A stretch of 32,000 bases of DNA from positions 8,720-40,719 of the forward strand of contig DASZBL010000024.1 in assembly GCA_035944195.1 (NCBI GenBank). The letters run 5' to 3'. Both the position numbers and the translations under genes were made by a program. This DNA comes from Rhizomicrobium sp. (lineage in GTDB: Bacteria > Pseudomonadota > Alphaproteobacteria > Micropepsales > Micropepsaceae). Below the pieces are notes generated by a model, which did no database searches, had not been told where the DNA came from, and was given only the letters and a program-made list of their open reading frames with translations. Below, piece by piece: positions 1 to 32,000 of this stretch; positions within the stretch are counted from its first letter, which is position 1; each line of letters begins with the position of its first letter.

Positions 1-473
1 CGCGAAAGACCTTCGATGCGCCGGAGTACCACGGCTTCGCGGCCGCGCGGGGGCAAGCGATCCAGCGCTGCATGCAGCTTGCGCAGCACATCGCGCGCGA
101 TGACGCTGCGATCGGGGCCCGGCGCATCGAAGGCGGCATCCAGCGCGTCCAGATCGGCCACCGCATCGATGGGAACGATCTGTTCGCGGCGAATGCGATC
201 GACGAGAAGATTGCGCGCCGTCGCCATCAAAAATGCCTTGGGGTGATCGGGGATGCGGCTTTCCGCAGCCGTCAAAAGCTGCGTGTAAACCTCCTGGCGC
301 AGATCTTCGAGATCGCTTCGGTTGCGCCAATTCTGATGAAGAAAATTCATCAACATCGCCTCTAGCGGCAGCACCTCGCGCACAAACCAATCCTTGACGT
401 CAGACACAGCTTCGCCTGCATCCGGACATCGCGAATCCGGTCCTGTCCGCGTTGGTTCTTTTGTCTCGCCCAT
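1..473 (-). CDS. ECF (FecI-type) sigma factor, partial; the C-terminus lies beyond the left window edge. First gene of a fourth cassette.
   Basis: Absent from the ORF track because it runs off the edge. The reverse complement from ATG (473..471) reads MGETKEPTRTGPDSRCPDAGEAVSDVKDWFVREVLPLEAMLMNFLHQNWRNRSDLEDLRQEVY...RLPPRGREAVVLRRIEGLSR. It is collinear with the three complete sigma paralogs at 6293-6871, 12664-13245 and 19075-19659. Confidence 0.85.
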   Translation of the reverse strand, partial: MGETKEPTRTGPDSRCPDAGEAVSDVKDWFVREVLPLEAMLMNFLHQNWRNRSDLEDLRQEVYTQLLTAAESRIPDHPKAFLMATARNLLVDRIRREQIVPIDAVADLDALDAAFDAPGPDRSVIARDVLRKLHAALDRLPPRGREAVVLRRIEGLS

Positions 474-600
474 CCCCCGCGCGCCGCCGCCTTTCGAGGG
501 GTTAGAGTTTAAGAGCACGCGTATAAGACGATGAAGCGGCGCGGCTGTCGGGATAGGCGGCAAAGTTTTTTTATGCCGCAACGCAGCAGGGTAAATTTCC
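474..600 (-). promoter_or_regulatory. Leader/promoter region of the cassette-4 sigma gene, with boxes shared with the other cassettes
   Basis: Minus-strand reading contains TTGCGGCATAAAAAAAC, CATCGTCTTATA, TAAACTCTAACCCCTCGAAAGG and GGGGGATG(start). Near-identical boxes occur upstream of the 19659 sigma gene, and partial matches occur upstream of 13245. Function was not determined. Confidence 0.3.
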
Positions 601-644
601 AGGGATAGAGCCGGCGCCAGCATTCCGGCCCCTCGGCCGAAAAA

Positions 645-681
645 CCGGAGAAAAATAAAGGCGCTGGATTGCTCCAGCGCC
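645..681 (-). terminator. Rho-independent terminator closing cassette 1
   Basis: Perfect 9-bp stem GGCGCTGGA / TCCAGCGCC (660-668 / 673-681) with a 4-nt loop. On the minus strand it is followed by TTTATTTTTCT, about 45 nt downstream of the outer-membrane protein (OMP) stop at 725. Confidence 0.7.
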
Positions 682-724
682 CCAGATTTTCCTAAGGAGT
701 GCGCGACGTCCGCGCCCAGATCGC

Positions 725-1900
725 CTAATCGCCCAATCCAATGCTGATGCTGGCGAAAGGTCCCTTGAAGCCCAGCGTTTCTTTTCTGGAAGCGTCAATG
801 CCGCCATCGATAGCGCCCAAGAAAAAGTCGGCGCGATAGCCCAGACTCATTTTTGCGTCGGCATAACGATATGAAAGCCCCGCGAAACCTCCCACATTGG
901 GCACCATGACGGAGCGGGCGGCGCTGTGTCCGCCCGATTTGCTGTAGGTTTGGACACCGGTTCCGATGCCCTGGAATTGCTGGAATTTGCTTTTGTAATG
1001 GCCGGATTCATGATGCTGGACGCGTGCTTTCTGTTTACCGAACAACACGCTCGCATTGACGCCCCAATCGAGTGTCGCCTCACCGTCTTCCAAATCCCCG
1101 AGGAATGGCGCCGAGGCGTTCCATGAAAGCGACGGACCGACACCGCGGAAGCTGCGCGAGGCTTGCGCTGTGGCATGATAGGTATGGAAGTACAAAAGAG
1201 GGACCGTCAGCACGGTATTGCTCGGCAGGAATGTGCTGTTGGTGGCGTATTTTACGTGCAAATCCGGCCGCGCACGCACGTCGAATGTCGATCTCGACGC
1301 GAATTGCGCAAACCGGACACCGATATTGATTTCAGACGAACTGTGTTTTCCGAACATCCCAAGGCCGAGGTCCTTGCCCGCGGAGAAATCAAGGATTGCG
1401 TGCGTTTCCTTGTGACGCACATTGGTGTCGGAGAAATCTGAGGTGCCTCTTATATTGTCGGTAGGGCCGGTCGGATGACCGTTGTGGTATTTGAAATAGT
1501 GAAAACCATTTGTCTGATGATCGACTTCCTGCGAATTGCCCGAGCGGCCGATACGCACCGAGGCGGAGAATATCCAGTTCGAATCCTCGGGCTCGAATGA
1601 AATCTTGCCTTCTTCTCCGAAGCTGAACTTCGGCGGCTTCTGCGCCTGCAGCGGCGTTATGTGGCCTAGGACCGGCGACGTAGAATTTTTTGCCAGAAAA
1701 TCGGGCGCAAAAACCTCTCCCTGTCCACTTATATTTTCCGCCTGCCCGCCCAGTTCGATCCAGATCAGCGGGCGATCGGCGTCAGTGCCAGCAGCTTCCG
1801 CATCACTTGCCGCATAGGCCGAGGCCAGCAACGCCAGCGCTGAAACGGTCGAAAGAAGTTTCCAGCGGATTGTGGGCGATGCATTCACGTTGGTGTTCAT
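725..1900 (-). CDS. Putative outer-membrane beta-barrel (porin-like) protein co-transcribed with the TonB-dependent receptor (TBDR); family uncertain
   Basis: Track ORF 725..1918. I prefer ATG at 1900 (MNTNVNASPTIRWKLL...), which is preceded by GAGGGGGA about 8 nt upstream and aligns with the paralog starts at 8287 and 14620. It has a signal-peptide-like N-terminus (LLSTVSALALLASAYA). Composition is rich in G/S/F/Y with alternating beta-strand-like segments. The C-terminal block LGYRADFFLGAIDGGID...FKGPFASISIGLGD is conserved. Confidence 0.8.
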   Translation of the reverse strand: MNTNVNASPTIRWKLLSTVSALALLASAYAASDAEAAGTDADRPLIWIELGGQAENISGQGEVFAPDFLAKNSTSPVLGHITPLQAQKPPKFSFGEEGKISFEPEDSNWIFSASVRIGRSGNSQEVDHQTNGFHYFKYHNGHPTGPTDNIRGTSDFSDTNVRHKETHAILDFSAGKDLGLGMFGKHSSSEINIGVRFAQFASRSTFDVRARPDLHVKYATNSTFLPSNTVLTVPLLYFHTYHATAQASRSFRGVGPSLSWNASAPFLGDLEDGEATLDWGVNASVLFGKQKARVQHHESGHYKSKFQQFQGIGTGVQTYSKSGGHSAARSVMVPNVGGFAGLSYRYADAKMSLGYRADFFLGAIDGGIDASRKETLGFKGPFASISIGLGD

Positions 1901-1918
1901 TGTTATTATCCCCCTCAC

Positions 1919-4900
1919 TCAAAAGTTCTTGGTGACGCGCACGCCATAGAGGCGCGGGTCAGTCAGGAACACATTCGTTGTCAATCCGCTGTCGTCGCTG
2001 TTCAGGAAATCGCCGGTGATCGCTGTGGTGTCGAACACATTCTTGAGATAGCCCAGCACCTGCCATCCATTCGCGCTGGTGAGAATGAGCGCGAGGTTCG
2101 TACTCGAATAGCCGCGTATCTTGTCGTAGGGACGATCGTTGAACACACGCGCAAAACTTTGCGACTGCCAGTAGAAATCGCCATGCAATGTAGCGGCCCA
2201 ATCTTCCGACACAGGCATCGTGTATTCGCCCGTCAACGACGTCGTGAAATGCGGCGCATTGGGAAGCTGATTGCCGCCGACGTTTTTTGTGAATCCCTCG
2301 CCATTATTGATGGCCGGCTGCGACGGATCGAAACCCGGATAGCCGGCCGGTATGGGGGCTGGATCGCCGATAGTCTGCGAGGCCGTGCTGATTCCCGTGG
2401 GATCGGGTGTGTAAGGCCGGTTTGTAACCGGATCCAGATGACTGTTGTAAGCCACTTCGCAGGCAAATGGCCCGATACCGCCCTGCTTATTTGGAAAAGC
2501 ATCTGCAGGATCGTTGTAAATACTCGTGGGCTGCTCTTTCAAAAGGGCGGCCAACACATAATCAGGCAGGATGCAATTCGAGGCCTGCGTGGGGAACGGT
2601 TTGATCACCATCCATCCCGGCATTCCGGCGGTGCGGTCCATCAGATCGATGGCACTCTGGCCGTCATTGATTCTGGTGCTTTCGTAACCGCCTGCGAACG
2701 AGAATTTCAGGCCCGGCGCTGGCTCCCATGTCGTCTCAATCTCCGCACCTTTCACCTTGGCGTTGAAATTCAGATTGATGGAGGTGCGATCCACGATCTC
2801 CGAGATCTGATAGTCCTTGTAGTCGTAATAGAAAATATCGCCGTTCAGCGTCATCGAGCCGTCCAGCAGCGAATTCTTGGTTCCAAGCTCGAACGCCCCG
2901 ATATATTCCGGTCTGAAGGTCAGAGGGTGAATCGGTTCGGCAACCGCGCCATCGCCGAATTTGGGAAACTCCGCGCCCGGCGGATTGGCGCCGCCCGCCT
3001 TGTAGCCATGCGCATAGGAACCATAGACCAATGTTTGATCGGTGAAGTCGAGATGGGGCGTCCAGTTCAATACGGCGCGGCCCGTTAGCCTGTCCCATTG
3101 CTGGTTCACCACAGCGGTGACGGGATAGCCATAACCTTGATCGACGACTTCGCTGGGAATATCGCTGAAATGTTTCTTGTCGATCGTATAACGCAAGCCG
3201 GCCGTCAGCTTCAGATTGCCGGCGATGTCATAATAGGCCTCGCCGAATCCCGCGTAGGAATTCAGCGTATAAGGATTCTGGCTCAAGAAATAATTGTGGC
3301 CCTTGTTGTTGAGCTTTCCGATCGGATTCGTGTCGATATAGACGCAAGATTGGAAAGGCTCGCCGCCGCCCACTGCGGGGCTGAGATTTTGCCAGCCGCC
3401 GCGGAAATTATCCCGCTGAATGCAGTCGCTATGGTCGAGCGTGCTTTGATCGCCGAACTGATCTTCTCCCAGCGCATAGACCGTCAGCGCATTGATGAAG
3501 ACGTAGTAATTTTCTTCCGTCTCGTAATGAAGGTAATTGCCGCCGGCGCTGAAATTGAACGGGCCGCTGAAATTCGAAGTCAGGCGAAACTCCTGACTCA
3601 ATTGCCACGCGCCCTCCTCGGACATGTCCTGGGCAACCACCCGGTCCGAGCAACCCAATTGAGGATCGCAGAATATGGACGCTCCGGGCACGGCAGGATC
3701 GGGAAAAAACACCGGCGTCGGAAAATGATATGCGCCGGATGGCGCCGAGAATACGCCCGGCGTCGTGTCGAAGCGGTTGTAATCCTCGCTCGATGACAGC
3801 AGATCCCGATTATATCCGGTTTGGGATGTCAGCGTCAGTGACGGATCGAGATTGTAATTGGTGTTGAACTCCAGCGTATCGTTCTTTGCTTTATATTTCG
3901 GCACAAGCGCCGATTGGATGCTGCGCAGATCGGCGGACTGCGTCGTTTCGGCGTAGGGGTTGCTTGGGCTGCCGTCGGAAGGACTCAAGCTCAGCGCAAT
4001 GACAAAGGGCAGCGACGGACCGAACGGTACCTGGAATGCGCTGGGAGAATAAAGCGATGTCGGCACGCAGCCCTGGCTGGTGTAGTTCTGGTCCAGCGTC
4101 AACGCGCCTCCGGCGTTCACCGCCGCATTGGGTGGATTGGAGCCAACGCCCGGCACCGGTACGCCATTGATCACTGTCACCGGCTGGGAGGTTTCGCAAA
4201 GCTGCTTGGCCGTGCGCATGCGATCGTCATTTTCGCCGAAATGTTCCCAGACAAGATCGGCCTCGAAATTCGTGGACGGTTTCCAGCTGAGCGTGGCGCG
4301 GCCCGACCAGAGGTCGCGTCCATCGACGGGTGTGTTCAATGTCGTGTCGAATGTGTAACCGTCGCGCTTCGTCCATTCGCCTGCAAAGCGGACATCGAGC
4401 CGGTCATCGACAATTGGAATGTTGATCATGCCCTCGAAGCGGCGATTGTGATAATTGCCGACATCGGCCGAAGCCATGGCTTCGAATTGATCCGTCGGTT
4501 TGGCGGAAATCACATTCACCACCCCGGCGGTCGCGTTCCGGCCGTAGAGCGTTCCTTGCGGGCCGCGCAAAACTTCCACTTGGCCTACGTCGTAGAATTC
4601 CTGTTCGAAGAAATGGTTGCGGATGAAGGGAATATCGTTGAAGGCAACAGCAACCGCGGGATCGGTGGTGACGGAAATGGCCTGCGTGCCGATACCACGA
4701 ATCTGGATGTTGTAGCCCGTGAAGTTTGTTTTCGAGAAAGTGAGGTTGGGTACCTCTTTCACAAGATCAGGGCCGCCCGCGATCTGCCGCGATGTAAGCT
4801 GCTCCTGGGATAGCGCAGTGATCGCAATCGGAACCGTCTGAATATCGCCTTTGATTTTCGACGAGGTGACGACCACCGATTCAATTGACGATGAAGATGC

Positions 4901-5257
4901 CGCTTCAGCGGATGCGGCAACCACGATCCGGCTGATCGGGCGCAAGCTCTGCACGGCGTCTTCATGAATGATGGCAATACCGCCCGCCTCATGGCGCATC
5001 GCAAAGCCCGTGCCCTTGAGTATGCGCGAAAGGGCGCCATCGGGAGAAAGATCGCCCTGCACGCCTGCGGTGCGCGTGCTGCGCATTTCATCGTCGGGGT
5101 AAATGAGATCCACGCCGGTGGCGTTGGTGTATTTGTCCAGCGCCGTTTTCAAATCGCTTGGCGGAATGCTGAAAGTTTCCGCCGCAGCAGCGCCCGTTAG
5201 AAGAAGAGTGGCGAGGCTGCCGATGGAAACGGAATTGAGAAAGCCCAACTTTGTCAT
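1919..5257 (-). CDS. TonB-dependent receptor with N-terminal STN/FecA-type signalling domain (transducer class), 1112 aa
   Basis: Signal peptide, then STN-like segment FSIPPSDLKTALDKYTNATGVDLIYP...LSRILKGTGFAMRHEAGGIAII. TonB-box-like ESVVVTS. Plug motifs VEVLRGPQGTLYGRNATAGVVNV. C-terminal beta-signal ...RLYGVRVTKNF. RBS GGGGGGA lies before ATG 5257. Confidence 0.95.
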   Translation of the reverse strand: MTKLGFLNSVSIGSLATLLLTGAAAAETFSIPPSDLKTALDKYTNATGVDLIYPDDEMRSTRTAGVQGDLSPDGALSRILKGTGFAMRHEAGGIAIIHEDAVQSLRPISRIVVAASAEAASSSSIESVVVTSSKIKGDIQTVPIAITALSQEQLTSRQIAGGPDLVKEVPNLTFSKTNFTGYNIQIRGIGTQAISVTTDPAVAVAFNDIPFIRNHFFEQEFYDVGQVEVLRGPQGTLYGRNATAGVVNVISAKPTDQFEAMASADVGNYHNRRFEGMINIPIVDDRLDVRFAGEWTKRDGYTFDTTLNTPVDGRDLWSGRATLSWKPSTNFEADLVWEHFGENDDRMRTAKQLCETSQPVTVINGVPVPGVGSNPPNAAVNAGGALTLDQNYTSQGCVPTSLYSPSAFQVPFGPSLPFVIALSLSPSDGSPSNPYAETTQSADLRSIQSALVPKYKAKNDTLEFNTNYNLDPSLTLTSQTGYNRDLLSSSEDYNRFDTTPGVFSAPSGAYHFPTPVFFPDPAVPGASIFCDPQLGCSDRVVAQDMSEEGAWQLSQEFRLTSNFSGPFNFSAGGNYLHYETEENYYVFINALTVYALGEDQFGDQSTLDHSDCIQRDNFRGGWQNLSPAVGGGEPFQSCVYIDTNPIGKLNNKGHNYFLSQNPYTLNSYAGFGEAYYDIAGNLKLTAGLRYTIDKKHFSDIPSEVVDQGYGYPVTAVVNQQWDRLTGRAVLNWTPHLDFTDQTLVYGSYAHGYKAGGANPPGAEFPKFGDGAVAEPIHPLTFRPEYIGAFELGTKNSLLDGSMTLNGDIFYYDYKDYQISEIVDRTSINLNFNAKVKGAEIETTWEPAPGLKFSFAGGYESTRINDGQSAIDLMDRTAGMPGWMVIKPFPTQASNCILPDYVLAALLKEQPTSIYNDPADAFPNKQGGIGPFACEVAYNSHLDPVTNRPYTPDPTGISTASQTIGDPAPIPAGYPGFDPSQPAINNGEGFTKNVGGNQLPNAPHFTTSLTGEYTMPVSEDWAATLHGDFYWQSQSFARVFNDRPYDKIRGYSSTNLALILTSANGWQVLGYLKNVFDTTAITGDFLNSDDSGLTTNVFLTDPRLYGVRVTKNF

Positions 5258-5312
5258 AATCCCCCCTGTTTTGACTTCTGTTGCGAACGGAATCGCGCGA
5301 CGTCGCCGCCGT

Positions 5313-6296
5313 TCACGGTTCCCGCGAAATCACGATGTCCCCGTTGCGATCCTTGATGCCCAGCTTGAGCGCATCGCGCACAACCAGCGCAAACCGGTGC
5401 ACGTCGGTCACCGTGAATGCGCCGCCTATGACCCGGCGCGCGACATCGTCGTCAGCGAGCACGATTTTCCGGCTGTTGTAACGATTGAACTCCGCAGCGG
5501 CATCGGCGAGCGTCGTGTGATTGAAAACGAGTACGCCGCGGCGCCATCCCAGCTCATCCGCCAGATCCTGTTGCGATTTCGCTGTCAGCCTCAGCGATTC
5601 CGGTGTCGAAACGACAACCTCGCCGGGCTTGAGCGTGAAGGATCTGGCGCGCACGCTTTGACCGTCCTCAAATCGTGCGCGGCCTTCCACGAGCGCCACT
5701 TCGAGGCGGCGCGGATCGTTGCGGATCAGAAATTCCGTTCCGATATCGGTAATGCGCCGATTTGCAGCTATCACGACAAAAGGGTGAGCGGGATCGTGCT
5801 TCACCTGGAAATAGGCTTCGCCTTTTTCCAACCAGACGGTTCGTTCGCCGCGCGCGCCCGAAAGCCTGATACGCGTATCGGTGTTGAGATCGATCAGCGT
5901 GCCATCGCTGAGACGAAGCGTTTCACGCCCACCCACCCCGGTGGTGTAGATTTTGGGCTGTGGAATAACATATTGCGCCGCGCCCGCGCCGATCGCTGCC
6001 ACAAGCGCAATGGACGCCGCAAGCTTCATCAAAAATCCGCGCGGATCGTGCGCGTGCGCCGCCTGTTCAATGCGGAAAGGGCGCAGGGCACCGAGCAATT
6101 CGGTGCGCTTCCAGCCTGCTTCAAGACGCAAAAAAGCGATGCGGTGTGCCGGCGAAGCGCACAGCCACGCATCGAATTCGGCCTGGTCTTCTTTTTCCCA
6201 ACTGCCGAAATCCCGCCGTTCGATCCAATCGGCCGCCACACGGCTCAACTCGTCGATGCTTTCGGCGGTCACCGGTTCCGACACCAATCCGCTCAC
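5313..6296 (-). CDS. FecR-like transmembrane anti-sigma factor / signal transducer
   Basis: N-terminal anti-sigma segment AADWIERRDFGSWEKEDQAEFDAWLCASPAHRIAFLRLEAGW, a single TM (LAASIALVAAIGAGAA), and a periplasmic FecR-type region (GERTVWLEKGEAYFQVKHDPAHPFVV...TDIGTEF). The GTG start overlaps the sigma stop by 4 nt (GTGA). Confidence 0.9.
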   Translation of the reverse strand: MSGLVSEPVTAESIDELSRVAADWIERRDFGSWEKEDQAEFDAWLCASPAHRIAFLRLEAGWKRTELLGALRPFRIEQAAHAHDPRGFLMKLAASIALVAAIGAGAAQYVIPQPKIYTTGVGGRETLRLSDGTLIDLNTDTRIRLSGARGERTVWLEKGEAYFQVKHDPAHPFVVIAANRRITDIGTEFLIRNDPRRLEVALVEGRARFEDGQSVRARSFTLKPGEVVVSTPESLRLTAKSQQDLADELGWRRGVLVFNHTTLADAAAEFNRYNSRKIVLADDDVARRVIGGAFTVTDVHRFALVVRDALKLGIKDRNGDIVISREP

Positions 6297-6871
6297 GTCT
6301 TTCCTCCGGAACTGTCGCGATAAAGGGTTTCCACGAGCGCGCAGATGCCCCAGCTGAGATATTGCGCGGCCGTTCCTTCGGTTATGCCCATGCGCTGCGC
6401 GATTTCGCGCCGCGACAATCCCTCGATGCGGCCAAGCACGACCGCCTCACGCCAGCGCGGCTGCAATTTCTCGAGTGCCGCCTGCAAACGGCGCAGTTCA
6501 TCGCGCGCCATCACGACACGTTCGGGCCCCGGCGTGTCGCCAGCGACGTCGAGCGTGTCGAAATCCAGCGCCGCATCGATGGGGATGACGAGCGCCTGGC
6601 GCACGCGGTCAATCAGCAGATTGCGGGCGGTGGCGAAAAGAAATTGCTTGGGTTTTTCCGGAATGCGAATGGTGGCGGCTTCGTAAACACGGATGTAAAT
6701 CTCCTGCCGCAAATCGAGGATTTCGGCTTTGTTACGCCAATTGTGTTGCAGGAATTGCATCAACGAACCCTCAAGCGGCACAATCTCGCGCATGAACCAT
6801 GCGTCTGCATTCGACATGGCGCTGGCCACATCTGAGGAACGCCCGCCCTGATGATCAGGTCTCTCGACCAT
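6293..6871 (-). CDS. ECF (FecI-type) sigma factor, cassette 1
   Basis: Track ORF 6293..6895. The start at ATG 6871 (MVERPD...) was chosen by alignment with the paralog N-termini MIETSD, MAERPE and MGETKE; 6883 or 6895 are possible alternatives. Region 2 reads FLQHNWRNKAEILDLRQEIYIRVYEA...ARNLLIDRVR. Region 4 reads REAVVLGRIEGLSRREIAQRMGITEGTAAQYL. Confidence 0.88.
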   Translation of the reverse strand: MVERPDHQGGRSSDVASAMSNADAWFMREIVPLEGSLMQFLQHNWRNKAEILDLRQEIYIRVYEAATIRIPEKPKQFLFATARNLLIDRVRQALVIPIDAALDFDTLDVAGDTPGPERVVMARDELRRLQAALEKLQPRWREAVVLGRIEGLSRREIAQRMGITEGTAAQYLSWGICALVETLYRDSSGGKT

Positions 6872-7061
6872 TCCCTCGAACATCCGTTGCGTCACCCCGA
6901 TATTCGACGCTTGTATATTCCGACGAAATAGGGCGCGGGTTGTGAAGGGTGGCTGGGCGCGGATTTTCAGTAATTAATCGGCACAGACGCGGAAAATTAC
7001 CTTTGAACGTGCGACGCATGAATTTGCGGCATCGCAGCAACGCAGGTGCAATGCGGGAAGG
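6872..7061 (-). promoter_or_regulatory. Leader/promoter region of the cassette-1 sigma gene
   Basis: Intergenic between the cassette-2 terminator and the sigma start. It contains AATTTTCCGCG and CGTCGGAATATAC on the minus strand, which only loosely resemble the boxes in the other three leaders. Confidence 0.2.
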
Positions 7062-7100
7062 TCAAAAACAAAACGGGCAGCGGATCGCTCCACTGCCCGT
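7062..7100 (-). terminator. Rho-independent terminator closing cassette 2
   Basis: 12-bp stem (one mismatch) ACGGGCAGCGGA / TCCACTGCCCGT at 7073-7100, followed on the minus strand by TTTGTTTTTGA. It lies about 27 nt downstream of the OMP stop at 7127. Confidence 0.7.
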
Positions 7101-7126
7101 TTGCAGCAATTCCGATTTGGCCGGAG

Positions 7127-8287
7127 CTAGTCGCCCAACCCGACGCTGATGCTGGCGTATGGACCCTTGAAGCCGAGCGTTTCAGATCTCCGCGCGTCGA
7201 TACCGGCGTCCATCGCGCCGAAGAAAAAGTCCGCGCGATAGCCGAAGCTGACTTTGAAATCCTGCACGCGCCAGGAAAGGCCCACGGAACCACCGACGTT
7301 CGGCACGGTGACCGAGCGGTCGGTGTCGTGGCCGGCCGGCGGATGCTGATACGTCAGAGCGTAGTACCCCCCATTTTGGAGTATCCCGTAACGGCTAAGG
7401 TAGTGCGCGGTTTCCTGATGTCGCGCATGAGCCTTTTGCCTGCCAAACAACAGCGCCGCATTCGCGCCCCAATCCAATGTCAATTCACCGTCCTGCTGAT
7501 TGCCCACGAACGGCGTCGAGCCGCTCCATGATAGCATTGGGCCTACGCCGCGAAAACTGCGCGAGGCTTCACCAATGGCATGATAAGTGTGAAAATATGG
7601 AAGCCGAAATTCAATCTCTGGATGGCCGAAGGCACCGAGAGTTGCATATTTGAACTGTATATCCGGCAGCGCCCTCATTTCGACGGACGCTTTGGATGTG
7701 AACTGCGCAATCCGCACGCCCAAGCTGACAGTCGATGTGCTGTTCTCGCCAAACATACCGAGGCCCACATCCTTGCCAGCCGTAAAGTCGAGAATTGCAC
7801 GACTTTCCTCTCGGCCTGCTTGCGTGTCAGCGAATTTGTGCTTGAAGAGAATATTACCCGGATGCGGAACGCCGCTGTTGTATTTTGTAACCAGCACATT
7901 GTAGGTCTGGTGATGAACTTTTCGTGAACTGCTCGACCGGCCGTATTGTACGCTGGCGGAAAAAACCCAGTCAGAACTTTCGGGTTGGAACGAAATCCTG
8001 CCGTCTTCGTCGAAACCGAATTTCGCTGGCCGCTGCGCCTCGAGCGGCGTTACGGAATTCAAGACGGGCGAGTGGGGATTTGCCGCCAGGAATGGGGGAG
8101 CAAAAACCTCTCCCTCCCCGCTCACATTTTCCACCTGGCCGCCGAGTTCAAGCCAGATCAGCGGCCGGTCGGTATCCTCAGCCGTCGCCACGTTTATGGA
8201 TGAAACAAGTGCCAGAGCCGATGCGGATGTCAGCAATTTCCATCGGATGGTTGCGCGGCTGTCGCTTGCGTTTATGCGTTCGCTCAT
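7127..8287 (-). CDS. Putative outer-membrane beta-barrel (porin-like) protein, paralog 2
   Basis: Track ORF 7127..8308. Preferred start is ATG 8287 (MSERINASDSRATIRWKLL...) after GGGGGAAA. It is collinear with 725-1900 and 13463-14620 and ends ...FKGPYASISVGLGD. Confidence 0.8.
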   Translation of the reverse strand: MSERINASDSRATIRWKLLTSASALALVSSINVATAEDTDRPLIWLELGGQVENVSGEGEVFAPPFLAANPHSPVLNSVTPLEAQRPAKFGFDEDGRISFQPESSDWVFSASVQYGRSSSSRKVHHQTYNVLVTKYNSGVPHPGNILFKHKFADTQAGREESRAILDFTAGKDVGLGMFGENSTSTVSLGVRIAQFTSKASVEMRALPDIQFKYATLGAFGHPEIEFRLPYFHTYHAIGEASRSFRGVGPMLSWSGSTPFVGNQQDGELTLDWGANAALLFGRQKAHARHQETAHYLSRYGILQNGGYYALTYQHPPAGHDTDRSVTVPNVGGSVGLSWRVQDFKVSFGYRADFFFGAMDAGIDARRSETLGFKGPYASISVGLGD

Positions 8288-8304
8288 TGTCGTTTCCCCC
8301 TCAC

Positions 8305-11300
8305 TCAAAAGTTCTTCGTGACACGCACGCCGTAGAGGCGCGGGTCGGTCAGGAACACATTCGTGGTAAGCCCCGTGTCGTCGCTGTTCAGGAAAGCACC
8401 GGTTATCGCCGTCGTGTCGAAGACATTCTTAAGATAACCCAGCACCTGCCATCCGTTGGCGCTGGTGAGGATCAGCGCAAGGTTTACGTTGGAATAGCCT
8501 CTGATCTTGTCGTAAGGCTGGTCGTTGAATACCCGCGCAAAGCTCTGTGATTGCCAGTAGAAGTCGCTGTGCAGTGTTGCCGCCCAATCTTCCGACACCG
8601 GCATCGTGTATTCTGCCGACAGCGATGTCGTGAAATGCGGCGCATTGGGAAGTTGGTTGCCACCGAGGTTCTTGGCAAACCCTTCGCCATCATTGATGGC
8701 GGGTAGCGTCGGATCGAATCCCGGATAACCGGCGGGTATGGGGAAAGGAGGTTCTGCGGCGCTGGAGCCCCCCGTGTATCCTACGCCACCCAACCCTGTT
8801 GGATTTGGCGCATAAGGGTAGTCTGTGACCGGGTCGAGGTGTTGCTTATATGCAAGCGAGCAAGCGAAGATGGCATCGCCCGGACTACCGGAGTGAGCAG
8901 CTTGTACCTGATTTACCGTTAGCAAAGCCGCCACGACATAAGTAGGAAAAATGCAATTTGACGTGTCCGTCGGAAACGGTTTGAGAACCATCCAACCGGG
9001 CATTCCCGCCGTTCGGTCCATCAGATCGATGGAGCTTTGTCCATTGGCGATGCGCGTGTCCTCGTAACCACCCGCGAAGGAGAATTTCAGACCCGGCGCT
9101 GGTTCCCAACTTGTTTCGAGTTCGGCACCCTTCACCGTGGCGTTGAAATTCAGATTAATAGATGTGCGGTCCACGATTTCTGAGATCTGGTAGTTCTTGT
9201 AATCGTAATAAAAAATATCACCGTTCAGCGTCAGCGCGCCATCGAGCAAGGTGTTCTTTGAACCGAGCTCGTATGCATTGATGAATTCCGGCTTGAACGT
9301 CAGCGGGTGAATCGGCTCCGGCACGTTGGAAGCATAGAGGCTGTCAAGCACTGCTCCGGGCGGGTTGGCACCGCCAGCTTTGTAACCATGGGCGAAGGAG
9401 CCATAGACCAGAGTCTGATCCGTGAAATCGAGTTTGGGTGTCCAATTTGCGGCAGCGCGCCCAGTGAGTTGATCCCACTGCTGGTTCACGACACCCGTGA
9501 CGGGGTAGCCATAACCCTGCGTGATGACTTCGCTCGGGATGTTGATGAAGCGTTTGCGATCTTCGGTCCAGCGCAGGCCGCCTGTGAGCTTCAGATCGTC
9601 GGCAAGGTTGTAATACGCCTCGCCAAACCCGGCATAGGAATTCAATTCGTAAGGATTCTGGCTCAGGAAATAATTGTGCCCCTTGTTGTTAAGGCTCGAT
9701 ATCGGATTCGGGTCTGCATACACACAAGACTGCGTCGGCTCGCCGCCACCGTACAAAGGATCATTCCAATTGCTGTAACCTTGATTGCCCCGCCCGGCAT
9801 GCAGGCAATCGCTATTGTCTATGGTGGTACCATCGCCGAGATGATCTCCGGTCCTGAGCGTATAGGCCGTCAGCGCGTTGATAAAGACGTAGTAGTTTTC
9901 TTCAGTTTCGTAATGAAGATAATTGCCACCAACGCTGAAATTGAGTGGACCACCGAAGTTGGACGCCAGACGAAACTCCTGACTCAATTGCCAAGCATGC
10001 TCCTCGGAAAGATCCTCCGCTACGAGCCGGTCGCTGCAGCCCAACTGGAAATCGCAGAACAGAGCCGCATCCGAGGGAATTCCGTTCGTTCCGGCTGCCG
10101 GATCGGCGATAAACCCGTTGCCGCCGGCAAGCGGCGCTCCGAAGGACGCTTCGAATATGCCGGGTGACGTGTTGAACCGGTTGAAATCTTCCGTGGACCA
10201 CAAAAAATCCTGATTGTAACCGGTCTGCGATGTAACCGTCAGCGATGGAGTGATCGCATAATCGGTGTTGAGCTCGACGACGTCATCCTTGGCCTCGTAA
10301 TGCGGGTTGAGGGCTGATTCGATCACGCGCAGATTTCGCGATTGCACCGTACTTGCATAAGGATCGAGACCATTGTTCGCTGCATTTGCAACGCCCAATG
10401 CAACGACATAGGGAAGCGAGAAACCGTAGGGTACCAGGAATGCGTCAGGCGAATATAACGATGTTGCTTGGCAGCTTTGACTCATATAATCGGCATCGAG
10501 TTCCAAAGCCCCCCCGAATGTGCTCGTATCGCCGCCGGGTACATGCACTCCGTTGACCGACGTGGGCGGCTGCGCCGTTTTGCAAAGCTGCTTGGCGGTG
10601 CGCATGCGGTCGTCGCTTTCACCGAAATGCTCCCACACCAGCGTCGCCTGCAGATTCTCGGTCGGCTTTAGGCCCAGAGTCACGCGGCCGGACCATAGAT
10701 CGCGCCCGTCGATCGGTTGATTGGTGATTGCGTTGAAGCTGTAGCCATCGCGCTTGGTCCACTCACCGGCTATACGCAGGTCGGCGCGGTCATCCACGAT
10801 GGGAATGTTGATCATGCCTTCGAAGCGACGGTTGTGATAATTGCCGATATCTGCGGAGGCCATCGCTTCGAATTGGTCGGTGGGCTTGGCAGAAATAACG
10901 TTGACGACGCCCGCTGTCGCATTGCGCCCATAGAGTGTGCCCTGCGGGCCACGTAGAACTTCTACCTGATTGACGTCGTAGAATTCCTGCTCGAAGAAGT
11001 GATTGCGGATGAAAGGCGTGTCGTTGAACGCAACCGCGACGGCGGGATCGGTCGTGACCGAAATCGCCTGCGTGCCGATGCCGCGTATCTGGATATTGTA
11101 GCCGGTGAAATTTGTTTTCGAGAAGGTGAGGTTCGGAACTTCCTTTACCAGATCGGGACCGCCCGCAATCTGGCGCGACGTAAGCTGTTCCTGCGAAAGC
11201 GCCGTGATGGCAATTGGAACGGTTTGGATGTCGCCTTTGATCTTCGACGATGTAACGACCACGGATTCGATCGCGGCCGATGCTGCGGCCAGGCGCAAGG

Positions 11301-11643
11301 GTGCGATCTGCGTCACCCTGCTGTCAGATATCTCCGGCGCATTGCGGCCGCGCACGACTGCAATCGCGCCCGATTCCTGCTGTGTCACAAAACCCGTTCC
11401 GGACAGGATGCGCGATAACGCGGCGGTAGCGGTCAGCTCGCCCTTGGCGCCTTTTGTGTGCACGCCTCTCAACTCATCGTCAGGATACATGAGCGCGACG
11501 CGCGCCTGTTTCATATAGGCATCGAGTGCGCTTTTCAGATCGCCGCCCGGAATATCGAAATCGTTTGCGAATGCGCCTGTTGCCATAACGAGTGTGCTGG
11601 CGCCCGCCAGAATAGCCGATTTCAGATGTTTTCGTTTGGTCAT
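8305..11643 (-). CDS. TonB-dependent receptor with STN signalling domain, 1112 aa, paralog 2
   Basis: Same architecture as 1919-5257. The plug segment and the last ~120 aa are almost identical at protein level. STN-like segment FDIPGGDLKSALDAYMKQARVALMYP. Ends VRVTKNF. RBS AGGAGGGGGAA lies before ATG 11643. Confidence 0.95.
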   Translation of the reverse strand: MTKRKHLKSAILAGASTLVMATGAFANDFDIPGGDLKSALDAYMKQARVALMYPDDELRGVHTKGAKGELTATAALSRILSGTGFVTQQESGAIAVVRGRNAPEISDSRVTQIAPLRLAAASAAIESVVVTSSKIKGDIQTVPIAITALSQEQLTSRQIAGGPDLVKEVPNLTFSKTNFTGYNIQIRGIGTQAISVTTDPAVAVAFNDTPFIRNHFFEQEFYDVNQVEVLRGPQGTLYGRNATAGVVNVISAKPTDQFEAMASADIGNYHNRRFEGMINIPIVDDRADLRIAGEWTKRDGYSFNAITNQPIDGRDLWSGRVTLGLKPTENLQATLVWEHFGESDDRMRTAKQLCKTAQPPTSVNGVHVPGGDTSTFGGALELDADYMSQSCQATSLYSPDAFLVPYGFSLPYVVALGVANAANNGLDPYASTVQSRNLRVIESALNPHYEAKDDVVELNTDYAITPSLTVTSQTGYNQDFLWSTEDFNRFNTSPGIFEASFGAPLAGGNGFIADPAAGTNGIPSDAALFCDFQLGCSDRLVAEDLSEEHAWQLSQEFRLASNFGGPLNFSVGGNYLHYETEENYYVFINALTAYTLRTGDHLGDGTTIDNSDCLHAGRGNQGYSNWNDPLYGGGEPTQSCVYADPNPISSLNNKGHNYFLSQNPYELNSYAGFGEAYYNLADDLKLTGGLRWTEDRKRFINIPSEVITQGYGYPVTGVVNQQWDQLTGRAAANWTPKLDFTDQTLVYGSFAHGYKAGGANPPGAVLDSLYASNVPEPIHPLTFKPEFINAYELGSKNTLLDGALTLNGDIFYYDYKNYQISEIVDRTSINLNFNATVKGAELETSWEPAPGLKFSFAGGYEDTRIANGQSSIDLMDRTAGMPGWMVLKPFPTDTSNCIFPTYVVAALLTVNQVQAAHSGSPGDAIFACSLAYKQHLDPVTDYPYAPNPTGLGGVGYTGGSSAAEPPFPIPAGYPGFDPTLPAINDGEGFAKNLGGNQLPNAPHFTTSLSAEYTMPVSEDWAATLHSDFYWQSQSFARVFNDQPYDKIRGYSNVNLALILTSANGWQVLGYLKNVFDTTAITGAFLNSDDTGLTTNVFLTDPRLYGVRVTKNF

Positions 11644-11683
11644 TTCCCCCTCCTTGCGGTTTTCACCGCCCTGTTTTTGAAAC

Positions 11684-12667
11684 TCAATGCTGAATCACGA
11701 TGTCCTTGTCCCGATAGATCACCCGCAATCCCAGAACATCGCGCGCCACCCGTGCGAACCGTTCGACATCGTTGATCGGAAACGTGGCGCCGATCATGCG
11801 ATTGGCTGCAACCGGATCTTCGACGATGAGCTTTTCGCGGTTGTAGCGATTGAACTCGGCGGCGGCATCGGCGAGCCTTGTGTGCGTGAAGATCAGCACG
11901 CCACGGCGCCAGGTCAGCTCATTGGCCAGTTCTGCCGGTGAAATTTTCGCCATGATTGTCGAATTTGCAGTAGCGACGACCGCGTCTCCCCGCGATAGCA
12001 ACGCTGCCTGAAGCGGCGCCTTTTCGTCGGAAGCTTTGAATGCAACCAGGCCCTGCTCCACCGCAACCTCGAGGCGGCCGGCGTCGCGCCGCACAAGGAA
12101 TTTGGTACCGAGATCAGTGATGCGGTGATTGCCGACAAATACGACGAAGGGATGCGCGGCGTCATGCTGCACCTGAAAATAGGCCTCGCCCTTGTCGAGC
12201 CATATCGTTCGCTGATCCGTCGTCATGCGCGCACGCAGGATCGTGTCGGTGTTCAGCTCGATTTTCGTGCCGTCGGCAAATCCGACGACTTCATGGCCTC
12301 CGATGGTGGTCGTGAAGGTTCGCACCTGCGCATGCGCTGGAAGGAATTTGCCGGCGCTCACGCCGATAACCGCGAGTGCCGCCAGCGATGCGGCAATCCC
12401 CACGATGGCCGGCAAAATTCGAAATCGAGACGCTTTTTTTACATCGCCCGGCCCGCGCAAAGCTGCCAGGCGCCCGGTTCGCCCCCACGCCGCTTCCAAT
12501 CGCAGAAATGCTACTTCGCGGGCGGAGGATTCATTCATCCAGGCGTTGAATGCGATTTGCGCAGGGTCGTCCCAGTTTCCGAATTGGCGGCGCTCCAGCC
12601 ATCGCGCCGCCTGCGCTTCGATTTCGTCGGCGCCTGTGGCCACCGGGTTTTCGGAAACAATGCTCAT
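11684..12667 (-). CDS. FecR-like anti-sigma factor, paralog 2
   Basis: AARWLERRQFGNWDDPAQIAFNAWMNESSAREVAFLRLEAAW, a TM (ILPAIVGIAASLAALAVIGV), and a FecR-type periplasmic region. ATGA overlap with the sigma stop. Confidence 0.9.
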   Translation of the reverse strand: MSIVSENPVATGADEIEAQAARWLERRQFGNWDDPAQIAFNAWMNESSAREVAFLRLEAAWGRTGRLAALRGPGDVKKASRFRILPAIVGIAASLAALAVIGVSAGKFLPAHAQVRTFTTTIGGHEVVGFADGTKIELNTDTILRARMTTDQRTIWLDKGEAYFQVQHDAAHPFVVFVGNHRITDLGTKFLVRRDAGRLEVAVEQGLVAFKASDEKAPLQAALLSRGDAVVATANSTIMAKISPAELANELTWRRGVLIFTHTRLADAAAEFNRYNREKLIVEDPVAANRMIGATFPINDVERFARVARDVLGLRVIYRDKDIVIQH

Positions 12668-13245
12668 TTCTGCCTCCGCAAATCCGCCGGCGCGCCGTAA
12701 AGAATATCGGCGAGCGCGCGCATGCCTTTGGCGATGTGTTCGGTCACCGTGTCTTCGCTGACACCCATGCGCATGGCAATTTCGCGCCGCGGCAAGTTTT
12801 CGATGCGGCCCAAAATGACGGCTTCACGGCAGCGCGGAGGAAGCCGGTCGAGTGCTGATTGCAGGTGACGCAGTTCATCGCGGGCGGCGACATTGCGCTC
12901 CGGCCCCGGCTCGTCCTTTGCGATAGCCAGCGCATCGAGATCGGCGACGGCTTCGATGGGAATGATACGCTCGCGTCGAACGCGATTGATCAGAAGATTG
13001 CGCGCCGTCGCAAAAACGAATTGCTTGGCTCGAACGGGGATCTCCTTCTTCGCCGCATCGAACACGCGCACATAGACTTCCTGCCTCAGATCGGCGATGT
13101 CGCTTTTGTTGCGCCAATTGTGTTGCAGAAACTGCATCAGAGCGGCCTCCAGCGGCAGCACTTCACGGACAAACCAGTCGCGCACGTCGGGCGACGTCAT
13201 GCCCACGCCAGCGTCATTTCGACCGGTGTCCGATGTCTCGATCAT
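12664..13245 (-). CDS. ECF (FecI-type) sigma factor, cassette 2
   Basis: Track ORF 12664..13446 (260 aa) is over-extended. ATG 13245 (MIETSDTGRNDAGVGMTSPDVRDWFVREVLPLE...) gives a size matching the paralogs and is preceded by the conserved GGGGG. Confidence 0.88.
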   Translation of the reverse strand: MIETSDTGRNDAGVGMTSPDVRDWFVREVLPLEAALMQFLQHNWRNKSDIADLRQEVYVRVFDAAKKEIPVRAKQFVFATARNLLINRVRRERIIPIEAVADLDALAIAKDEPGPERNVAARDELRHLQSALDRLPPRCREAVILGRIENLPRREIAMRMGVSEDTVTEHIAKGMRALADILYGAPADLRRQK

Positions 13246-13404
13246 CCCCCGTGAGCTTCCTGCCTTTCGAGGGTTGAAGCTTACGCCTACATGTGGGTAG
13301 ACAATGAAGGTCGCCGCCGCCGGGGTTGGGCGGAAAAATAATTTCGATGCGGCGGCGCAGCATCGGAATTTGCTAGGAAATCCACGGCTAATCGCTATAC
13401 AGCG
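13246..13404 (-). promoter_or_regulatory. Leader/promoter region of the cassette-2 sigma gene
   Basis: Minus-strand reading contains ATTATTTTTCCGCCC, TTCATTGTCTACCC and CAACCCTCGAAAGGCAGG. These match the boxes at 474-600 and 19660-19800. Confidence 0.3.
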
Positions 13405-13437
13405 CAAAACAAAGGCGGCGGATTCGCATCCGCCGCC
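13405..13437 (-). terminator. Rho-independent terminator closing cassette 3
   Basis: Perfect 10-bp stem GGCGGCGGAT / ATCCGCCGCC (13414-13423 / 13428-13437) with loop TCGC. On the minus strand it is followed by TTTGTTTTG, about 25 nt downstream of the OMP stop at 13463. Confidence 0.75.
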
Positions 13438-13462
13438 CGTTATCAAGAAGAACTTCTGCCCG

Positions 13463-14620
13463 TCAGTCGCCTATGCCAACACTGATACTCGCGAAGGTGC
13501 CGAAGAAGCCACGGTTCTCGGATTTGCGCGCATCGATGCCGCCATCCATGGCGCCGAAGAAGAAGTCGGCCTTGTAGCCGAAGCTCATTTTGAAATCCTG
13601 CAACCGCCACGACAGCCCAACCGAACCTCCGAGATTGGGAACGGTCACGCCGCGCGAGCGCGCGTGTGTGGCGGCAAATTGCGCAGTTGTATGTGGCACC
13701 GCAGTTTGGCGGAAGACCGAGACAAGCCCATATCGCGCCGTCGATTGATGATGCGTCTTGGCTTTTTGCCGGCCGAACAAAAGGGCTCCGTTGATTGCCC
13801 AATCCGCTATGATCTCGCCATCCTGAACATTGCCGGCGAGCGGAACAGAGGATTTCCACGAGAGCGACGGTCCGACACCGCTGAAGCTGCGCTCGGCAAC
13901 CAGGCTCGCACGATTGGTGTGGAACGGCTGATTTAGGAGATGGAGGTGATAACCATAGTACGTTATGTATTTGTGCTTGAACTGCCAGTCCGGATCGGAT
14001 TTCAACGCGAAATTGGACATGCCCTTGAATTGCGCGAAGCGCATACCAACACTGACCGAGGACGAACCATCCTGATTTCCGAACAGACCAAGCCCCAAAT
14101 CTTTCCCCGCCTGGAAATCGAGAATGACGTGTTTTTCGCTGTTGTGCGCTTGCGTCTCCGCAAATCTATGCGCAACCGGACTATCCAATACTTTAATAGT
14201 AGGACGGCTAGTCAATGGATATTTGTAAGTCGGCACCGGGCTCGTCTGCTGGTCTTCATGCTTGTAGGACTTCGAACGGCCATACTGGATCGATGCGCTG
14301 AACGACCAATCGGAATTTTCGGGCTCGAAAGATAGCCTGCCATATTCATCGATGCTGTAGCGCGGCGGCTTTTCGAATTTCTGCGAAGGTTCGAAAATCG
14401 TCGGGCGGCTAGCCAGGAGCGGCGGTGCGAAAGTTTCCTGACCGTCCTGCAATTGGCTGAACTGCCCGCCGAGTTCAATCCAAACCGTCGCACGATCCAC
14501 ATCTTCCGCGCGGGCAAAACCAAGCGATGAGGTATATGCAAGCGCCAAGGCGGAGGCGCCAGTCAGTAACTTCCAGCGGATCGTAACGCGATTATCGTTT
14601 TTGTTGATGAGTTCGCTCAT
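13463..14620 (-). CDS. Putative outer-membrane beta-barrel (porin-like) protein, paralog 3
   Basis: Track ORF 13463..14638. Preferred start is ATG 14620 (MSELINKNDNRVTIRWKLL...) after GGGGGGTAGAA. Ends ...FFGTFASISVGIGD. Confidence 0.8.
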   Translation of the reverse strand: MSELINKNDNRVTIRWKLLTGASALALAYTSSLGFARAEDVDRATVWIELGGQFSQLQDGQETFAPPLLASRPTIFEPSQKFEKPPRYSIDEYGRLSFEPENSDWSFSASIQYGRSKSYKHEDQQTSPVPTYKYPLTSRPTIKVLDSPVAHRFAETQAHNSEKHVILDFQAGKDLGLGLFGNQDGSSSVSVGMRFAQFKGMSNFALKSDPDWQFKHKYITYYGYHLHLLNQPFHTNRASLVAERSFSGVGPSLSWKSSVPLAGNVQDGEIIADWAINGALLFGRQKAKTHHQSTARYGLVSVFRQTAVPHTTAQFAATHARSRGVTVPNLGGSVGLSWRLQDFKMSFGYKADFFFGAMDGGIDARKSENRGFFGTFASISVGIGD

Positions 14621-14631
14621 TTCTACCCCCC

Positions 14632-17600
14632 TCACCAATTCTTCGTGACGCGCACGCCGAAGAGGCGCGGGTCGGTCAGGAAGACGTTGGTGGTCAATCC
14701 GCTATCGTCAGAGTTCAGGAAATCACCGGTGATGGTCGTCGTGTTGAACACGTTCTTGAGATAGCCCATCGCCTGCCATCCCGACGCACTCGTCAGGATC
14801 AGCGCCAGATTGACGTTGGAATACCCGCGGATTTTGTCGTAAGGCCGGTCGTTAAAGACACGCGCCCAGCTCTGCGATTGCCAGTAAAGATCGGTATGCG
14901 CAGTTGCTGCCCAATCCTCCGATACCGGCATCGTATAATCGGCCGAGAGCGATGTGGTGAAATGCGGCGCATTGGGAAGCTCGTTGCCGCCTAGATTCTT
15001 GGCCCAACCCTCGCCGTGGTTTGGAGCTGTTGCTGGATCCCAGCCGGGATAGGGACCAGGATCATATAAGGAGCCCGCCGCACCATCGATGTAGTCGTCC
15101 GGAAATTTTGGGTTGGCCTTATAGGTGTTATACGTAACCGGGTCCAAGCCATATTGATAAGCAGTGGAGCAAGCGCCAGGAACGGTTCTTACGCCATAAC
15201 CAGTTCCCGTTGGCGGCGCGACGGTTACGAGGGCAGCCATGACATAGACCGGCAGAATGCAGTTCGACGCCTGCGTTACGAATGGTTTGACGACCATCCA
15301 ATCGGGATGCTCAGCCAGATCGGCCCGATCCATGAGATCGATTGAGCTTTGGCCATTGTCGATGCGCGTATCTTCGTAATCGCCGGCAAAGTTGAATTTG
15401 AGTCCGGGCGTCGGTTCCCACATCGCCTCGACTTCCGCGCCTCGCACAGTCGCGTCGAAATTGTCGTTGATCGAGGTGCGATCCACGATGCGTGATATCT
15501 GATAGGCTTTATAATTGTAGAAGAAGACGTCGCCGTTCAATGTCAAGCCGCCATCAAACGCCGTGTTCTTGGTGCCAAGTTCGTAGGCATCCACGAACTC
15601 CGGCTTGAAAGTTAGCGGATGTATTGGATCGGAAATTCCTGTGTTGTTGAATTCCAAAAGCGTGGCGCCCGGCGGATTGGCGCCGCCGGCCTTGTAGCCA
15701 TGGGCGTAAGATCCATAGACAAGTGTTTGATCGGTGAAATCGAGTTTCGGCGTCCAATTTGTAGCAAGGCGCCCTGTCAGCTCATTCCATTTCTGATCGA
15801 CGATCCTGGTTACGGAATAGCCATACCCGCCAGTGAGTAACTGGCTTGGAATGTCGAGGAAGTGCTTCTGATCGTCTGTAAAGCGCAGGCCGCCGGTCAG
15901 CTTCAGATCATTGGCGACATTATAATAAACTTCGCCAAATCCGGCATAGGAATTGAGCGTGTATGGATTCTGGCTGAGGAAATAGTTGTGGCCCTCATTA
16001 TTCAAATGACTGAGCGGATTTGGATCTATGTAGCCGCACGGTATTTGTCCCTCGACACCCGTATGGCTCGGGATATTTGGATTTGGCGGCTCAAGGCCGC
16101 CAGCCATGCAATTCGAATTGTCAGAGACGCCCGCGACCCAAGGCTGCGTCTGATCGGAATCAGCGCTGACAACGCCGCTGTGCACAGACGTGTAAATCGC
16201 CATGGTCAGCGAATTGATAAAGACATAGTAGTTTTCTTCGGTTTCATAATGCAGGAAATTGCCGCCGATGCTGAAGTTGAGCGGCCCGCTGAAATTTGAA
16301 GCCAGACGAAATTCCTGGCTGAGCTGCCAGGCCTTTTCGTCATTCAAGTCCTGAGCAACCAGCCGATCGCTGCAACCCAGTTGCGGATCGCAAAAGATAC
16401 CGATCGGCGAACAATATCCTTCGCCGGGCGTGAATGAGCCAGGCGTCGTACAGTTCTTTCCGCTGTCGTAGTAGACACCGAGGTTAGGTTCAGCGGTTGT
16501 TGTGTTCCTGCCGCTGTCGTCGACGGTGAAAGCACCCGGCCTTGTGTTGAAGCGGTTGTAATCTTCTGTCGACCATAGAAAGTCGTGATTGTACCCCGTC
16601 TGCGAAGTGAACGTCAGATCGGGTGCCACGCTGTAGTCGGCATTCAGTTCGATCGTGTCGTTTTTCGCTTTGTAGATCGGAGGCACGGTCGTTTCGATCA
16701 CGCGCAGATGGGTCGATTGCGACTGGTTTGCGTATGGATCGAAGGCATTGAATTCGGCAGTGATGGGGACGCCTTCGAAGCCGAGCGGCTCGTAATAAGG
16801 CAGCGTATATCCGTTCGGAACACCAAATGCACCGTAATCGCCATGAGCCGGATCGCCCTTGTCATAGAGCGAAACGGGCAGACAACTCTGGCTCAAATAG
16901 ATCGCGCCCGAATAACCCAAGGGAGGGCTGGGCGGCGGCACATAGGCGCCGTTGATGTTGGTGGGAATTGGAGCTGTTTTGCAAAGCTGCTTGCTCGTGC
17001 GCAGACGATCATCGCTTTCCTGGCAGTGCTCCCAGACGACCCATGCCTGCAATTTCTCTGACGGCTTGATCGCCAGTGTCACGCGCGTGGACCAGAGATC
17101 GCGGCCGTCAATAGGGCTGCTGGTCAGTGCATTGGTCGAATAACCATTACGCTTCGTCCATTCGCCAGCGATACGCAGATCGGCGCGATCATCCACAACG
17201 GGAATGTTCACCATGCCTTCGAACCGGCGGTTGTGGTAGTTGCCGAAATCGGCGGAAGCCATGGCTTCAAACTGATCAGTCGGTTTGGCGGAAATGACGT
17301 TCACCACACCCGCAGTCGCATTACGCCCATAAAGCGTACCTTGCGGTCCACGCAAAACTTCGACCTGATTGACGTCGAAGAATTCCTGCTCGAAGAAATG
17401 ATTGCGGATAAACGGAATATCGTTCAGTGCGACGGCCACCGCCGGATCGGTGGTGACCGAAATTGCTTGAGTGCCAATGCCGCGGATCTGGATGGTATAG
17501 CCGCTGAAATTGGTTTTGGAGAAAGTAAGGTTCGGAACTTCCTTTACGAGATCGGGACCGCCTGCGATCTGTCGAGACGTCAATTGTTCTTGCGACAGCG

Positions 17601-18042
17601 CGGTGATGGCAATCGGAACCGTTTGGATATCACCTTTGATCTTTGAGGATGTGACGACCACGCTTTCAATTCCCGCCGCCGCCGCTGCTGCCACCCTCAC
17701 TGGAGTTGTTGGCATCAATTCGTTGACGCGCTGGGAGGGTTCGTCGTGAACCACGGCGATGGCGCCTGTTGGCGTGCGATGCGGTGAAAATCCTGTACCT
17801 TCCAGGATGCGCGAGAGTGCGGCCGTCGCAGTGAGTTCGCCTTTCGCGCCTTTGGTGCGCGCGCCCTTGATGGCTTCATCCGACACAATCAGCGGAATGA
17901 CGGCCTGCATCGAATAGGCATTGAGCGCGGTCTCCAGATCGCCGCCCGGAATGTTGAAATTCGCGGCGAATGCGCTTGCGCTCAGCGCAATTGCCGACAC
18001 GCCCCCTGCGAGCGCGGATTTCAGAATGTTGGATTTTCTCAT
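14632..18042 (-). CDS. TonB-dependent receptor with STN signalling domain, ~1136 aa, paralog 3
   Basis: Track ORF 14632..18093. Preferred start is ATG 18042 (MRKSNILKSALAGGVSAIALSASAFA...) after AGGGGGGAGTG. It has the same plug and C-terminus as its paralogs, plus extra Cys/Gly/Thr-rich loop insertions. Ends VRVTKNW. Confidence 0.93.
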   Translation of the reverse strand: MRKSNILKSALAGGVSAIALSASAFAANFNIPGGDLETALNAYSMQAVIPLIVSDEAIKGARTKGAKGELTATAALSRILEGTGFSPHRTPTGAIAVVHDEPSQRVNELMPTTPVRVAAAAAAGIESVVVTSSKIKGDIQTVPIAITALSQEQLTSRQIAGGPDLVKEVPNLTFSKTNFSGYTIQIRGIGTQAISVTTDPAVAVALNDIPFIRNHFFEQEFFDVNQVEVLRGPQGTLYGRNATAGVVNVISAKPTDQFEAMASADFGNYHNRRFEGMVNIPVVDDRADLRIAGEWTKRNGYSTNALTSSPIDGRDLWSTRVTLAIKPSEKLQAWVVWEHCQESDDRLRTSKQLCKTAPIPTNINGAYVPPPSPPLGYSGAIYLSQSCLPVSLYDKGDPAHGDYGAFGVPNGYTLPYYEPLGFEGVPITAEFNAFDPYANQSQSTHLRVIETTVPPIYKAKNDTIELNADYSVAPDLTFTSQTGYNHDFLWSTEDYNRFNTRPGAFTVDDSGRNTTTAEPNLGVYYDSGKNCTTPGSFTPGEGYCSPIGIFCDPQLGCSDRLVAQDLNDEKAWQLSQEFRLASNFSGPLNFSIGGNFLHYETEENYYVFINSLTMAIYTSVHSGVVSADSDQTQPWVAGVSDNSNCMAGGLEPPNPNIPSHTGVEGQIPCGYIDPNPLSHLNNEGHNYFLSQNPYTLNSYAGFGEVYYNVANDLKLTGGLRFTDDQKHFLDIPSQLLTGGYGYSVTRIVDQKWNELTGRLATNWTPKLDFTDQTLVYGSYAHGYKAGGANPPGATLLEFNNTGISDPIHPLTFKPEFVDAYELGTKNTAFDGGLTLNGDVFFYNYKAYQISRIVDRTSINDNFDATVRGAEVEAMWEPTPGLKFNFAGDYEDTRIDNGQSSIDLMDRADLAEHPDWMVVKPFVTQASNCILPVYVMAALVTVAPPTGTGYGVRTVPGACSTAYQYGLDPVTYNTYKANPKFPDDYIDGAAGSLYDPGPYPGWDPATAPNHGEGWAKNLGGNELPNAPHFTTSLSADYTMPVSEDWAATAHTDLYWQSQSWARVFNDRPYDKIRGYSNVNLALILTSASGWQAMGYLKNVFNTTTITGDFLNSDDSGLTTNVFLTDPRLFGVRVTKNW

Positions 18043-18094
18043 CACTCCCCCCTTCGTGCGGCTTCTCGCCACTGATTGCATTTGCCCCCGCACC

Positions 18095-19078
18095 TCAGCG
18101 CGAGATCAGAATTTCGGCTCCGCGGTTCTGCACATGCAGGCGAAACACGGTTTGCACCGCGTCGGTGAACGCATGCACATCGCCGGTCGGAAATGTTCCG
18201 TCGATCGTCAACTGCTCGGCAGCAGGATCGGCGATGGTGAGTTTGGTCTGGTTGTAGCGGTTAAACTCCGCAGCCGCGGCGGCGAGCGTGGTGTGTTTGA
18301 AAATCAGCACCCCGCGCCGCCAGCTAAGCTCGTTGGAAAGCGCGCGCTGCACGCCTTTGGCGACGGACATCGTGTTCGCGGTTGCCGTTGCGACATCGCC
18401 TGCCGACAACATCGCCGATTGCGCGGGCGTTTGTTTGTCCGCGGCGTCCACCCAAACGCGGCCCTGCACTACGGCGACCTGAAGCCGCCCTGAATCGCTG
18501 CGCACCAGGAATTTCGTTCCGAGATCGGTGACGCGATGACCGCCCGCGATCACGATGAAAGGATGCACGGTGTCGTGCTTTACCTGAAAATAGGCCTCAC
18601 CCTTTTCCAGCCAGACCACGCGCTCCTGCGTCGTCATACGCGCGCGCAGTCGCGTGTTTGTGTTCAACTCGATGCGCGAACCGTCGGTGAACGCAATGGA
18701 TTCATGCCCGCCAACCGATGTCGAATAGACGCGATCTTCCGGCGCCGACAAGAAAAACGCTACGCCAGCACCCAAAACCACGATGACGGCTAACGCCGCC
18801 GCCATCCGGAAAAAATTGCCGGAGAGCCGCCCGCTCTGCGCAAATTGTTCGCGTGCGGGCGGGCGCAATGCACCCAAGAGATCGGTGTGTCCCCACGCGC
18901 CGTTCAGCCGCCAATAAGCGATGCGATGGGCCGGCGATTCTTCCAGCCAAGTATTCAACGCCGCCTTGCCGGCATCGTCCCAATCCTCGCGGTCACTGCG
19001 TTCAATCCAGGATGCCGCCTGCGCGTTGATTTCTCTCGCGCTCGCTTCGACTTTCTGTTGGGGGTTTGCGTCGCTCAT
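18095..19078 (-). CDS. FecR-like anti-sigma factor, paralog 3
   Basis: Track ORF 18095..19243 is over-extended into the sigma gene. ATG 19078 (MSDANPQQKVEASAREINAQAASWIERSDREDWDDAGKAALNTWLEESPAHRIAYWRLNGAW) recreates the ATGA overlap with the sigma stop that cassette 2 shows (cassette 1 has the equivalent 4-nt GTGA overlap). Confidence 0.9.
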   Translation of the reverse strand: MSDANPQQKVEASAREINAQAASWIERSDREDWDDAGKAALNTWLEESPAHRIAYWRLNGAWGHTDLLGALRPPAREQFAQSGRLSGNFFRMAAALAVIVVLGAGVAFFLSAPEDRVYSTSVGGHESIAFTDGSRIELNTNTRLRARMTTQERVVWLEKGEAYFQVKHDTVHPFIVIAGGHRVTDLGTKFLVRSDSGRLQVAVVQGRVWVDAADKQTPAQSAMLSAGDVATATANTMSVAKGVQRALSNELSWRRGVLIFKHTTLAAAAAEFNRYNQTKLTIADPAAEQLTIDGTFPTGDVHAFTDAVQTVFRLHVQNRGAEILISR

Positions 19079-19659
19079 GCGCGCTCCCCCAAAACTGCGA
19101 TGTCGCCATAGAGCGTGTTGGCGAGCACGGCGATGCCGTTCGCCAGATGTTCGGATACGGTGTCCTGACTGATGCCCATGCGCGCGGCGATTTCGGGCCG
19201 GGACAATCCTTCGATCCGCCTGAGCACCACCACTTCGCGGCAACGCGGCGGCAGACGATCGAGCGCGGTTTGCAGGCGGCGCAGCAAATCGCGCGCAATC
19301 ACATTGCGATCCGGTCCCGGTACTTCGATGGCGGCACCCAGCGCATCCAGATCGGCCACGGCCTCGATCGGCACGACGTGTTCGCGGCGCACGCGATTGA
19401 TGAGAAGATTGCGCGCGGTGCGCAGTAGAAATGCCTTGGGCTGCGCGGGAACTTCCTTCCGCGCCGCTTCATAGACCCGCACATAGACTTCCTGGCGCAA
19501 ATCCTCGATCTCGCTTTTGTTGCGCCAGCTCTGTTGGAGGAAATGCATCAATATCGACTCCAGCGGAAAAATCTCGCGCAGAAACCAGGCCTCCAGATCG
19601 GACGCGCTCATGCACGCACCCGAGGCGCCGCTCTCATTGATCTCCGGTCTCTCGGCCAT
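19075..19659 (-). CDS. ECF (FecI-type) sigma factor, cassette 3
   Basis: MAERPEINESGASGACMSASDLEAWFLREIFPLESILMHFLQQSWRNKSEIEDLRQEVYVRVYEA...; region 4 is REVVVLRRIEGLSRPEIAARMGISQDTVSEHL. Confidence 0.9.
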   Translation of the reverse strand: MAERPEINESGASGACMSASDLEAWFLREIFPLESILMHFLQQSWRNKSEIEDLRQEVYVRVYEAARKEVPAQPKAFLLRTARNLLINRVRREHVVPIEAVADLDALGAAIEVPGPDRNVIARDLLRRLQTALDRLPPRCREVVVLRRIEGLSRPEIAARMGISQDTVSEHLANGIAVLANTLYGDIAVLGERA

Positions 19660-19800
19660 CCCCCGCCAGCATCCGCCTTTTTCGAGGGCTAGAGTTTAGG
19701 ACTGGCTATAAGACAAGCGGAGACGGAAAGTTTGGGGATCGGTTGCGGGAAAAATTTATGCCGCAATGCAAATGACGCGATGCGCCAGCGAACAGCGGAA
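19660..19800 (-). promoter_or_regulatory. Leader/promoter region of the cassette-3 sigma gene
   Basis: Minus-strand reading contains TTGCGGCATAAATTTTTCCCGC, CTTGTCTTATAGCC, TAAACTCTAGCCCTCGAAAAAGG and GGGGGATG(start). This is the closest match to 474-600. Confidence 0.3.
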
Positions 19801-20021
19801 CCGGTGAAGATTTATCCGGCGGCTTCGCCAGAAACTCGATTAATTGGGTTTCGAACAGCGATTCCAGCGCCTTAGTTAAGATCAGCAAAACCAAAGAATT
19901 CCCACACTCATGGATAATACCGTGCTAGCATACCTAAATAATTGCTCGGCATTCGCTGCACTCGCGCACTGAGCGCAAGAAGCAACACATCTTTCTCGAA
20001 TTGAAGAAGGGAATTGCATTT

Positions 20022-20813
20022 ATGAAAAACTCGGCTTCATGCGCTTTACGGCTGGCGCTTCCGATAGCAACGCTTGTGTGGACATTCGGCGCGGCAGCCA
20101 CAGCGATGGCCGATGACAATGATCGCAGGGGCAGCATGGTGTATAGCGACAGCTCGCCCTATCAGGATCTGAAGAAAGAGCACTACCCCGACGCCCGCGA
20201 TGGTTTCGCGTCCTATTATAAAGACCATCCGGAAGATCCGCTGGTTCAGCTCGACCTCGGCCTGTCCTACCAGAAGCTTGGAAGAATGGATCTTGCTGAG
20301 CCGCTATTTCGCGAAGCCATGATGACAGGCACCCATCTCGTTCCCGATGTCACGACCACCGATCAATCCAGCGGCCTTACGGTCGCGGTGATCGCCTGCA
20401 ACAATCTCAAATATGGATTGCGGGATGCCGGTGCTTGCGGGCCAAAAATGGCGCCACCGCCGCCACCGGTGCGCAACTTCATCGTGTTCTTCGATTTCGA
20501 CAAATCGAATCTCACCGAGCAGGCGCAGCAAGTCGTGAGCGAGGCCGTGAGCGCCGCAAAAAGCGGTTCCATCACGAGGGTGACGATTGTCGGCCACACC
20601 GATACGACCGGTTCGCACAGCTACAATCAGGCGCTGTCCGAGCGCCGCGCCGCATCCGTGAAAGATGCCATGGTGAGCCAAGGCATGATCGGCGGCGATA
20701 TCGCGACCGAAGGCAAGAGCTACGACGATCCGCTGGTTCCGACGGGCCCGAACGTGCGCGAGCCGCAGAACCGCCGCGCCGTCATCACGCTGGGCGATGG
20801 CGCGGGTACCTGA
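20022..20813 (+). CDS. OmpA-C-like (OmpA/MotB family) peptidoglycan-binding protein with a TPR-like N-terminal segment
   Basis: The track ORF starts at TTG 20001. ATG 20022 is preferred (GAAGGGAA about 8 nt upstream). Signal peptide ALRLALPIATLVWTFGAAATAMA, a proline linker PPPPP, then the OmpA-C signature FDFDKSNLTEQAQQVV...VTIVGHTDTTGSHSYNQALSERRAASVKDAM...NRRAVI. Confidence 0.88.
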   Translation: MKNSASCALRLALPIATLVWTFGAAATAMADDNDRRGSMVYSDSSPYQDLKKEHYPDARDGFASYYKDHPEDPLVQLDLGLSYQKLGRMDLAEPLFREAMMTGTHLVPDVTTTDQSSGLTVAVIACNNLKYGLRDAGACGPKMAPPPPPVRNFIVFFDFDKSNLTEQAQQVVSEAVSAAKSGSITRVTIVGHTDTTGSHSYNQALSERRAASVKDAMVSQGMIGGDIATEGKSYDDPLVPTGPNVREPQNRRAVITLGDGAGT

Positions 20814-20884
20814 GCGGAAAGTTTTGTGAATTGTGACCGCTTTGGATTTCGCCGACGGTTCAAACAGTATTTTGGAGAGAGATA

Positions 20885-21163
20885 ATGTCGAAGATCATGT
20901 TGAAATGTTTTGCCGTTGCGTTTGCCCTTTTTCCAGCGGCCGCATTCGCCGAGGAGCCATCGCAGCCTTCTCCGCCTGCTCCTTATGACGGCCCCTTACC
21001 CGCTGGCGGCGCAATGACGCGTGAAGCGGCGGCAGCCTGGTATGGTGATGGCAGAATTGTCGAGATCGGTGCTGGCCTGCTTATCGTCGGCGGGTTGCTT
21101 GTGGTTCTGTCGAACAACAATGGCAACTCGACACCAGCGACGACCACGACGCATGCCCCCTGA
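20885..21163 (+). CDS. Small exported/membrane-anchored hypothetical protein (92 aa)
   Basis: GGAGAGAGA RBS before the ATG. Signal peptide MLKCFAVAFALFPAAAFA, a Pro-rich segment, and a C-terminal hydrophobic helix IGAGLLIVGGLLVVL. A terminator hairpin follows. No family was recognised. Confidence 0.6.
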   Translation: MSKIMLKCFAVAFALFPAAAFAEEPSQPSPPAPYDGPLPAGGAMTREAAAAWYGDGRIVEIGAGLLIVGGLLVVLSNNNGNSTPATTTTHAP

Positions 21164-21194
21164 CGATTATCGAGGGCCGTATTTCCTGCAACAC

Positions 21195-21216
21195 GGCGGC
21201 TTCAGCCGCCGTTTTT
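21195..21216 (+). terminator. Rho-independent terminator for the plus-strand pair; the hairpin overlaps the stop codon of the convergent patatin gene
   Basis: GGCGGC-TTCA-GCCGCC (21195-21210) followed by GTTTTTGTTT. The loop TTCA contains the complement of the patatin TGA stop (21202-21204). Confidence 0.6.
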
Positions 21217-22353
21217 GTTTGGGGAGAAATCCGCCGGATCGATCAGGCGCTCCGCCGCCAGACGGCCGATCTCATAAGCACGCGGGATGATATCGGGATC
21301 GTCCATCAGGCGCAGTTTCGCGATTTCGGAATCCGAAACAGCGATATCCAGTTCCTGTTTCAGCCAATCGGCTTCCAATTGCACATCATAGCGCTGAAAG
21401 CCGAACAGCGGCGTCGCGAACGGCGTATTGTCGTTCGCAAGCGTGCCTATCTCGCTGTTGATGGGCGAAGAGGAATGCGTGCCCGATAGCCAATGCAGCA
21501 GCGTCAACGCGTGGGTTTCGGTATCGGCAACGAGCCCAGTCAGCGCATGAACCGCCAGCGCCGCCGAAGGCAGATGCTGGGTCGCGGCATGGGTGAGCCG
21601 TCGGCGATGTGATCCCGTTCCCACCGAGACAATGGAAAGATTTTCCTTTCCCAGCGGCCAGCGCAGCCCGAAACCATCCAGCGCCGCCATCAATAGAAGC
21701 TGCAGCGATGGATTGTTGTGCGGGCTGACGCCGCCATCGACAAAAAGTCCCGGCGGCGCGCCCTCGGCGATCATCAGCATTTCCGGATCGAAATAATGCG
21801 GCGCCGCGGTCGAGGCGCGCACCAGATGCGCGAGCTTGAATGCATGATTGCCGATATAGGAACTATCCTGCGGCGTTTGCCAATAATGCGCGCGCGGATT
21901 GTTGCTGATGATCCACGGGCTTCCCGTATCCATGCGCTTTGTCACCACCGCGAGGCCGGTGAGCAGATCGGGCGTATCCAGCGTGCGCTGGCCGATCACC
22001 GTATCGAGTTCGCGTTGCAGCAGCGTGGAATCGAATTTCGCTTGCAGCCCAATAACGCGCCACGAATTGTGTTGGAAAGCGCGCGGCCCCATGCGCATGT
22101 AGAAATCATGTACGTCCGCCGCGCTATGACCGAGCGCCAGCGCGGTTGCGATGATGGCGCCCGTCGATGTGCCGCCGATCAGGTCGAAATGGTCGCAGAG
22201 GCGAATCTTGCCGTTGGCGCTGAGAATTTTTTCGATGCGTTCGAGAAACGCAATGGTGATCGCGCCGCGCACGCCGCCGCCGTCGAGCGACAGGATGCGC
22301 TTCGGGCCAGGGCCGAAGAGATGGCGATCCCGGCTGGACATTTCATCGTTCAT
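21202..22353 (-). CDS. Patatin-like phospholipase (383 aa), last gene of the operon
   Basis: Oxyanion-hole motif LDGGGVRG (res 23-30), nucleophile elbow GGTSTG with Ser63 (nt 22165-22167), and catalytic Asp in FVDGGVSPHNNP (Asp206, nt 21736-21738). ATGA overlap with the upstream gene stop. Confidence 0.93.
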   Translation of the reverse strand: MNDEMSSRDRHLFGPGPKRILSLDGGGVRGAITIAFLERIEKILSANGKIRLCDHFDLIGGTSTGAIIATALALGHSAADVHDFYMRMGPRAFQHNSWRVIGLQAKFDSTLLQRELDTVIGQRTLDTPDLLTGLAVVTKRMDTGSPWIISNNPRAHYWQTPQDSSYIGNHAFKLAHLVRASTAAPHYFDPEMLMIAEGAPPGLFVDGGVSPHNNPSLQLLLMAALDGFGLRWPLGKENLSIVSVGTGSHRRRLTHAATQHLPSAALAVHALTGLVADTETHALTLLHWLSGTHSSSPINSEIGTLANDNTPFATPLFGFQRYDVQLEADWLKQELDIAVSDSEIAKLRLMDDPDIIPRAYEIGRLAAERLIDPADFSPNKNGG

Positions 22354-24272
22354 GGTAAGCGTTCCGCGACGGCGCGCTCATCTACCCACGCTGCGAACGC
22401 GCTGCCCAATGCATTTTCCATCGCTTCCATTTCTGCGGGTCTCGTGCCGGAGTGCAATATCGCCCAGACATGCGCGCCGCTCGCTTCTGCGGCGCGGCGC
22501 GCAACTTCAGCATCGGCGGGTTCGGCGAGCAGCACAAGATTTTCGCCGGGCGCGGCTTGCAAATTTGTTTCCGTGCCGCTGACAATCCGGTTTCGCCGGA
22601 TGGATTTTCCCGCGGCGGCAAGAATAGCAGCGATGCTGCGCACTAGATCGCGATTGGTTTGGCGCGCCTCTTCGCCAAGCGCGTCCCATTCCACCAGCAA
22701 AGGATGGCGGCGGATCAGGTCGTCGCGCACCGCGCCATATTGCCAGCCGAGCAGTCTCTGCTCGATGCACCAGCGCTGATGCTCCATTTGCGTGAATATC
22801 TCAATCTCGTCTTCTCGCAACGCAGCGCCCGCACCCGCCTCGCCGATGTCGAGCCCAAACCGCGCCAGCTTGACGGCAATATGATCGGCAAAAAGCCGGT
22901 TGGAGCGCTTCATGCGCTCCGGCAACCTATCCCATGATTGCGAATTGCCATGTCCGCGCGCATAGACTTCGTGGGTGGCGCGCGCCAGACGATCAACCGG
23001 ATTGTGCAGCAGTAATTGGGGATCGGCCATCAATCCGCCGCTGCCGAAAGTGACGAAACGGTCGCTCGACGGTCGGCGCTTTTCGGTTTTTTCGATGAAG
23101 GCTCCCAGTTCCGGCCGCTTCTGCGCGCGCGCATAAATGGGCACATTGAAAAGCCCCGCCAGATCCGATTGCCGCCGGAAATCGAGCGCTGCTTCGATAT
23201 TGATTGTGTCCTGCCCGGTCGTGATCACCACCGCGTCCGGCGCTCCTTCAGAAAGTAACCCGGATATGAATTCGCGATCGTCTGCGGGCCCGAATTCACG
23301 CTCGTGGAACGACAGATCGGCCAGATCGAACAGCGCCGGCCATTGCCGCTTGATCGCAGCAGTTGCGGCAGCGATATTCTTGTCGGCAATCGCAACGGAA
23401 AGCCTCGTTCCAGGAATGGCGAAATAGCCCTGCACTGCTTGAATCAGAATTTCGAGCCCCATCTTGCCGAGACCCACCATCACCAGCCGCGGCTTCACGG
23501 ACGGAAGCGGCAGCAATTTGCGCCGGGCAGACCAGCCATTGAGCAGCGCACGCGCGGCACTCTCATAGAAATTCACAACGATGAATTCAGCCTTGTCCGT
23601 GCTTAGCGAGGCGGTGTACCCCGCAATCGCATGCAGCAGCCAGGCGTCGCGCACTTCGCACAGGATGCGTAGCGGTTTTCCGGCAGGCCGCGCAGCACAG
23701 GCATCGCGCGCGCGCAGTGCTATCTCAAGATTCACGGAATCGGACCCGCAGGAAACCACCAGCGTGGTTGCCTTCAGCAATCCGGCGAGTTTCAGCAGAT
23801 GCACGTCCGCGGCGCTGCCTTGCAGCACGGGAACGCCCGCCAATTCCACCGGCATCGAATTTTCGCAAGCCGCATCGGATTCGATGGCGACGACATGCTG
23901 CCTGGCCGCCCTTTGCCCGAGCGCGATGGTGCGCCCGGTTTGTCCCAATCCGCTCACGATCACATGGCCGCGCGCGCGACGTGCCAGCGCCACGCGCATG
24001 TCGCGGCGGATATGCAGCAGCAGCAATTTCGCGGCGCCGAAAAGCGCGATGCCCGGCACCAGCCATTGCGCAATCGCCAATTGCCAGGGATGCGAATAGC
24101 TGGCGCCGCCGCGAACGAGGCTGAAAGCGCGCAGCATCTTGTCGACCGGCGTGACGACATGACAATCGCTGCAAACGGAAAATCCCCAATAGGCCAGACC
24201 GAGCGCGATCGCGGCGATGGGTATAAAGACGTACCAGTTGCTGGGACTGGAGGGACTTTTTTGCGGCGTCAT
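22350..24272 (-). CDS. Membrane protein (640 aa): 2 TM helices + two Rossmann (TrkA-N/RCK-like) domains + RyR-like repeat module + short C-terminal alpha/beta extension
   Basis: TM1 WYVFIPIAAIALGLAYWGF and TM2 LAIAQWLVPGIALFGAAKLLLL. GxGxxG motifs VIVSGLGQTGRTI (nt ~23934-23951) and LVMVGLGKMGLEI. RyR-like module (res ~425-552, nt 22617-23000): LARATHEVYA...WDRLPERMKRSNRLFADHIAVKL...EIFTQMEHQRWCIEQRLLGWQYGAVRDDLIRRHPLLVEWDALGEEARQTNRDLVRSI. ATGA overlaps at both ends. Confidence 0.85.
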   Translation of the reverse strand: MTPQKSPSSPSNWYVFIPIAAIALGLAYWGFSVCSDCHVVTPVDKMLRAFSLVRGGASYSHPWQLAIAQWLVPGIALFGAAKLLLLHIRRDMRVALARRARGHVIVSGLGQTGRTIALGQRAARQHVVAIESDAACENSMPVELAGVPVLQGSAADVHLLKLAGLLKATTLVVSCGSDSVNLEIALRARDACAARPAGKPLRILCEVRDAWLLHAIAGYTASLSTDKAEFIVVNFYESAARALLNGWSARRKLLPLPSVKPRLVMVGLGKMGLEILIQAVQGYFAIPGTRLSVAIADKNIAAATAAIKRQWPALFDLADLSFHEREFGPADDREFISGLLSEGAPDAVVITTGQDTINIEAALDFRRQSDLAGLFNVPIYARAQKRPELGAFIEKTEKRRPSSDRFVTFGSGGLMADPQLLLHNPVDRLARATHEVYARGHGNSQSWDRLPERMKRSNRLFADHIAVKLARFGLDIGEAGAGAALREDEIEIFTQMEHQRWCIEQRLLGWQYGAVRDDLIRRHPLLVEWDALGEEARQTNRDLVRSIAAILAAAGKSIRRNRIVSGTETNLQAAPGENLVLLAEPADAEVARRAAEASGAHVWAILHSGTRPAEMEAMENALGSAFAAWVDERAVAERLP

Positions 24273-24952
24273 GCGGGCTCTTTCTGGCGCGACGAAAGGC
24301 AGCCACGCTCCAGCGCCATCATGTTGGCACCCAGGCTTTCGGCTCCCGCTTTGTCGTTCGATGTCACCAGTAGCGCTACGTGCTGCACGGCGACGAGGCG
24401 CTTGAGATCGGCCTGCAATTCCGCGCGCGCTTCGGGATCGAGACCTTCGAACGGCGCGTCGAGCATGACGATGTGCGGTTCGGTGATGAGCGCGCGCGCC
24501 AGGAGCGCCCGCTTGGTGAGACTGGCGGAAATCTCATTGCTCTGCGCATTGCGCCACGGATCGAGATCAAAATTGATCAGGCAATGTTCCAGCCGCTTCT
24601 CGATTTCGCTGTCGGCGAGTTCCAGTTTGCAAAGCGGGAAGGCGAGATTTTCCGCGAGCGTCAGATCATGCAGCAGCGCGCCGTTTTCCAGCACAAGCCC
24701 GATATGACGGCGCAGCTTGTGCCATTCATGTTCCGGCAAATTCTCGGCCGCCTCGCCCGCGATCTGCAAGTGACCTTCCGAGGCGCGCTCGAGGCCCGCG
24801 AGCAGGCGCAACAAAAGCGTCTTGCCTGAGCCGCTGCGCCCGACAATAGCCATGCATTGGCCGCGTTCCAGCGTGAAGGAAATATCGTCGAGCACGCGTG
24901 CGCCACCGCGCATGAGCGCCAGGCCGCGCGCCTCGATCATGATCTCGCTCAT
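24269..24952 (-). CDS. MlaF-like ABC ATPase subunit with degenerate catalytic motifs (227 aa)
   Basis: Track ORF 24269..25747 is over-extended across the permease gene. ATG 24952 (MSEIMIEARGL...) overlaps the permease stop as ATGA. Walker A GRSGSGKT is intact (nt 24818-24841). Signature is ISASL rather than LSGGx (24518-24532). Walker B is IVMLDAP, with Ala where the catalytic Glu should be (24455-24457). H-loop is VTSND, with Asn for His (24356-24358). Confidence 0.88.
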   Translation of the reverse strand: MSEIMIEARGLALMRGGARVLDDISFTLERGQCMAIVGRSGSGKTLLLRLLAGLERASEGHLQIAGEAAENLPEHEWHKLRRHIGLVLENGALLHDLTLAENLAFPLCKLELADSEIEKRLEHCLINFDLDPWRNAQSNEISASLTKRALLARALITEPHIVMLDAPFEGLDPEARAELQADLKRLVAVQHVALLVTSNDKAGAESLGANMMALERGCLSSRQKEPA

Positions 24953-25740
24953 GCGCCTGCCCCGGCGAAGATCGCGGCAGCGCCGAATATCGCGAGCAGC
25001 GAGATCACGAAGGTCCGCCACGCAGCGGCTTCGAGCGTTTGCGGATCGCGGCCTGCGCCGCTGCCTTCGGCAGAGGCGATGCCGAGCGCGAGCATCGCAT
25101 AAACTTCCACGCGCAGGAACCCAAACCAGAAATCGCTGCGTGCGCCTTCGGCAAAAACGATCGTCGTATAGCGGGCAACAGGAATCGCCTCGAATTGCTG
25201 TAGCGTGAGCGCGGCTGCCAAATGCGCGATGCCGTCTCCCCAAACCAGCAATGCCGCCGCCGCAAAGAGGAATGCGAGCAAGCTCGCGGGCAATACATGA
25301 TCGGCCGGGTCCACACCCATCAGGCGCAGGGAATCCACTTCGCCGCCTGCGATCATGCGCCCAATTCGCACGGCGAGTGCCACGCCCGAGCGCCCGGCGA
25401 CGAAAATCCCGATCAGCACCGGCATCACTTCGCGCATCAGTGCCGAGCGCAACGCTCGCAATAGCGGTTCTTCCAGATTCACAACATGAAACGCCCGCGA
25501 CACGCTGAAGGCTAGCACCAGCCCCGTCAGCGCGGCCAGCATGGTGACGATGGGCAAGGGACGCAATGCGGTGTCGGAGAGCGCATCCACCGTGCGGCGG
25601 CGCGCAAACCTGTCGCCGCGCAGCAGCGCCGGAAGGCCGACAAATGCGGCTTGCAGGAAAAATGCGAACAGGCCGACATTCTCCACGCCACCCTGAATCG
25701 CGCGACCGCCGGCATTTCTGATGTCCCCGATCATTGCCAT
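24949..25740 (-). CDS. MlaE-like ABC transporter permease
   Basis: Polytopic hydrophobic protein of MlaE-like size (263 aa). It carries the MlaE-type core REVMPVLIGIFVAGRSGVALAVRIGRMIAGGEVDSLRLMGVDPADHVLPASLL. The start is 25740, or 25734 which would give an ATGA overlap with the upstream stop. Confidence 0.85.
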   Translation of the reverse strand: MAMIGDIRNAGGRAIQGGVENVGLFAFFLQAAFVGLPALLRGDRFARRRTVDALSDTALRPLPIVTMLAALTGLVLAFSVSRAFHVVNLEEPLLRALRSALMREVMPVLIGIFVAGRSGVALAVRIGRMIAGGEVDSLRLMGVDPADHVLPASLLAFLFAAAALLVWGDGIAHLAAALTLQQFEAIPVARYTTIVFAEGARSDFWFGFLRVEVYAMLALGIASAEGSGAGRDPQTLEAAAWRTFVISLLAIFGAAAIFAGAGA

Positions 25741-27323
25741 GGCGCACGCCTCAGAGCACCGTTCAAATCGAGTTCGATTATGCGAGCAGCGCTTTGCGAA
25801 GTGGCACTTCCGATTTGAATGACGAAATCGGCTGCGGCGGCAGACGACACCAAAATGGTTTCGGCCCTCCCCGCCAGAGCGATTGCTTCGGGCGGAAGAT
25901 TCTCGTTCGGCTGAACGATCACGCTTAATTTGGCTTTGGCGAGGGCGATCTCGGCGGCGCGGCGCTGAACGGGGGATGCAAGCGCCGTGCGCAATACAAG
26001 CACGCGCTCCGGGTAGCGCTTCGTCAAATCATCTAATAGATACGGAAAGCCTGTGTCGAAGCCACTTTGGGGCGCGCCGCCGCCATGAAGCGCCAGCGTG
26101 AGATCGCGCAGGATCGTCTGCTTCACGCGGTCGAGTTGGGCGGGAATGGCGCGCACCGAAAGCCGGTCGAGATCGCGGATTTCGGGCGTCAGCGATTCAT
26201 AGGGAACCAGCAGCGGCGTCAGCTTCGCGGCATCGTCGCGCGTTTCGCCATAGCGCCAGCCATCCAGCATCTGCACGGCAGCCCAGCGCTGATGCTCCAT
26301 TTCGGCGAGCGCTTCCCGTTCTTCCGTCGTGAACGCGAAGCGCGGGCCGCCATCCGCCGGAACGATGTGGCAGGAAATCGCCGCGAGCTTGCAGGCGATG
26401 TGATCGGCCTGATGGCGCGACGCGGCGCGGAAGCGCTCGGGCAGCGCGTCCCATGGCTGCATGCTGGGACGAATGCCGATTGTGTGGCCCGCTTGCCGCC
26501 GCTCTTCGAGATAGAGTTCGTGAATGGCCTGCGCCTGCAAATCGGCGGGGTCTGAAAACAGCGCCGCCACGGCCTCGCGCCAATCGGTTTGCAGCACGGC
26601 AATCGTTCCGGCGGGTGCTGGGCCAGCGCAAGGAAGCCAGTAGACCGGCACAAACCAATCGGGATGTTTCTGCGCATTCCATATCGCAGCATCGGCGACA
26701 TAGATAGCGGATGCAGCGCCATCCCAGTTTTCGGTTGCCGCAAGCGTTCCGATTTCTTTCAGCGCGGGCAACGAAGATGTAAGCGCATCGAGCCAGCGTT
26801 CGCCGCCCACAATCGTCGCGCGCGGCTTGACGCCGGGCAAATGCATCATGCGGAAAAGCTGAAGCAGAATTTGCTCGGCTTCCGCGCCCGTGCCGAAAAT
26901 AACCGGCTGCGGTGCTTGCGCGTCATAGTTCAACCGGCCGAATGGATGATCGAGCAGCAGACGCCGCGCCATGCGCTGCGATGCCGATAGTGGGCGCACG
27001 CGCAAACCATTGCCGGTTTCTGAATCGAAATCCTGTATGGCAGTGAGCGCGGCTTGCGTTTCCGCGGCAATGGCGAAAATTGTTTGCTGCCCGGAGATCT
27101 GCCAGCCTGCAGCCGCCTTACGCGCTGCATCGAGATCGGTCTGTTCGTCGCCGCTGGCGAATATCACGCAGGTGGGTGATTTTTGATCAGAAAGCGCCGC
27201 AACATCGGGCAAACGCGTGACGTGATAGCCTGCGCCTATCGCGCCTTGCACAATCGGCTCAACCGCACCCACAACGACAAGCTCGCCGCCCGGCTTAATC
27301 GCGCGTTGCAGCCATTTCAGCAT
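25731..27323 (-). CDS. Soluble paralog (530 aa): two degenerate Rossmann-like domains + RyR-like repeat module + C-terminal alpha/beta extension
   Basis: Track ORF 25731..27686 is over-extended across the lipoprotein gene. ATG 27323 (MLKWLQRAIKPGGELVVVG...) overlaps the lipoprotein stop by 7 nt. RyR-like module (res ~262-396, nt 26136-26540): QAIHELYLEE...WDALPERFRAASRHQADHIACKL...ALAEMEHQRWAAVQMLDGWRYGETRDDAAKLTPLLVPYESLTPEIRDLDRLSVRAIP. It is collinear with the 22350-24272 protein. No TM helix was seen. Confidence 0.82.
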   Translation of the reverse strand: MLKWLQRAIKPGGELVVVGAVEPIVQGAIGAGYHVTRLPDVAALSDQKSPTCVIFASGDEQTDLDAARKAAAGWQISGQQTIFAIAAETQAALTAIQDFDSETGNGLRVRPLSASQRMARRLLLDHPFGRLNYDAQAPQPVIFGTGAEAEQILLQLFRMMHLPGVKPRATIVGGERWLDALTSSLPALKEIGTLAATENWDGAASAIYVADAAIWNAQKHPDWFVPVYWLPCAGPAPAGTIAVLQTDWREAVAALFSDPADLQAQAIHELYLEERRQAGHTIGIRPSMQPWDALPERFRAASRHQADHIACKLAAISCHIVPADGGPRFAFTTEEREALAEMEHQRWAAVQMLDGWRYGETRDDAAKLTPLLVPYESLTPEIRDLDRLSVRAIPAQLDRVKQTILRDLTLALHGGGAPQSGFDTGFPYLLDDLTKRYPERVLVLRTALASPVQRRAAEIALAKAKLSVIVQPNENLPPEAIALAGRAETILVSSAAAADFVIQIGSATSQSAARIIELDLNGALRRAPWQ

Positions 27324-27934
27324 CGCGCGGATTGCGGCGCGTTGACCGCGCTCGCGGCCATGTCTTGTGTGAGATGCACAAGCACCTGACGAAATGCTTC
27401 GTCGAACGCCGCCTCGATTCCTGCCGCACCATCGCCGGCCCGCGGCTGCTGTGCGCAATAAGAGCCCATCAGAAACGCCTGCCGCTGCGGCCCTTTGAGA
27501 ATGGTCACTTCCAGATCGACAATCGCCGTGCCGTCTGCGGAAAGCTCGAAGCGGTCGAGCCGCGCCGAGAGCATGTAGTCCGCAATTCCCGGCAGATCGG
27601 GCGCAAATACGGCGTCCGCGATCTTTGCCGCGCGCAATACCTGCGTGACGACGATGGAAGCGGCCTGCGGCGGGGTTTCCTCCCACAGGAAACTTGCCGA
27701 TTGCTTGCGCTCGTTGGGCGCTTGCGCGTCGAAATAGACCAGACGCCGCTCGCCCAGAAGACCGCGCGCCTGAAATGGCTGCACCTGGAGCGCGCCTTGC
27801 AAATGCGTGGCGGCAACAGGCATTTCGGACGGCGCATCCAGCCGCATGTTGCGGCTTTCCGGTGCGGTGCTGCAGGCCGCCAGCATCGACGCCGCAAACA
27901 GCACAACCAATCGAAAGGAAGAAATGTTTCGCAT
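27317..27934 (-). CDS. ABC-type transport auxiliary lipoprotein (PqiC/YmbA-like, DUF330-type)
   Basis: Lipoprotein signal peptide with lipobox LAAC (Cys21, nt 27872-27874). About 200 aa, positioned directly after an MCE gene as is usual for this family. Begins 3 nt after the MlaD-like stop. Confidence 0.75.
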   Translation of the reverse strand: MRNISSFRLVVLFAASMLAACSTAPESRNMRLDAPSEMPVAATHLQGALQVQPFQARGLLGERRLVYFDAQAPNERKQSASFLWEETPPQAASIVVTQVLRAAKIADAVFAPDLPGIADYMLSARLDRFELSADGTAIVDLEVTILKGPQRQAFLMGSYCAQQPRAGDGAAGIEAAFDEAFRQVLVHLTQDMAASAVNAPQSARC

Positions 27935-27937
27935 GCG

Positions 27938-28867
27938 CTATCTCGGTTTGGTGTCGGCTGGATCGCCAAGCGCGCGGCCGCTGACCATCGCGCGTGGATC
28001 GTCGCGAAGCTTGGCGGTGATCTCCTTCAGATCGGCACTCGCCGCCTGCATGTTCGCAGCGATGGAGGCCATCGATGTCGCGGTCACGCCCAGAATATAG
28101 CGCAGATCGGTGACCGACGAACCCACCGGCTCCGCATTTTTGTGCACCAGCCCGTTCATTTCGGTGGCAGCGAGACTTGCCTGCTTGGACGTGGCCGCAA
28201 GATTGTCGATCATCGATGCGATCTGGCGCTGGCGCTTGTCGTTCAGCAAGCCGCGCGCGGTTTCGCTGATAGCCTGCACATTGGTCAGCGTTGCGTTCAT
28301 GCGCGCGATGAGCGCGACCGATCCGTTCGCCGAAGCGCCGCCGGCCTTAATCTCTTCCGGCGTCGGTGCCAGCGCACGCAGCACGGTGTTCACGCGTTCA
28401 ACCGTATCGCGGGTGGTGTTGATCGTCTGCAGGGTCAGCTCGATCATGCTGGGATGATGCCCGCAACCGCGCAATTGCGCGCCCGGCAGCGAAGGGTCGT
28501 AAGTGGGTTCGGGACAATCCTTGCCGCGCGCGATGCTCAAGGTCGCGGGTTGCAGCGGATTGGGCGCGTCGATCACCAGCCCGACATCGCGCATATCCTC
28601 CGTCTGCCAATCGGGATCGAGCCGCACGCGCACCAGAAACCGCCGCTCGCGCAGATGCTGCTCGATGCGCGTGACATGGCCGATCACGAAGCCTTCATCT
28701 TTTACCGCCGCGCCTTCGCCCAGATTGGCAACGTTCTTGAATACCGCGACATAAGGATGGCGCCGGTCCAGCACCTCTGGCGCGAAGGCAGCGACAAGCG
28801 CCACCACGACCAGAATGGCGATGGTTGCAAGGCCAAGCCGGAATTGCAGAACAGGATCAGGACGCAT
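27938..28867 (-). CDS. MlaD/MCE-domain protein (309 aa), first gene of the operon
   Basis: N-terminal TM LGLATIAILVVVALVAAF. MCE-domain signature YVAVFKNVANLGEGAAVKDEGFVIGHVTRIE...RVRLDPDW. A long helical C-terminal region. Confidence 0.85.
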   Translation of the reverse strand: MRPDPVLQFRLGLATIAILVVVALVAAFAPEVLDRRHPYVAVFKNVANLGEGAAVKDEGFVIGHVTRIEQHLRERRFLVRVRLDPDWQTEDMRDVGLVIDAPNPLQPATLSIARGKDCPEPTYDPSLPGAQLRGCGHHPSMIELTLQTINTTRDTVERVNTVLRALAPTPEEIKAGGASANGSVALIARMNATLTNVQAISETARGLLNDKRQRQIASMIDNLAATSKQASLAATEMNGLVHKNAEPVGSSVTDLRYILGVTATSMASIAANMQAASADLKEITAKLRDDPRAMVSGRALGDPADTKPR

Positions 28868-28991
28868 GGAATATGATCGACCTTCGACCTCTGTGGTCTA
28901 TCATGATTGGCGCGCCGGTTGAACCCGCTTCCAATTCGCGCTGCGGCATGCTGGACTGAGCGGGCCTCATTGAATTGATCCCCTCATTTCC

Positions 28992-31900
28992 ATGCAGCCA
29001 TTGCGGATTTTTGTCTCTTCGCCCTCGGATGTGAATCCGGAGCGCGCGGCTGCCGCCCGTGTGATCGACAGGCTGGGCCGCGAATTCGGCGGTTTCTTCG
29101 CCATCCAGGCCGAATTGTGGGAGCAGGAGCCGCTGCGCGCCACGGCGGATTTTCAGGGGCAGATCCCGCGCCCCTCAGAAGCCGATATCGTGCTGGTGGT
29201 GGTGTGGTCGCGATTGGGCACGCGGCTGGCGCCGGGCAGCTTCAAGGGCTCACTGAGCGGCGGTGCGGTGACCGGCACCGAGTGGGAATTCGAGGATGCC
29301 GCCCGCAGCTTTCGCGAGCGCGGCGTGCCCGATCTGCTCTTCTATCGCAAGACCGCGCGCATCGACATCGCACTTGGCGATGATAATGCCATCGAGCAGC
29401 GGCGCGAAGAAAAGCGTCACCTCGATCAATTCCTGCAGAGCTGGTTCTTCACCGAGACGGCGGAGTTCAAGGGCGCGTTTTCGTCTTTCACCACCACGCA
29501 TGAATTCGAACTCATCGTTGAGCAGCATCTGCGCAAGCTTATTCAGGCGCGCGTGAATGCGCTGGATGTGGCCTCCGCTCAGGCCCCGCCGGCGCGCTGG
29601 CAGGGCGGCTCGCCGTTCCGCGGGCTCGAGCCGTTCGACGTGGAACATGCGGGAATTTTCTACGGCCGCAGCCGCGCGCGCATGGAAGTGCGCGAAGCGT
29701 TGACAACGCGCGCCGCGCAAGGCGCTGCGTTTGTCTTGCTGCTCGGGATGAGCGGTTCGGGAAAATCCTCGCTGGTGCGCGCGGCGTTGATCCCAGATCT
29801 CGCCGTGCCCGGCATGATCGAGCAGGTGGGATTGTTCCGCTATGCGCTGCTGCGGCCTTCGGATTCGCCTGCCGATCCGCTCGCCGCATTGGCCGAGGCG
29901 CTGATTGCGGATTCGGCGCTGCCCGAATTGGAAAGCATGGGTTGGAATGCCGCGCGAATTGCAGAGCAGCTTGGCTCCGCGCCTGAAGATATGCTGCCGG
30001 TTCTCGAAGAAGCATTGGAAAAGGCAGGCGTCGCAGCGGGCCTTCTGGAAGGCGCAAAGGCGCGGCTGTTGCTCGCTGTCGATCAACTCGAAGAATTGTT
30101 CACGCTGACGGGCCTTGAACCCGAAACGCGCGACCGCTTTATCAATGCGCTGCATGTTCTGGCGCGCAGCGGCACGGTGTGGGTCATCGCCACAATGCGC
30201 AGCGACATGTTCCATCATCTGGCGTCGGCGCCGCGGCTCGCGGAACTGGCGGAAGGTGTGGGCCAATATCATTTGCTGCCGCCGCAGCCTTCGGAGATTT
30301 CGCAGATCATCCGCGAGCCGGCATCGGCAGCGGGCCTGCGCTTCGAGATCGACCCGAAAACCAATGTCGGGCTCGATGAAGTTTTGCATGAGGCGATGGA
30401 AGATGATCCCGCGGCGTTGCCGCTGCTCGAATTCACGCTGGACGAATTGTTCAAGACGCGCACGGCGCGCGGCGTGCTGACTTACGAAGCCTATAATCGC
30501 CTCGGCGGAATCGAGGGCGCGCTGGCGCGGCGCGCGGAAGATGTTTTCGCGGGCCTTCCCGGCGATACGCAGAATGCCTTTGCTTCCGTCGCGTGTGCGC
30601 TTGTCGTGCAGCAGCGTGGCAGCGGCGGCGGATTCGCGGCGCGGCGCGCACCCTGGAGCGAATTTGCGAACGATTCCGCGCGCGCGGCATTGGTGGATGC
30701 TTTCGTCGCGGCGCGCCTCTTCGTGACCGATGCGGGCGAAGGCAGTGCGCGCACCATTCGCGTGGCGCATGAAGCGTTGTTCCGTTGCTGGCCTCGCATG
30801 CGCGAGGCGCTGGAGCGCGATGCGGCATTTCTCGTCGCGCGCGAAAGGCTGGCAACCGCTACTGAGCGCTGGCTTGCCGAAGACCGCGCGCCCGATTTCC
30901 TGCTGCAAGAGGGCCGCGTTCTGGCGGAAGCCGAAGAATTGCTGCAGACGCGCGGCAATGACCTCGACCCCACCGTACAGGAATTCATCGCCACTTCGGC
31001 AGAGGCCGTACACAGGCGGCGCACGCGCGGTTTGCGCTGGGCCCGCGCAATTGCTGCGGGGTTTGCGCTGATTGCCATAATCGCGGGGGGGGCCGGATGG
31101 TTCGCCTTGCAAAATCGCGACGCGGCCGAGCACGCGCGCAATGAAGCGGTTGAGCGGCGCGACGGCGCACTGCGCTCGGAAAGTTTTTTCCTGGCGGCAC
31201 TTTCCTACAAATCGACCAAATCGGGCGATCCTGTCAGCGGCGCGCTGCTGGCGCGCGCAGCCATGCCTCGCGAGATTGCCAAACCCGACCGCCCCCTGGT
31301 GAATGAAGCGCGCGATGCGCTGGCCTACGCGCTGGCGAGTTTGAAAGAGGAACGCGGCGTTATCCGCCATTCGGGCGACAAGGTGCAGGCGTCTTTTTTC
31401 CCCAACGGCACGGTCGGAAGCATCGGCGGCAATGATCCGCTGCGTCTGTCGCGCGTGCCTGACGGCAAGGAGATCGCGCATTTCGGAGACCACGCGCCCG
31501 GCAATGCATGGATCAACGACGATGGCAGCCAGATCATTCTGCTCGATGGCGAAAATCTGAAATTCTTCGACAGCGCGACGGGAAAACAGACAAGACAGCT
31601 CCCGCTGGCCAAGCGCGCCGACGGTCTGGTGAATGTCATTATAGATACACCCCTGTCGCGCGCAGCACTTTATTATGCGGGCGCTGGCGCGGAATTGATC
31701 GCGCTGCCGCATGGGCGTGTGCTGACGAAATTCGGCAATGCTTCGCCCGTTCTGCTGATGCAGCTTGCGGGCAAATCCTTGCTGTGGGCCGATGTGGCGG
31801 GCGATTTGGTTTTGCAGAACGCAAGCGACGGCGGCGGGATACGCCCGCTTGTCGGACATAAAGGGATGGTGACGGCGATTGCGTTGTCGCCCGATCTCGC

Positions 31901-32000
31901 TGCGAGCGGCGGCATCGATGGAACGGTGCGGCTTTGGTCGATAGCGGATGGAAGCCCGCGCGGCGTGTTCCAGCATGGCAGCCCGGTGCTGAATCTTCAG
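28992..32000 (+). CDS. TIR-like/DUF4062-like N-terminal domain + STAND P-loop NTPase (nSTAND1-like) + TM helix + WD40 repeats; partial (open at the right window edge)
   Basis: Not in the ORF track because there is no stop in the window. I read frame 0 from ATG 28992 to 32000 codon by codon over most of its length and found no stop (1003 codons). N-terminus: MQPLRIFVSSPSDVNPER...ADIVLVVVWSRLGT...GTEWEFEDA...PDLLFYRK. NTPase entry motif SPFRGLEPFDVEHAGIFYGR. Walker A GMSGSGKSS (29745-29768). Walker B LLLAVDQLEELF (~30066-30101). TM WARAIAAGFALIAIIAGGAGWFAL (~31038-31112). WD40 blade GHKGMVTAIALSPDLAASGGIDGTVRLWS (~31854-31940). Confidence 0.85.
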   Translation, partial: MQPLRIFVSSPSDVNPERAAAARVIDRLGREFGGFFAIQAELWEQEPLRATADFQGQIPRPSEADIVLVVVWSRLGTRLAPGSFKGSLSGGAVTGTEWEFEDAARSFRERGVPDLLFYRKTARIDIALGDDNAIEQRREEKRHLDQFLQSWFFTETAEFKGAFSSFTTTHEFELIVEQHLRKLIQARVNALDVASAQAPPARWQGGSPFRGLEPFDVEHAGIFYGRSRARMEVREALTTRAAQGAAFVLLLGMSGSGKSSLVRAALIPDLAVPGMIEQVGLFRYALLRPSDSPADPLAALAEALIADSALPELESMGWNAARIAEQLGSAPEDMLPVLEEALEKAGVAAGLLEGAKARLLLAVDQLEELFTLTGLEPETRDRFINALHVLARSGTVWVIATMRSDMFHHLASAPRLAELAEGVGQYHLLPPQPSEISQIIREPASAAGLRFEIDPKTNVGLDEVLHEAMEDDPAALPLLEFTLDELFKTRTARGVLTYEAYNRLGGIEGALARRAEDVFAGLPGDTQNAFASVACALVVQQRGSGGGFAARRAPWSEFANDSARAALVDAFVAARLFVTDAGEGSARTIRVAHEALFRCWPRMREALERDAAFLVARERLATATERWLAEDRAPDFLLQEGRVLAEAEELLQTRGNDLDPTVQEFIATSAEAVHRRRTRGLRWARAIAAGFALIAIIAGGAGWFALQNRDAAEHARNEAVERRDGALRSESFFLAALSYKSTKSGDPVSGALLARAAMPREIAKPDRPLVNEARDALAYALASLKEERGVIRHSGDKVQASFFPNGTVGSIGGNDPLRLSRVPDGKEIAHFGDHAPGNAWINDDGSQIILLDGENLKFFDSATGKQTRQLPLAKRADGLVNVIIDTPLSRAALYYAGAGAELIALPHGRVLTKFGNASPVLLMQLAGKSLLWADVAGDLVLQNASDGGGIRPLVGHKGMVTAIALSPDLAASGGIDGTVRLWSIADGSPRGVFQHGSPVLNLQ

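Follow-up and report, generated by a model that had tools for sequence, protein, structure and literature searches.

What brings the genes of an MCE/Mla-type lipid transporter together with RyR-repeat proteins and a patatin-like phospholipase? In the window, i.e., the whole 32,000-nucleotide stretch of DNA analysed here, seven closely packed minus-strand genes at 21202-28867 (g1 to g7) encode, in this order, an MCE protein, an ABC_trans_aux lipoprotein, a soluble RyR protein, an MlaE permease, an ABC ATPase, a 2TM-TrkA_N-RyR protein and an intact patatin (Table 1). The preliminary description had offered two readings of this unit, a membrane-attacking stress or abortive-infection module and a machine for envelope lipid homeostasis. 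We verified all seven open reading frames with their junctions, though the boundaries had been drawn too narrowly and missed a conserved divergent gene for a STAND NTPase (g0), which starts at 28992 and turns the unit into one of eight genes. Comparative genomics favors the first reading because the operon is accompanied by a conserved STAND NTPase gene, because TIR, SLATT-like and patatin genes are swapped around its core and because, among solved proteins, CBASS CapV comes closest to its patatin. Judging from sequence, we consider it roughly an even bet that the eight genes form an envelope-embedded conflict or abortive-infection-type system and not a housekeeping lipid pump.

Table 1. Features of the eight-gene cluster and its flanking sites (positions in the window).
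Feature	Position	Strand	Basis
g0, STAND NTPase	28992..32000, continuing past 32000	+	nSTAND1 304 bits, WD40 repeats
Divergent intergenic region g0-g1, 124 bp	28868..28991		Alignment of five orthologous intergenic regions
g1, MCE protein, 309 aa	27938..28867	-	Pfam MlaD 22.8 bits; orthologue profile vs solved MCE proteins
g2, ABC_trans_aux (PqiC/YmbA-type) lipoprotein, 205 aa	27317..27934	-	Pfam PF03886, 47 bits
g3, soluble RyR/Rossmann protein, 530 aa	25731..27323	-	Pfam RyR 59 bits
g4, MlaE-type permease, 263 aa	24949..25740	-	Pfam MlaE 115 bits
g5, MlaF-like ABC nucleotide-binding protein, 227 aa	24269..24952	-	Pfam ABC_tran 94 bits
g6, 2TM-TrkA_N-RyR membrane protein, 640 aa	22350..24272	-	Pfam TrkA_N 56 bits, RyR 44 bits
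g7, cytoplasmic patatin-like phospholipase, 383 aa	21202..22353	-	Pfam Patatin 96 bits
GC-rich hairpin ACGGCGGC-TTCA-GCCGCCGT	21193..21212		Terminator-like site from scan

The arrangement is not a product of chance, because the gene order g0 to g7 recurs identically in at least five lineages with 43% to 87% identity in g3; a lack of such conservation had been named beforehand as an outcome that would refute the proposed unit. In the window, g1 and g2 are separated by 3 nt, g2 and g3 overlap by 7 nt, g3 and g4 by 10 nt (4 nt with an alternative g4 start at 25734), and the g4/g5, g5/g6 and g6/g7 junctions are all ATGA overlaps, with the qualification that public gene calls start g5 at Met5 and thereby leave a gap of 8 nt behind g4. 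These overlaps make a single transcript with fixed stoichiometry plausible for g1 to g7. Wherever flank sequence is available, the STAND gene accompanies the operon; it adjoins it in L003, L004, L005/L010 and L081. All carriers of the system are MAG or metagenome sequences.

The domain assignments of the preliminary description stood up to profile searches, with Pfam supporting MlaE, ABC_tran, ABC_trans_aux, Patatin, RyR and TrkA_N, and the MCE assignment resting on a g1 orthologue profile that matches solved Mce1B (1.7e-7) and MlaD (8.5e-6), while the Pfam MlaD score of g1 itself lies under the cut-off of 25.1 bits. In the MCE protein g1, an N-terminal transmembrane (TM) anchor (aa 11-29) is followed by a divergent MCE domain, which carries an insertion containing Cys (DCPEP...GCGHHP), and a long helical region makes up the C-terminal part. 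The lipobox of g2 reads LAAC21 with Ser at position +2, and because of this Ser the lipoprotein is probably located in the outer membrane. The permease g4 has about five to six hydrophobic segments and scores under the NCBIfam MlaE cut-offs. The cluster thus shares with Mla and Pqi (E. coli MlaFEDB and PqiABC) an MlaE permease, an MlaF-like subunit, a TM-anchored MCE protein with helical extension and a PqiC/YmbA-type lipoprotein, but differs in that the MCE and lipoprotein genes come first, that a RyR/Rossmann gene is inserted ahead of MlaE, that STAND, patatin, TIR or SLATT-like genes accompany the core and that MlaA, MlaB and MlaC are all absent.

It also differs in its ATPase. Alignment of g5 to solved ABC ATPases revealed an intact Walker A motif (GRSGSGKT, aa 38-45), S142-A-S-L in place of the SGGQ signature, D165-A166 in place of the Walker B D-E and, in the window, N199 in place of the H-loop His. 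The catalytic Walker B Glu and the LSGG signature are missing from g5 in seven of seven related, conflict-linked lineages, so that, by its motifs, the protein looks catalytically dead and is predicted to bind ATP without hydrolysing it. Since both features have been lost in every STAND-, TIR- or SLATT-linked lineage, ATP-driven transport is unlikely, which weakens the simple form of the earlier idea of a working Mla transporter that couples phospholipid extraction to hydrolysis.

The proposed Rossmann and RyR-like nature of g3 and g6 is supported. The membrane protein g6 starts with a 2-TM hairpin whose outer loop contains CxxC, followed by a TrkA_N Rossmann domain (GLGQTG), a second alpha/beta domain (GLGKMG), a RyR repeat pair and a C-terminal alpha/beta domain. 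Its soluble partner g3 is a paralogue of this entire soluble part without the TM anchor (hhalign probability 100%, E 7e-42). It likewise has two Rossmann-like alpha/beta domains, then the RyR repeat pair and another alpha/beta domain at the C-terminus, although its first glycine-rich loop is degenerate. The protein matches RyR Repeat12 domains in the PDB both by sequence (2e-25) and by fold (6uhs, 8.5e-4); its AF2 model is of only moderate quality (pLDDT 65). According to their structure descriptions, solved RyR Repeat12 domains include complexes with ATP, ADP and AMP-PCP. The N-terminal module of g3 has about 10 relatives among 1.84e9 representative proteins.

The STAND protein g0 comprises 1472 residues, of which aa 1-1003 lie inside the window (the complete gene is L001:863-5281 on the minus strand). 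An N-terminal DUF4062-like alpha/beta domain (aa 1-200) is followed by the nSTAND1 NTPase (aa 208-634; Walker A GMSGSGK258S), a single TM helix (aa 684-704; window 31041-31103) preceded by RRRTRGLRWAR, and WD40 repeats. The DUF4062 match is weak (20.1 bits at a cut-off of 24.7) and a fold search with this domain gave no informative match; PF13271 is present in homologues. Every g0-like protein, those from Acidobacteria and Verrucomicrobia among them, keeps the TM helix and its basic cluster, and by a hydrophobicity scan and the positive-inside rule the WD40 propellers are predicted to lie outside the cytoplasm, in the periplasm. Evolution has been much faster past the TM helix than in the cytoplasmic part, with 75-79% as opposed to 95-96% identity to the L081 protein and 34-49% as opposed to 67-76% to those of L003 and L004, a drop that would be expected for a diversifying sensor. 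STAND/NLR-like immune proteins (Avs, bNACHT, nSTAND1) share the P-loop STAND NTPase, a fast-evolving C-terminal repeat sensor and the association with death-type effectors, but g0 carries its repeats past a TM helix, belongs to a membrane system of several genes that includes an MCE complex and has its effector encoded by a separate gene.

The patatin g7 is the predicted effector. As claimed previously, its catalytic motifs are intact (oxyanion loop GGGVR, nucleophile GTS63TG and Asp D206GG), and they are also kept in L004, L010 and L038. It matches the PADLOC phospholipase effector model (9e-46), and its closest solved relatives are CBASS CapV (8zr9, 8.6e-19) and a cUMP-AMP-activated lipase. 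The cluster shares with CapV-encoding CBASS a lipase most similar to cGAMP- and cUMP-AMP-activated ones and the predicted outcome of membrane phospholipid hydrolysis. Unlike CBASS, it has no CD-NTase/SMODS cyclase and no Cap2 or Cap3; g7 reaches only 124 bits in its best NCBIfam match, CBASS_lipase (cut-off 200), and signalling upstream would fall to a STAND NTPase and RyR/Rossmann proteins.

Could the same parts serve lipid homeostasis instead? A Mla/Pqi-like trans-envelope transporter would then move phospholipids between membranes and hand them to the patatin for hydrolysis, with the RyR/Rossmann proteins as metabolic (NAD(H)/ATP) regulators analogous to MlaB and the STAND-WD40 protein as an envelope-stress regulator. 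A functional link between Mla and PldA is established in E. coli, the MlaE, MCE and ABC_trans_aux assignments stand, and the window neighbours are ECF-sigma/FecR/TonB-receptor cassettes, i.e., envelope and uptake genes and not defence genes. Moreover, three distant marine loci (L083, L084 and L086) combine a g3-like protein with an MlaE-MlaF-MCE-lipoprotein set whose ATPase retains the Walker B Glu and signature, in a housekeeping-like context beside pilBCD- and coaE-type genes; L083 and L084 also have an adjoining patatin (3.9e-23) and bestrophin. Because these relatives link the g3-like protein to a catalytically competent Mla set, the ancestral role of the module may have been lipid handling. 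For the cluster itself, however, we consider this reading unlikely and weaker than the conflict reading: the loss of the catalytic Glu and signature undercuts its straightforward version, MlaA, MlaB and MlaC are lacking, and the patatin belongs to a CapV-like effector clade. Exchange of patatin for TIR or SLATT-like partners would be unexpected in a lipid-turnover pathway, but the five-gene core from MCE protein to ATPase recurs with a TIR_2 protein in L095/L096 and with a C1/SLATT-like protein in L094 (blastp 8.5e-57 to C1). Finally, the system is extremely rare (9 family proteins among 5.8e9) and patchy, with unrelated flanks in diverged lineages, whereas Mla/Pqi are near-universal in diderm bacteria.

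These exchanges raise the question of whether the cluster is one system or two uncoupled co-travelling modules, a degenerate Mla-like paralogue with a RyR regulator (g1 to g5) and a conflict module of STAND, g6 and patatin. Proteins of the g6 family indeed occur with STAND, TIR or SLATT-like genes and without any Mla genes at 41 of 45 non-redundant loci (neighbours across the 45 being SLATT/DUF4231-like in 26, STAND in 15 and TIR in 14, with patatin also present), L094, L095 and the marine clade have the g3-Mla core but neither g6 nor STAND, and the g5-g6 and g6-g7 junctions of L003 and L004 (18-51 nt) are looser than those of g1 to g5, which remain tight across lineages. Nonetheless, we find such independence quite unlikely, given that conflict genes bracket the Mla core in five of five lineages (STAND on the g1 side, g6/patatin on the g5 side), that g5/g6 and g6/g7 overlap by ATGA in the window, that the core acquires TIR or SLATT-like genes whenever g6 and patatin are missing and that g3 inside and g6 outside the core are paralogues. 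Very unlikely, in our view, is a developmental or cell-cell signalling role (programmed cell death or kin conflict) in morphologically complex Alphaproteobacteria, in which the same parts would respond to an envelope signal from self or neighbours and not to a virus. The system occurs in Rhizomicrobium and related soil Alphaproteobacteria, and a search for association of the cluster with phage, plasmid or viral contigs found none. Conflict systems with nSTAND1 are described as preponderantly found in multicellular prokaryotes (Kaur et al. 2020, PMC7159879), in an article that leaves RyR and ABC unmentioned and has "MCE" only inside an author name in the reference list. No sequence feature separates developmental signalling from antiviral defence, however, and known anti-phage systems use the same repertoire of TIR, SLATT-like and patatin proteins (PADLOC matches).

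If the cluster is a conflict system, its trans-envelope MCE complex might act as a non-hydrolysing scaffold, a lipid conduit or a tripwire that, together with the periplasm-facing STAND WD40 sensor, would report envelope disturbance such as phage attachment, genome injection or other membrane damage. The signal could be relayed by STAND oligomerisation or by nucleotide binding of the RyR-repeat/Rossmann paralogues as adaptors, and release or activation of the patatin would lead to hydrolysis of inner-membrane phospholipids and thus to growth arrest or cell death; in sister systems, the same core would be wired to a TIR or SLATT-like membrane protein in the patatin's place. Several points count against an immune role: STAND-WD40 proteins also act in non-immune signalling, the search covering phage, plasmid and viral contigs found no association with the cluster, and its neighbours in the window are not defence genes. 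Such an immune system is most likely of an undescribed kind, as the preliminary description had supposed: no PADLOC system model matched the cluster, which gave generic phospholipase-effector matches alone, the RyR/TrkA_N protein had no PADLOC match, and a literature search returned no system of this composition. Sister loci resemble Thoeris-like and SLOG/SLATT/TIR systems (nucleotide-signalling systems, reportedly treated by Burroughs and colleagues in 2015) in pairing the RyR/Rossmann family with TIR and DUF4231/SLATT-like 2TM proteins, but the window cluster has no TIR or SLATT gene and the RyR/TrkA_N protein is not known to be among the described components of those systems. Zorya is an envelope-embedded defence with an inner-membrane complex derived from MotAB, and the concept of reusing a housekeeping envelope machine to sense envelope perturbation may be shared, though the likeness is purely conceptual, with no sequence relationship and MlaFE-MCE where Zorya has MotAB.

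The g0-g1 intergenic region presumably holds both promoters and contains a short, partially conserved motif, CAATCATG. Weak sigma-70-like matches at 28877-28904 (plus strand) and 29035-29007 (minus strand) were no more frequent than in shuffled sequences, and a promoter and terminator scan within the operon gave matches at chance level. At the 3' end of the operon, where two genes converge, the hairpin has 8 base pairs, 7 of which are G-C, and overlaps the stop codon of the patatin gene; with its T-run on the plus strand, it is a candidate terminator.

The seven closely packed minus-strand genes of the preliminary description (here g1 to g7) are indeed present and meet at the junctions reported there, a 3-nt gap followed by overlaps of 7, 10 (or 4), 4, 4, and 4 nt, and a scan for promoters and terminators inside the operon stayed at chance level. 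Pfam supports the proposed families for six of the genes: g4 is an MlaE-family permease (PF02405 at 115 bits, with a cut-off of 22.5) that scores below the NCBIfam MlaE equivalog and subfamily cut-offs, g5 an ABC ATPase (ABC_tran, 94 bits), g2 a PqiC-type lipoprotein (ABC_trans_aux, 47 bits; lipobox LAAC with Ser at +2), and g7 a patatin (96 bits), while RyR domains are found in g3 (59 bits) and g6 (44 bits), the latter also carrying TrkA_N (56 bits) and a 2-TM hairpin. Hydrophobic segments are absent from g3, g5, and g7. The MCE assignment of g1 fell short for the single sequence, which scores 22.8 bits against MlaD with a Pfam cut-off of 25.1, but stood at the level of its orthologues, whose profile matches solved Mce1B (1.7e-7) and MlaD (8.5e-6); we therefore accept g1 as an MCE protein. 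It has an N-terminal TM helix (aa 11-29), and its orthologue in the TIR-linked locus L095 is annotated with PF02470. The families STAS (MlaB), MlaC, and MlaA had no match in a search of the eight products of the cluster. We considered g6 as a K+ channel and found no support for this identity: it has neither a TVGYG-like filter nor an Ion_trans_2 match; it may play a channel-like role.

Viewing these seven genes as the complete unit overlooked an eighth gene, an apparently dead ATPase, and the exchangeable partners of the operon's core (g1 to g5). The eighth gene, g0, diverges from g1 across a gap of 124 bp and encodes a STAND protein of ca. 1472 codons that comprises a DUF4062-like N-terminal domain, an nSTAND1 NTPase (PF20703, 304 bits; Walker A GMSGSGKS), a single TM helix after a basic cluster, and WD40 propellers. 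This divergent arrangement of g0 and the operon encoding the patatin is conserved. The DUF4062 match is weak (20.1 bits) and homologues carry PF13271; a TIR-like N-terminus was not supported, as Foldseek matched the good AF2 model (pLDDT 84.7) only to generic alpha/beta folds, flavodoxin-like or caspase-like, at TM values under 0.4, and we call the domain DUF4062-like only. The TM helix is kept in all relatives examined, including those from Acidobacteriota and Verrucomicrobiota, and by the positive-inside rule the propellers are predicted to face the periplasm. This putative C-terminal repeat sensor, made of WD40 repeats and beta-propellers, evolves faster than the NTPase: the cytoplasmic half is 95-96% identical to the closest orthologue versus 75-79% for the post-TM half, and the respective values for two distant orthologues are 67-76% and 34-49%.

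Compared with solved ABC ATPases, g5 has kept Walker A and shows SASL in place of SGGQ, D165-A166 in place of D-E, and N199 in place of the H-loop His. None of the seven lineages with a core tied to STAND, TIR, or SLATT-like genes retains the Glu (replaced by A, S, or T) or the signature glycines (the window, L082, L003, L004, L010, L094, and L095), whereas the ATPases of three distant marine relatives (L083, L084, and L086) retain LSGG, D-E, and His. The standard way to obtain ABC proteins deficient in hydrolysis is an E-to-Q or E-to-A substitution. Because both sites of a g5 homodimer would be degenerate, established ABC enzymology predicts that it should bind ATP without hydrolysing it.

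Profile-profile alignment places residues 13-492 of g3 on residues 106-639 of g6 (probability 100%, E 7e-42), so that g3 is an anchorless copy of the entire cytoplasmic part of g6. Their common architecture consists of a TrkA_N-type domain, a second alpha/beta domain, a pair of RyR repeats, and a C-terminal alpha/beta domain; the first glycine-rich loop of g3 is degenerate (VVGAVEP versus CGLGxTG). No confident fold was reached for the g3 N-terminus: AF2 models g3 with moderate quality (pLDDT 65), and the sole significant structural match of this model is RyR Repeat12. The Rossmann assignment of the N-terminus rests on the hhalign match to g6, in its TrkA_N region. The RyR repeats stand in tandem as in Repeat12 (PF02026, 59 bits in g3 and 44 in g6), with a PDB profile match to RyR over two stretches (2e-25) and 155-177 columns aligned to Repeat12 structures by Foldseek. 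Several Repeat12 domains have been solved with ATP, ADP, or AMP-PCP bound. The literature that we searched assigns no physiological role to bacterial RyR repeats, though structures have been solved.

The lipase motifs of g7 (GGGVR, GTS63TG, and D206GG) are intact. Its nearest solved relatives are the CBASS effector CapV (8.6e-19) and a cUMP-AMP-activated lipase, and its best family match is NCBIfam CBASS_lipase, at 124 bits below the cut-off of 200; in all likelihood, g7 works like CapV. A candidate bidirectional terminator covers the end of the gene, just past a convergent ORF (see table).

Coordinates and content of the cluster, its surroundings, and related loci
Feature	Location	Strand	Content
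Operon g1-g7	window 21202-28867	minus	seven ORFs
g0	window, from 28992 past the window end	plus	STAND gene
g0/g1 intergenic region	window 28868-28991		CAATCATG-like motif ca. 45-50 nt upstream of g1 start
Hairpin, candidate bidirectional terminator	window 21193-21212		perfect 8-bp, GC-rich, over patatin stop codon
Convergent ORF	window 20885-21163		92 aa
Three tandem cassettes	window 725-19659	minus	ECF sigma, FecR anti-sigma, TonB-dependent receptor with STN, ca. 390-aa protein
Closest relatives	L081/L082		same order, 84-96% identity
Relative	L003		same order, 52% identity; contig ends within g6
Relative	L004		complete order, 45% identity
Relatives	L005/L006/L010		same order, 43% identity; complete in L010, another Rhizomicrobium MAG
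TIR-linked core	L095:7435-15208 (also L096)		divergent 235-aa TIR_2, then MCE, lipoprotein, RyR, MlaE, degenerate ATPase
Marine clade	L083:7694-16205, L084, L086:3191-10415		g3-like RyR, MlaE, MlaF, MCE, lipoprotein, 452/460-aa unknown, 306-aa membrane protein
Split g6-family locus	L038:10001-16432		split g6-family gene, C1/SLATT-like, 415-aa lipoprotein-like protein (C48), patatin
C6 protein, example	L030:6061-10149		signal-peptide protein of ca. 1300-1490 aa

The order of a STAND gene opposite MCE, lipoprotein, g3, MlaE, ATPase, g6, and patatin recurs in other loci, all of them in MAGs or metagenome contigs, and flanking genes are common to the closest pair only. The family is very rare: we found 9 relatives of g3 among 5.8 billion proteins, and 10 representatives matching its N-terminal module among 1.84 billion. 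Searches for carriage on mobile elements gave no phage matches, remote plasmid matches only, and no relatives on viral contigs. A conserved operator between g0 and g1 was considered and found unconvincing, with a short CAATCATG motif alone; this motif is seen in 4/5 orthologous loci, and the region is otherwise poorly conserved.

An exhaustive search uncovered the five-gene core with other partners in two further relatives of g3. In L095/L096, it lies beside a TIR gene and is followed on the same strand, 58 nt after the ATPase, by a 680-aa protein of CN_hydrolase and NAD_synthase domains (NadE-type), a neighbor that may be meaningful or a coincidence. In L094, the gene after the ATPase encodes a 589-aa protein (blastp 8.5e-57) of C1, a family of DUF4231/SLATT-like membrane proteins in which 11/13 members match DUF4231 and a few match SLATT_1 or SLATT_3. 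A scan of species-representative genomes for the g6 family yielded 71 loci, and within 7 kb of the 45 non-redundant full-length genes we scored a C1/SLATT-like protein in 26/45 loci, a STAND NTPase (nSTAND1-WD40 or DUF4062-NACHT-TPR) in 15, a TIR protein in 14, Mla genes in 4, and a patatin in 3, with L038 as an additional case. Neighbors were clustered using a GC3-guided gene caller that mis-set some starts, and the key loci come from the collection's own gene calls. No PADLOC model matches g6 or C1. The RyR/Rossmann family thus habitually resides among effector and sensor domains of the kind that is typical of nucleotide-signalling immunity.

Within this family, a widespread and apparently undescribed set combines a 2TM-TrkA_N-RyR protein with a DUF4231/SLATT-like protein of ca. 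630 aa, often together with TIR and/or STAND genes (L007/L011, L012, L013, L021, L024-L033, L037, L054, and others, with the g6 match mostly at ca. 10001-11970), in hosts that include Alphaproteobacteria, Acidobacteriaceae, Acidimicrobiia, Verrucomicrobiota, and Chloroflexota. Beside the RyR, SLATT-like, and TIR genes of Acidobacteriaceae, eight non-redundant loci (L024, L027-L031, L033, and L035) encode large signal-peptide proteins, cluster C6, with no Pfam or PADLOC match. In the alphaproteobacterial MAG locus L038, the g6-family gene appears to be in pieces, possibly as a pseudogene or through an assembly error; the patatin there is 51% identical to g7, and the gene order ties the g7-type patatin to a SLATT-containing version of the system.

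The comparison with PADLOC-DB v2.0.0 upheld the expectation that no known defence system would match: hits are generic only (g7 matches a phospholipase effector, g5 the ABC-like mad3/mad8, and g0, weakly, PDC-S60), nothing is returned for g1-g4 or g6, and there is no match at the level of a system. Though CapV is the nearest solved relative of g7, the cluster is not a CBASS, with no CD-NTase (SMODS) cyclase domain in g0-g7 and a patatin below the equivalog cut-off. It likewise differs from a canonical Mla transporter in lacking competent ATPase motifs and MlaA/B/C, although MlaE and an anchored MCE protein are present, and with STAND conflict systems it shares generic features only (an nSTAND1 NTPase and a repeat sensor). 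Our literature searches, several of which were swamped by eukaryotic RyR papers and author names, returned nothing joining RyR domains, MCE/Mla genes, and STAND, TIR, or patatin; RyR and ABC are absent from a paper on nSTAND1 (PMC7159879), where "MCE" turns up only as an author name in the references. We rate the cluster as categorically new in composition, with a predicted function.

We hold with moderate confidence that the cluster is a conflict or abortive-infection-type system. In such a system, a complex of MCE protein, lipoprotein, MlaE, and pseudo-ATPase would cross the envelope and act as scaffold, conduit, or tripwire. The WD40 propellers would sense something periplasmic, and the two RyR/Rossmann paralogues would bind a nucleotide and connect this sensing step with the patatin, which would degrade inner-membrane phospholipid. 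The Mla/MCE machine is not known to serve anything beyond outer-membrane lipid homeostasis. Here, the loss of ATP hydrolysis would have made it the centre of a conflict system, and surveillance of an envelope lipid bridge would be a new sensing principle in bacterial immunity. The same reading would give bacterial RyR repeats their first functional context, offer a conserved natural "E-to-A" ABC ATPase in which to study what ABC modules do apart from catalysis, and define a wider 2TM-TrkA_N-RyR family, with SLATT-like, TIR, and STAND genes as partners, across Alphaproteobacteria, Acidobacteriota, Actinomycetota, and other phyla. A bolder version, doubtful as it stands, casts the cluster as the founding member of a type of immune system that has a lipid-transport bridge as its frame, with a pseudo-ATPase MCE tripwire for envelope breaches and RyR/Rossmann nucleotide receptors gating swappable executioners (patatin, TIR, or SLATT-like protein). 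The recurrent TIR linkage and the NAD synthase of L095 suggest that their signals could be NAD-derived, and nucleotide binding by the RyR repeats of animal ryanodine receptors would then have its origin in an immune sensor module of prokaryotes.

The main rival, a role in lipid homeostasis, is unlikely and would make the cluster a strongly deviant MCE transporter variant that has a phospholipase of its own and regulators without precedent. It draws on the marine clade, where a competent MlaEF-MCE-lipoprotein set comes with a g3-like protein whose glycine loops are intact, in housekeeping-like surroundings (pilBCD- and coaE-like genes), and where a bestrophin and a patatin adjoin this set in L083 and L084. 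In both loci, the bestrophin-family channel lies just upstream, and the divergent 270-aa patatin has kept GASAG and DGG with a degenerate Gly-rich loop. We read this clade as a probable ancestral form, still competent for transport, of which the conflict-linked version would be a derivative. That two modules merely travel together seems rather improbable, given that conflict genes bracket the core, that TIR or SLATT-like genes are recruited wherever the core occurs without g6 and patatin, and that g3 is paralogous to g6. If the cluster does act in conflict, its trigger could be non-viral, as in kin conflict or developmental death; we regard this as highly unlikely, but sequence cannot separate it from antiviral defence.

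The rest of the window holds no defence island and consists of three ECF-sigma/FecR/TonB-receptor cassettes. Their receptors measure 1112, 1112, and 1153 aa, and the first two are 70% identical, suggesting that this array for trans-envelope signalling and uptake has recently expanded. One of the ca. 390-aa cassette proteins shows weak similarity to the major OMP of Legionella.

Follow-up and report, generated by a model that had tools for sequence, protein, structure and literature searches.

The question raised by this locus is whether its two divergent transcription units, a plus-strand STAND gene and a minus-strand operon encoding ryanodine receptor (RyR)-like, Mla-like and patatin-like proteins, form a single sensor-signal-effector unit, as an initial annotation of the window (the whole stretch of 32,000 nucleotides from Rhizomicrobium sp. 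analyzed here) had proposed. The locus covers at least 10.8 kb, the STAND gene running past the end of the window. Seven translationally coupled genes are located on the minus strand (21202-28867) in the order MlaD-like protein, PqiC-like lipoprotein, soluble RCK-RyR protein, MlaE permease, ABC ATPase, 2TM-RCK-RCK-RyR protein and CapV-like patatin. Since the soluble RCK-RyR gene overlaps both of its neighbors by 7-10 nt, the three following junctions (MlaE/ABC, ABC/2TM-RCK-RCK-RyR and 2TM-RCK-RCK-RyR/patatin) overlap by 4 nt each and the two first genes are only 3 nt apart, they can be considered as a single operon. Its content and coordinates agree with the initial annotation, to which the lipoprotein gene has to be added. 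The divergent control region, previously estimated at about 125 bp, measures 124 bp (28868-28991). It contains a single weak sigma-70-like match (plus strand, 28877-28904) and no motif kept beyond the close relative L081, hence no conserved shared operator.

The plus-strand gene (28992-32000, 3' end beyond the window) encodes a protein whose full-length orthologues have 1479-1494 aa; those from loci L004, L009 and L081 show 65-97% identity with the window protein. Its N-terminal domain (28992-29606, aa 1-205) had been described as TIR-like. This remains true in the sense that the domain is related to DUF4062 (NIR), a TIR-like NADase family, but its assignment to Pfam TIR was rejected in favor of a divergent DUF4062. 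The domain itself scores below the Pfam DUF4062 cut-off (20.1 bits for a cut-off of 24.7 bits, E 7.5e-4), and 11 of its 19 homologues match PF13271 (DUF4062), with a best E of 1.4e-6. Three motifs are invariant (RIFVSSPxDV..ER, WSRLG and GTEWEFE.A), the last one including the candidate catalytic glutamate (E97, E99 or E101). The AF2 model of the domain (pLDDT 85) displays a three-layer alpha/beta fold for which Foldseek found generic flavodoxin-like matches only, and profile-profile comparison detected no similarity with the TIR domains of sibling loci. The domain is followed by an nSTAND1 P-loop NTPase module acting as oligomerization switch (29607-31031; PF20703, 305 bits, E 1.3e-90, aa 208-634; aa 206-680 with the locus HMM). 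A hydropathy scan then predicts a single TM helix (aa ~684-706, 31041-31109) just after an Arg-rich stretch, as it does immediately behind the NTPase for each of the 12 nSTAND1 proteins located near RyR-RCK genes. Therefore, the WD40 beta-propeller region, whose start was identified by domain search at 31767-32000, would lie outside the cytoplasm and is probably periplasmic. This part shares 77.5% identity with its counterpart from L081, versus 94-97% for the two other domains; such a faster divergence is expected for a sensor involved in a conflict.

Two proteins of the operon harbor a RyR domain. The larger one (22350-24272, minus strand, 640 aa; TrkA_N 55.7 bits, RyR 44.1 bits) comprises a 2TM module, two RCK/TrkA_N Rossmann domains that both possess a GxGxxG motif, a RyR Repeat12-like domain (about aa 417-560) and a small C-terminal alpha/beta domain. 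Its AF2 model (pLDDT 84, with a poorer 2TM module at 55-65) matches GsuK and the TrkA ring at E 1e-9 and the Repeat12 of human RyR3 at E about 1e-6 in Foldseek searches. NAD+ and ADP act as regulators of GsuK, and MthK-type channels assemble tethered and soluble RCK subunits in their gating ring. The predicted 2TM and tandem RCK fold resembles that of these proteins, and a soluble RCK paralogue is encoded nearby, as for MthK- and Ktr-type rings. However, the 640-aa protein lacks the TVGYG selectivity filter for K+ (the loop is RGGASYS) and carries the additional RyR and C-terminal domains. Its channel activity is putative, and the protein is a candidate ligand-gated, channel-like receptor. The second protein (25731-27323, minus strand, 530 aa; RyR 58.5 bits) is a soluble RCK-RyR paralogue devoid of TM helix. 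It starts with MLKWLQ, which is kept in its orthologues, and harbors a degenerate first Rossmann fold and a RyR domain at about aa 260-410.

The RyR domains of phages, RyDEP and RyR Tad, bind 2'cADPR, 3'cADPR and cADPR with nanomolar affinity or cleave them, by means of His/Trp residues, and ADPR was found in the pocket (PMC13232231; 10.64898/2026.06.04.730250). They belong to the same family (PF02026) as those of the window, with H, W, K/R and H at identical spacing: H129, W132, K147 and H154 of RyR Tad correspond to H498, W501, R516 and H523 of the 640-aa protein, for which the acid position is occupied by an Asn (N540). The equivalent residues of the soluble paralogue are H344, W347, R362, T369 and D386, the latter being aligned with the Asp which serves for catalysis or ligand binding in the phage proteins. 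Among the aligned bacterial members of the family, the RyR His never varies and the aromatic position is occupied by Trp, or by Phe/Tyr in acidobacterial ones. The phage proteins are small soluble anti-defense sponges or a glycosidase, whereas the RyR domains of the window are encoded by the host, in fusion with RCK alone or with a 2TM module and a pair of RCK domains, and their genomic association is with the NADase side in this conflict. The proposal that the RyR-like pair reads a NAD-derived product is thus supported on the receptor side, by the phage precedent and the conserved His/Trp/Arg/His contacts. On the generator side, signal synthesis is putative: the NIR domains tested so far produce only ADPR, no cyclic isomers, and have an NAD+-depleting effector role (10.64898/2026.05.01.722283; 10.64898/2026.09.04.749371).

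The other genes of the operon, all on the minus strand, may encode envelope effectors. The MlaD/MCE-like protein (27938-28867, 309 aa; NCBIfam MCE E 7.6e-9) scores 22.8 bits with Pfam MlaD, just short of the cut-off of 25.1 bits. Its N-terminal TM helix is followed by an MCE domain and an extended C-terminal helical region, and its orthologues show 52-96% identity. The operon also encodes an ABC_trans_aux (PqiC-like) lipoprotein with a signal peptide and Cys (27317-27934, 205 aa; PF03886, 47.3 bits), an MlaE-type permease with five hydrophobic helices (24949-25740, 263 aa; 115 bits) and an MlaF-like ABC ATPase (24269-24952, 227 aa) identified by domain search and motif inspection. As in Mla/Pqi-type MCE systems, these components are encoded by one operon. 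In contrast with these systems, RyR/RCK genes are interleaved, MlaB, MlaC and MlaA are absent from the window locus, and the ATP-binding subunit has lost its catalytic Glu and LSGGQ signature in all orthologues. The window protein keeps an unaltered Walker A motif (GRSGSGKT) but has D-A for D-E in Walker B, ISASL as signature and an Asn in place of the H-loop His; at the position of the catalytic Glu, right after the Walker B Asp, the proteins of the window and L004 have an A and that of L009 an S. The subunit had already been annotated as non-hydrolyzing, with which these data concur, and active transport is therefore unlikely. The last gene encodes a patatin-like phospholipase (21202-22353, 383 aa; 95.8 bits) with intact DGGGxRG oxyanion, GTS63TG nucleophile and DGG Asp motifs and an intact catalytic dyad. 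Its best matches are models of CBASS effector lipases of the CapV type, which are activated by a signal (E 8.9e-46 with the PADLOC effector phospholipase; CBASS_lipase 124 bits, below the equivalog cut-off of 200 bits). However, no CD-NTase is encoded at the locus and any ligand activating the patatin would derive from NAD. The Mla set and the patatin are confined to one alphaproteobacterial lineage, except for a patatin 51% identical found within an RCK-RyR and SLATT operon (L037), the sibling loci carrying a SLATT protein instead. The opening of an MCE conduit and the licensing of the patatin put forward in the initial annotation are thus far speculative.

The initial annotation had itself named co-conservation of the two units as the test of its proposal. 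The complete layout was found in two further lineages, L004/L005 and L009 (a Rhizomicrobium MAG), with 43-75% protein identity to the window, and in the close relative L081 (77-97%), and no flanking gene is common to these loci and the window. Furthermore, among 52 non-duplicate 2TM-RCK-RyR loci examined, from a family of 3,626 representatives, 19 have a TIR or NIR(-STAND) gene at 4 kb or less, mostly at less than 500 bp, and in three loci of the window type such a gene lies 4.5-4.7 kb away; at about 30 of the 52 loci, neither a TIR nor a NIR gene was seen. The family has TIR genes as its most frequent neighbors, whereas no unrelated TIR/NIR match was detected in 469 kb of outer flank. These associations with TIR or DUF4062-STAND genes concern Alphaproteobacteria, Acidobacteria, Verrucomicrobia, Chloroflexi and Actinobacteria. 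For instance, a NIR-nSTAND1-TM-WD40 gene is on the same strand as the RCK-RyR gene, with gaps of 106-242 bp, in an acidobacterium (L026) and a verrucomicrobium (L046). Such a gene was also found in L023 and L027, and a true TIR_2-nSTAND1-TM-WD40 protein has the equivalent role in a locus from Chloroflexi (L038).

Taken together, we estimate at about 55% the probability that the locus is one composite NAD+-metabolite unit, in which an NADase sensor is facultatively coupled to a RyR-RCK receptor and which would serve as a conflict or envelope-surveillance system. It seems unlikely that the locus results instead from co-transfer or island clustering of two autonomous systems, a self-contained, Avs-like NAD+-depleting NIR-nSTAND1-WD40 protein and an unrelated membrane/lipid operon. 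NIR-Avs2 does function as a single gene (10.64898/2026.09.04.749371), none of the five NIR-nSTAND1 homologues sampled outside the window lineage has an RCK-RyR gene within 10 kb, and the two units are divergent and share no conserved operator. The STAND protein thus needs no partner in principle, so that the two units appear as one system by their co-conservation, not by a general dependence of STAND on the operon. Two autonomous systems would nevertheless not be expected to stay paired in three lineages with such sequence divergence and differing flanks, to be arranged in an operon-like manner in two other phyla, to involve TIR genes that are absent from the outer flanks, or to have RyR pockets matching those known to bind NADase products.

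The composite unit could operate as follows. Its first component, the DUF4062/NIR-type NADase domain fused to nSTAND1, a TM helix and WD40 propellers, can be read directly from the plus-strand gene. By analogy with STAND/Avs and TIR biology, a cue on the probably periplasmic propellers would trigger NTP-dependent oligomerization and activate the cytoplasmic NADase domains, which would convert NAD+ to ADP-ribose or an ADPR isomer and lower the NAD+ level. Signal synthesis by the NIR-like domain stays putative, since tested members only hydrolyze NAD+ to ADPR. Likewise, the affinity of RyR domains for linear ADPR, if it is to serve as signal, is putative. The retention of the STAND gene beside proteins with ADPR-type pockets suggests that the NADase product is sensed by another protein instead of being simply lost. 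Conserved residues, neighborhoods and phage biochemistry support its reading by the Repeat12-like pockets of the 2TM-RCK-RCK-RyR protein and its soluble paralogue, which probably assemble into a mixed gating ring as in MthK-type channels and whose RCK Rossmann folds may also sense NAD+, NADH or ADP, as in GsuK. In the least certain steps, the ligand might open or permeabilize the 2TM module and unleash the CapV-like patatin, and the ATP-binding, non-hydrolyzing Mla/MCE/PqiC-like bridge might transmit this event to the outer membrane through lipid supply or the spreading of damage, leading to envelope collapse or growth arrest.

Alternatively, the soluble paralogue may buffer or switch off the signal, since it retains the His/Asp pair of the phage glycosidase RyDEP (His344 and Asp386, which occupy the positions of the dyad in each of the three orthologues). 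Extending this role to both RyR proteins, which would be sponges or glycosidases of ADPR-type products providing a threshold or protection while NAD+ depletion or the patatin kills, is in our opinion quite doubtful. All characterized RyR-domain proteins of this clade are indeed sponges or a glycosidase (PMC13232231; 10.64898/2026.06.04.730250). However, the Asp is no proof of catalysis because RyR Tad, a pure sponge, has it too, the 640-aa protein has an Asn at this position, and a channel-like membrane protein with two RCK domains would be an odd design for a buffer. A non-immune circuit of envelope homeostasis, in which a WD40 sensor of the periplasm and RCK domains responding to NAD(H) would regulate an Mla-type transporter and a phospholipase for outer-membrane remodeling, fits the predicted periplasm-facing sensor, the Mla/MCE/PqiC parts and lipase, the soil Alphaproteobacteria that host it, the FecIR/TonB cassettes and OmpA of the window flank and the lack of recognizable defense genes around any locus whose neighbors were inspected, but is improbable given the degenerate ATPase, the fast-evolving sensor and the hallmarks of conflict systems (NADase, STAND, CapV-type patatin, and SLATT and TIR partners at sibling loci).

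The composite unit differs from the systems already known; PADLOC recognized no system at the window locus, and no context pointing to an anti-phage role was found. DUF4062 is a TIR-like NADase making ADPR, which also serves Avs STANDs as their N-terminal effector domain (10.64898/2026.05.01.722283; 10.64898/2026.09.04.749371). NIR (DUF4062)-Avs2, Swarozyc, Vulcan and Vesta (2026 preprints) share with the window protein this N-terminal NADase-family domain with its conserved Glu motif, a STAND NTPase and C-terminal repeats, but they are cytosolic, solo and NAD+-depleting, whereas the window protein has a TM helix, external WD40 propellers and an nSTAND1 instead of an Avs NTPase. Thoeris/TIR-signaling types I-XI, as far as described in the parts of the preprint of Yirmiya et al. 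2025 available to us (10.64898/2025.12.03.692087), also associate an NADase-fold sensor/generator, a separate protein with a pocket for ADPR-derived ligands and membrane-acting effectors. The bona fide TIR_2 and SLATT proteins of sibling loci recall type VII in particular. Unlike these types, the window has no TIR, its generator candidate being a DUF4062/NIR domain fused to a STAND with a predicted extracytoplasmic sensor. No RyR Repeat12-like and RCK receptor is among the effector labels found there for types I-XI, in which an Mla/MCE set appears unprecedented as well. The "ion channel" effector of type X, which has 208 aa, is unrelated. RyR receptors encoded by a host next to TIR/NIR genes seem not to have been described in the literature searched. 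The recurrent pairing of an NADase sensor with a RyR operon in several bacterial phyla suggests a new bacterial signaling system.

Seven minus-strand genes face one plus-strand gene across a divergent gap of 124 bp (28868-28991) that separates the MlaD-like gene from the STAND gene, and ORF and Pfam analysis confirmed the layout of the initial annotation at its coordinates. The minus-strand genes encode an MlaD/MCE-like protein (27938-28867; Pfam MlaD 22.8 bits, below the cut-off of 25.1; NCBIfam MCE E 7.6e-9), a PqiC-like ABC_trans_aux lipoprotein that had been left unnamed (27317-27934; PF03886, 47.3 bits), a soluble RyR protein of 530 aa (25731-27323), MlaE (24949-25740; Pfam 115 bits, cut-off 22.5), an ABC ATPase (24269-24952; ABC_tran E 1.1e-25), a 640-aa protein combining two transmembrane (TM) helices with TrkA_N and RyR domains (22350-24272; Pfam 55.7 bits for TrkA_N) and a patatin (21202-22353; Pfam 95.8 bits). 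The MlaD-like and lipoprotein genes are 3 nt apart and all five junctions 3' of the lipoprotein gene overlap, by 7-10 nt at both junctions of the RyR-only gene and by 4 nt at the last three. The STAND gene starts at 28992 on the plus strand, is cut by the window end, and encodes an N-terminal domain of about 205 aa followed by nSTAND1, a TM helix and WD40 repeats. A long minus-strand ORF (29250-31976) was rejected as a shadow that G+C-rich DNA casts antisense to the STAND gene, and plus-strand ORFs at 27332-28876 and 21718-22779 as antisense to real genes; such shadow ORFs (353-908 aa, Arg/Ala-rich) are typical of 62-64% G+C DNA. The promoter/terminator scan of the window gave nothing usefully above shuffled sequence, intergenic conservation was seen solely with the near-identical locus L081, and no shared operator was found.

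The left flank of the window (725-19659, minus strand) consists of three tandem paralogous cell-surface-signalling cassettes, followed by an OmpA-family gene (20001-20813). Each cassette encodes an unknown protein of 391-397 aa, a 1112-1153-aa TonB-dependent receptor (STN-bearing in one cassette) and a FecR anti-sigma factor; an ECF sigma gene per cassette is predicted from one Pfam match and the ORF layout.

The initial annotation proposed to check for co-conservation of the two units, and the complete layout, divergent STAND gene included, does recur in L004/L005, in L009 (a Rhizomicrobium MAG) and in L081. Identity of L004 and L009 to the window is 71-75% for the STAND N-terminus, 65% for the NTPase, 52-60% for MlaD, 51% for the RCK-RyR protein and 69% for the patatin. 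None of the left-flank genes was found in these loci, and the module therefore travels as a unit. On a wider scale, a word-indexed search yielding 20 relatives of the 640-aa protein was superseded by a full HMM scan that detected 3,626 family representatives (50% identity clustering, E <= 1e-30), the best 150 of which are all full length (E <= 1e-98). Neighbourhoods of homologues, together with scans of metagenomes and of genomes sampled once per species, gave 52 non-duplicate loci. The related loci are all metagenome-assembled or metagenomic, and several of their genes are frameshifted. In 19 of the 52 loci, the RCK-RyR gene has a TIR- or NIR-bearing gene (NIR being the name given to DUF4062 as a TIR-like NADase) no more than 4 kb away, mostly at less than 500 bp, a count that phylogenetic non-independence reduces to perhaps 8-10 lineages; the outer 469 kb of flanks contained no unrelated TIR or NIR match. 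For instance, NIR-nSTAND1-TM-WD40 genes adjoin RCK-RyR genes in Acidobacteria (L023, L026, L027) and Verrucomicrobia (L046), their N-terminal identity to the window being 47-48% and 32%. Both genes share a strand in L026 and L046, where 106 and 242 bp separate them. The place of the NIR-nSTAND1 protein is taken in L038, from Chloroflexi, by a bona fide TIR_2-nSTAND1-TM-WD40 protein.

The best-surviving alternative is that the units are two autonomous neighbours. In its favour, none of five other NIR-nSTAND1 homologues (N-terminal identity 46-50% for three, 40-43% for two) has a TrkA_N/RyR gene within 10 kb. An obligate partnership of STAND gene and operon is thus rejected, and the coupling is recurrent yet facultative: the co-conservation that had been proposed holds from the RCK-RyR side and in window-type loci, but is facultative from the STAND side. 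Given the recurrence of TIR/NIR genes beside RCK-RyR genes, we regard autonomy as unlikely and a functional link between the two units as likely.

Other neighbours of the family were also recorded. The commonest, found in about 30 loci, is a partner of about 600-660 aa with DUF4231 and SLATT_1 (2TM effector) domains (e.g., L001:8097-10004 and L007:7794-9788). Its N-terminal ~330 aa are conserved, with motifs G(I/V)xGHR, PLAEGADR and GRGGT, and gave two weak hints only in Pfam (E about 0.01), to SLOG and to nucleoside deoxyribosyltransferase. The partner may be the protein that Yirmiya et al. list among Thoeris candidates as 'SLOG and 4TM'. In sibling locus L037, one operon joins RCK-RyR to a SLATT gene, to an unknown gene and to a patatin that shares 51% identity with that of the window. 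In L023, L027 and L046, a stand-alone TIR protein and a NIR-nSTAND1 protein are both encoded beside the RCK-RyR gene; neither, therefore, simply stands in for the other. Stand-alone NIR-nSTAND1 genes (L086, L087, L088, L090) are frameshift-split in long-read assemblies, and a small or medium gene without Pfam match lies immediately upstream on the opposite strand (L086:9363-9947, L087:9523-9933, L088:9345-9959, L090:8727-9791).

The STAND protein has the three parts that define this architecture, namely a DUF4062-like N-terminal effector, an nSTAND1 NTPase (Pfam, 305 bits) and C-terminal WD40 repeats. Its N-terminal domain had been called TIR-like. Judged by profile, it is probably a divergent DUF4062: PF13271 aligns with it over the full length of the model at a score below the cut-off (20.1 bits against 24.7; E 7.5e-4) and matches 11 of 19 close homologues (best E 1.4e-6). 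The motifs RIFVSSPxDV..ER, WSRLG and GTEWEFE.A are invariant in the family. All 19 sequences compared share E97, E99 and E101 of GTEWEFE, and the catalytic Glu is probably among these three; the helix carrying them begins at residue 95 in the AF2 model (pLDDT 85, three-layer alpha/beta fold), in keeping with a catalytic Glu at the start of the helix that follows the central strand. Members of DUF4062 are TIR-like NADases yielding ADP-ribose and nicotinamide; the NIR members assayed produced no cyclic isomers, and one of the two preprints describes the domain as N-terminal effector of Avs STAND proteins (10.64898/2026.05.01.722283; 10.64898/2026.09.04.749371). A third 2026 preprint also concerns DUF4062 (10.64898/2026.06.25.731849). 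The earlier label thus stands at the level of the family but not of a canonical TIR domain: Pfam and a TIR HMM found no TIR, TIR_2 or ThsB_TIR in the window proteins, and hhalign found no similarity between the N-terminal family and the TIR/TIR_2 domains of sibling loci (probability 0.65%). The N-terminal profile had zero matches among PDB sequences. As Foldseek against the PDB returned solely generic flavodoxin-like matches (TM-score 0.3-0.4), with no TIR among the 50 listed, a TIR-like fold was not confirmed that way.

Between the NTPase and the repeats lies a single hydrophobic helix, at about aa 684-706 and with an Arg-rich stretch ahead of it, and all 12 nSTAND1 proteins near RCK-RyR family members have a TM helix at this place, directly after the NTPase. 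In comparison with L081, the TM/WD40 part (31032-32000 vs L081:2134-3108) is 77.5% identical, the NADase part 96.6% and the NTPase part 93.9%; in the operon, MlaD, MlaE and the RCK-RyR protein are 95-97% identical, the lipoprotein 88% and the soluble RyR paralogue 79-84%. This pattern suggests that the sensor and the soluble paralogue are under diversifying pressure.

Both RyR proteins pass PF02026 (58.5 bits for the 530-aa protein and 44.1 bits for the 640-aa protein, cut-off 27.4), and the PDB sequence search matched Repeat12 of RyR1-3 (E down to 1e-18). The AF2 model of the 640-aa protein (pLDDT 84) contains a pair of TM helices flanking a short helix, then two Rossmann/RCK domains, both with GxGxxG, and after these a helical domain and, at the C-terminus, a small alpha/beta domain. 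The best Foldseek matches are GsuK, a K+ channel regulated by NAD/ADP, the TrkA gating ring, Slo2.2 and MthK (GsuK and TrkA: E 1e-9, TM-score 0.3-0.5; TM region of the model pLDDT 55-74); for the helical part, the best match is the nucleotide-bound (ATP or ADP) Repeat12 of human RyR3. The protein may have the 2TM pore module and tandem RCK of RCK-gated K+ channels; it lacks their T-V-G-Y-G selectivity filter, its inter-helix loop being RGGASYS. At aa 34-61, the short helix and a conserved loop (consensus R-G-x-G-x-Y/F-S, then PWQL; pLDDT 55-65) recall a K+-channel pore helix and filter, TVGYG apart. Since the family HMM spans its RCK and RyR parts, the 530-aa protein is identified as a soluble paralogue. 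A conserved stretch, W-x-x-L-P-E-R-x-K-x-S-N-R-x-x-A-D-H-I, lies upstream of the Pfam RyR match (aa ~440-470 in the 640-aa and ~290-315 in the 530-aa protein) and resembles the C-terminal half of a RyR repeat. As the RyR3 match covers about 190 columns, one RCK-RyR chain may mimic the tandem Repeat12 that phage RyR proteins form by dimerising.

Two independent 2026 preprints show that phage proteins with a RyR domain act on the cADPR isomers produced by bacterial TIR immunity: one kind cleaves 2'/3'cADPR, and the other sponges 3'cADPR, 2'cADPR and cADPR with nanomolar affinity. The glycosidase RyDEP uses the dyad H75/D117, stacks adenine with W78 and contacts phosphates through H100, and the sponge RyR Tad gp68 uses H129/W132, K147/H154 and K170/D171 (PMC13232231; 10.64898/2026.06.04.730250). 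By alignment with gp68 (L080), we mapped the pattern of these references (His, Trp at +3, Lys/Arg at +18, His at +25, Asp at +42) onto the window proteins. The 640-aa protein has H498, W501, R516 and H523 at pocket positions, and N540 where the pattern has Asp. The corresponding residues of the paralogue are H344, W347, R362 and D386, with T369 at +25, all five being invariant in its three orthologues. All 41 motif-extracted RyR-domain segments, and the separately aligned acidobacterial members, have the pocket His and an aromatic residue at the second position, which is Trp or, in Acidobacteria, Phe/Tyr. The RyR proteins could also act as brakes: the His/Asp pair of the paralogue allows a possible alternative role as signal hydrolase or buffer. 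Against this, the 640-aa protein has Asn at the Asp position and is built on a channel-like module. We consider it rather improbable that braking is their main role.

The MlaE permease and an MCE protein, the pair that defines an Mla/MCE set, are both present, the latter with the weaker match. The ATPase keeps an intact Walker A, and the residue after the Walker B Asp is Ala in the window, Ser in L009 and Ala in L004 in place of Glu; the LSGGQ position reads ISASL, LSPTQ and LSPTV, respectively, and the H-loop of the window protein has Asn. The window protein therefore lacks the motifs (Walker B D-E, LSGGQ, H-loop) of a hydrolysis-competent ATP-binding subunit, and the degeneration of Walker B and of the signature is conserved in L009 and L004. 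The patatin has every catalytic motif. CBASS CapV-type effector lipases are its nearest match, but it reaches 124 bits against the NCBIfam CBASS lipase equivalog (cut-off 200), and the window has no CD-NTase; on score and neighbourhood, it is placed outside the CapV class. PADLOC recognised no system in the window, matching the patatin as a CBASS-type effector and giving generic ABC matches.

We favour, with a probability of about 0.55, a relay from NADase sensor through RyR/RCK readers to an envelope output. The STAND sensor would detect a cue outside the cytoplasm and oligomerise, which would switch on its NADase domain. An ADPR-type product, possibly together with the fall in NAD+, would be read by the RyR/RCK domains of the 640-aa protein and its paralogue, and the output would be membrane permeabilisation and/or lipase activation, with an ATP-binding, non-hydrolysing MCE bridge tying the event to the outer membrane. 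No obvious defence island surrounds the loci whose neighbours were inspected, and 'anti-phage' is therefore an assumption; an envelope-homeostasis circuit, for which the Mla/MCE set would speak and against which the conserved loss of the catalytic Glu of the ATPase and the NADase-family genes would speak, is improbable.

The module resembles several known systems. It shares with Thoeris its signalling logic and co-conserved generator and receptor genes (facultatively so from the STAND side), but lacks the defining TIR domain and is therefore not filed as Thoeris. Equivalence with the 'ion channel' effector of type X Thoeris was rejected, that effector being an unrelated 208-aa protein; in a Vibrio-like contig (L085:2740-4468), it has no Pfam match and is flanked by two ThsB_TIR genes. 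Unlike the soluble cytosolic sensor of NIR-Avs, that of the window appears membrane-spanning and is conserved beside ADPR-pocket proteins, and hence it is not a plain NIR-Avs. A systematic survey of TIR systems describes about 30 effector types, and its text and part of its tables gave no RyR or TrkA effector label (10.64898/2025.12.03.692087). The literature searched (RyR with patatin, RyR with SLATT, PF02026) describes no host-encoded RyR protein, and the phage RyR papers do not discuss the function of bacterial homologues (PMC13232231; 10.64898/2026.06.04.730250). The RCK-RyR family thus appears large and undescribed in the searched literature. NAD-derived signalling immunity is known; the receptor class, the generator candidate and the effector set would be new.

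The phage preprints left open the reason for the existence of such a RyR domain, and also whether cADPR is seen by the homologous Repeat12 pocket in animal ryanodine receptors (PMC13232231; 10.64898/2026.06.04.730250). We tentatively propose, as one joint and rather doubtful hypothesis, that 2TM-RCK-RyR proteins are ligand-gated channels and natural receptors of ADPR-type molecules from adjoining TIR/NIR NADases, that the animal Repeat12 pocket descended from such a bacterial NAD-signal receptor and that phages acquired this domain for use as a sponge. The DUF4062/NIR domain of the window would then be a signal generator, more than an NAD+ depleter, with output to a CapV-like lipase and a hydrolysis-dead, envelope-spanning MCE bridge. 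If this is true, the window and about 50 sibling loci would be the missing host side of the RyR-domain/cADPR story, the RCK-RyR family being bacterial membrane proteins that join a RyR pocket to a channel-like RCK architecture and are encoded beside TIR/NIR NADases. NAD-based immunity would gain an effector combination of patatin and non-hydrolysing Mla/MCE bridge as well as a periplasm-facing STAND sensor, and in this locus a DUF4062/NIR domain would for the first time be a candidate for a signalling role. The family would offer a tractable bacterial model for asking whether an ADPR-derived ligand can gate a channel via a RyR domain.

Follow-up and report, generated by a model that had tools for sequence, protein, structure and literature searches.

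A filter-less, RCK-channel-like membrane protein with an RyR module as a candidate effector of NAD-derived immune signals

The RCK domain of the Geobacter potassium channel GsuK, a member of the RCK-gated class with two transmembrane helices (2TM), binds NAD+ and ADP (PDB titles 4gx1 and 4gx2). A second relevant group comprises proteins with RyR domains, which bind or cleave the cADPR isomers made by TIR proteins (PMC13232231, a 2026 preprint). Both 2'cADPR and 3'cADPR are bound with nanomolar affinity by RyDEP and its homologues, whose pocket also holds ADPR; RyDEP itself has glycosidase activity based on a His/Asp dyad, and the homologues act as sponges (PMC13232231). There are also two validated Thoeris types that use membrane effectors, namely VII (TIR plus SLATT, with cADPR) and X (TIR plus the 'ion channel' ThsK). 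The same study, which makes no mention of RyR or TrkA domains, includes 'SLOG and 4TM' and 'SLOG Patatin' as candidates (10.64898/2025.12.03.692087). Lastly, DUF4062 (NIR) NADase domains are found in the STAND proteins Avs2-NIR, Swarozyc and Vulcan/Vesta and in human TEP1 and NWD1. DUF4062 is a TIR-like NADase yielding ADPR, and the known DUF4062 proteins work by NAD+ depletion, not by signalling (10.64898/2026.05.01.722283; 10.64898/2026.09.04.749371).

The window analysed here, a stretch of 32,000 nucleotides from Rhizomicrobium sp., encodes a 640-residue protein in which three recent findings meet: the binding of cADPR isomers by RyR domains, the NADase activity of DUF4062, and the membrane or ion-channel effectors of TIR systems. 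The protein is probably an undescribed membrane effector of NAD-derived signals, because it combines a channel-like body and an RyR pocket with immune neighbours of the NAD-cleaving kind. That it acts specifically as the membrane effector or sensor of a Thoeris-like or Avs-like anti-phage conflict system using NAD-derived nucleotides is, in our judgement, about an even call.

A 2TM, tandem-Rossmann body

The features of the gene and its product are as follows.

22350..24272, (-): gene for the 640-residue protein (ORF, Pfam, AF2, Foldseek)
24174..24245, (-): TM1, residues 10-33 (hydropathy, AF2 helix, family consensus W..LG.WGF)
24090..24149, (-): short inter-TM helix, residues 42-53, and loop, residues 54-61 (AF2, conservation, hhalign)
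24009..24089, (-): TM2, residues 62-88 (hydropathy, AF2)
23523..23969, (-): Rossmann domain 1, TrkA_N/RCK (GLGQTG, acidic E131/D133 and GSA(GDA) motif; Pfam E 7.6e-15)
23013..23495, (-): Rossmann domain 2 (GLGKMG and D296; AF2, conservation)
22608..23012, (-): RyR/Repeat12-like module of two half-repeats (Pfam, PDB sequence matches, Foldseek, conservation)
22353..22607, (-): C-terminal beta-alpha-beta-alpha-beta domain, residues 556-640 (AF2)

A codon-model gene caller chose this ORF as the real gene. Hydropathy, Pfam and AF2 agree on the architecture given in the preliminary description, in which two N-terminal hydrophobic helices precede two GxGxxG Rossmann domains, an RyR-like module and a C-terminal alpha/beta domain; the first Rossmann domain is of the TrkA_N (RCK) type and the RyR module is R12-like. 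The AF2 monomer model of the whole protein (pLDDT 84, pTM 0.79) comprises Rossmann-type alpha/beta domains at 104-250 and 262-420, a helical RyR domain at 425-553 and the C-terminal domain at 556-635. Two Pfam matches exceed their gathering scores, TrkA_N at 104-192 (E 7.6e-15) and RyR at 490-559 (E 2.6e-11). Foldseek best matches of the model are GsuK (E 1e-9), the TrkA ring, Slo2.2, MthK and RyR3 Repeat12. Thus, the top matches are not the dehydrogenases that the preliminary description had allowed for, and together with the conserved TrkA_N motifs they uphold its RCK-gated 2TM layout. The C-terminal domain, which has neither a Pfam match nor a SLOG signal, is confined to longer family members, with most relatives stopping near profile position 572. 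The protein has no match among the PADLOC models.

Kyte-Doolittle hydropathy places the hydrophobic segments at about 13-35 and 67-88, and the AF2 membrane helices span 10-33 and 62-99. TM2 is one unbroken helix to residue 99, entering Rossmann domain 1, and a strongly basic cytoplasmic stretch comes after it. The inter-TM segment, CSDCHVVTPVDKMLRAFSLVRGGASYSHPW (residues 34-63), holds a helix and loop that sit where a K+ channel has its pore helix and filter. The AF2 topology of this region fits TM1, short helix, loop and TM2, with pLDDT of 55-65. Comparison by hhalign with real K+-channel pores is in register but not significant (P=0.0045-0.009), and the membrane region has no Ion_trans_2 match in Pfam and no profile match in PDB. 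Conserved inter-TM residues are L52, P62, W63 and L65, and conservation extends across phyla, reaching 92% for L52, 90% for L65 and 92% for A68 among 153 family members. This exceeds what a simple anchor needs and thus counts against the 2TM part being a mere anchor. As the preliminary description had stated for this protein, there is no TVGYG-like filter between the helices, and the same is true of the 153 family members. The filter position reads LVRGGAS here and LF.LESG in most of the family.

The TrkA_N domain sits directly behind TM2, and the GsuK alignment from the PDB sequence search begins at residue 87, the end of TM2. Glycine motifs occur at 108-113 (GLGQTG) and 267-272 (GLGKMG). Within the family, the TrkA_N motifs HVxVxGLGxxG, an acidic residue after beta2 and GDA are kept, as are G267, G269 and D296 of Rossmann domain 2. 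Rossmann domain 1 also has partial NCBIfam matches to TrkA/KefB, and there is no Pfam match to TrkA_C.

The operon, its divergent neighbour and the wider family

There are seven genes in the operon, encoding in order an MlaD-like protein, a lipoprotein, a second RyR protein (RyR2), MlaE, a degenerate MlaF, the membrane protein described above and a patatin. Every gene overlaps or abuts its neighbour. A further gene diverges from the operon. The features surrounding the membrane protein are as follows.

21202..22353, (-): patatin-like phospholipase (GGGVRG, GTSTG and DGG motifs; Pfam E 4.9e-27)
24269..24952, (-): MlaF-like ABC NBD (Pfam; alignment of four orthologues)
24949..25740, (-): MlaE-type permease (Pfam E 4.2e-33)
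25731..27323, (-): RyR2, 530 residues, TM-less (Pfam RyR E 4.4e-16; start codon)
27317..27934, (-): ABC_trans_aux lipoprotein (Pfam E 2.3e-12)
27938..28867, (-): weakly MlaD/MCE-like protein (Pfam MlaD E 1.1e-4, below cutoff)
28992..32000, (+), running off the window: DUF4062-like, nSTAND1 NTPase and WD40 gene (nSTAND1 E 1.2e-90)

Pfam confirms the immediate neighbours named earlier, MlaE and the ABC NBD upstream and the patatin downstream. The stop of the MlaF-like gene overlaps the start of the membrane-protein gene (ATGA), whose own stop overlaps the patatin start in the same manner (ATGA). The patatin matches a PADLOC phospholipase effector (E 8.9e-46), and its match to NCBIfam CBASS_lipase falls below the cutoff. 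The seven-gene order is kept at about 50% identity in loci L007/L008, L009 and L080, and an MlaD-like gene occupies the same position in L007, L009 and L080.

Two properties of the operon were missed by the preliminary description. The MlaF-like NBD retains Walker A, lacks the Walker-B Glu (the sequence is LDAP) and has a degenerate signature motif; across four orthologues the Walker-B Asp-Glu has become LDAP, FDAP or LDSP and the signature ISASL or LSPTV. On these motifs the NBD is predicted to be catalytically degenerate. RyR2 has two Rossmann-like domains, an RyR module and a C-terminal alpha/beta domain (AF2 pLDDT 76), and it aligns with the family of the membrane protein at probability 100 and E 5e-42 over 13-490 (hhalign), which identifies it, at the level of sequence, as a TM-less paralogue.

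The divergent gene, also missed earlier, is a candidate source of the signal. Its true start is MQPLRIFVSSPSD. The DUF4062 match covers the full model length at 20 bits (E 7.9e-4), below the GA of 24.7, and orthologues score 21.6-25.6 bits. A Glu-containing motif, GTEWEFE, is invariant, and a PDB search with the profile of the domain found nothing. The gene adjoins the operon in L007/L008, L009 and L080 as well. However, because known DUF4062 proteins are NAD+ depleters, it could be a separate, single-gene defence that happens to lie next to the operon.

There are more than 3,600 clusters in the family at 50% identity. We took a census of 54 loci from Alphaproteobacteria, Acidobacteriota, Actinomycetota, Chloroflexota, Verrucomicrobiota and others. 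A SLOG-like protein, usually fused to DUF4231/SLATT (2TM), lies beside the family in 34 of these loci, TIR proteins in 16, DUF4062-nSTAND1(-WD40) in 11, patatin in four and Mla genes in four. At least one of SLOG-like, TIR, DUF4062-STAND or patatin is present in 43 of the 54, with variable gene order and strand, and the remaining 11 have none of these partners. The association with SLOG-like/SLATT, TIR and DUF4062-STAND genes, and not with Mla genes, places the protein among conflict systems that use NAD-derived signals. The common partner is assigned to SLOG on weak matches (Pfam YAcAr E 0.22, DprA E 0.002) and has no PDB match; in Acidimicrobiia loci the partners are SLOG-only, without SLATT. 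All four Mla-type loci have a DUF4062-STAND gene and none has TIR, and there are no TIR or SLOG/SLATT genes in the window. Viral contigs yielded no family member and plasmids only distant ones, and thus mobility lends no support.

The operon invites the reading put forward in the preliminary description, that of a nucleotide sensor which docks on or controls the Mla-like ABC complex or the patatin, here taken as an anchored protein without a pore of its own, whose ring is possibly mixed with RyR2 and whose 2TM part is an anchor alone. The MthK ring is likewise built from tethered and soluble copies of its cytoplasmic module, as the membrane protein and RyR2 would provide. Translational coupling to both the MlaF-like and the patatin genes, the conserved seven-gene order and the missing filter motif all fit, and an NBD lacking its catalytic Glu and signature may need an external regulator. 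However, with Mla genes and patatin in only four loci each, this cannot be the general role of the family, and the inter-TM helix and loop are too conserved across phyla for a simple anchor. We therefore consider this reading unlikely.

The RyR module and the proposed signal

The RyR module matches Pfam PF02026 with 44.1 bits against a gathering score of 27.4, and its PDB sequence matches are RyR1-3, a Bacteroides RyR protein and 35tm_A. Its two half-repeats carry residues H434/Y437/W447/R459 and H498/W501/H523/N540. Of these, H498, W501 and H523 align with H75, W78 and H100 of RyDEP, and the 35tm_A mapping agrees with this alignment at a one-residue offset. Among the 153 family members, H434, W447, R459, H498, R500 and W501 are conserved at 93-99%. 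The preliminary description proposed a nucleotide-sensing role, which is plausible, but the likelier sensor appears to be the RyR module, because ADPR and cADPR isomers are ligands of its homologues and the ligand residues H498, W501 and H523 are kept.

The position of the RyDEP catalytic Asp, D117, is N540 in this protein, and the family as a whole has Asp in 44% and Asn in 42% of its members. The Asn suggests that the protein is likelier to be a binder than a glycosidase. This bears on the possibility that the RyR modules act enzymatically or as sponges to clear an NAD-derived signal, for self-protection or signal termination, such that the protein and especially RyR2 would be negative regulators preventing auto-activation of effectors such as SLATT proteins or the patatin. 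The activities of RyDEP and its homologues (PMC13232231) speak for such a role, as does the Asp found in 44% of the family, and RyR2 carries H344 and D386 at the dyad positions of the alignment. We nevertheless judge it decidedly unlikely for this protein, since Asn540 is found here, a conserved 2TM part and two RCK-type Rossmann domains would be superfluous for a buffer, and the SLOG-only partners in Acidimicrobiia leave no SLATT effector to regulate.

Returning to the role of membrane effector, the observations are the domain anatomy, the conserved ligand residues, the conserved operon and the family-wide neighbourhood; the ligand's identity, an oligomeric pore, ion flux, coupling to the patatin and Mla-like proteins and an anti-phage function are inferred. 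The body of the protein would derive from a pore-loop cation channel of the RCK-gated 2TM kind after loss of the K+ filter, with the cytoplasmic RyR (Repeat12-like) module as receptor for an ADP-ribose-type signal. Perhaps the DUF4062-nSTAND1-WD40 NTPase detects an invader via its WD40 repeats and oligomerises, whereupon its TIR-like DUF4062 domain would cut NAD+. ADPR or a derivative would then bind the RyR modules of both the membrane protein and RyR2, its soluble paralogue, and the drop in NAD+ might additionally be sensed by the TrkA_N Rossmann pockets. The assembly would then compromise the membrane, either by letting ions leak through the 2TM part or by licensing the co-translated patatin and the catalytically degenerate Mla-like complex, or in both ways. 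The complete chain, in which a Repeat12-type RyR domain binds a nucleotide from a TIR or DUF4062 NADase and a filter-less RCK-ring cation channel is thereby opened, killing or arresting the infected cell, is offered tentatively, with the chances against it. A housekeeping cation channel or K+-homeostasis regulator, RCK-gated by NAD(H) or ATP and with coincidental conflict neighbours, would suit the true TrkA_N domain with its nearest sequence relatives in real TVGYG channels (HVIVCGLGQVG), the source annotations 'Kch' and 'Trk NAD-binding subunit' and the 11 loci without a conflict-type partner, but is very unlikely given a filter absent throughout the family, an invariant RyR module and conflict-type or patatin partners in 43 of 54 loci across several phyla and gene orders.

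If the effector role is correct, a large unstudied family, with thousands of clusters across phyla, would be a new effector class for NAD-derived immune signals. It would also offer a small bacterial model for the long-standing question whether ADPR-type messengers reach channels through RyR Repeat12. If a member of this family is needed as a third gene, this could explain the heterologous failure of two-gene 'TIR + SLOG-4TM' candidates. On the complete chain, bacteria may have a ryanodine-receptor-style signalling module, which would parallel the regulatory R12 domain of animal RyR channels and cADPR-to-channel signalling and might be where these originated in evolution. In the clade of the window, the tethered and soluble sensor pair would have further targets, a patatin lipase and a non-hydrolysing Mla-like lipid conduit, and this variant with Mla and patatin genes hints at execution directed at lipids.

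Comparison with described systems

RCK-gated 2TM K+ channels (GsuK, MthK and Kch; BK/Slo) share with this protein the order predicted for it, TM1, helix, loop and TM2 followed by TrkA_N, and GsuK and Slo likewise have two tandem Rossmann/RCK-type domains per subunit. However, the protein lacks TVGYG or any Gly-rich filter and adds an RyR module, and the genomic context of its family is that of conflict systems, not ion homeostasis.

MlaFEDB/MCE transporters have counterparts for MlaE, the ABC NBD, an MCE-like protein and the ABC_trans_aux lipoprotein in the single operon of the window. They differ in that none of the four NBD orthologues has the Walker-B Glu or the LSGGQ signature, MlaB/STAS is missing from the operon, and genes for a patatin and two RyR-domain proteins are inserted among the others with translational coupling.

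Thoeris would share the underlying logic, in which a TIR product gates a membrane effector, with ThsK compared by description only. The description 'SLOG and 4TM' fits the partner of the family, a SLOG-like protein with two DUF4231/SLATT modules. In contrast to Thoeris VII and X, the family loci have at least three genes, and the window is without a TIR gene.

The divergent gene has the same order of NADase-type domain, STAND NTPase and repeat sensor as described DUF4062-STAND proteins, although its DUF4062 match is weak. The described systems are self-contained, whereas this gene adjoins the operon of a putative ADPR-sensing membrane protein. Its conservation beside that operon suggests that the product may also be read as a signal.

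Phage RyDEP and RyR Repeat12 belong to the same Pfam family (PF02026) as the module described here, and the pocket His, Trp and His are kept. The tandem half-repeats of RyR3 Repeat12, which binds ATP or ADP, resemble those of this protein, and RyDEP supplies a functional link to TIR-made ADPR-type molecules (PMC13232231). Unlike phage RyDEP, the protein is encoded by the host, sits in the membrane and carries an RCK channel-like body, and it would serve defence rather than counter-defence.

Architecture of the 640-residue protein and its operon

A codon log-odds gene caller, trained on the called genes of related contigs, picked the 640-aa ORF that is the target of this analysis and recovered a seven-gene operon around it.

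Genes of the operon, in operon order
27938-28867, minus strand: MlaD-like protein, first gene
27317-27934, minus strand: ABC_trans_aux lipoprotein
25731-27323, minus strand: RyR2
24949-25740, minus strand: MlaE
24269-24952, minus strand: MlaF-like NBD
22350-24272, minus strand: target, 640 aa
21202-22353, minus strand: patatin, last gene

The junctions are overlaps of 4-10 nt or a 3-nt gap, and the order is kept in loci L007/L008, L009 and L080, where protein identity is 43-52%. The MlaF-like NBD has an intact Walker A motif, and it has lost the H-loop histidine in the window copy only. The Walker-B glutamate, replaced in LDAP, and the LSGGQ signature are gone in all four orthologues. A role as an ordinary transport ATPase is unlikely, and the NBD is probably non-hydrolysing. 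The patatin carries the motifs GGGVRG, GTSTG and DGG and matches PADLOC phospholipase effectors (E 9e-46). Elsewhere in the window, positions 3-19659 (minus strand) hold more than three tandem cassettes of the ECF sigma factor type, comprising an ECF sigma factor, a FecR anti-sigma factor, an STN-Plug-TonB-dependent receptor (1112-1153 aa) and an outer-membrane-like protein of about 391 aa with little or no Pfam signal. It looks as if an entire uptake unit with surface signalling had recently been duplicated several times in series.

There are two hydrophobic segments in the target, at residues 13-35 and 67-88 approximately, and the second is followed by a strongly basic stretch, KLLLLHIRRDMRVALARRARGH. 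By the positive-inside rule the protein would have N-in/C-in topology, which would put its Rossmann and RyR parts in the cytoplasm and make residues 34-63 (CSDC...HPW) periplasmic or re-entrant. A CxxC pair (CSDC, residues 34-37; 24162-24173, minus strand) is located at the predicted outer end of TM1. These columns hold cysteine in about one quarter of the family, and a disulfide or a metal site is possible. Pfam places TrkA_N at residues 104-192 (E 7.6e-15) and RyR at 490-559 (E 2.6e-11), both over the gathering threshold. In NCBIfam, the TrkA, KefB and Kch models match only in part, all far under their cutoffs. The two GxGxxG motifs are GLGQTG (108-113) and GLGKMG (267-272). An AlphaFold2 model built with 21 homologues as input (pLDDT 84, pTM 0.79) is least confident in the membrane part (pLDDT 55-65).

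Segments of the target in the AlphaFold2 model
10-33: helix
42-53: short helix, then a loop
62-99: single long helix continuing into Rossmann domain 1
104-250: Rossmann domain 1
262-420: Rossmann domain 2
425-553: helical RyR module
556-635: small b-a-b-a-b domain

Hydropathy, Pfam and the model thus recover every element of the architecture given in the preliminary description, namely two hydrophobic helices, two GxGxxG Rossmann domains, a RyR module and a C-terminal alpha/beta domain. The last of these has no Pfam assignment, including no STAS/MlaB match, in either the target or RyR2. A relationship of this domain to the SLOG-like domain found in neighbouring genes of many relatives was not established for the target (P=0.59) or for RyR2 (P=0.0048). 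By alignment, RyR2 is a paralogue of the target that lacks transmembrane segments; its match to the target family extends over the two Rossmann-like domains and the RyR module and takes in most of the C-terminal domain (hhalign probability 100%, E 5e-42). Its first glycine motif is degenerate, and its AF2 model has a pLDDT of 76.

Channel-like body and predicted RyR ligand pocket

A Foldseek search of the PDB with the target returns GsuK first (E 1.4e-9), then the TrkA gating ring, Slo2.2/Slo1, KtrA and MthK, and there are no dehydrogenases among the leading matches. The GsuK sequence match begins at residue 87, which is the end of TM2. Among 153 family members, the features typical of TrkA_N persist in Rossmann domain 1 (HVxVCGLGxxG, GDA, and an acidic residue following beta2), and Rossmann domain 2 retains GxGxxG and an Asp. 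With RCK/TrkA rings as the best structural matches and motifs of the TrkA_N type, the possibility, raised in the preliminary description, that these are ordinary dehydrogenase domains is rejected.

The region between the transmembrane helices is strongly conserved across the 153 members (L52 92%, P62 77%, L65 90%, A68 92%, P73 80%). Its consensus in the majority of members is S..D.LY.TLQLF.LESG...PWQL.VARFLAP, and in the clade of the window it is ...L[IV][RK]G.G.Y...PWQLV.AQ. TVGYG is absent between the helices of the target, as had been noted from the sequence, and the same is true of all 153 members. Because it lacks this filter, the target is placed outside the K+ channel family. A profile of the membrane region has zero matches among PDB sequences. 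Against bona fide TVGYG pores, taken from the TrkA_N-bearing channels of loci L061-L079, hhalign gives only P=0.0045-0.009; in this weak alignment the pore helix is in register, with D.LY.T opposite DA.YF..T, and LESG falls on the filter. We infer that the membrane part is probably a derivative of a pore-loop channel in which the filter is degenerate. A relationship to the 2TM SLATT modules of partner proteins was rejected (P=0.11).

There is also a separate group of short membrane proteins (367-416 aa) with a closely related HVIVCGLGQVG TrkA_N domain and likewise no TVGYG. Elsewhere this domain is part of real TVGYG/TTGYG channels.

Short TrkA_N membrane proteins
L059, 3611-4861
L060, 6788-7900
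L062, 6719-7822

In Foldseek, RyR3 Repeat12 matches the RyR part of the target over about 188 columns. PDB sequence matches of this module include Repeat12 of RyR1-3, the RyR-domain protein of Bacteroides and a 'RyR domain-containing protein' of 139 aa, 35tm_A. The mycobacteriophage protein RyDEP binds 2'cADPR and 3'cADPR and cleaves both to ADPR, and its homologues are nanomolar sponges of the two molecules (2026 preprint, PMC13232231). Its pocket of H75, W78, H100 and D117 is common to animal RyR Repeat12 (PMC13232231). The 35tm_A match is ungapped (query 495-539, chain 73-117) and, with numbering offset by one residue, places these four residues at H498, W501, H523 and N540 of the target. 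The mapping is secure because there are three exact identities at the predicted spacing. Within the family, H498 (99%), R500 (98%) and W501 (93%) are conserved, position 523 is His, Asn or Ser, and at position 540 44% of members have Asp and 42% have Asn. The preceding half-repeat has its own invariant set (H434 99%, Y437 80%, W447 99%, R459 95%), which makes the module a tandem unit of the R12-like kind. Its Pfam score and pocket residues place the target in the RyR-domain family.

Where RyDEP has its glycosidase dyad, RyR2 has His344 and Asp386, whereas the target has His498 and Asn540. The two proteins may divide the labour between a signal-cleaving and a signal-sensing copy. In longer relatives the 2TM-TrkA_N body is followed by two to four RyR repeats; extra RyR repeats are the only fusions in long family members, with no TIR or SLOG fusion. 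Such relatives (P0045, P0056, P0057 and P0069; 900-1300 aa) recall animal ryanodine receptors, which also have several RyR repeats.

Genomic neighbourhood of the family

A first, word-indexed search found only 20 relatives, and an exhaustive profile search run afterwards yielded 3,626 clusters at 50% identity (E<=1e-30). Most members are 570-610 aa long; they span the 2TM part, the two Rossmann domains and the RyR module and lack the C-terminal domain. Genes were called, neighbours clustered, and Pfam and tblastn checks made at 54 loci that encode full-length relatives, in Rhizomicrobium and further Alphaproteobacteria as well as in Acidobacteriaceae, Acidimicrobiia, Chloroflexota, Verrucomicrobiota and Armatimonadota.

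Neighbouring genes in the 54 loci
Rossmannoid-domain protein (GxTGHR...AEGADR...GRGGT): 34
TIR_2 protein: 16
DUF4062-nSTAND1-WD40 homologue: 11
Patatin: 4
Mla genes: 4
At least one conflict-type partner: 43
No partner gene: 11

This Rossmannoid domain bears only a weak resemblance to SLOG (YAcAr E 0.22, DprA E 0.002), has no match in the PDB, and usually shares its protein with two DUF4231/SLATT_1 2TM modules (E 2e-6 to 1e-4). The Acidimicrobiia (L041, L042, L049 and L051) have it without SLATT, as a 159-180-aa protein encoded immediately upstream (gene -1) of a family member of about 570 aa. This stand-alone occurrence suggests that the conserved partner is the SLOG-like domain rather than the SLATT pore. 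The partner may lie upstream or downstream on the same strand, or be convergent; thus, the association does not reflect one inherited gene order. PADLOC models do not match the target, RyR2 or distant family members. There are no relatives of the target on viral contigs, and plasmids give only distant or partial matches in uninformative context.

Several acidobacterial loci (L029, 6115-10149; also L023, L026-L028, L030 and L032) encode a conserved protein of about 1300 aa with no Pfam match, which adjoins genes for the SLOG-SLATT fusion, the target and TIR. At L037 (8007-9036), a target homologue is broken up into two ORFs of 212 aa and 137 aa, possibly through a frameshift or as a pseudogene. 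It is followed by genes for a SLOG-SLATT protein, an unknown protein of 401 aa and a patatin, making this the only locus that pairs SLOG-SLATT with patatin.

A divergent gene begins 124 bp from the operon start in the window.

28992-32000, plus strand: DUF4062-like, nSTAND1 and WD40 protein, running off the window; start MQPLRIFVSSPSD...

Its nSTAND1 NTPase (E 1e-90) is followed by WD40 repeats. The DUF4062 model is matched over its full length by the N-terminal domain, at only 20 bits where the gathering score is 24.7; the orthologues reach 21.6, 23.0 and 25.6 bits, and a GTEWEFE motif is invariant. This DUF4062-like domain has no match in the PDB, and comparison of the N-terminal domain with the operon proteins for a shared adaptor domain found nothing. 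The STAND gene is present in all four Mla-type loci, and a TIR gene in none of them.

A candidate NAD-centred conflict system

These findings fit an NAD-centred conflict system. In it, an enzyme that cleaves NAD, which is TIR in most relatives and DUF4062-STAND in the window, would be paired with proteins bearing ADPR-type pockets (RyR, SLOG-like) on membrane-active bodies (2TM-RCK, SLATT, patatin). Its product would be read by the RyR modules of the tethered target and soluble RyR2, and NAD+ loss, felt by the TrkA_N pockets, might add to this signal. Damage to the membrane by the target/RyR2 assembly would follow. What is observed is the anatomy, the conservation of residues and of the operon, and the neighbourhood statistics; the ligand, oligomerisation, ion flux, control of Mla or patatin, and defence are predictions. 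The weak points are that described DUF4062 proteins deplete NAD+ rather than signalling (10.64898/2026.05.01.722283; 10.64898/2026.09.04.749371), that the window's domain is sub-threshold, that the channel homology is weak, and that some loci lack a partner. The preliminary description had proposed an NAD(H)-sensing partner of the Mla proteins or patatin. That proposal is partly supported: a nucleotide-sensing role is plausible, and the partner role gives way to that of a putative RyR-pocket sensor/effector of a conflict system using NAD-derived signals.

Among known systems, Thoeris type VII (TIR and SLATT, with a canonical cADPR signal) and type X (TIR and an 'ion channel', signal unknown) are validated, and 'SLOG and 4TM' and 'SLOG Patatin' candidates gave no defence as two-gene constructs (10.64898/2025.12.03.692087). 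That study does not mention RyR or TrkA, the RyDEP paper (PMC13232231) does not discuss host membrane RyR-domain proteins, and the literature searched holds no description of a bacterial TrkA_N-RyR architecture. The target is predicted to be a membrane effector of NAD-derived immune signals, with an architecture absent from the literature searched. DUF4062, also named NIR, is a TIR-like NADase yielding ADPR in Avs-like and other defence proteins (10.64898/2026.05.01.722283; 10.64898/2026.09.04.749371), and the STAND gene has the same architecture as human NWD1 and TEP1, both discussed in these preprints. Specialists would be surprised to see TIR-type NADases linked with a channel-like body and a RyR Repeat12 pocket, and this link makes the cADPR-RyR question testable in bacteria.

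What the first reader, a model, noticed from the sequence alone, without database searches (positions are those of the whole stretch)
24269..24952. The operon's only ABC ATPase keeps Walker A but has lost every other catalytic motif
Read directly from the translated sequence and aligned by eye to the MlaF pattern:
- Walker A GRSGSGKT is intact.
- Q-loop position reads GLVLENGALL, with Glu where Gln is expected.
- The ABC signature LSGGx reads ISASL.
- Walker B reads IVMLDAPFEGLD, with Ala replacing the catalytic Glu that follows the Asp.
- The switch His reads Asn (LLVTSNDK).
Established knowledge: the Walker B Glu and the H-loop His are required for hydrolysis in ABC ATPases, and E-to-Q/A mutants bind and trap ATP without turnover.
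Inference: this subunit is likely a nucleotide-binding but non-hydrolysing or very slow protein. The transporter may therefore be a nucleotide-gated conduit or switch rather than a pump, or may depend on another energy source.
No second ATPase gene is present in the operon.
Basis: partly seen in the sequence, partly recalled or inferred. Interest (0 to 1): 0.72.

Follow-up and report, generated by a model that had tools for sequence, protein, structure and literature searches.

The report
Catalytically degenerate ABC subunit, conserved
The only ABC-type ATP-binding subunit of this lipid-transporter-like operon has kept its ATP-binding loop and lost the residues that normally split ATP. The same losses occur in all of its few known relatives, which evolve under purifying selection, so this looks like a working but non-standard subunit and not a decaying gene.

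Summary
The gene lies on the minus strand at 24269-24952 and encodes a 227-aa ABC nucleotide-binding domain (NBD).

- Walker A (GRSGSGKT) and the Walker B Asp are intact.
- The Q-loop Gln is Glu89. LSGGx reads ISASL. The catalytic Glu is Ala166. The switch His is Asn199.

This is conserved degeneracy, not decay.
- The family has only 23 clusters in 5.8 billion. All keep the Walker A Lys and the Walker B Asp.
- None has the catalytic Glu, the Q-loop Gln or the signature Gly-Gly.
- His survives in 9 of 23, so the Asn is specific to this lineage.
- dN/dS is 0.11. The AlphaFold model is confident (pLDDT 92).

The operon order is conserved: MlaD-like, PqiC-like lipoprotein, RyR protein, MlaE, NBD. 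A gene for an nSTAND1-WD40 NTPase always lies next to it.

A second, much larger family in Verrucomicrobiota (at least 120 clusters) shows a parallel loss. It also has an acidic residue at the Q-loop position.

Best reading (0.5): an ATP-binding, non-hydrolysing or very slowly hydrolysing gating or structural subunit. Main rival: residual hydrolysis through the new conserved acidic residues. Only biochemistry can decide between them.

The parts
24269..24952 (-). Degenerate ABC nucleotide-binding domain (227 aa), the subject of the finding
   Evidence: ORF and translation. Pfam ABC_tran 2.1e-26. AlphaFold2 pLDDT 92.4; Foldseek TM-score 0.93 to MlaF in MlaFEDB 6xbd_I.
24818..24841 (-). Walker A, G38-R-S-G-S-G-K44-T45, intact
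   Evidence: Aligned to GPSGIGKT of E. coli MlaF and PSGSGKT of CysA. GxxGxGK[ST] is present in 23 of 23 family members.
24686..24688 (-). Glu89 at the Q-loop glutamine position
   Evidence: Aligned to Gln of MlaF, CysA and GlcV. Glu or Asp in 22 of 23 family members, Ala in one, Gln in none.
24518..24532 (-). Degenerate ABC signature, I141-S-A-S-L145, in place of LSGGx
   Evidence: No family member has Ser-Gly-Gly. Both glycines are lost in subclade 1 and one is kept in subclade 2.
24455..24472 (-). Walker B, I161-V-M-L-D165, followed by Ala166 in place of the catalytic Glu
   Evidence: Asp is present in 23 of 23. The following residue is A, S, T, N or D and never Glu.
24437..24448 (-). D-loop, E169-G-L-D172, with a family-specific acidic first residue
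   Evidence: Canonical relatives have T, S, V or A at this position.
24356..24358 (-). Asn199 at the switch (H-loop) histidine position
   Evidence: Asn occurs only in the window protein and P0002. His is kept in 9 of 23 relatives.
24949..25740 (-). MlaE-type permease (263 aa). Its stop overlaps the NBD start (ATGA).
   Evidence: Pfam MlaE 4.2e-33. Five or six hydrophobic segments and the gene junction.
25731..27323 (-). Cytoplasmic RyR-domain protein (530 aa) encoded between the lipoprotein and MlaE
   Evidence: Pfam RyR 7.8e-16. Matches RyR repeat structures in the PDB. Present in all related loci. Start codon ATG at 27323.
27317..27934 (-). PqiC-like ABC-transport auxiliary lipoprotein (205 aa, lipobox LAAC)
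   Evidence: Pfam ABC_trans_aux 2.3e-12. Signal-peptide hydrophobic segment.
27938..28867 (-). MlaD/MCE-like protein (309 aa): one N-terminal membrane helix, a weak MCE domain and a long C-terminal region
   Evidence: Pfam MlaD 1.1e-4, below the family cut-off. TIGR00996 7.6e-9. Membrane helix.
22350..24272 (-). Protein (640 aa) with two membrane helices, a TrkA_N domain and a RyR domain. Its start overlaps the NBD stop (ATGA).
   Evidence: Pfam TrkA_N 7.6e-15 and RyR 2.6e-11. Its RyR region is 41% identical to that of the 530-aa protein. Membrane helices and junction.
21202..22353 (-). Patatin-like phospholipase (383 aa), last gene of the operon
   Evidence: Pfam Patatin 4.9e-27. NCBIfam CBASS_lipase 6.7e-36, below the cut-off. 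PADLOC phospholipase effector 8.9e-46.
28992..32000 (+). Divergently transcribed nSTAND1 NTPase with WD40 repeats and a DUF4062-like N-terminus. It runs off the end of the window.
   Evidence: Open frame. Pfam nSTAND1 1.3e-90 and WD40. DUF4062 at 7.6e-4. The same gene is linked in L001, L002, L004, L045 and L047.

Best explanation
The gene encodes a folded ABC nucleotide-binding domain that is maintained by selection.

**What the subunit probably does (inferred)**
- It most likely still binds Mg-ATP through its intact Walker A motif and Walker B Asp.
- It cannot hydrolyse ATP at a rate that would power transport. It lacks the general base (Ala166), the Q-loop Gln, both signature glycines and, in this lineage, the switch His.
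- One polypeptide carries both the degenerate Walker B / H-loop half and the degenerate signature half. Both composite sites of a homodimer would therefore be degenerate. So would both sites of a heterodimer with any canonical partner.
- In effect it has two sites like the dead site of CFTR or ABCB11 and no consensus site.

**Proposed role (inferred)**
- The subunit acts as an ATP-occupancy-dependent clamp or gate on the MlaE dimer, not as a motor.
- The envelope-spanning MCE apparatus (MlaD-like protein plus PqiC-like outer-membrane lipoprotein) would then work as a gated or passive lipid conduit, like the ATPase-less Pqi and Let MCE systems.
- Regulation would come from the two RyR-domain proteins, one of which carries a TrkA_N domain, and from the adjacent STAND NTPase.

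**Shown versus inferred**
- Shown: the motif states, their conservation, purifying selection, the intact fold and the conserved gene neighbourhood.
- Inferred: ATP binding, absence of turnover, the gating role and the lipid substrate.
For: **Motif assignment.** Three independent alignments agree.

**Family-wide pattern (23 clusters)**
- Walker A Lys and Ser/Thr: 23 of 23. Walker B Asp: 23 of 23.
- Catalytic Glu: 0 of 23. Q-loop Gln: 0 of 23. Signature Ser-Gly-Gly: 0 of 23.
- Binding residues are kept while catalytic ones are lost. This is the pattern expected for a binder that does not hydrolyse.

**Selection.** dN/dS is 0.11 against the 92%-identical homologue. In subclade 2 it is 0.19-0.36, equal to the partner MlaE.

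**Fold and coupling.** AlphaFold2 gives pLDDT 92.4 and TM-scores of 0.87-0.93 to MlaF, LolD and FtsE. The segment after the Q-loop (LLHDLTLxEN), which contacts the permease coupling helix in ABC importers (my own knowledge), is almost invariant. Coupling to MlaE therefore appears to be preserved.

**No partner nearby.** There is no other ABC NBD in the window and a single MlaE gene.

**Operon.** The genes from MlaE to patatin are translationally coupled by ATGA overlaps. The gene order is the same in all related loci.

**Literature**
- Lack of the Walker B Glu is the hallmark of a degenerate site unable to sustain transport. ABCB11's dead site combines loss of the Glu, a Gly-to-Arg change in the signature and an extra Glu at the Q-loop (PMC7544095).
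- A TAP D-loop mutant becomes a passive, nucleotide-gated facilitator. This shows that an ABC transporter can translocate substrate without hydrolysis (PMC4242082).

**Parallel case.** A Verrucomicrobiota MlaE-NBD-MlaD family shows the same kind of loss.
Against: - No biochemical measurement exists.
- The family has gained conserved acidic residues at the Q-loop position (Glu or Asp in 22 of 23) and at the first D-loop position. Most subclade-1 members also keep the switch His. Together these could support slow or re-engineered hydrolysis.
- The A-loop aromatic residue is aliphatic in subclade 1 and the signature glycines are gone. ATP affinity and ATP-driven dimer closure may therefore be weak, which would undermine a 'nucleotide gate'.
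- The link to lipids rests on homology only, and the MCE-domain match is below Pfam's threshold.
- The genome outside the window was not available, so a trans-encoded partner NBD cannot be formally excluded.
Confidence: 0.5

Rival explanations
1. The subunit is still a working ATPase with a rearranged active site. The carboxylate lost from Walker B+1 has been functionally replaced by the acidic residue at the Q-loop position (Glu89), by the one at the first D-loop position (Glu169, acting across the dimer), or by both. The transporter would then remain an ATP-driven pump, perhaps a slow one.
For: - An acidic residue sits at the Q-loop position in 22 of 23 family members, and at the first D-loop position in most.
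- The separate Verrucomicrobiota family has Asp at the Q-loop position in 120 of 120 members. It also has a strictly conserved Arg-Asn-Trp in place of the signature Gly-Gly-x. The two families are not demonstrably sister groups: the joint clade has 21% bootstrap support, and BLAST scores to canonical NBDs are higher. Loss of the Glu together with an acidic Q-loop residue may therefore have arisen twice.
- From my own knowledge, the Q-loop Gln contacts Mg2+ and the attacking water. It occupies the position of the catalytic Glu of RecA and F1-type P-loop ATPases.
- The switch His is retained in 9 of 13 subclade-1 members.
Against: - Glu and Asp interchange between close relatives, and one member has Ala at the Q-loop position. 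A precisely positioned general base would not be expected to vary like this.
- The window protein itself has also lost the switch His.
- The signature glycines that close the ATP sandwich are missing.
- In ABCB11 a similar set of changes (Glu lost, extra Glu at the Q-loop, signature Gly to Arg) marks a site that does not hydrolyse (PMC7544095).
Confidence: 0.25
2. The protein is a nucleotide-independent scaffold. It has kept the ABC fold only to dock on MlaE and to recruit the RyR or TrkA_N proteins, and it no longer binds ATP in a meaningful way.
For: - The A-loop aromatic residue is replaced by Leu, Val or Ile in subclade 1.
- The signature motif is degenerate.
- The NBD evolves somewhat faster than MlaE in the closest comparison (dN/dS 0.11 against 0.04).
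Against: The Walker A Gly, Lys and Ser/Thr and the Walker B Asp are invariant in 23 of 23 members across two subclades that are only 40-47% identical. This is hard to explain without selection for Mg-nucleotide binding. Subclade 2 also keeps the aromatic A-loop Phe.
Confidence: 0.12
3. The degenerate subunit pairs with a canonical NBD encoded elsewhere in the genome, for example the housekeeping MlaF. That partner would supply hydrolysis, as in heterodimeric ABC transporters with one dead site.
For: Alphaproteobacteria usually carry a canonical mla operon (my own knowledge). The rest of this genome could not be inspected. Asymmetric NBD dimers are common (PMC12038006; PMC7544095).
Against: - In natural asymmetric dimers the degenerate Walker B / H-loop and the degenerate signature lie on different subunits, so that one consensus site remains. 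Here both halves are degenerate on the same polypeptide. Any heterodimer would still have two compromised sites (inference).
- The gene is translationally coupled to a single MlaE, which implies a 2:2 homodimeric assembly.
- No second NBD occurs in any of the related loci or in the window.
Confidence: 0.06
4. The gene is a decaying pseudogene or a relic with no function.
For: Many catalytic motifs are lost at once. The family is very rare.
Against: - Full-length intact ORFs are found in all 23 clusters.
- dN/dS is 0.11-0.36, similar to MlaE.
- 57 columns are invariant among the ten subclade-1 sequences of alignment A2.
- The structure prediction is confident.
- The same substitutions are shared by two subclades that diverged to about 45% identity.
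Confidence: 0.02

Closest known systems
MlaF, the NBD of the MlaFEDB phospholipid transporter (E. coli; PDB 6xbd, 6xgy)
   Same: - ABC NBD fold, with TM-score 0.93 to 6xbd_I.
- 31% sequence identity, E 2e-26.
- Encoded directly next to an MlaE-type permease and in the same operon as an MlaD/MCE-like protein.
   Different: - Lacks the Q-loop Gln, the signature Gly-Gly, the catalytic Glu and the switch His.
- 227 aa against 269 aa. The alignment stops at MlaF residue 204 and the window protein has only 27 residues beyond that point against MlaF's 65, so it has no counterpart of MlaF's C-terminal extension.
- No STAS-domain MlaB, MlaC or MlaA gene in the operon.
- Scores 103.6 bits against the 441-bit cut-off of the NCBIfam MlaF model.
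Degenerate nucleotide-binding sites of asymmetric ABC transporters (CFTR site 1, ABCB11/BSEP NBS1, TAP, TM287/288, Rv1273c/72c)
   Same: The same hallmark substitutions: loss of the Walker B Glu, a non-canonical signature and a non-canonical switch residue. ABCB11 also has an added Glu at the Q-loop and a Gly-to-Arg change in the signature (PMC7544095). The Arg change is mirrored in the Verrucomicrobiota family. These sites bind ATP stably without hydrolysing it.
   Different: The known cases always keep one consensus site, because the degenerate halves sit on different domains. Here a single NBD gene carries both degenerate halves, so no consensus site can form. My literature searches found only descriptions of single degenerate sites.
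ATPase-less MCE systems PqiABC and LetAB (E. coli)
   Same: An MCE-type envelope apparatus with a PqiC-like outer-membrane lipoprotein (ABC_trans_aux) and no evident ATP-hydrolysing motor. Both suggest a tunnel or conduit mode of lipid movement (my own knowledge).
   Different: Pqi and Let use PqiA or LetA membrane proteins and multi-MCE proteins. This operon keeps an MlaE permease and an ABC NBD, and has a protein with a single weak MCE domain.
TAP1 D674A, an engineered nucleotide-gated facilitator (PMC4242082)
   Same: Shows that an ABC transporter can move substrate passively, gated by nucleotide binding, without hydrolysis. This is the mode of action proposed here.
   Different: An engineered point mutant of a type IV exporter, not a natural family. 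No transport data exist for the present system.
Verrucomicrobiota MlaF-like family (P0374 and at least 119 further clusters)
   Same: MlaE-associated NBDs with an intact Walker A Lys (119 of 120) and Walker B Asp (119 of 120). Asp sits at the Q-loop position in 120 of 120. The catalytic Glu is present in 1 of 120 and the switch His in 6 of 120.
   Different: - A simple MlaE-NBD-MlaD operon in a housekeeping-like context, without RyR, STAND or patatin genes.
- A distinctive conserved [S/N/T]-R-N-W-Q-Q-R signature.
- No supported common origin with the window family.

Membership tests
ABC ATPase nucleotide-binding domain (Pfam PF00005 superfamily) | RecA-like plus helical-subdomain fold with significant profile similarity | tested here: met
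   PF00005 at 93.6 bits against a 25-bit cut-off. pLDDT 92.4 and TM-scores of 0.87-0.93 to MlaF, LolD and FtsE.
ABC ATPase nucleotide-binding domain (Pfam PF00005 superfamily) | Walker A GxxGxGK[ST] and Walker B hhhhD | tested here: met
   GRSGSGKT and IVMLD165. Present in 23 of 23 relatives.
Catalytically competent ABC ATPase | Catalytic Glu immediately after the Walker B Asp | tested here: not met
   Ala166. Present in 0 of 23 relatives.
Catalytically competent ABC ATPase | Signature motif LSGGQ | tested here: not met
   ISASL. Ser-Gly-Gly is present in 0 of 23 relatives.
Catalytically competent ABC ATPase | Q-loop Gln and switch His | tested here: not met
   Glu89 and Asn199. Gln in 0 of 23 relatives, His in 9 of 23.
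Catalytically competent ABC ATPase | Measured ATP hydrolysis | not testable with these tools
   Needs purified protein.
MlaF (NCBIfam NF008809 equivalog) | Score above the curated equivalog cut-off | tested here: not met
   103.6 bits against a 441-bit cut-off.
MlaF (NCBIfam NF008809 equivalog) | Partner STAS protein MlaB and the C-terminal extension that binds it | tested here: not met
   No STAS-domain gene among the seven operon proteins. The protein is 227 aa against 269 aa. The BLASTP alignment ends at MlaF residue 204 and query residue 200, leaving only 27 further residues.
MlaFEDB / MCE-type ABC transporter system | MlaE-family permease adjacent to the NBD | tested here: met
   PF02405 at 115.2 bits against a 22.5-bit cut-off. 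The genes overlap by ATGA.
MlaFEDB / MCE-type ABC transporter system | MCE (MlaD) domain protein | tested here: inconclusive
   PF02470 at 22.8 bits against a 25.1-bit cut-off. TIGR00996 at 35 bits against 140.5. The position in the operon and the N-terminal membrane helix fit.
Asymmetric ABC transporter with one degenerate and one consensus site | Two different NBDs that form one consensus site | tested here: not met
   There is a single NBD gene in the window and in all related loci. Both halves of the site are degenerate on that one protein. The rest of the genome was not examined.
CBASS (for the neighbouring patatin) | CD-NTase cyclase gene next to a CapV-like phospholipase | tested here: not met
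   The patatin matches the CBASS_lipase model below its cut-off (124 bits against 200). No cyclase was found among the operon proteins scanned with Pfam, NCBIfam and PADLOC.

The most novel reading that the evidence does not exclude
An MCE/ABC-type envelope-spanning lipid apparatus may have been turned from a pump into a switchable conduit.

- Its NBD would be a non-catalytic sensor of ATP occupancy, the bacterial counterpart of a transporter with two CFTR-like dead sites.
- The complex would work as the membrane-acting arm of a STAND-NTPase (nSTAND1-WD40) conflict or cell-death system.
- The downstream effector module differs between the two subclades: patatin phospholipase plus a TrkA_N-RyR membrane protein in one, and a SLATT-like protein with two membrane helices in the other.
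- The larger Verrucomicrobiota family would then show that hydrolysis-independent MlaE-based lipid transport is a general mode that has been overlooked.
Probability: 0.15. Interest if true: 0.85.

Novelty: new variant of a known kind. Interest (0 to 1): 0.66.

Why it matters
- ABC transporters are defined by ATP-hydrolysing NBD dimers. Natural degeneracy is known only for one of the two sites. A conserved family in which the sole NBD lacks the general base, the Q-loop Gln and the signature glycines, while keeping the ATP-binding loop, would be a natural example of an ABC transporter scaffold working without a power stroke.
- It would bridge the ATP-driven Mla/Mce systems and the ATPase-less Pqi/Let MCE systems.
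- The question 'what does ATP binding alone do to an MlaE-type transporter?' becomes directly testable.
- The much larger Verrucomicrobiota family, currently annotated as 'MlaF', shows that automatic annotation hides this phenomenon.
- The constant linkage to a STAND NTPase, RyR-domain proteins and lipase or membrane effectors points to an undescribed envelope-directed signalling or defence module.

Tried and rejected
- **Alternative registers.** I looked for an alignment that would place canonical Q, SGG, E or H elsewhere. Three alignment methods agree, so this was rejected.
- **Second NBD.** tblastn found no second ABC NBD in the window.
- **Pseudogene.** Rejected on dN/dS and intact ORFs.
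- **Species-representative genomes.** The scan of 185,579 genomes with family-specific patterns gave only one true member, a Rhizomicrobium MAG. Other hits were ModF-like tandem NBDs and canonical NBDs.
- **Metagenome contigs.** The scan with the RyR-protein alignment gave only 2 loci.
- **Profile search.** The search of 1.84 billion cluster representatives gave 2 close representatives and 2 more distant ones.
- **Common origin with the Verrucomicrobiota family.** Not supported: 21% bootstrap in a neighbour-joining tree, and lower BLAST scores than to canonical NBDs. A first bootstrap run timed out.
- **Structure of the 530-aa RyR protein.** The single-sequence model was unusable (pLDDT 43), so no fold search was run on it.
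- **Subclade-2 593-aa protein.** It shows no similarity to the TrkA_N-RyR protein.
- **PADLOC.** No system-level match. It hit only the patatin effector models and gave generic ABC similarity to mad3 and mad8.
- **Literature.** Searches for RyR+MCE+patatin, degenerate MlaF, nSTAND1+RyR, and MlaF in Verrucomicrobia found no description of this family.

Full report
**1. What is at the coordinates**

- The finding's coordinates hold a minus-strand ORF, 24269-24952. It is 227 aa long, starts with ATG at 24952 and ends with TGA at 24269-24271.
- Pfam identifies a full-length ABC_tran domain (2.1e-26).
- The start codon overlaps the stop of an MlaE-family permease gene by ATGA. The stop codon overlaps the start of the next gene in the same way.
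- tblastn with four canonical NBDs finds no other ABC NBD in the 32-kb window.

**2. Rigorous motif alignment**

They are phmmer against solved NBDs (CysA 1z47, GlcV 1oxx), BLASTP against E. coli K-12 MlaF (31% identity, E 2e-26), and MAFFT with canonical MlaF-like NBDs.

| Motif | Canonical (MlaF) | Window protein |
|---|---|---|
| A-loop | aromatic Phe | Leu13 |
| Walker A | GPSGIGKT | G38-RSGSGK44-T45, intact |
| Q-loop | Gln | Glu89 |
| Signature | LSGGM | I141-S-A-S-L145 |
| Walker B | hhhhD-E | IVMLD165-Ala166 |
| D-loop | V at first position | E169-GLD, family-specific acid |
| Switch (H-loop) | His | Asn199 |

The Walker B Asp and the D-loop Leu-Asp are kept. An AlphaFold2 model is confident (pLDDT 92.4). 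It superposes on MlaF in MlaFEDB with TM-score 0.93, and equally well on LolD and FtsE.

**3. Conserved degeneracy or decay?**

- A search of 5.8 billion protein clusters finds a very small, sharply bounded family. There are 10 clusters at 48-100% identity, then a drop from E 2e-58 to 1e-32.
- A profile search of 1.84 billion cluster representatives finds two close representatives and two more distant single-domain relatives.
- A second profile search brings the family to 23 clusters in two subclades. Scores then drop from 277 to 153 bits for canonical NBDs. A neighbour-joining bootstrap supports the two subclades together at 100%.
- The motif table is unambiguous:

| Feature | Members with it (of 23) |
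|---|---|
| Walker A GxxGxGK[ST] | 23 |
| Walker B Asp | 23 |
| Catalytic Glu | 0 (A, S, T, N or D instead) |
| Q-loop Gln | 0 (Glu or Asp in 22, Ala in 1) |
| Signature Ser-Gly-Gly | 0 |
| Switch His | 9 |

- The Asn at the switch position is a late, lineage-specific change. It occurs only in the window protein and its 92%-identical relative.
- Nei-Gojobori dN/dS is 0.11 against that relative (MlaE: 0.04). In subclade 2 it is 0.19-0.36, the same as MlaE.
- All ORFs are intact. Pseudogenisation is excluded, and the degenerate state is ancestral to the family and maintained.

**4. Genomic context**

The operon on the minus strand reads as follows:

| Gene | Coordinates |
|---|---|
| MlaD/MCE-like protein (one membrane helix) | 28867-27938 |
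| PqiC-like ABC_trans_aux lipoprotein | 27934-27317 |
| Cytoplasmic 530-aa RyR-domain protein | 27323-25731 |
| MlaE | 25740-24949 |
| Degenerate NBD | 24952-24269 |
| Two membrane helices + TrkA_N + RyR, 640 aa | 24272-22350 |
| Patatin-like phospholipase, CapV-like but below the equivalog cut-off | 22353-21202 |

- A gene for an nSTAND1 NTPase with WD40 repeats and a DUF4062-like N-terminus is divergently transcribed upstream. It spans 28992 to beyond 32000.
- The same order, with the divergent STAND gene, is seen in contigs carrying the 60%- and 55%-identical homologues and in the contigs matching the window. The 55% homologue comes from a Rhizomicrobium MAG.
- Subclade 2 keeps the core: MlaD-like, lipoprotein, RyR protein, MlaE, NBD. 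It replaces the TrkA_N-RyR and patatin pair with an unrelated 593-aa protein that has a weak SLATT_1 match at its C-terminus. Its nSTAND1-WD40 gene lies convergently downstream.
- nSTAND1 was defined as a STAND clade of counter-invader systems (PMC8195603). That paper does not mention RyR or MCE components.
- 'No second ATPase in the operon' therefore holds for ABC ATPases. A P-loop STAND NTPase and a TrkA_N nucleotide-binding domain are nevertheless constant neighbours.

**5. A parallel family**

- The genome scan pulled in a Verrucomicrobiota NBD that is 35% identical to the window protein. It lies in a plain MlaE-NBD-MlaD operon.
- Its family is large, with at least 120 clusters at E below 1e-74, and is mostly annotated 'MlaF'. 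It is degenerate in a strongly conserved way:

| Feature | Members (of 120) |
|---|---|
| Walker A Lys | 119 |
| Walker B Asp | 119 |
| Asp at the Q-loop position | 120 |
| Catalytic Glu | 1 |
| Switch His | 6 |
| Signature Arg / Asn in place of Gly-Gly, giving [S/N/T]-R-N-W-Q-Q-R | 118 / 114 |

- No common origin with the window family is supported. The joint clade has 21% bootstrap support, and BLAST scores to canonical NBDs are higher.
- MlaE-associated NBDs without canonical catalytic residues are therefore not a one-off.
- A broad phylogenomic survey of Mla systems does not mention this (PMC10665443).

**6. How it most likely works**

- Established knowledge: each ATP site of an NBD dimer is built from Walker A, Walker B, the Q-loop and the H-loop of one subunit and the signature of the other. 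The Walker B Glu and the H-loop His are needed for efficient hydrolysis. Loss of the Glu is the hallmark of a degenerate site (PMC7544095).
- Natural degenerate sites keep ATP bound. ABCB11's dead site combines loss of the Glu, a signature Gly-to-Arg change and an extra Glu at the Q-loop. These changes are thought to avoid nucleotide occlusion.
- Here one polypeptide carries both degenerate halves. A homodimer, or any heterodimer, would therefore have no consensus site (inference).
- Binding residues are invariant and catalytic ones are absent. This points to a subunit that binds Mg-ATP but does not hydrolyse it, or does so only very slowly.
- The nearly invariant LLHDLTLxEN segment after the Q-loop suggests that coupling to MlaE is preserved.
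- I therefore favour an ATP-occupancy-dependent gate or clamp on an MCE-type trans-envelope conduit (confidence 0.5). It would be analogous to the engineered nucleotide-gated TAP facilitator (PMC4242082) and to the ATPase-less Pqi and Let MCE systems (my own knowledge).

**7. Rivals**

- **Rearranged active site (0.25).** Glu89 and/or Glu169 could act in place of the lost Glu. In favour: the gain of an acid at the Q-loop position in two families with no supported common origin, and the retained His in most of subclade 1. Against: Glu, Asp and Ala interchange at the Q-loop position, and the signature glycines are lost.
- **Nucleotide-free scaffold (0.12).** The invariant Walker A argues against it.
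- **Trans-encoded canonical partner (0.06).** Both halves of the site being degenerate argues against it. So do the translational coupling to a single MlaE and the absence of a second NBD in every related locus.
- **Pseudogene (0.02).** Refuted by the conservation data.

**8. Novelty and verdict**

- I found no description of an ABC transporter whose only NBD lacks all of these residues. The searches returned only single-degenerate-site heterodimers.
- The protein is a member of the ABC NBD superfamily. It fails the defining features of a catalytic ABC ATPase and of MlaF proper.
- I rate it a new variant of a known kind, and of considerable interest. The mechanism and the role of the whole system remain inferred.
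- The system could act in lipid homeostasis, in envelope signalling or in a STAND-linked defence module.

Noticed in passing
L007:9740-10711 and L049:10001-10813 (Verrucomicrobiota MAGs); proteins P0374-P0493: A large family (at least 120 clusters) of 'MlaF'-annotated NBDs in plain MlaE-NBD-MlaD operons. Asp sits at the Q-loop position in 120 of 120. The signature is a conserved [S/N/T]-R-N-W-Q-Q-R in place of LSGGQ. The catalytic Glu is present in 1 of 120 and the switch His in 6 of 120. The Arg could be a trans-acting finger or an ABCB11-like spacer.
   Followed up: partly
window 28992-32000 (+), runs off the window end: A divergently transcribed nSTAND1 NTPase with WD40 repeats and a weak DUF4062-like N-terminus. 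It is linked to the operon in both subclades: divergent upstream in subclade 1 and convergent downstream in subclade 2.
   Followed up: partly
window 25731-27323 (-) and 22350-24272 (-): Two paralogous RyR-domain proteins in one operon, 41% identical over the RyR region. One is cytoplasmic (530 aa, possibly with Rossmann-like N-terminal domains). The other has two membrane helices and a TrkA_N domain, an arrangement that resembles a channel with an RCK domain but has no obvious K+ selectivity filter.
   Followed up: partly
window 21202-22353 (-): A CapV-like patatin phospholipase (PADLOC effector model 8.9e-46; NCBIfam CBASS_lipase below its cut-off) is the last, translationally coupled gene of the operon. 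No CD-NTase cyclase lies nearby.
   Followed up: partly
L045:3205-4986 (+), also L041:5208-6977 and L047:2362-4146: In subclade 2 the TrkA_N-RyR and patatin pair is replaced by an unrelated protein of about 590 aa. Its C-terminus weakly matches SLATT_1, a two-helix membrane effector domain (E 1.4e-3, below the cut-off). Effector swapping of this kind is typical of conflict systems.
   Followed up: partly
window 725-19659 (-): Three tandem modules, each with an ECF sigma factor, a FecR anti-sigma protein and a TonB-dependent receptor of 1112-1153 aa. Each receptor gene is followed by a gene of about 393 aa with no Pfam match (725-1918, 7127-8308, 13463-14638).
   Followed up: partly
L013, L014, L018, L020, L021, L027, L029, L037 (N-terminal NBD of ~495-aa tandem-NBD proteins): The pattern LD[AS]PF[DE]GLD also hits the N-terminal NBD of ModF-like tandem-cassette proteins, for example in Succinivibrionaceae. 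These lack the Walker B Glu in their first cassette but keep an LSxGE signature. They are unrelated to the window family.
   Followed up: no
window 20001-20813 (+) and 20885-21163 (+): An OmpA-family protein with a proline-rich linker and a small 92-aa secreted or membrane protein lie just downstream of the operon on the opposite strand. Both are also present in the matching Logan contigs L004 and L005.
   Followed up: no

Follow-up and report, generated by a model that had tools for sequence, protein, structure and literature searches.

The gene beginning at base 28992 of the window (the whole 32,000-nucleotide stretch of Rhizomicrobium sp. DNA that was analysed) is confirmed as a real and very large bacterial gene for a STAND protein, and the Mla/RyR operon next to it is its conserved partner module, not an unrelated neighbour. 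The odds are somewhat better than even that the protein is an NLR-like conflict sensor working from outside to inside, and that what its predicted NADase produces may serve as a signal to partners with RyR or SLOG domains.

Identification of the gene and its reading frame

As the original prediction had it, the plus-strand frame is open for 1003 codons from the ATG at 28992 up to base 32000, and the sequence motifs quoted there were all found in place. A start upstream of this ATG is impossible because of the in-frame TGA at 28971, and homologues start at the same MxxLRIF[IV]SSP motif. Extension was achieved by recovering the gene's own contig (L081); the full-length protein has 1472 aa, with an identical entry (P0001) in the protein collection, and the gene runs about 1.4 kb past the window, which carries 68% of it (1003/1472 codons). 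The gene, its upstream region and the overlapping antisense frame are as follows:

28992..32000, plus strand: DUF4062/NIR - nSTAND1 - TM - WD40 gene, first 1003 of 1472 codons (open frame, P0001, L081)
28868..28991, no strand: intergenic region of 124 bp shared with the divergent MlaD-like gene, holding the in-frame TGA
29250..31976, minus strand: antisense ORF of 908 aa, a shadow frame and not a gene

A sigma-70-like site, a consensus match only, lies at 28877-28904 on the plus strand of the intergenic region.

It had also been noted that the ORF listing omits the STAND ORF and gives the 908-aa antisense ORF instead; this is correct, and the omission arises only because the STAND ORF runs off the window end. 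The chance that the antisense ORF is the true gene and the plus-strand frame spurious is negligible. It is listed by a mechanical ORF caller, and a GC3/codon-position test was uninformative, since the third codon position of the antisense frame lies opposite the first of the sense frame, so that GC3 cannot choose between the two. Homology decides the matter in favour of the sense frame, which matches nSTAND1 at E=1.3e-90 and whose protein has thousands of homologues, whereas a Pfam scan of the 908-aa ORF gave no match and comparable antisense ORFs shadow the STAND gene in 72/80 related loci. On these grounds the antisense ORF was rejected as a gene.

N-terminal NADase-like domain and nSTAND1 NTPase

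The following features were assigned to the region preceding the hydrophobic segment:

28992..29366, plus strand: DUF4062/NIR core, aa 1-125, five-stranded alpha/beta (sub-threshold Pfam match, relatives, AF2, PADLOC)
29274..29300, plus strand: GTEWEFEDA motif, aa 95-103, aligned with the last positions of the DUF4062 profile
29280-29282, plus strand: E97, candidate catalytic glutamate (conservation; position in characterised DUF4062 proteins)
29367..29606, plus strand: aa 126-205, helices extending the N-terminal domain, with a linker (AF2 helices 131-152 and 169-196)
29613..30893, plus strand: nSTAND1 NTPase module, aa 208-634 (PF20703, E=1.3e-90)
29745..29771, plus strand: Walker A / P-loop GMSGSGKSS, aa 252-260 (by inspection)
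30066..30095, plus strand: Walker B-like LLLAVDQLEE, aa 359-368 (by inspection)

Profile matches support the placing of the N-terminal domain as a divergent DUF4062/NIR domain of the TIR-like NADase family. The DUF4062 profile (PF13271) was covered in full (1-82/82) at E=7e-4, although the score, 20.1 bits, falls short of the 24.7-bit cut-off; DUF4062 was the sole family matched in 25/30 aligned relatives (best E=9e-6), and a precomputed PF13271 match is present in one relative (P0036). In addition, the N-terminus of the PADLOC profile PDC-S60 matches this domain (E=3e-5), and the AF2 model of the core has a pLDDT of 89.6. Alignment of the relatives revealed that G95, T96 and E99 are invariant and E97 is at least 90% conserved; the glutamate in the S/G-x-T-E motif of the DUF4062 domain is conserved, and its position agrees with that of the catalytic Glu of characterised DUF4062 proteins, which is E97 (KpSwz), E98, E103, E108 or E87. 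Of the DUF4062/TIR-like N-terminus in the original prediction, the DUF4062 part stands, whereas "TIR" is right only in the superfamily sense, because searches with the canonical TIR profiles (PF01582 / PF13676) gave none at E<=10 and the structural matches were generic. Foldseek comparison of the AF2 model with the PDB returned flavodoxin-like alpha/beta sandwiches at TM<=0.39, with no TIR in the top 50 and a nucleoside 2'-deoxyribosyltransferase at rank 27; matches of this kind are not by themselves support for TIR. A profile search of the domain against PDB sequences found no match. DUF4062 has been shown to be a TIR-like NADase in three 2026 preprints; the characterised enzymes deplete NAD+ and make linear ADPR, the only product documented, and no signalling product of a DUF4062 enzyme is known. 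Cleavage of NAD+ by the N-terminal domain is predicted with good likelihood.

The nSTAND1-type NTPase proposed earlier is unambiguous: PF20703 (Kaur et al. 2021) matched with 305.3 bits versus a cut-off of 27.1 over profile positions 1-378/379, and the Walker A and Walker B motifs are both intact. A PADLOC-DB 2.0 scan of the STAND protein matched neither Avs1-5 nor any other catalogued defence-STAND family; its matches were limited to the PDC-S60 N-terminus and P-loop-only matches. Only P-loop noise was obtained with NCBIfam, and a sequence search of the NTPase against the PDB revealed no STAND relative, only ABC ATPases matched through the P-loop.

Predicted transmembrane helix, topology and WD40 sensor

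Downstream of the NTPase, four further features were located:

31011..31046, plus strand: Arg-rich flank HRRRTRGLRWAR, aa 674-685, predicted cytoplasmic
31041..31109, plus strand: predicted single TM helix, aa 684-706 (Kyte-Doolittle; homologue conservation)
31116..31337, plus strand: helical juxtamembrane module, aa 709-782, predicted extracytoplasmic (AF2 pLDDT 76-94)
31350..32000, plus strand: first part of two WD40 propellers in tandem, which span aa 787-1439 of the complete protein (WD40 profile, AF2, Foldseek)

The anticipated WD40 region is clear in the full C-terminus, where PF00400 matched four stretches (E=9e-38) and the AF2 model has a propeller fold with about 63 strands (pLDDT 83.6). 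Foldseek matches of this model included tandem propellers, 2ymu (4e-34) and Apaf-1 (4e-28), and weak matches to TEP1 propeller profiles were also found. The juxtamembrane helical module is a conserved block in WD40-type homologues. Across the family, swapping of the C-terminal sensor is extreme, with WD40, TPR, caspase and CHASE2 represented.

WD40 propellers are classically cytoplasmic, and CHASE2 is a canonical extracytoplasmic sensor. The TM helix was called from hydropathy only, with a modest Kyte-Doolittle value of 1.73 (19-residue window) for an Ala/Gly-rich segment. A hydrophobic helix is, however, kept in 115/120 homologues at a median of 436 aa after the P-loop, its position and hydrophobicity being conserved while its sequence varies, and homologues keep it irrespective of what follows, be it WD40, TPR, a caspase, a GH19-like domain or, in the tail-anchored variants, nothing at all. 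In the homologue set the helix flanks are strongly asymmetric, with a net charge of +4.6 on the N side versus +0.9 on the C side (p=2e-20), and in one relative (P0081) a CHASE2 domain directly follows the helix, followed by three further TM helices. Because the helix is family-wide, its flank charges are asymmetric and CHASE2 follows it in P0081, the sensor is predicted to be extracytoplasmic; the protein is likely a single-pass, N-in / C-out inner-membrane protein with periplasmic WD40 propellers. Both the single helix between NTPase and WD40 and the location of the latter outside the cytoplasm, proposed from this one sequence, are in this way backed by the family. A segment that does not span the membrane, with the WD40 propellers in the cytoplasm and folded onto the NTPase in the manner of Apaf-1, would fit the cytosolic WD40-STAND proteins (Apaf-1 and the TEP1/NWD1 class), the place of Apaf-1 among the top structural matches for the C-terminus, the composition and modest hydropathy of the helix, and the single Cys in the C-terminal part. 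Given the conservation of the helix despite its varying sequence, the positive-inside asymmetry, P0081 and the tail-anchored homologues, such an arrangement is quite improbable.

The partner operon and its linkage to the STAND gene

The operon divergent from the STAND gene begins with the MlaD-like gene and comprises seven genes:

27938..28867, minus strand: MlaD-like (MCE) protein, 309 aa, N-terminal membrane anchor (weak MlaD match; orthologues match MlaD)
27317..27934, minus strand: ABC_trans_aux (PF03886) lipoprotein, 205 aa (signal sequence and Cys lipobox-like N-terminus)
25731..27323, minus strand: soluble RyR-domain protein, 530 aa (PF02026, E=8e-16)
24949..25740, minus strand: MlaE-type permease, 263 aa, five hydrophobic helices
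24269..24940, minus strand: MlaF-type ABC ATPase, 223 aa
22350..24272, minus strand: TrkA_N + RyR membrane protein, 2-TM, 640 aa
21202..22353, minus strand: patatin phospholipase of the CBASS-effector type, 383 aa (Pfam Patatin 5e-27)

The RyR domain (PF02026, R12) was matched in two of the proteins (E=8e-16 and 3e-11). Phage RyR (R12) domains have very recently been shown to bind and cleave cADPR-type signals (RyDEP preprint), and both partner domains align to RyDEP across its ligand pocket. The 530-aa protein keeps the equivalents of RyDEP H75, W78 and D117, and the 640-aa protein those of H75, W78 and H100, with N in place of D117. Among nine host RyR domains, H75 is conserved in all and W78 in eight, while D117 or H100 is kept depending on the clade; RyR proteins linked to Mla genes have D117, which is replaced by N in those of the TrkA_N-RyR type. 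The two partner domains thus seem capable of binding signal molecules derived from NAD. A PADLOC scan of the partner proteins matched only the patatin ("Effector Phospholipase", 9e-46).

The original prediction saw in the lipid operon a divergent neighbour; the orientation is right, but the operon is more than a neighbour. The Mla/RyR set lies beside the STAND gene in 5/6 close orthologues of 47-63% identity (L001, L120, L121, L122 and L124), whereas the opposite flank is unrelated and different in each of these genomes. In L124 the set is downstream and co-directional, 28 nt past the STAND stop codon, and in L122 RyR is fused to MlaE. Neither L123, a relative with 48% identity, nor 79/80 species-representative loci have the linkage, which is confined to one clade. 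An obligate pair of TrkA_N-RyR and STAND genes was considered and rejected (5/80 loci one way, 1/35 the other). TrkA_N-RyR genes occur in SLOG-SLATT cassettes in 18/35 loci and in TIR cassettes in 5/35; SLOG-domain genes, among them SLOG-SLATT and TPR-S-SLOG-cyclase genes, adjoin other members of the STAND family in 21/80 loci, and no SLOG-type neighbour was found in the window itself. On the surrounding chromosome, Hsp33, argF, argD and gcrA lie downstream, and upstream there are TonB/FecR cassettes. No defence island was seen at this locus or around three distant relatives, where the neighbours are housekeeping or signalling genes; the relatives sampled adjoin cyclases, periplasmic binding proteins and partner-switching genes.

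Proposed function

A conflict or immune role for the STAND protein is probable. As regards Thoeris-like signalling, the RyR neighbours keep RyDEP ligand-contact residues and SLOG genes lie beside relatives, as described above; signalling from the STAND NADase to the RyR partners is a tentative proposal that we hold at somewhat less than even. The mechanism we have in mind places the DUF4062/NIR domain and the nSTAND1 switch in the cytoplasm, followed by the TM helix, a helical stalk and two periplasmic WD40 propellers. The propellers would bind an envelope-side cue, perhaps some part of a phage or competitor, or a disturbance of the neighbouring MCE/Mla system, upon which NTP-dependent oligomerisation of nSTAND1 at the membrane would gather the NIR domains and switch on NAD+ cleavage. 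This would result in NAD+ depletion, an ADPR-type product, or both, and the product might be read by the co-inherited RyR domains, namely those of the RyR protein, which would act together with the MlaE/MlaF/MlaD transporter, and of the 2-TM TrkA_N-RyR protein, with the CBASS-type patatin as the putative membrane-attacking effector. In its complete form, in which an ADPR-type messenger is read by host RyR domains that control the MCE/Mla transporter and the TrkA_N protein, with the CapV-like patatin as executioner, the pathway is speculative and, taken as a whole, rather unlikely.

In an alternative scheme, the STAND protein is a stand-alone, Avs-like abortive-infection sensor that depletes NAD+ and so brings about death or arrest of the cell, and the Mla/RyR/patatin operon is unrelated and co-inherited by descent. 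Every characterised DUF4062 system depletes NAD+ as a single gene or simple pair, the Mla/RyR linkage is limited to one clade, and a DUF4062-nSTAND1 gene is present in only 1/35 TrkA_N-RyR loci. Against this, the linkage persists where genes have been reordered or turned round, even as everything on the opposite flank is exchanged, a RyR-MlaE fusion exists, the domains of the partners are precisely the ones now recognised as binders of NAD-derived ligands, and SLOG receptors adjoin other members of the STAND family; we regard the scheme as unlikely, at perhaps one chance in several. Less probable still is a housekeeping regulator of envelope homeostasis, whose propellers would monitor periplasmic or outer-membrane lipid and tune the MCE/Mla transporter with no part in conflict. 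The housekeeping context of the chromosome, the lipid-transport type of the partner ABC system and the neighbours of the relatives sampled agree with it, but an effector domain that destroys NAD+ and a patatin of the CBASS type are signatures of systems for suicide or conflict, the extreme sensor swapping is typical of arms-race proteins, and a preprint's survey found an enrichment of NIR genes in the vicinity of defence genes. The conflict sensor acting from outside to inside is the preferred reading.

Comparison with known systems

Avs proteins with DUF4062/NIR, such as PsAvs2 (bioRxiv 10.64898/2026.09.04.749371), have the same order of NIR NADase, STAND NTPase and C-terminal repeat sensor, and the logic expected by this likeness is NAD+ cleavage activated by oligomerisation. 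The present protein differs in belonging to the nSTAND1 clade, with no PADLOC Avs profile match, in having a WD40 instead of a TPR sensor and linked Mla/RyR genes, and in the conserved TM helix that separates NTPase from sensor. TEP1, NWD1 and NWD2 (DUF4062-NACHT-WD40) share with it DUF4062, a STAND NTPase and tandem WD40 propellers, and Apaf-1, among its best C-terminal structural matches, shares the STAND NTPase and WD40 with a CARD in place of DUF4062; these proteins are, however, soluble and have NACHT or AP-ATPase modules, in contrast to nSTAND1 and a membrane-spanning helix.

Current descriptions of STAND/NLR-like receptors in prokaryotes have them sense phage proteins inside the cell. 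A targeted literature search found no description of a membrane-spanning STAND topology, and the words "membrane" and "periplasm" are absent from the main text of a 2026 survey of 589 STAND clades. In a large nSTAND1 subfamily, a conserved predicted TM helix separates the switch from the sensor; the latter could then neither fold back on the NTPase nor meet cytoplasmic phage proteins, and this implies sensing outside the cytoplasm and an activation independent of such folding back. If the outside-in reading is true, STAND receptors would not be confined to intracellular sensing, and cells would be using RyR domains to receive signals derived from NAD. The functional picture is drawn from genomes throughout, yet it is testable with standard assays. 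By analogy only, Toll-like receptors also combine an external repeat sensor, a single TM helix and an internal TIR-superfamily domain; neither the sensor nor the chain as a whole is homologous, the domains run in the opposite N-to-C order with a STAND NTPase in between, and here the TIR-like domain is predicted to be enzymatic.

In Thoeris-type systems (bioRxiv 10.64898/2025.12.03.692087), TIR produces a cADPR-type signal for SLOG, Macro, SLATT or phospholipase effectors. Similarly, a putative NAD+-cleaving domain of the TIR superfamily here adjoins genes for receptor domains of NAD-derived ligands and for membrane or phospholipase effectors, but the enzyme is DUF4062, not canonical TIR, it is fused to a STAND sensor, and the putative receiver is a RyR domain. 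No description of RyR as a host effector receptor was found in the literature surveyed. Whereas RyDEP is a small protein with which phages counter defence, as an enzyme or a sponge, the RyR domains here are host-encoded, reside in large proteins associated either with an ABC transporter or with a 2-TM TrkA_N protein, and are genetically linked to a predicted NADase. The association of host RyR with NADase-STAND, SLOG-SLATT/TIR cassettes and an Mla-type transporter offers a concrete system for cellular RyR sensing, and the question of its ligand echoes the old cADPR-ryanodine-receptor problem in animals. As in Mla / MCE transporters (MlaFEDB; PqiC-type PF03886), the partner operon has MlaE-, MlaF- and MlaD-like and PF03886 genes with the expected topologies; it differs from these in the inserted RyR protein (the one fused to MlaE in L122), the coupled STAND gene, and the TrkA_N-RyR and CBASS-type patatin genes with which it ends.

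Identification of the STAND gene

The plus-strand reading frame starting from ATG 28992, put forward in the original prediction as an unlisted gene of more than 1000 codons, was indeed open for 1003 codons up to the end of the window, and no start could lie upstream because an in-frame TGA was located at 28971. It was missing from the mechanical ORF list because the frame exceeds the window end, and an antisense ORF was listed instead.

28992–32000 and beyond, + strand: STAND gene
29250–31976, antisense: ORF of 908 aa

A full-length identical protein of 1472 aa (P0001) was present in the protein collection, and recovery of its contig (L081) provided the extension to the full ORF that had been suggested as a check. 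Homologues share the starting motif MxxLRIF(I/V)SSP with the window protein. Codon-position GC did not separate the sense from the antisense frame. No family match was found for the antisense ORF, and clustering of the flanking ORFs of 80 related loci revealed its equivalents beside the STAND gene in 72, a recurrence that marks them as shadow frames within a G+C-rich gene; on these grounds it was rejected as a gene.

Domain organization

Residues 208–634 covered the whole nSTAND1 profile (PF20703; E=1.3e-90, 305 bits), in agreement with the predicted NTPase type, and retained an intact Walker A (GMSGSGKSS, aa 252–260) and an intact Walker B-like segment (LLLAVDQLEE, aa 359–368). This domain was defined as a conflict-system STAND clade (Kaur et al. 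2021). Among 8000 candidates examined, 2989 proteins belonged to the family at E<=1e-3; they came from Alphaproteobacteria, Abditibacteriota, Armatimonadota, Eremiobacterota, Acidobacteriota, Verrucomicrobiota, Planctomycetota and others, under the source names "nSTAND1 domain-containing NTPase", "WD40 repeat protein" and "conflict system STAND superfamily ATPase". Since the family is large, widely spread and already named, the STAND gene is not an orphan.

The N-terminus had been described as TIR-like or DUF4062-like, of which the latter stood and the former held in the superfamily sense only. Residues 5–103 covered the DUF4062 profile (PF13271) in full, at a sub-threshold score (20.1 versus 24.7 bits), and of 30 N-terminal domains aligned, 25 matched DUF4062 as their sole family; the motif G95-T96-E97-W98-E99 was near-invariant. 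An AlphaFold2 model of aa 1–207 (pLDDT 89.6) displayed an alpha/beta core with five strands and a helical extension. Foldseek against PDB returned only generic flavodoxin-like folds for it, with a nucleoside 2'-deoxyribosyltransferase at rank 27 and no TIR near the top; this fold comparison thus did not single out TIR, and canonical TIR membership was not supported. DUF4062, renamed NIR, is a TIR-like, glutamate-dependent NAD+ glycohydrolase, found as the effector of Avs2, Swarozyc, Vulcan, Vesta and Evangelion and in human TEP1 (three 2026 preprints); the catalytic Glu of characterised members is E97, E98, E103, E108 or E87, within an S/x-T-E motif. Judging from the end point of the profile alignment and these motif descriptions, E97 of the window protein is probably its counterpart. 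One homologue (P0059) carries SGTAFEFEDA, with Ala for the putative catalytic E97, Phe for W98 and E99 kept; it is perhaps an inactive variant, or may point to E99 instead of E97 as the catalytic residue.

The WD40 region expected after the NTPase was recovered in the C-terminal 766 residues (E=9e-38). In a model of aa 640–1472 (pLDDT 83.6), a long helix running through an Arg-rich segment and a hydrophobic span is followed by a compact helical module (aa 709–782), two propellers of about 63 strands in all (aa 787–1439) and a short helical cap bearing a conserved PRxLTxxERxx motif; the top structural matches were tandem propellers, including 2ymu (4e-34) and Apaf-1 (4e-28). The cap (aa 1444–1472; L081 ~14330–14416, outside the window) has the fuller motif (V/A)PRxLTxxERxx(F/L)(F/L)L, which is kept across phyla at the extreme end of WD40-type members. 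The gene belongs to the nSTAND1 family and combines a WD40 sensor with a DUF4062/NIR effector of divergent sequence.

A conserved hydrophobic helix and its predicted membrane topology

The single transmembrane helix proposed between NTPase and WD40 proved by hydropathy to be a family feature. Across 120 homologues, hydrophobicity over 19 residues peaked a median of 436 residues past the P-loop (IQR 434–441), with a Kyte-Doolittle mean above 1.6 in 115. Mean net charge was +4.6 over the 15 residues before the helix versus +0.9 after it, the N-side charge being the higher in 110 homologues (Wilcoxon p=2e-20). The helix was retained with any C-terminus, whether WD40, TPR, a caspase domain, a GH19-like domain or none; in the last case the protein is a tandem [DUF4062-nSTAND1]x2 anchored by its C-terminal tail. 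In another homologue (P0081), CHASE2 (E=6e-26), reportedly a canonical extracytoplasmic sensor module, directly follows the helix and precedes three further hydrophobic helices. The N-terminal 680 residues lack a signal sequence and require cytosolic ATP and NAD+, and are therefore consistent with an N-in/C-out arrangement, which would place the propellers outside the cytoplasm. This predicted membrane-spanning design across the family goes beyond the accessible literature, being unmentioned there, including two NADase preprints and a 2026 survey of 589 STAND clades, in which STANDs are framed as sensing "inside cells".

Two of the tandem proteins, P0015 (1475 aa) and P0031 (1456 aa), have the whole DUF4062-nSTAND1 unit duplicated, with the hydrophobic helix at the C-terminal extreme and no external domain; they look tail-anchored, suggesting that membrane location itself may be important. 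In a Marivibrio MAG (L118 12668–15948), a Peripla_BP_6 periplasmic-binding-protein gene and the STAND stop codon overlap, and an adenylate/guanylate cyclase gene comes next, again with an overlap, an arrangement that looks operon-like and like another pointer to periplasmic sensing.

The divergent Mla/RyR operon

As predicted, a lipid operon diverges from the STAND gene: seven genes lie upstream across a gap of 124 bp, encoding an MlaD-like protein, a PF03886 lipoprotein, a soluble RyR-domain (PF02026) protein of 530 aa (RyR530), MlaE, MlaF, a 2-TM TrkA_N-RyR protein and a patatin matching PADLOC CBASS-type phospholipase effectors (E=9e-46). Five orthologous loci kept the core (MlaD, lipoprotein, RyR, MlaE, MlaF) beside the STAND gene, each with unrelated genes on the opposite flank. 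The RyR domains span about aa 456–565 in the TrkA_N-RyR protein and about aa 301–412 in RyR530.

Orthologous loci with the core kept (STAND identity)
L001 (60%)
L120 (63%)
L121 (60%): TrkA_N-RyR and patatin also kept
L122 (47%): RyR fused to MlaE
L124 (47%): core downstream and co-directional, 28 nt past the STAND stop; TPR-S gene upstream

Linkage that outlasts rearrangement and includes a fusion is a standard genomic signature of functional association, and on this basis the operon is a partner of the STAND gene, not a bystander. The RyR-MlaE permease fusion (L122 2437–4806, − strand; 789 aa) implies an ABC transporter regulated directly by an RyR domain. The Mla/RyR set was absent from two relatives (L123, 48%; L125, 43%) and from 79 of 80 species-representative loci, and the module is therefore clade-specific. 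In L123, an Exo_endo_phos family gene (8956–9942) begins 17 nt past the STAND stop and an unannotated 609-aa gene is divergently upstream; these may form an alternative effector set in place of Mla/RyR.

RyR domains and SLOG neighbours

RyDEP, the RyR-domain (PF02026) proteins of phages, bind 2'cADPR and 3'cADPR, either cleaving them to ADPR or sequestering them, through a catalytic dyad (H75/D117), adenine stacking by W78 and a phosphate contact at H100 (May 2026 preprint, which does not discuss host-encoded RyR effectors). Alignment of RyDEP (DyoEdafos gp78) with nine host RyR domains showed that every one of them has H75 and that eight have W78. D117 was kept in the Mla-linked RyR proteins, whose dyad is therefore intact; the TrkA_N-RyR proteins kept H100 and had N at position 117, as would be expected if they bind the ligand without hydrolysing it. 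The conserved coupling of the STAND gene to an Mla/MCE-RyR(-TrkA_N-RyR-patatin) module, with RyR domains keeping ADPR-ligand residues, is likewise beyond the accessible literature. The C-terminal half of RyR530 (window 25734–26498, − strand) had weak homologues in 22 phage records (E 1e-3 to 2e-5; 30–48% identity over ~50–90 aa), all annotated hypothetical, from phages of Arthrobacter, Aeromonas, Vibrio, Acidovorax, Brevundimonas and Escherichia, which would fit an exchange of the RyR ligand-binding module between hosts and phages.

In 35 metagenomic TrkA_N-RyR loci, a SLOG-SLATT gene was directly upstream in 18 (32–93% identity) and a TIR_2 gene directly downstream in 5, so that TrkA_N-RyR proteins are regular parts of TIR/SLOG-type cassettes; with a DUF4062-nSTAND1 gene in only one, the pairing with STAND is occasional, not obligate. 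The conserved three-gene cassette of SLOG-SLATT/DUF4231, TrkA_N-RyR and TIR_2 (L083–L114, e.g. L084 8121–12531; also L035 3332–8479), on contigs of acidobacterial type and from peat/soil metagenomes, looks like a Thoeris-type system with an RyR-domain membrane component.

SLOG genes, none of which occurred within the window, also adjoin relatives of the STAND gene. A TPR-S + SLOG-like + class III cyclase gene (~600 aa) adjoined the DUF4062-nSTAND1-TM gene in 15 of 80 loci, in varying orientation, and a SLOG (YAcAr) + SLATT/DUF4231 gene did so in six; both share a SLOG-like core (blastp E=1e-6). TPR-S(-cyclase) neighbours were also present at the CHASE2 variant, L124 and L125.

TPR-S + SLOG-like + class III cyclase genes
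L002 3957–5768: overlaps the STAND start codon
L026 8091–9887, and 13 further loci
L119 5964–7784
L124 4535–6424

Type I Thoeris systems sense gcADPR produced by TIR through SLOG as the receptor, and in type VII systems cADPR activates SLATT proteins as effectors.

Proposed signalling

The original reading of the protein was supported as a whole, and the best-supported interpretation is an outside-in NLR-like sensor. An envelope-side cue would be bound by the propellers, nSTAND1 would oligomerise at the membrane, and the NIR domains would be switched on to cleave NAD+, resulting in NAD+ depletion and/or an ADPR-type product. Such a product might be read by RyR partners in the window clade and SLOG partners in other clades, these controlling the Mla-type transporter and the TrkA_N membrane protein, while patatin would serve as the effector that degrades membranes. 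Domain identities, helix conservation, gene linkage and the kept ligand-pocket residues are shown here; topology, enzyme activity, the kind of product, the way information flows and the trigger are inferred. Against this model, linear ADPR is the only product of characterised DUF4062 enzymes, and a single clade has the Mla/RyR link; housekeeping genes flank the locus, and the sampled relatives reside in signalling-type, not defence-island, neighbourhoods.

Other features of the window

725–19659, − strand: three tandem paralogous cassettes

In each cassette, genes for an ECF sigma factor and a FecR anti-sigma factor accompany one for a TonB-dependent receptor (1112, 1112 and 1153 aa) that carries an STN domain, and one for a protein of ~395 aa that is unannotated or weakly OMP-like; such threefold repetition of a surface-signalling unit is unusual.
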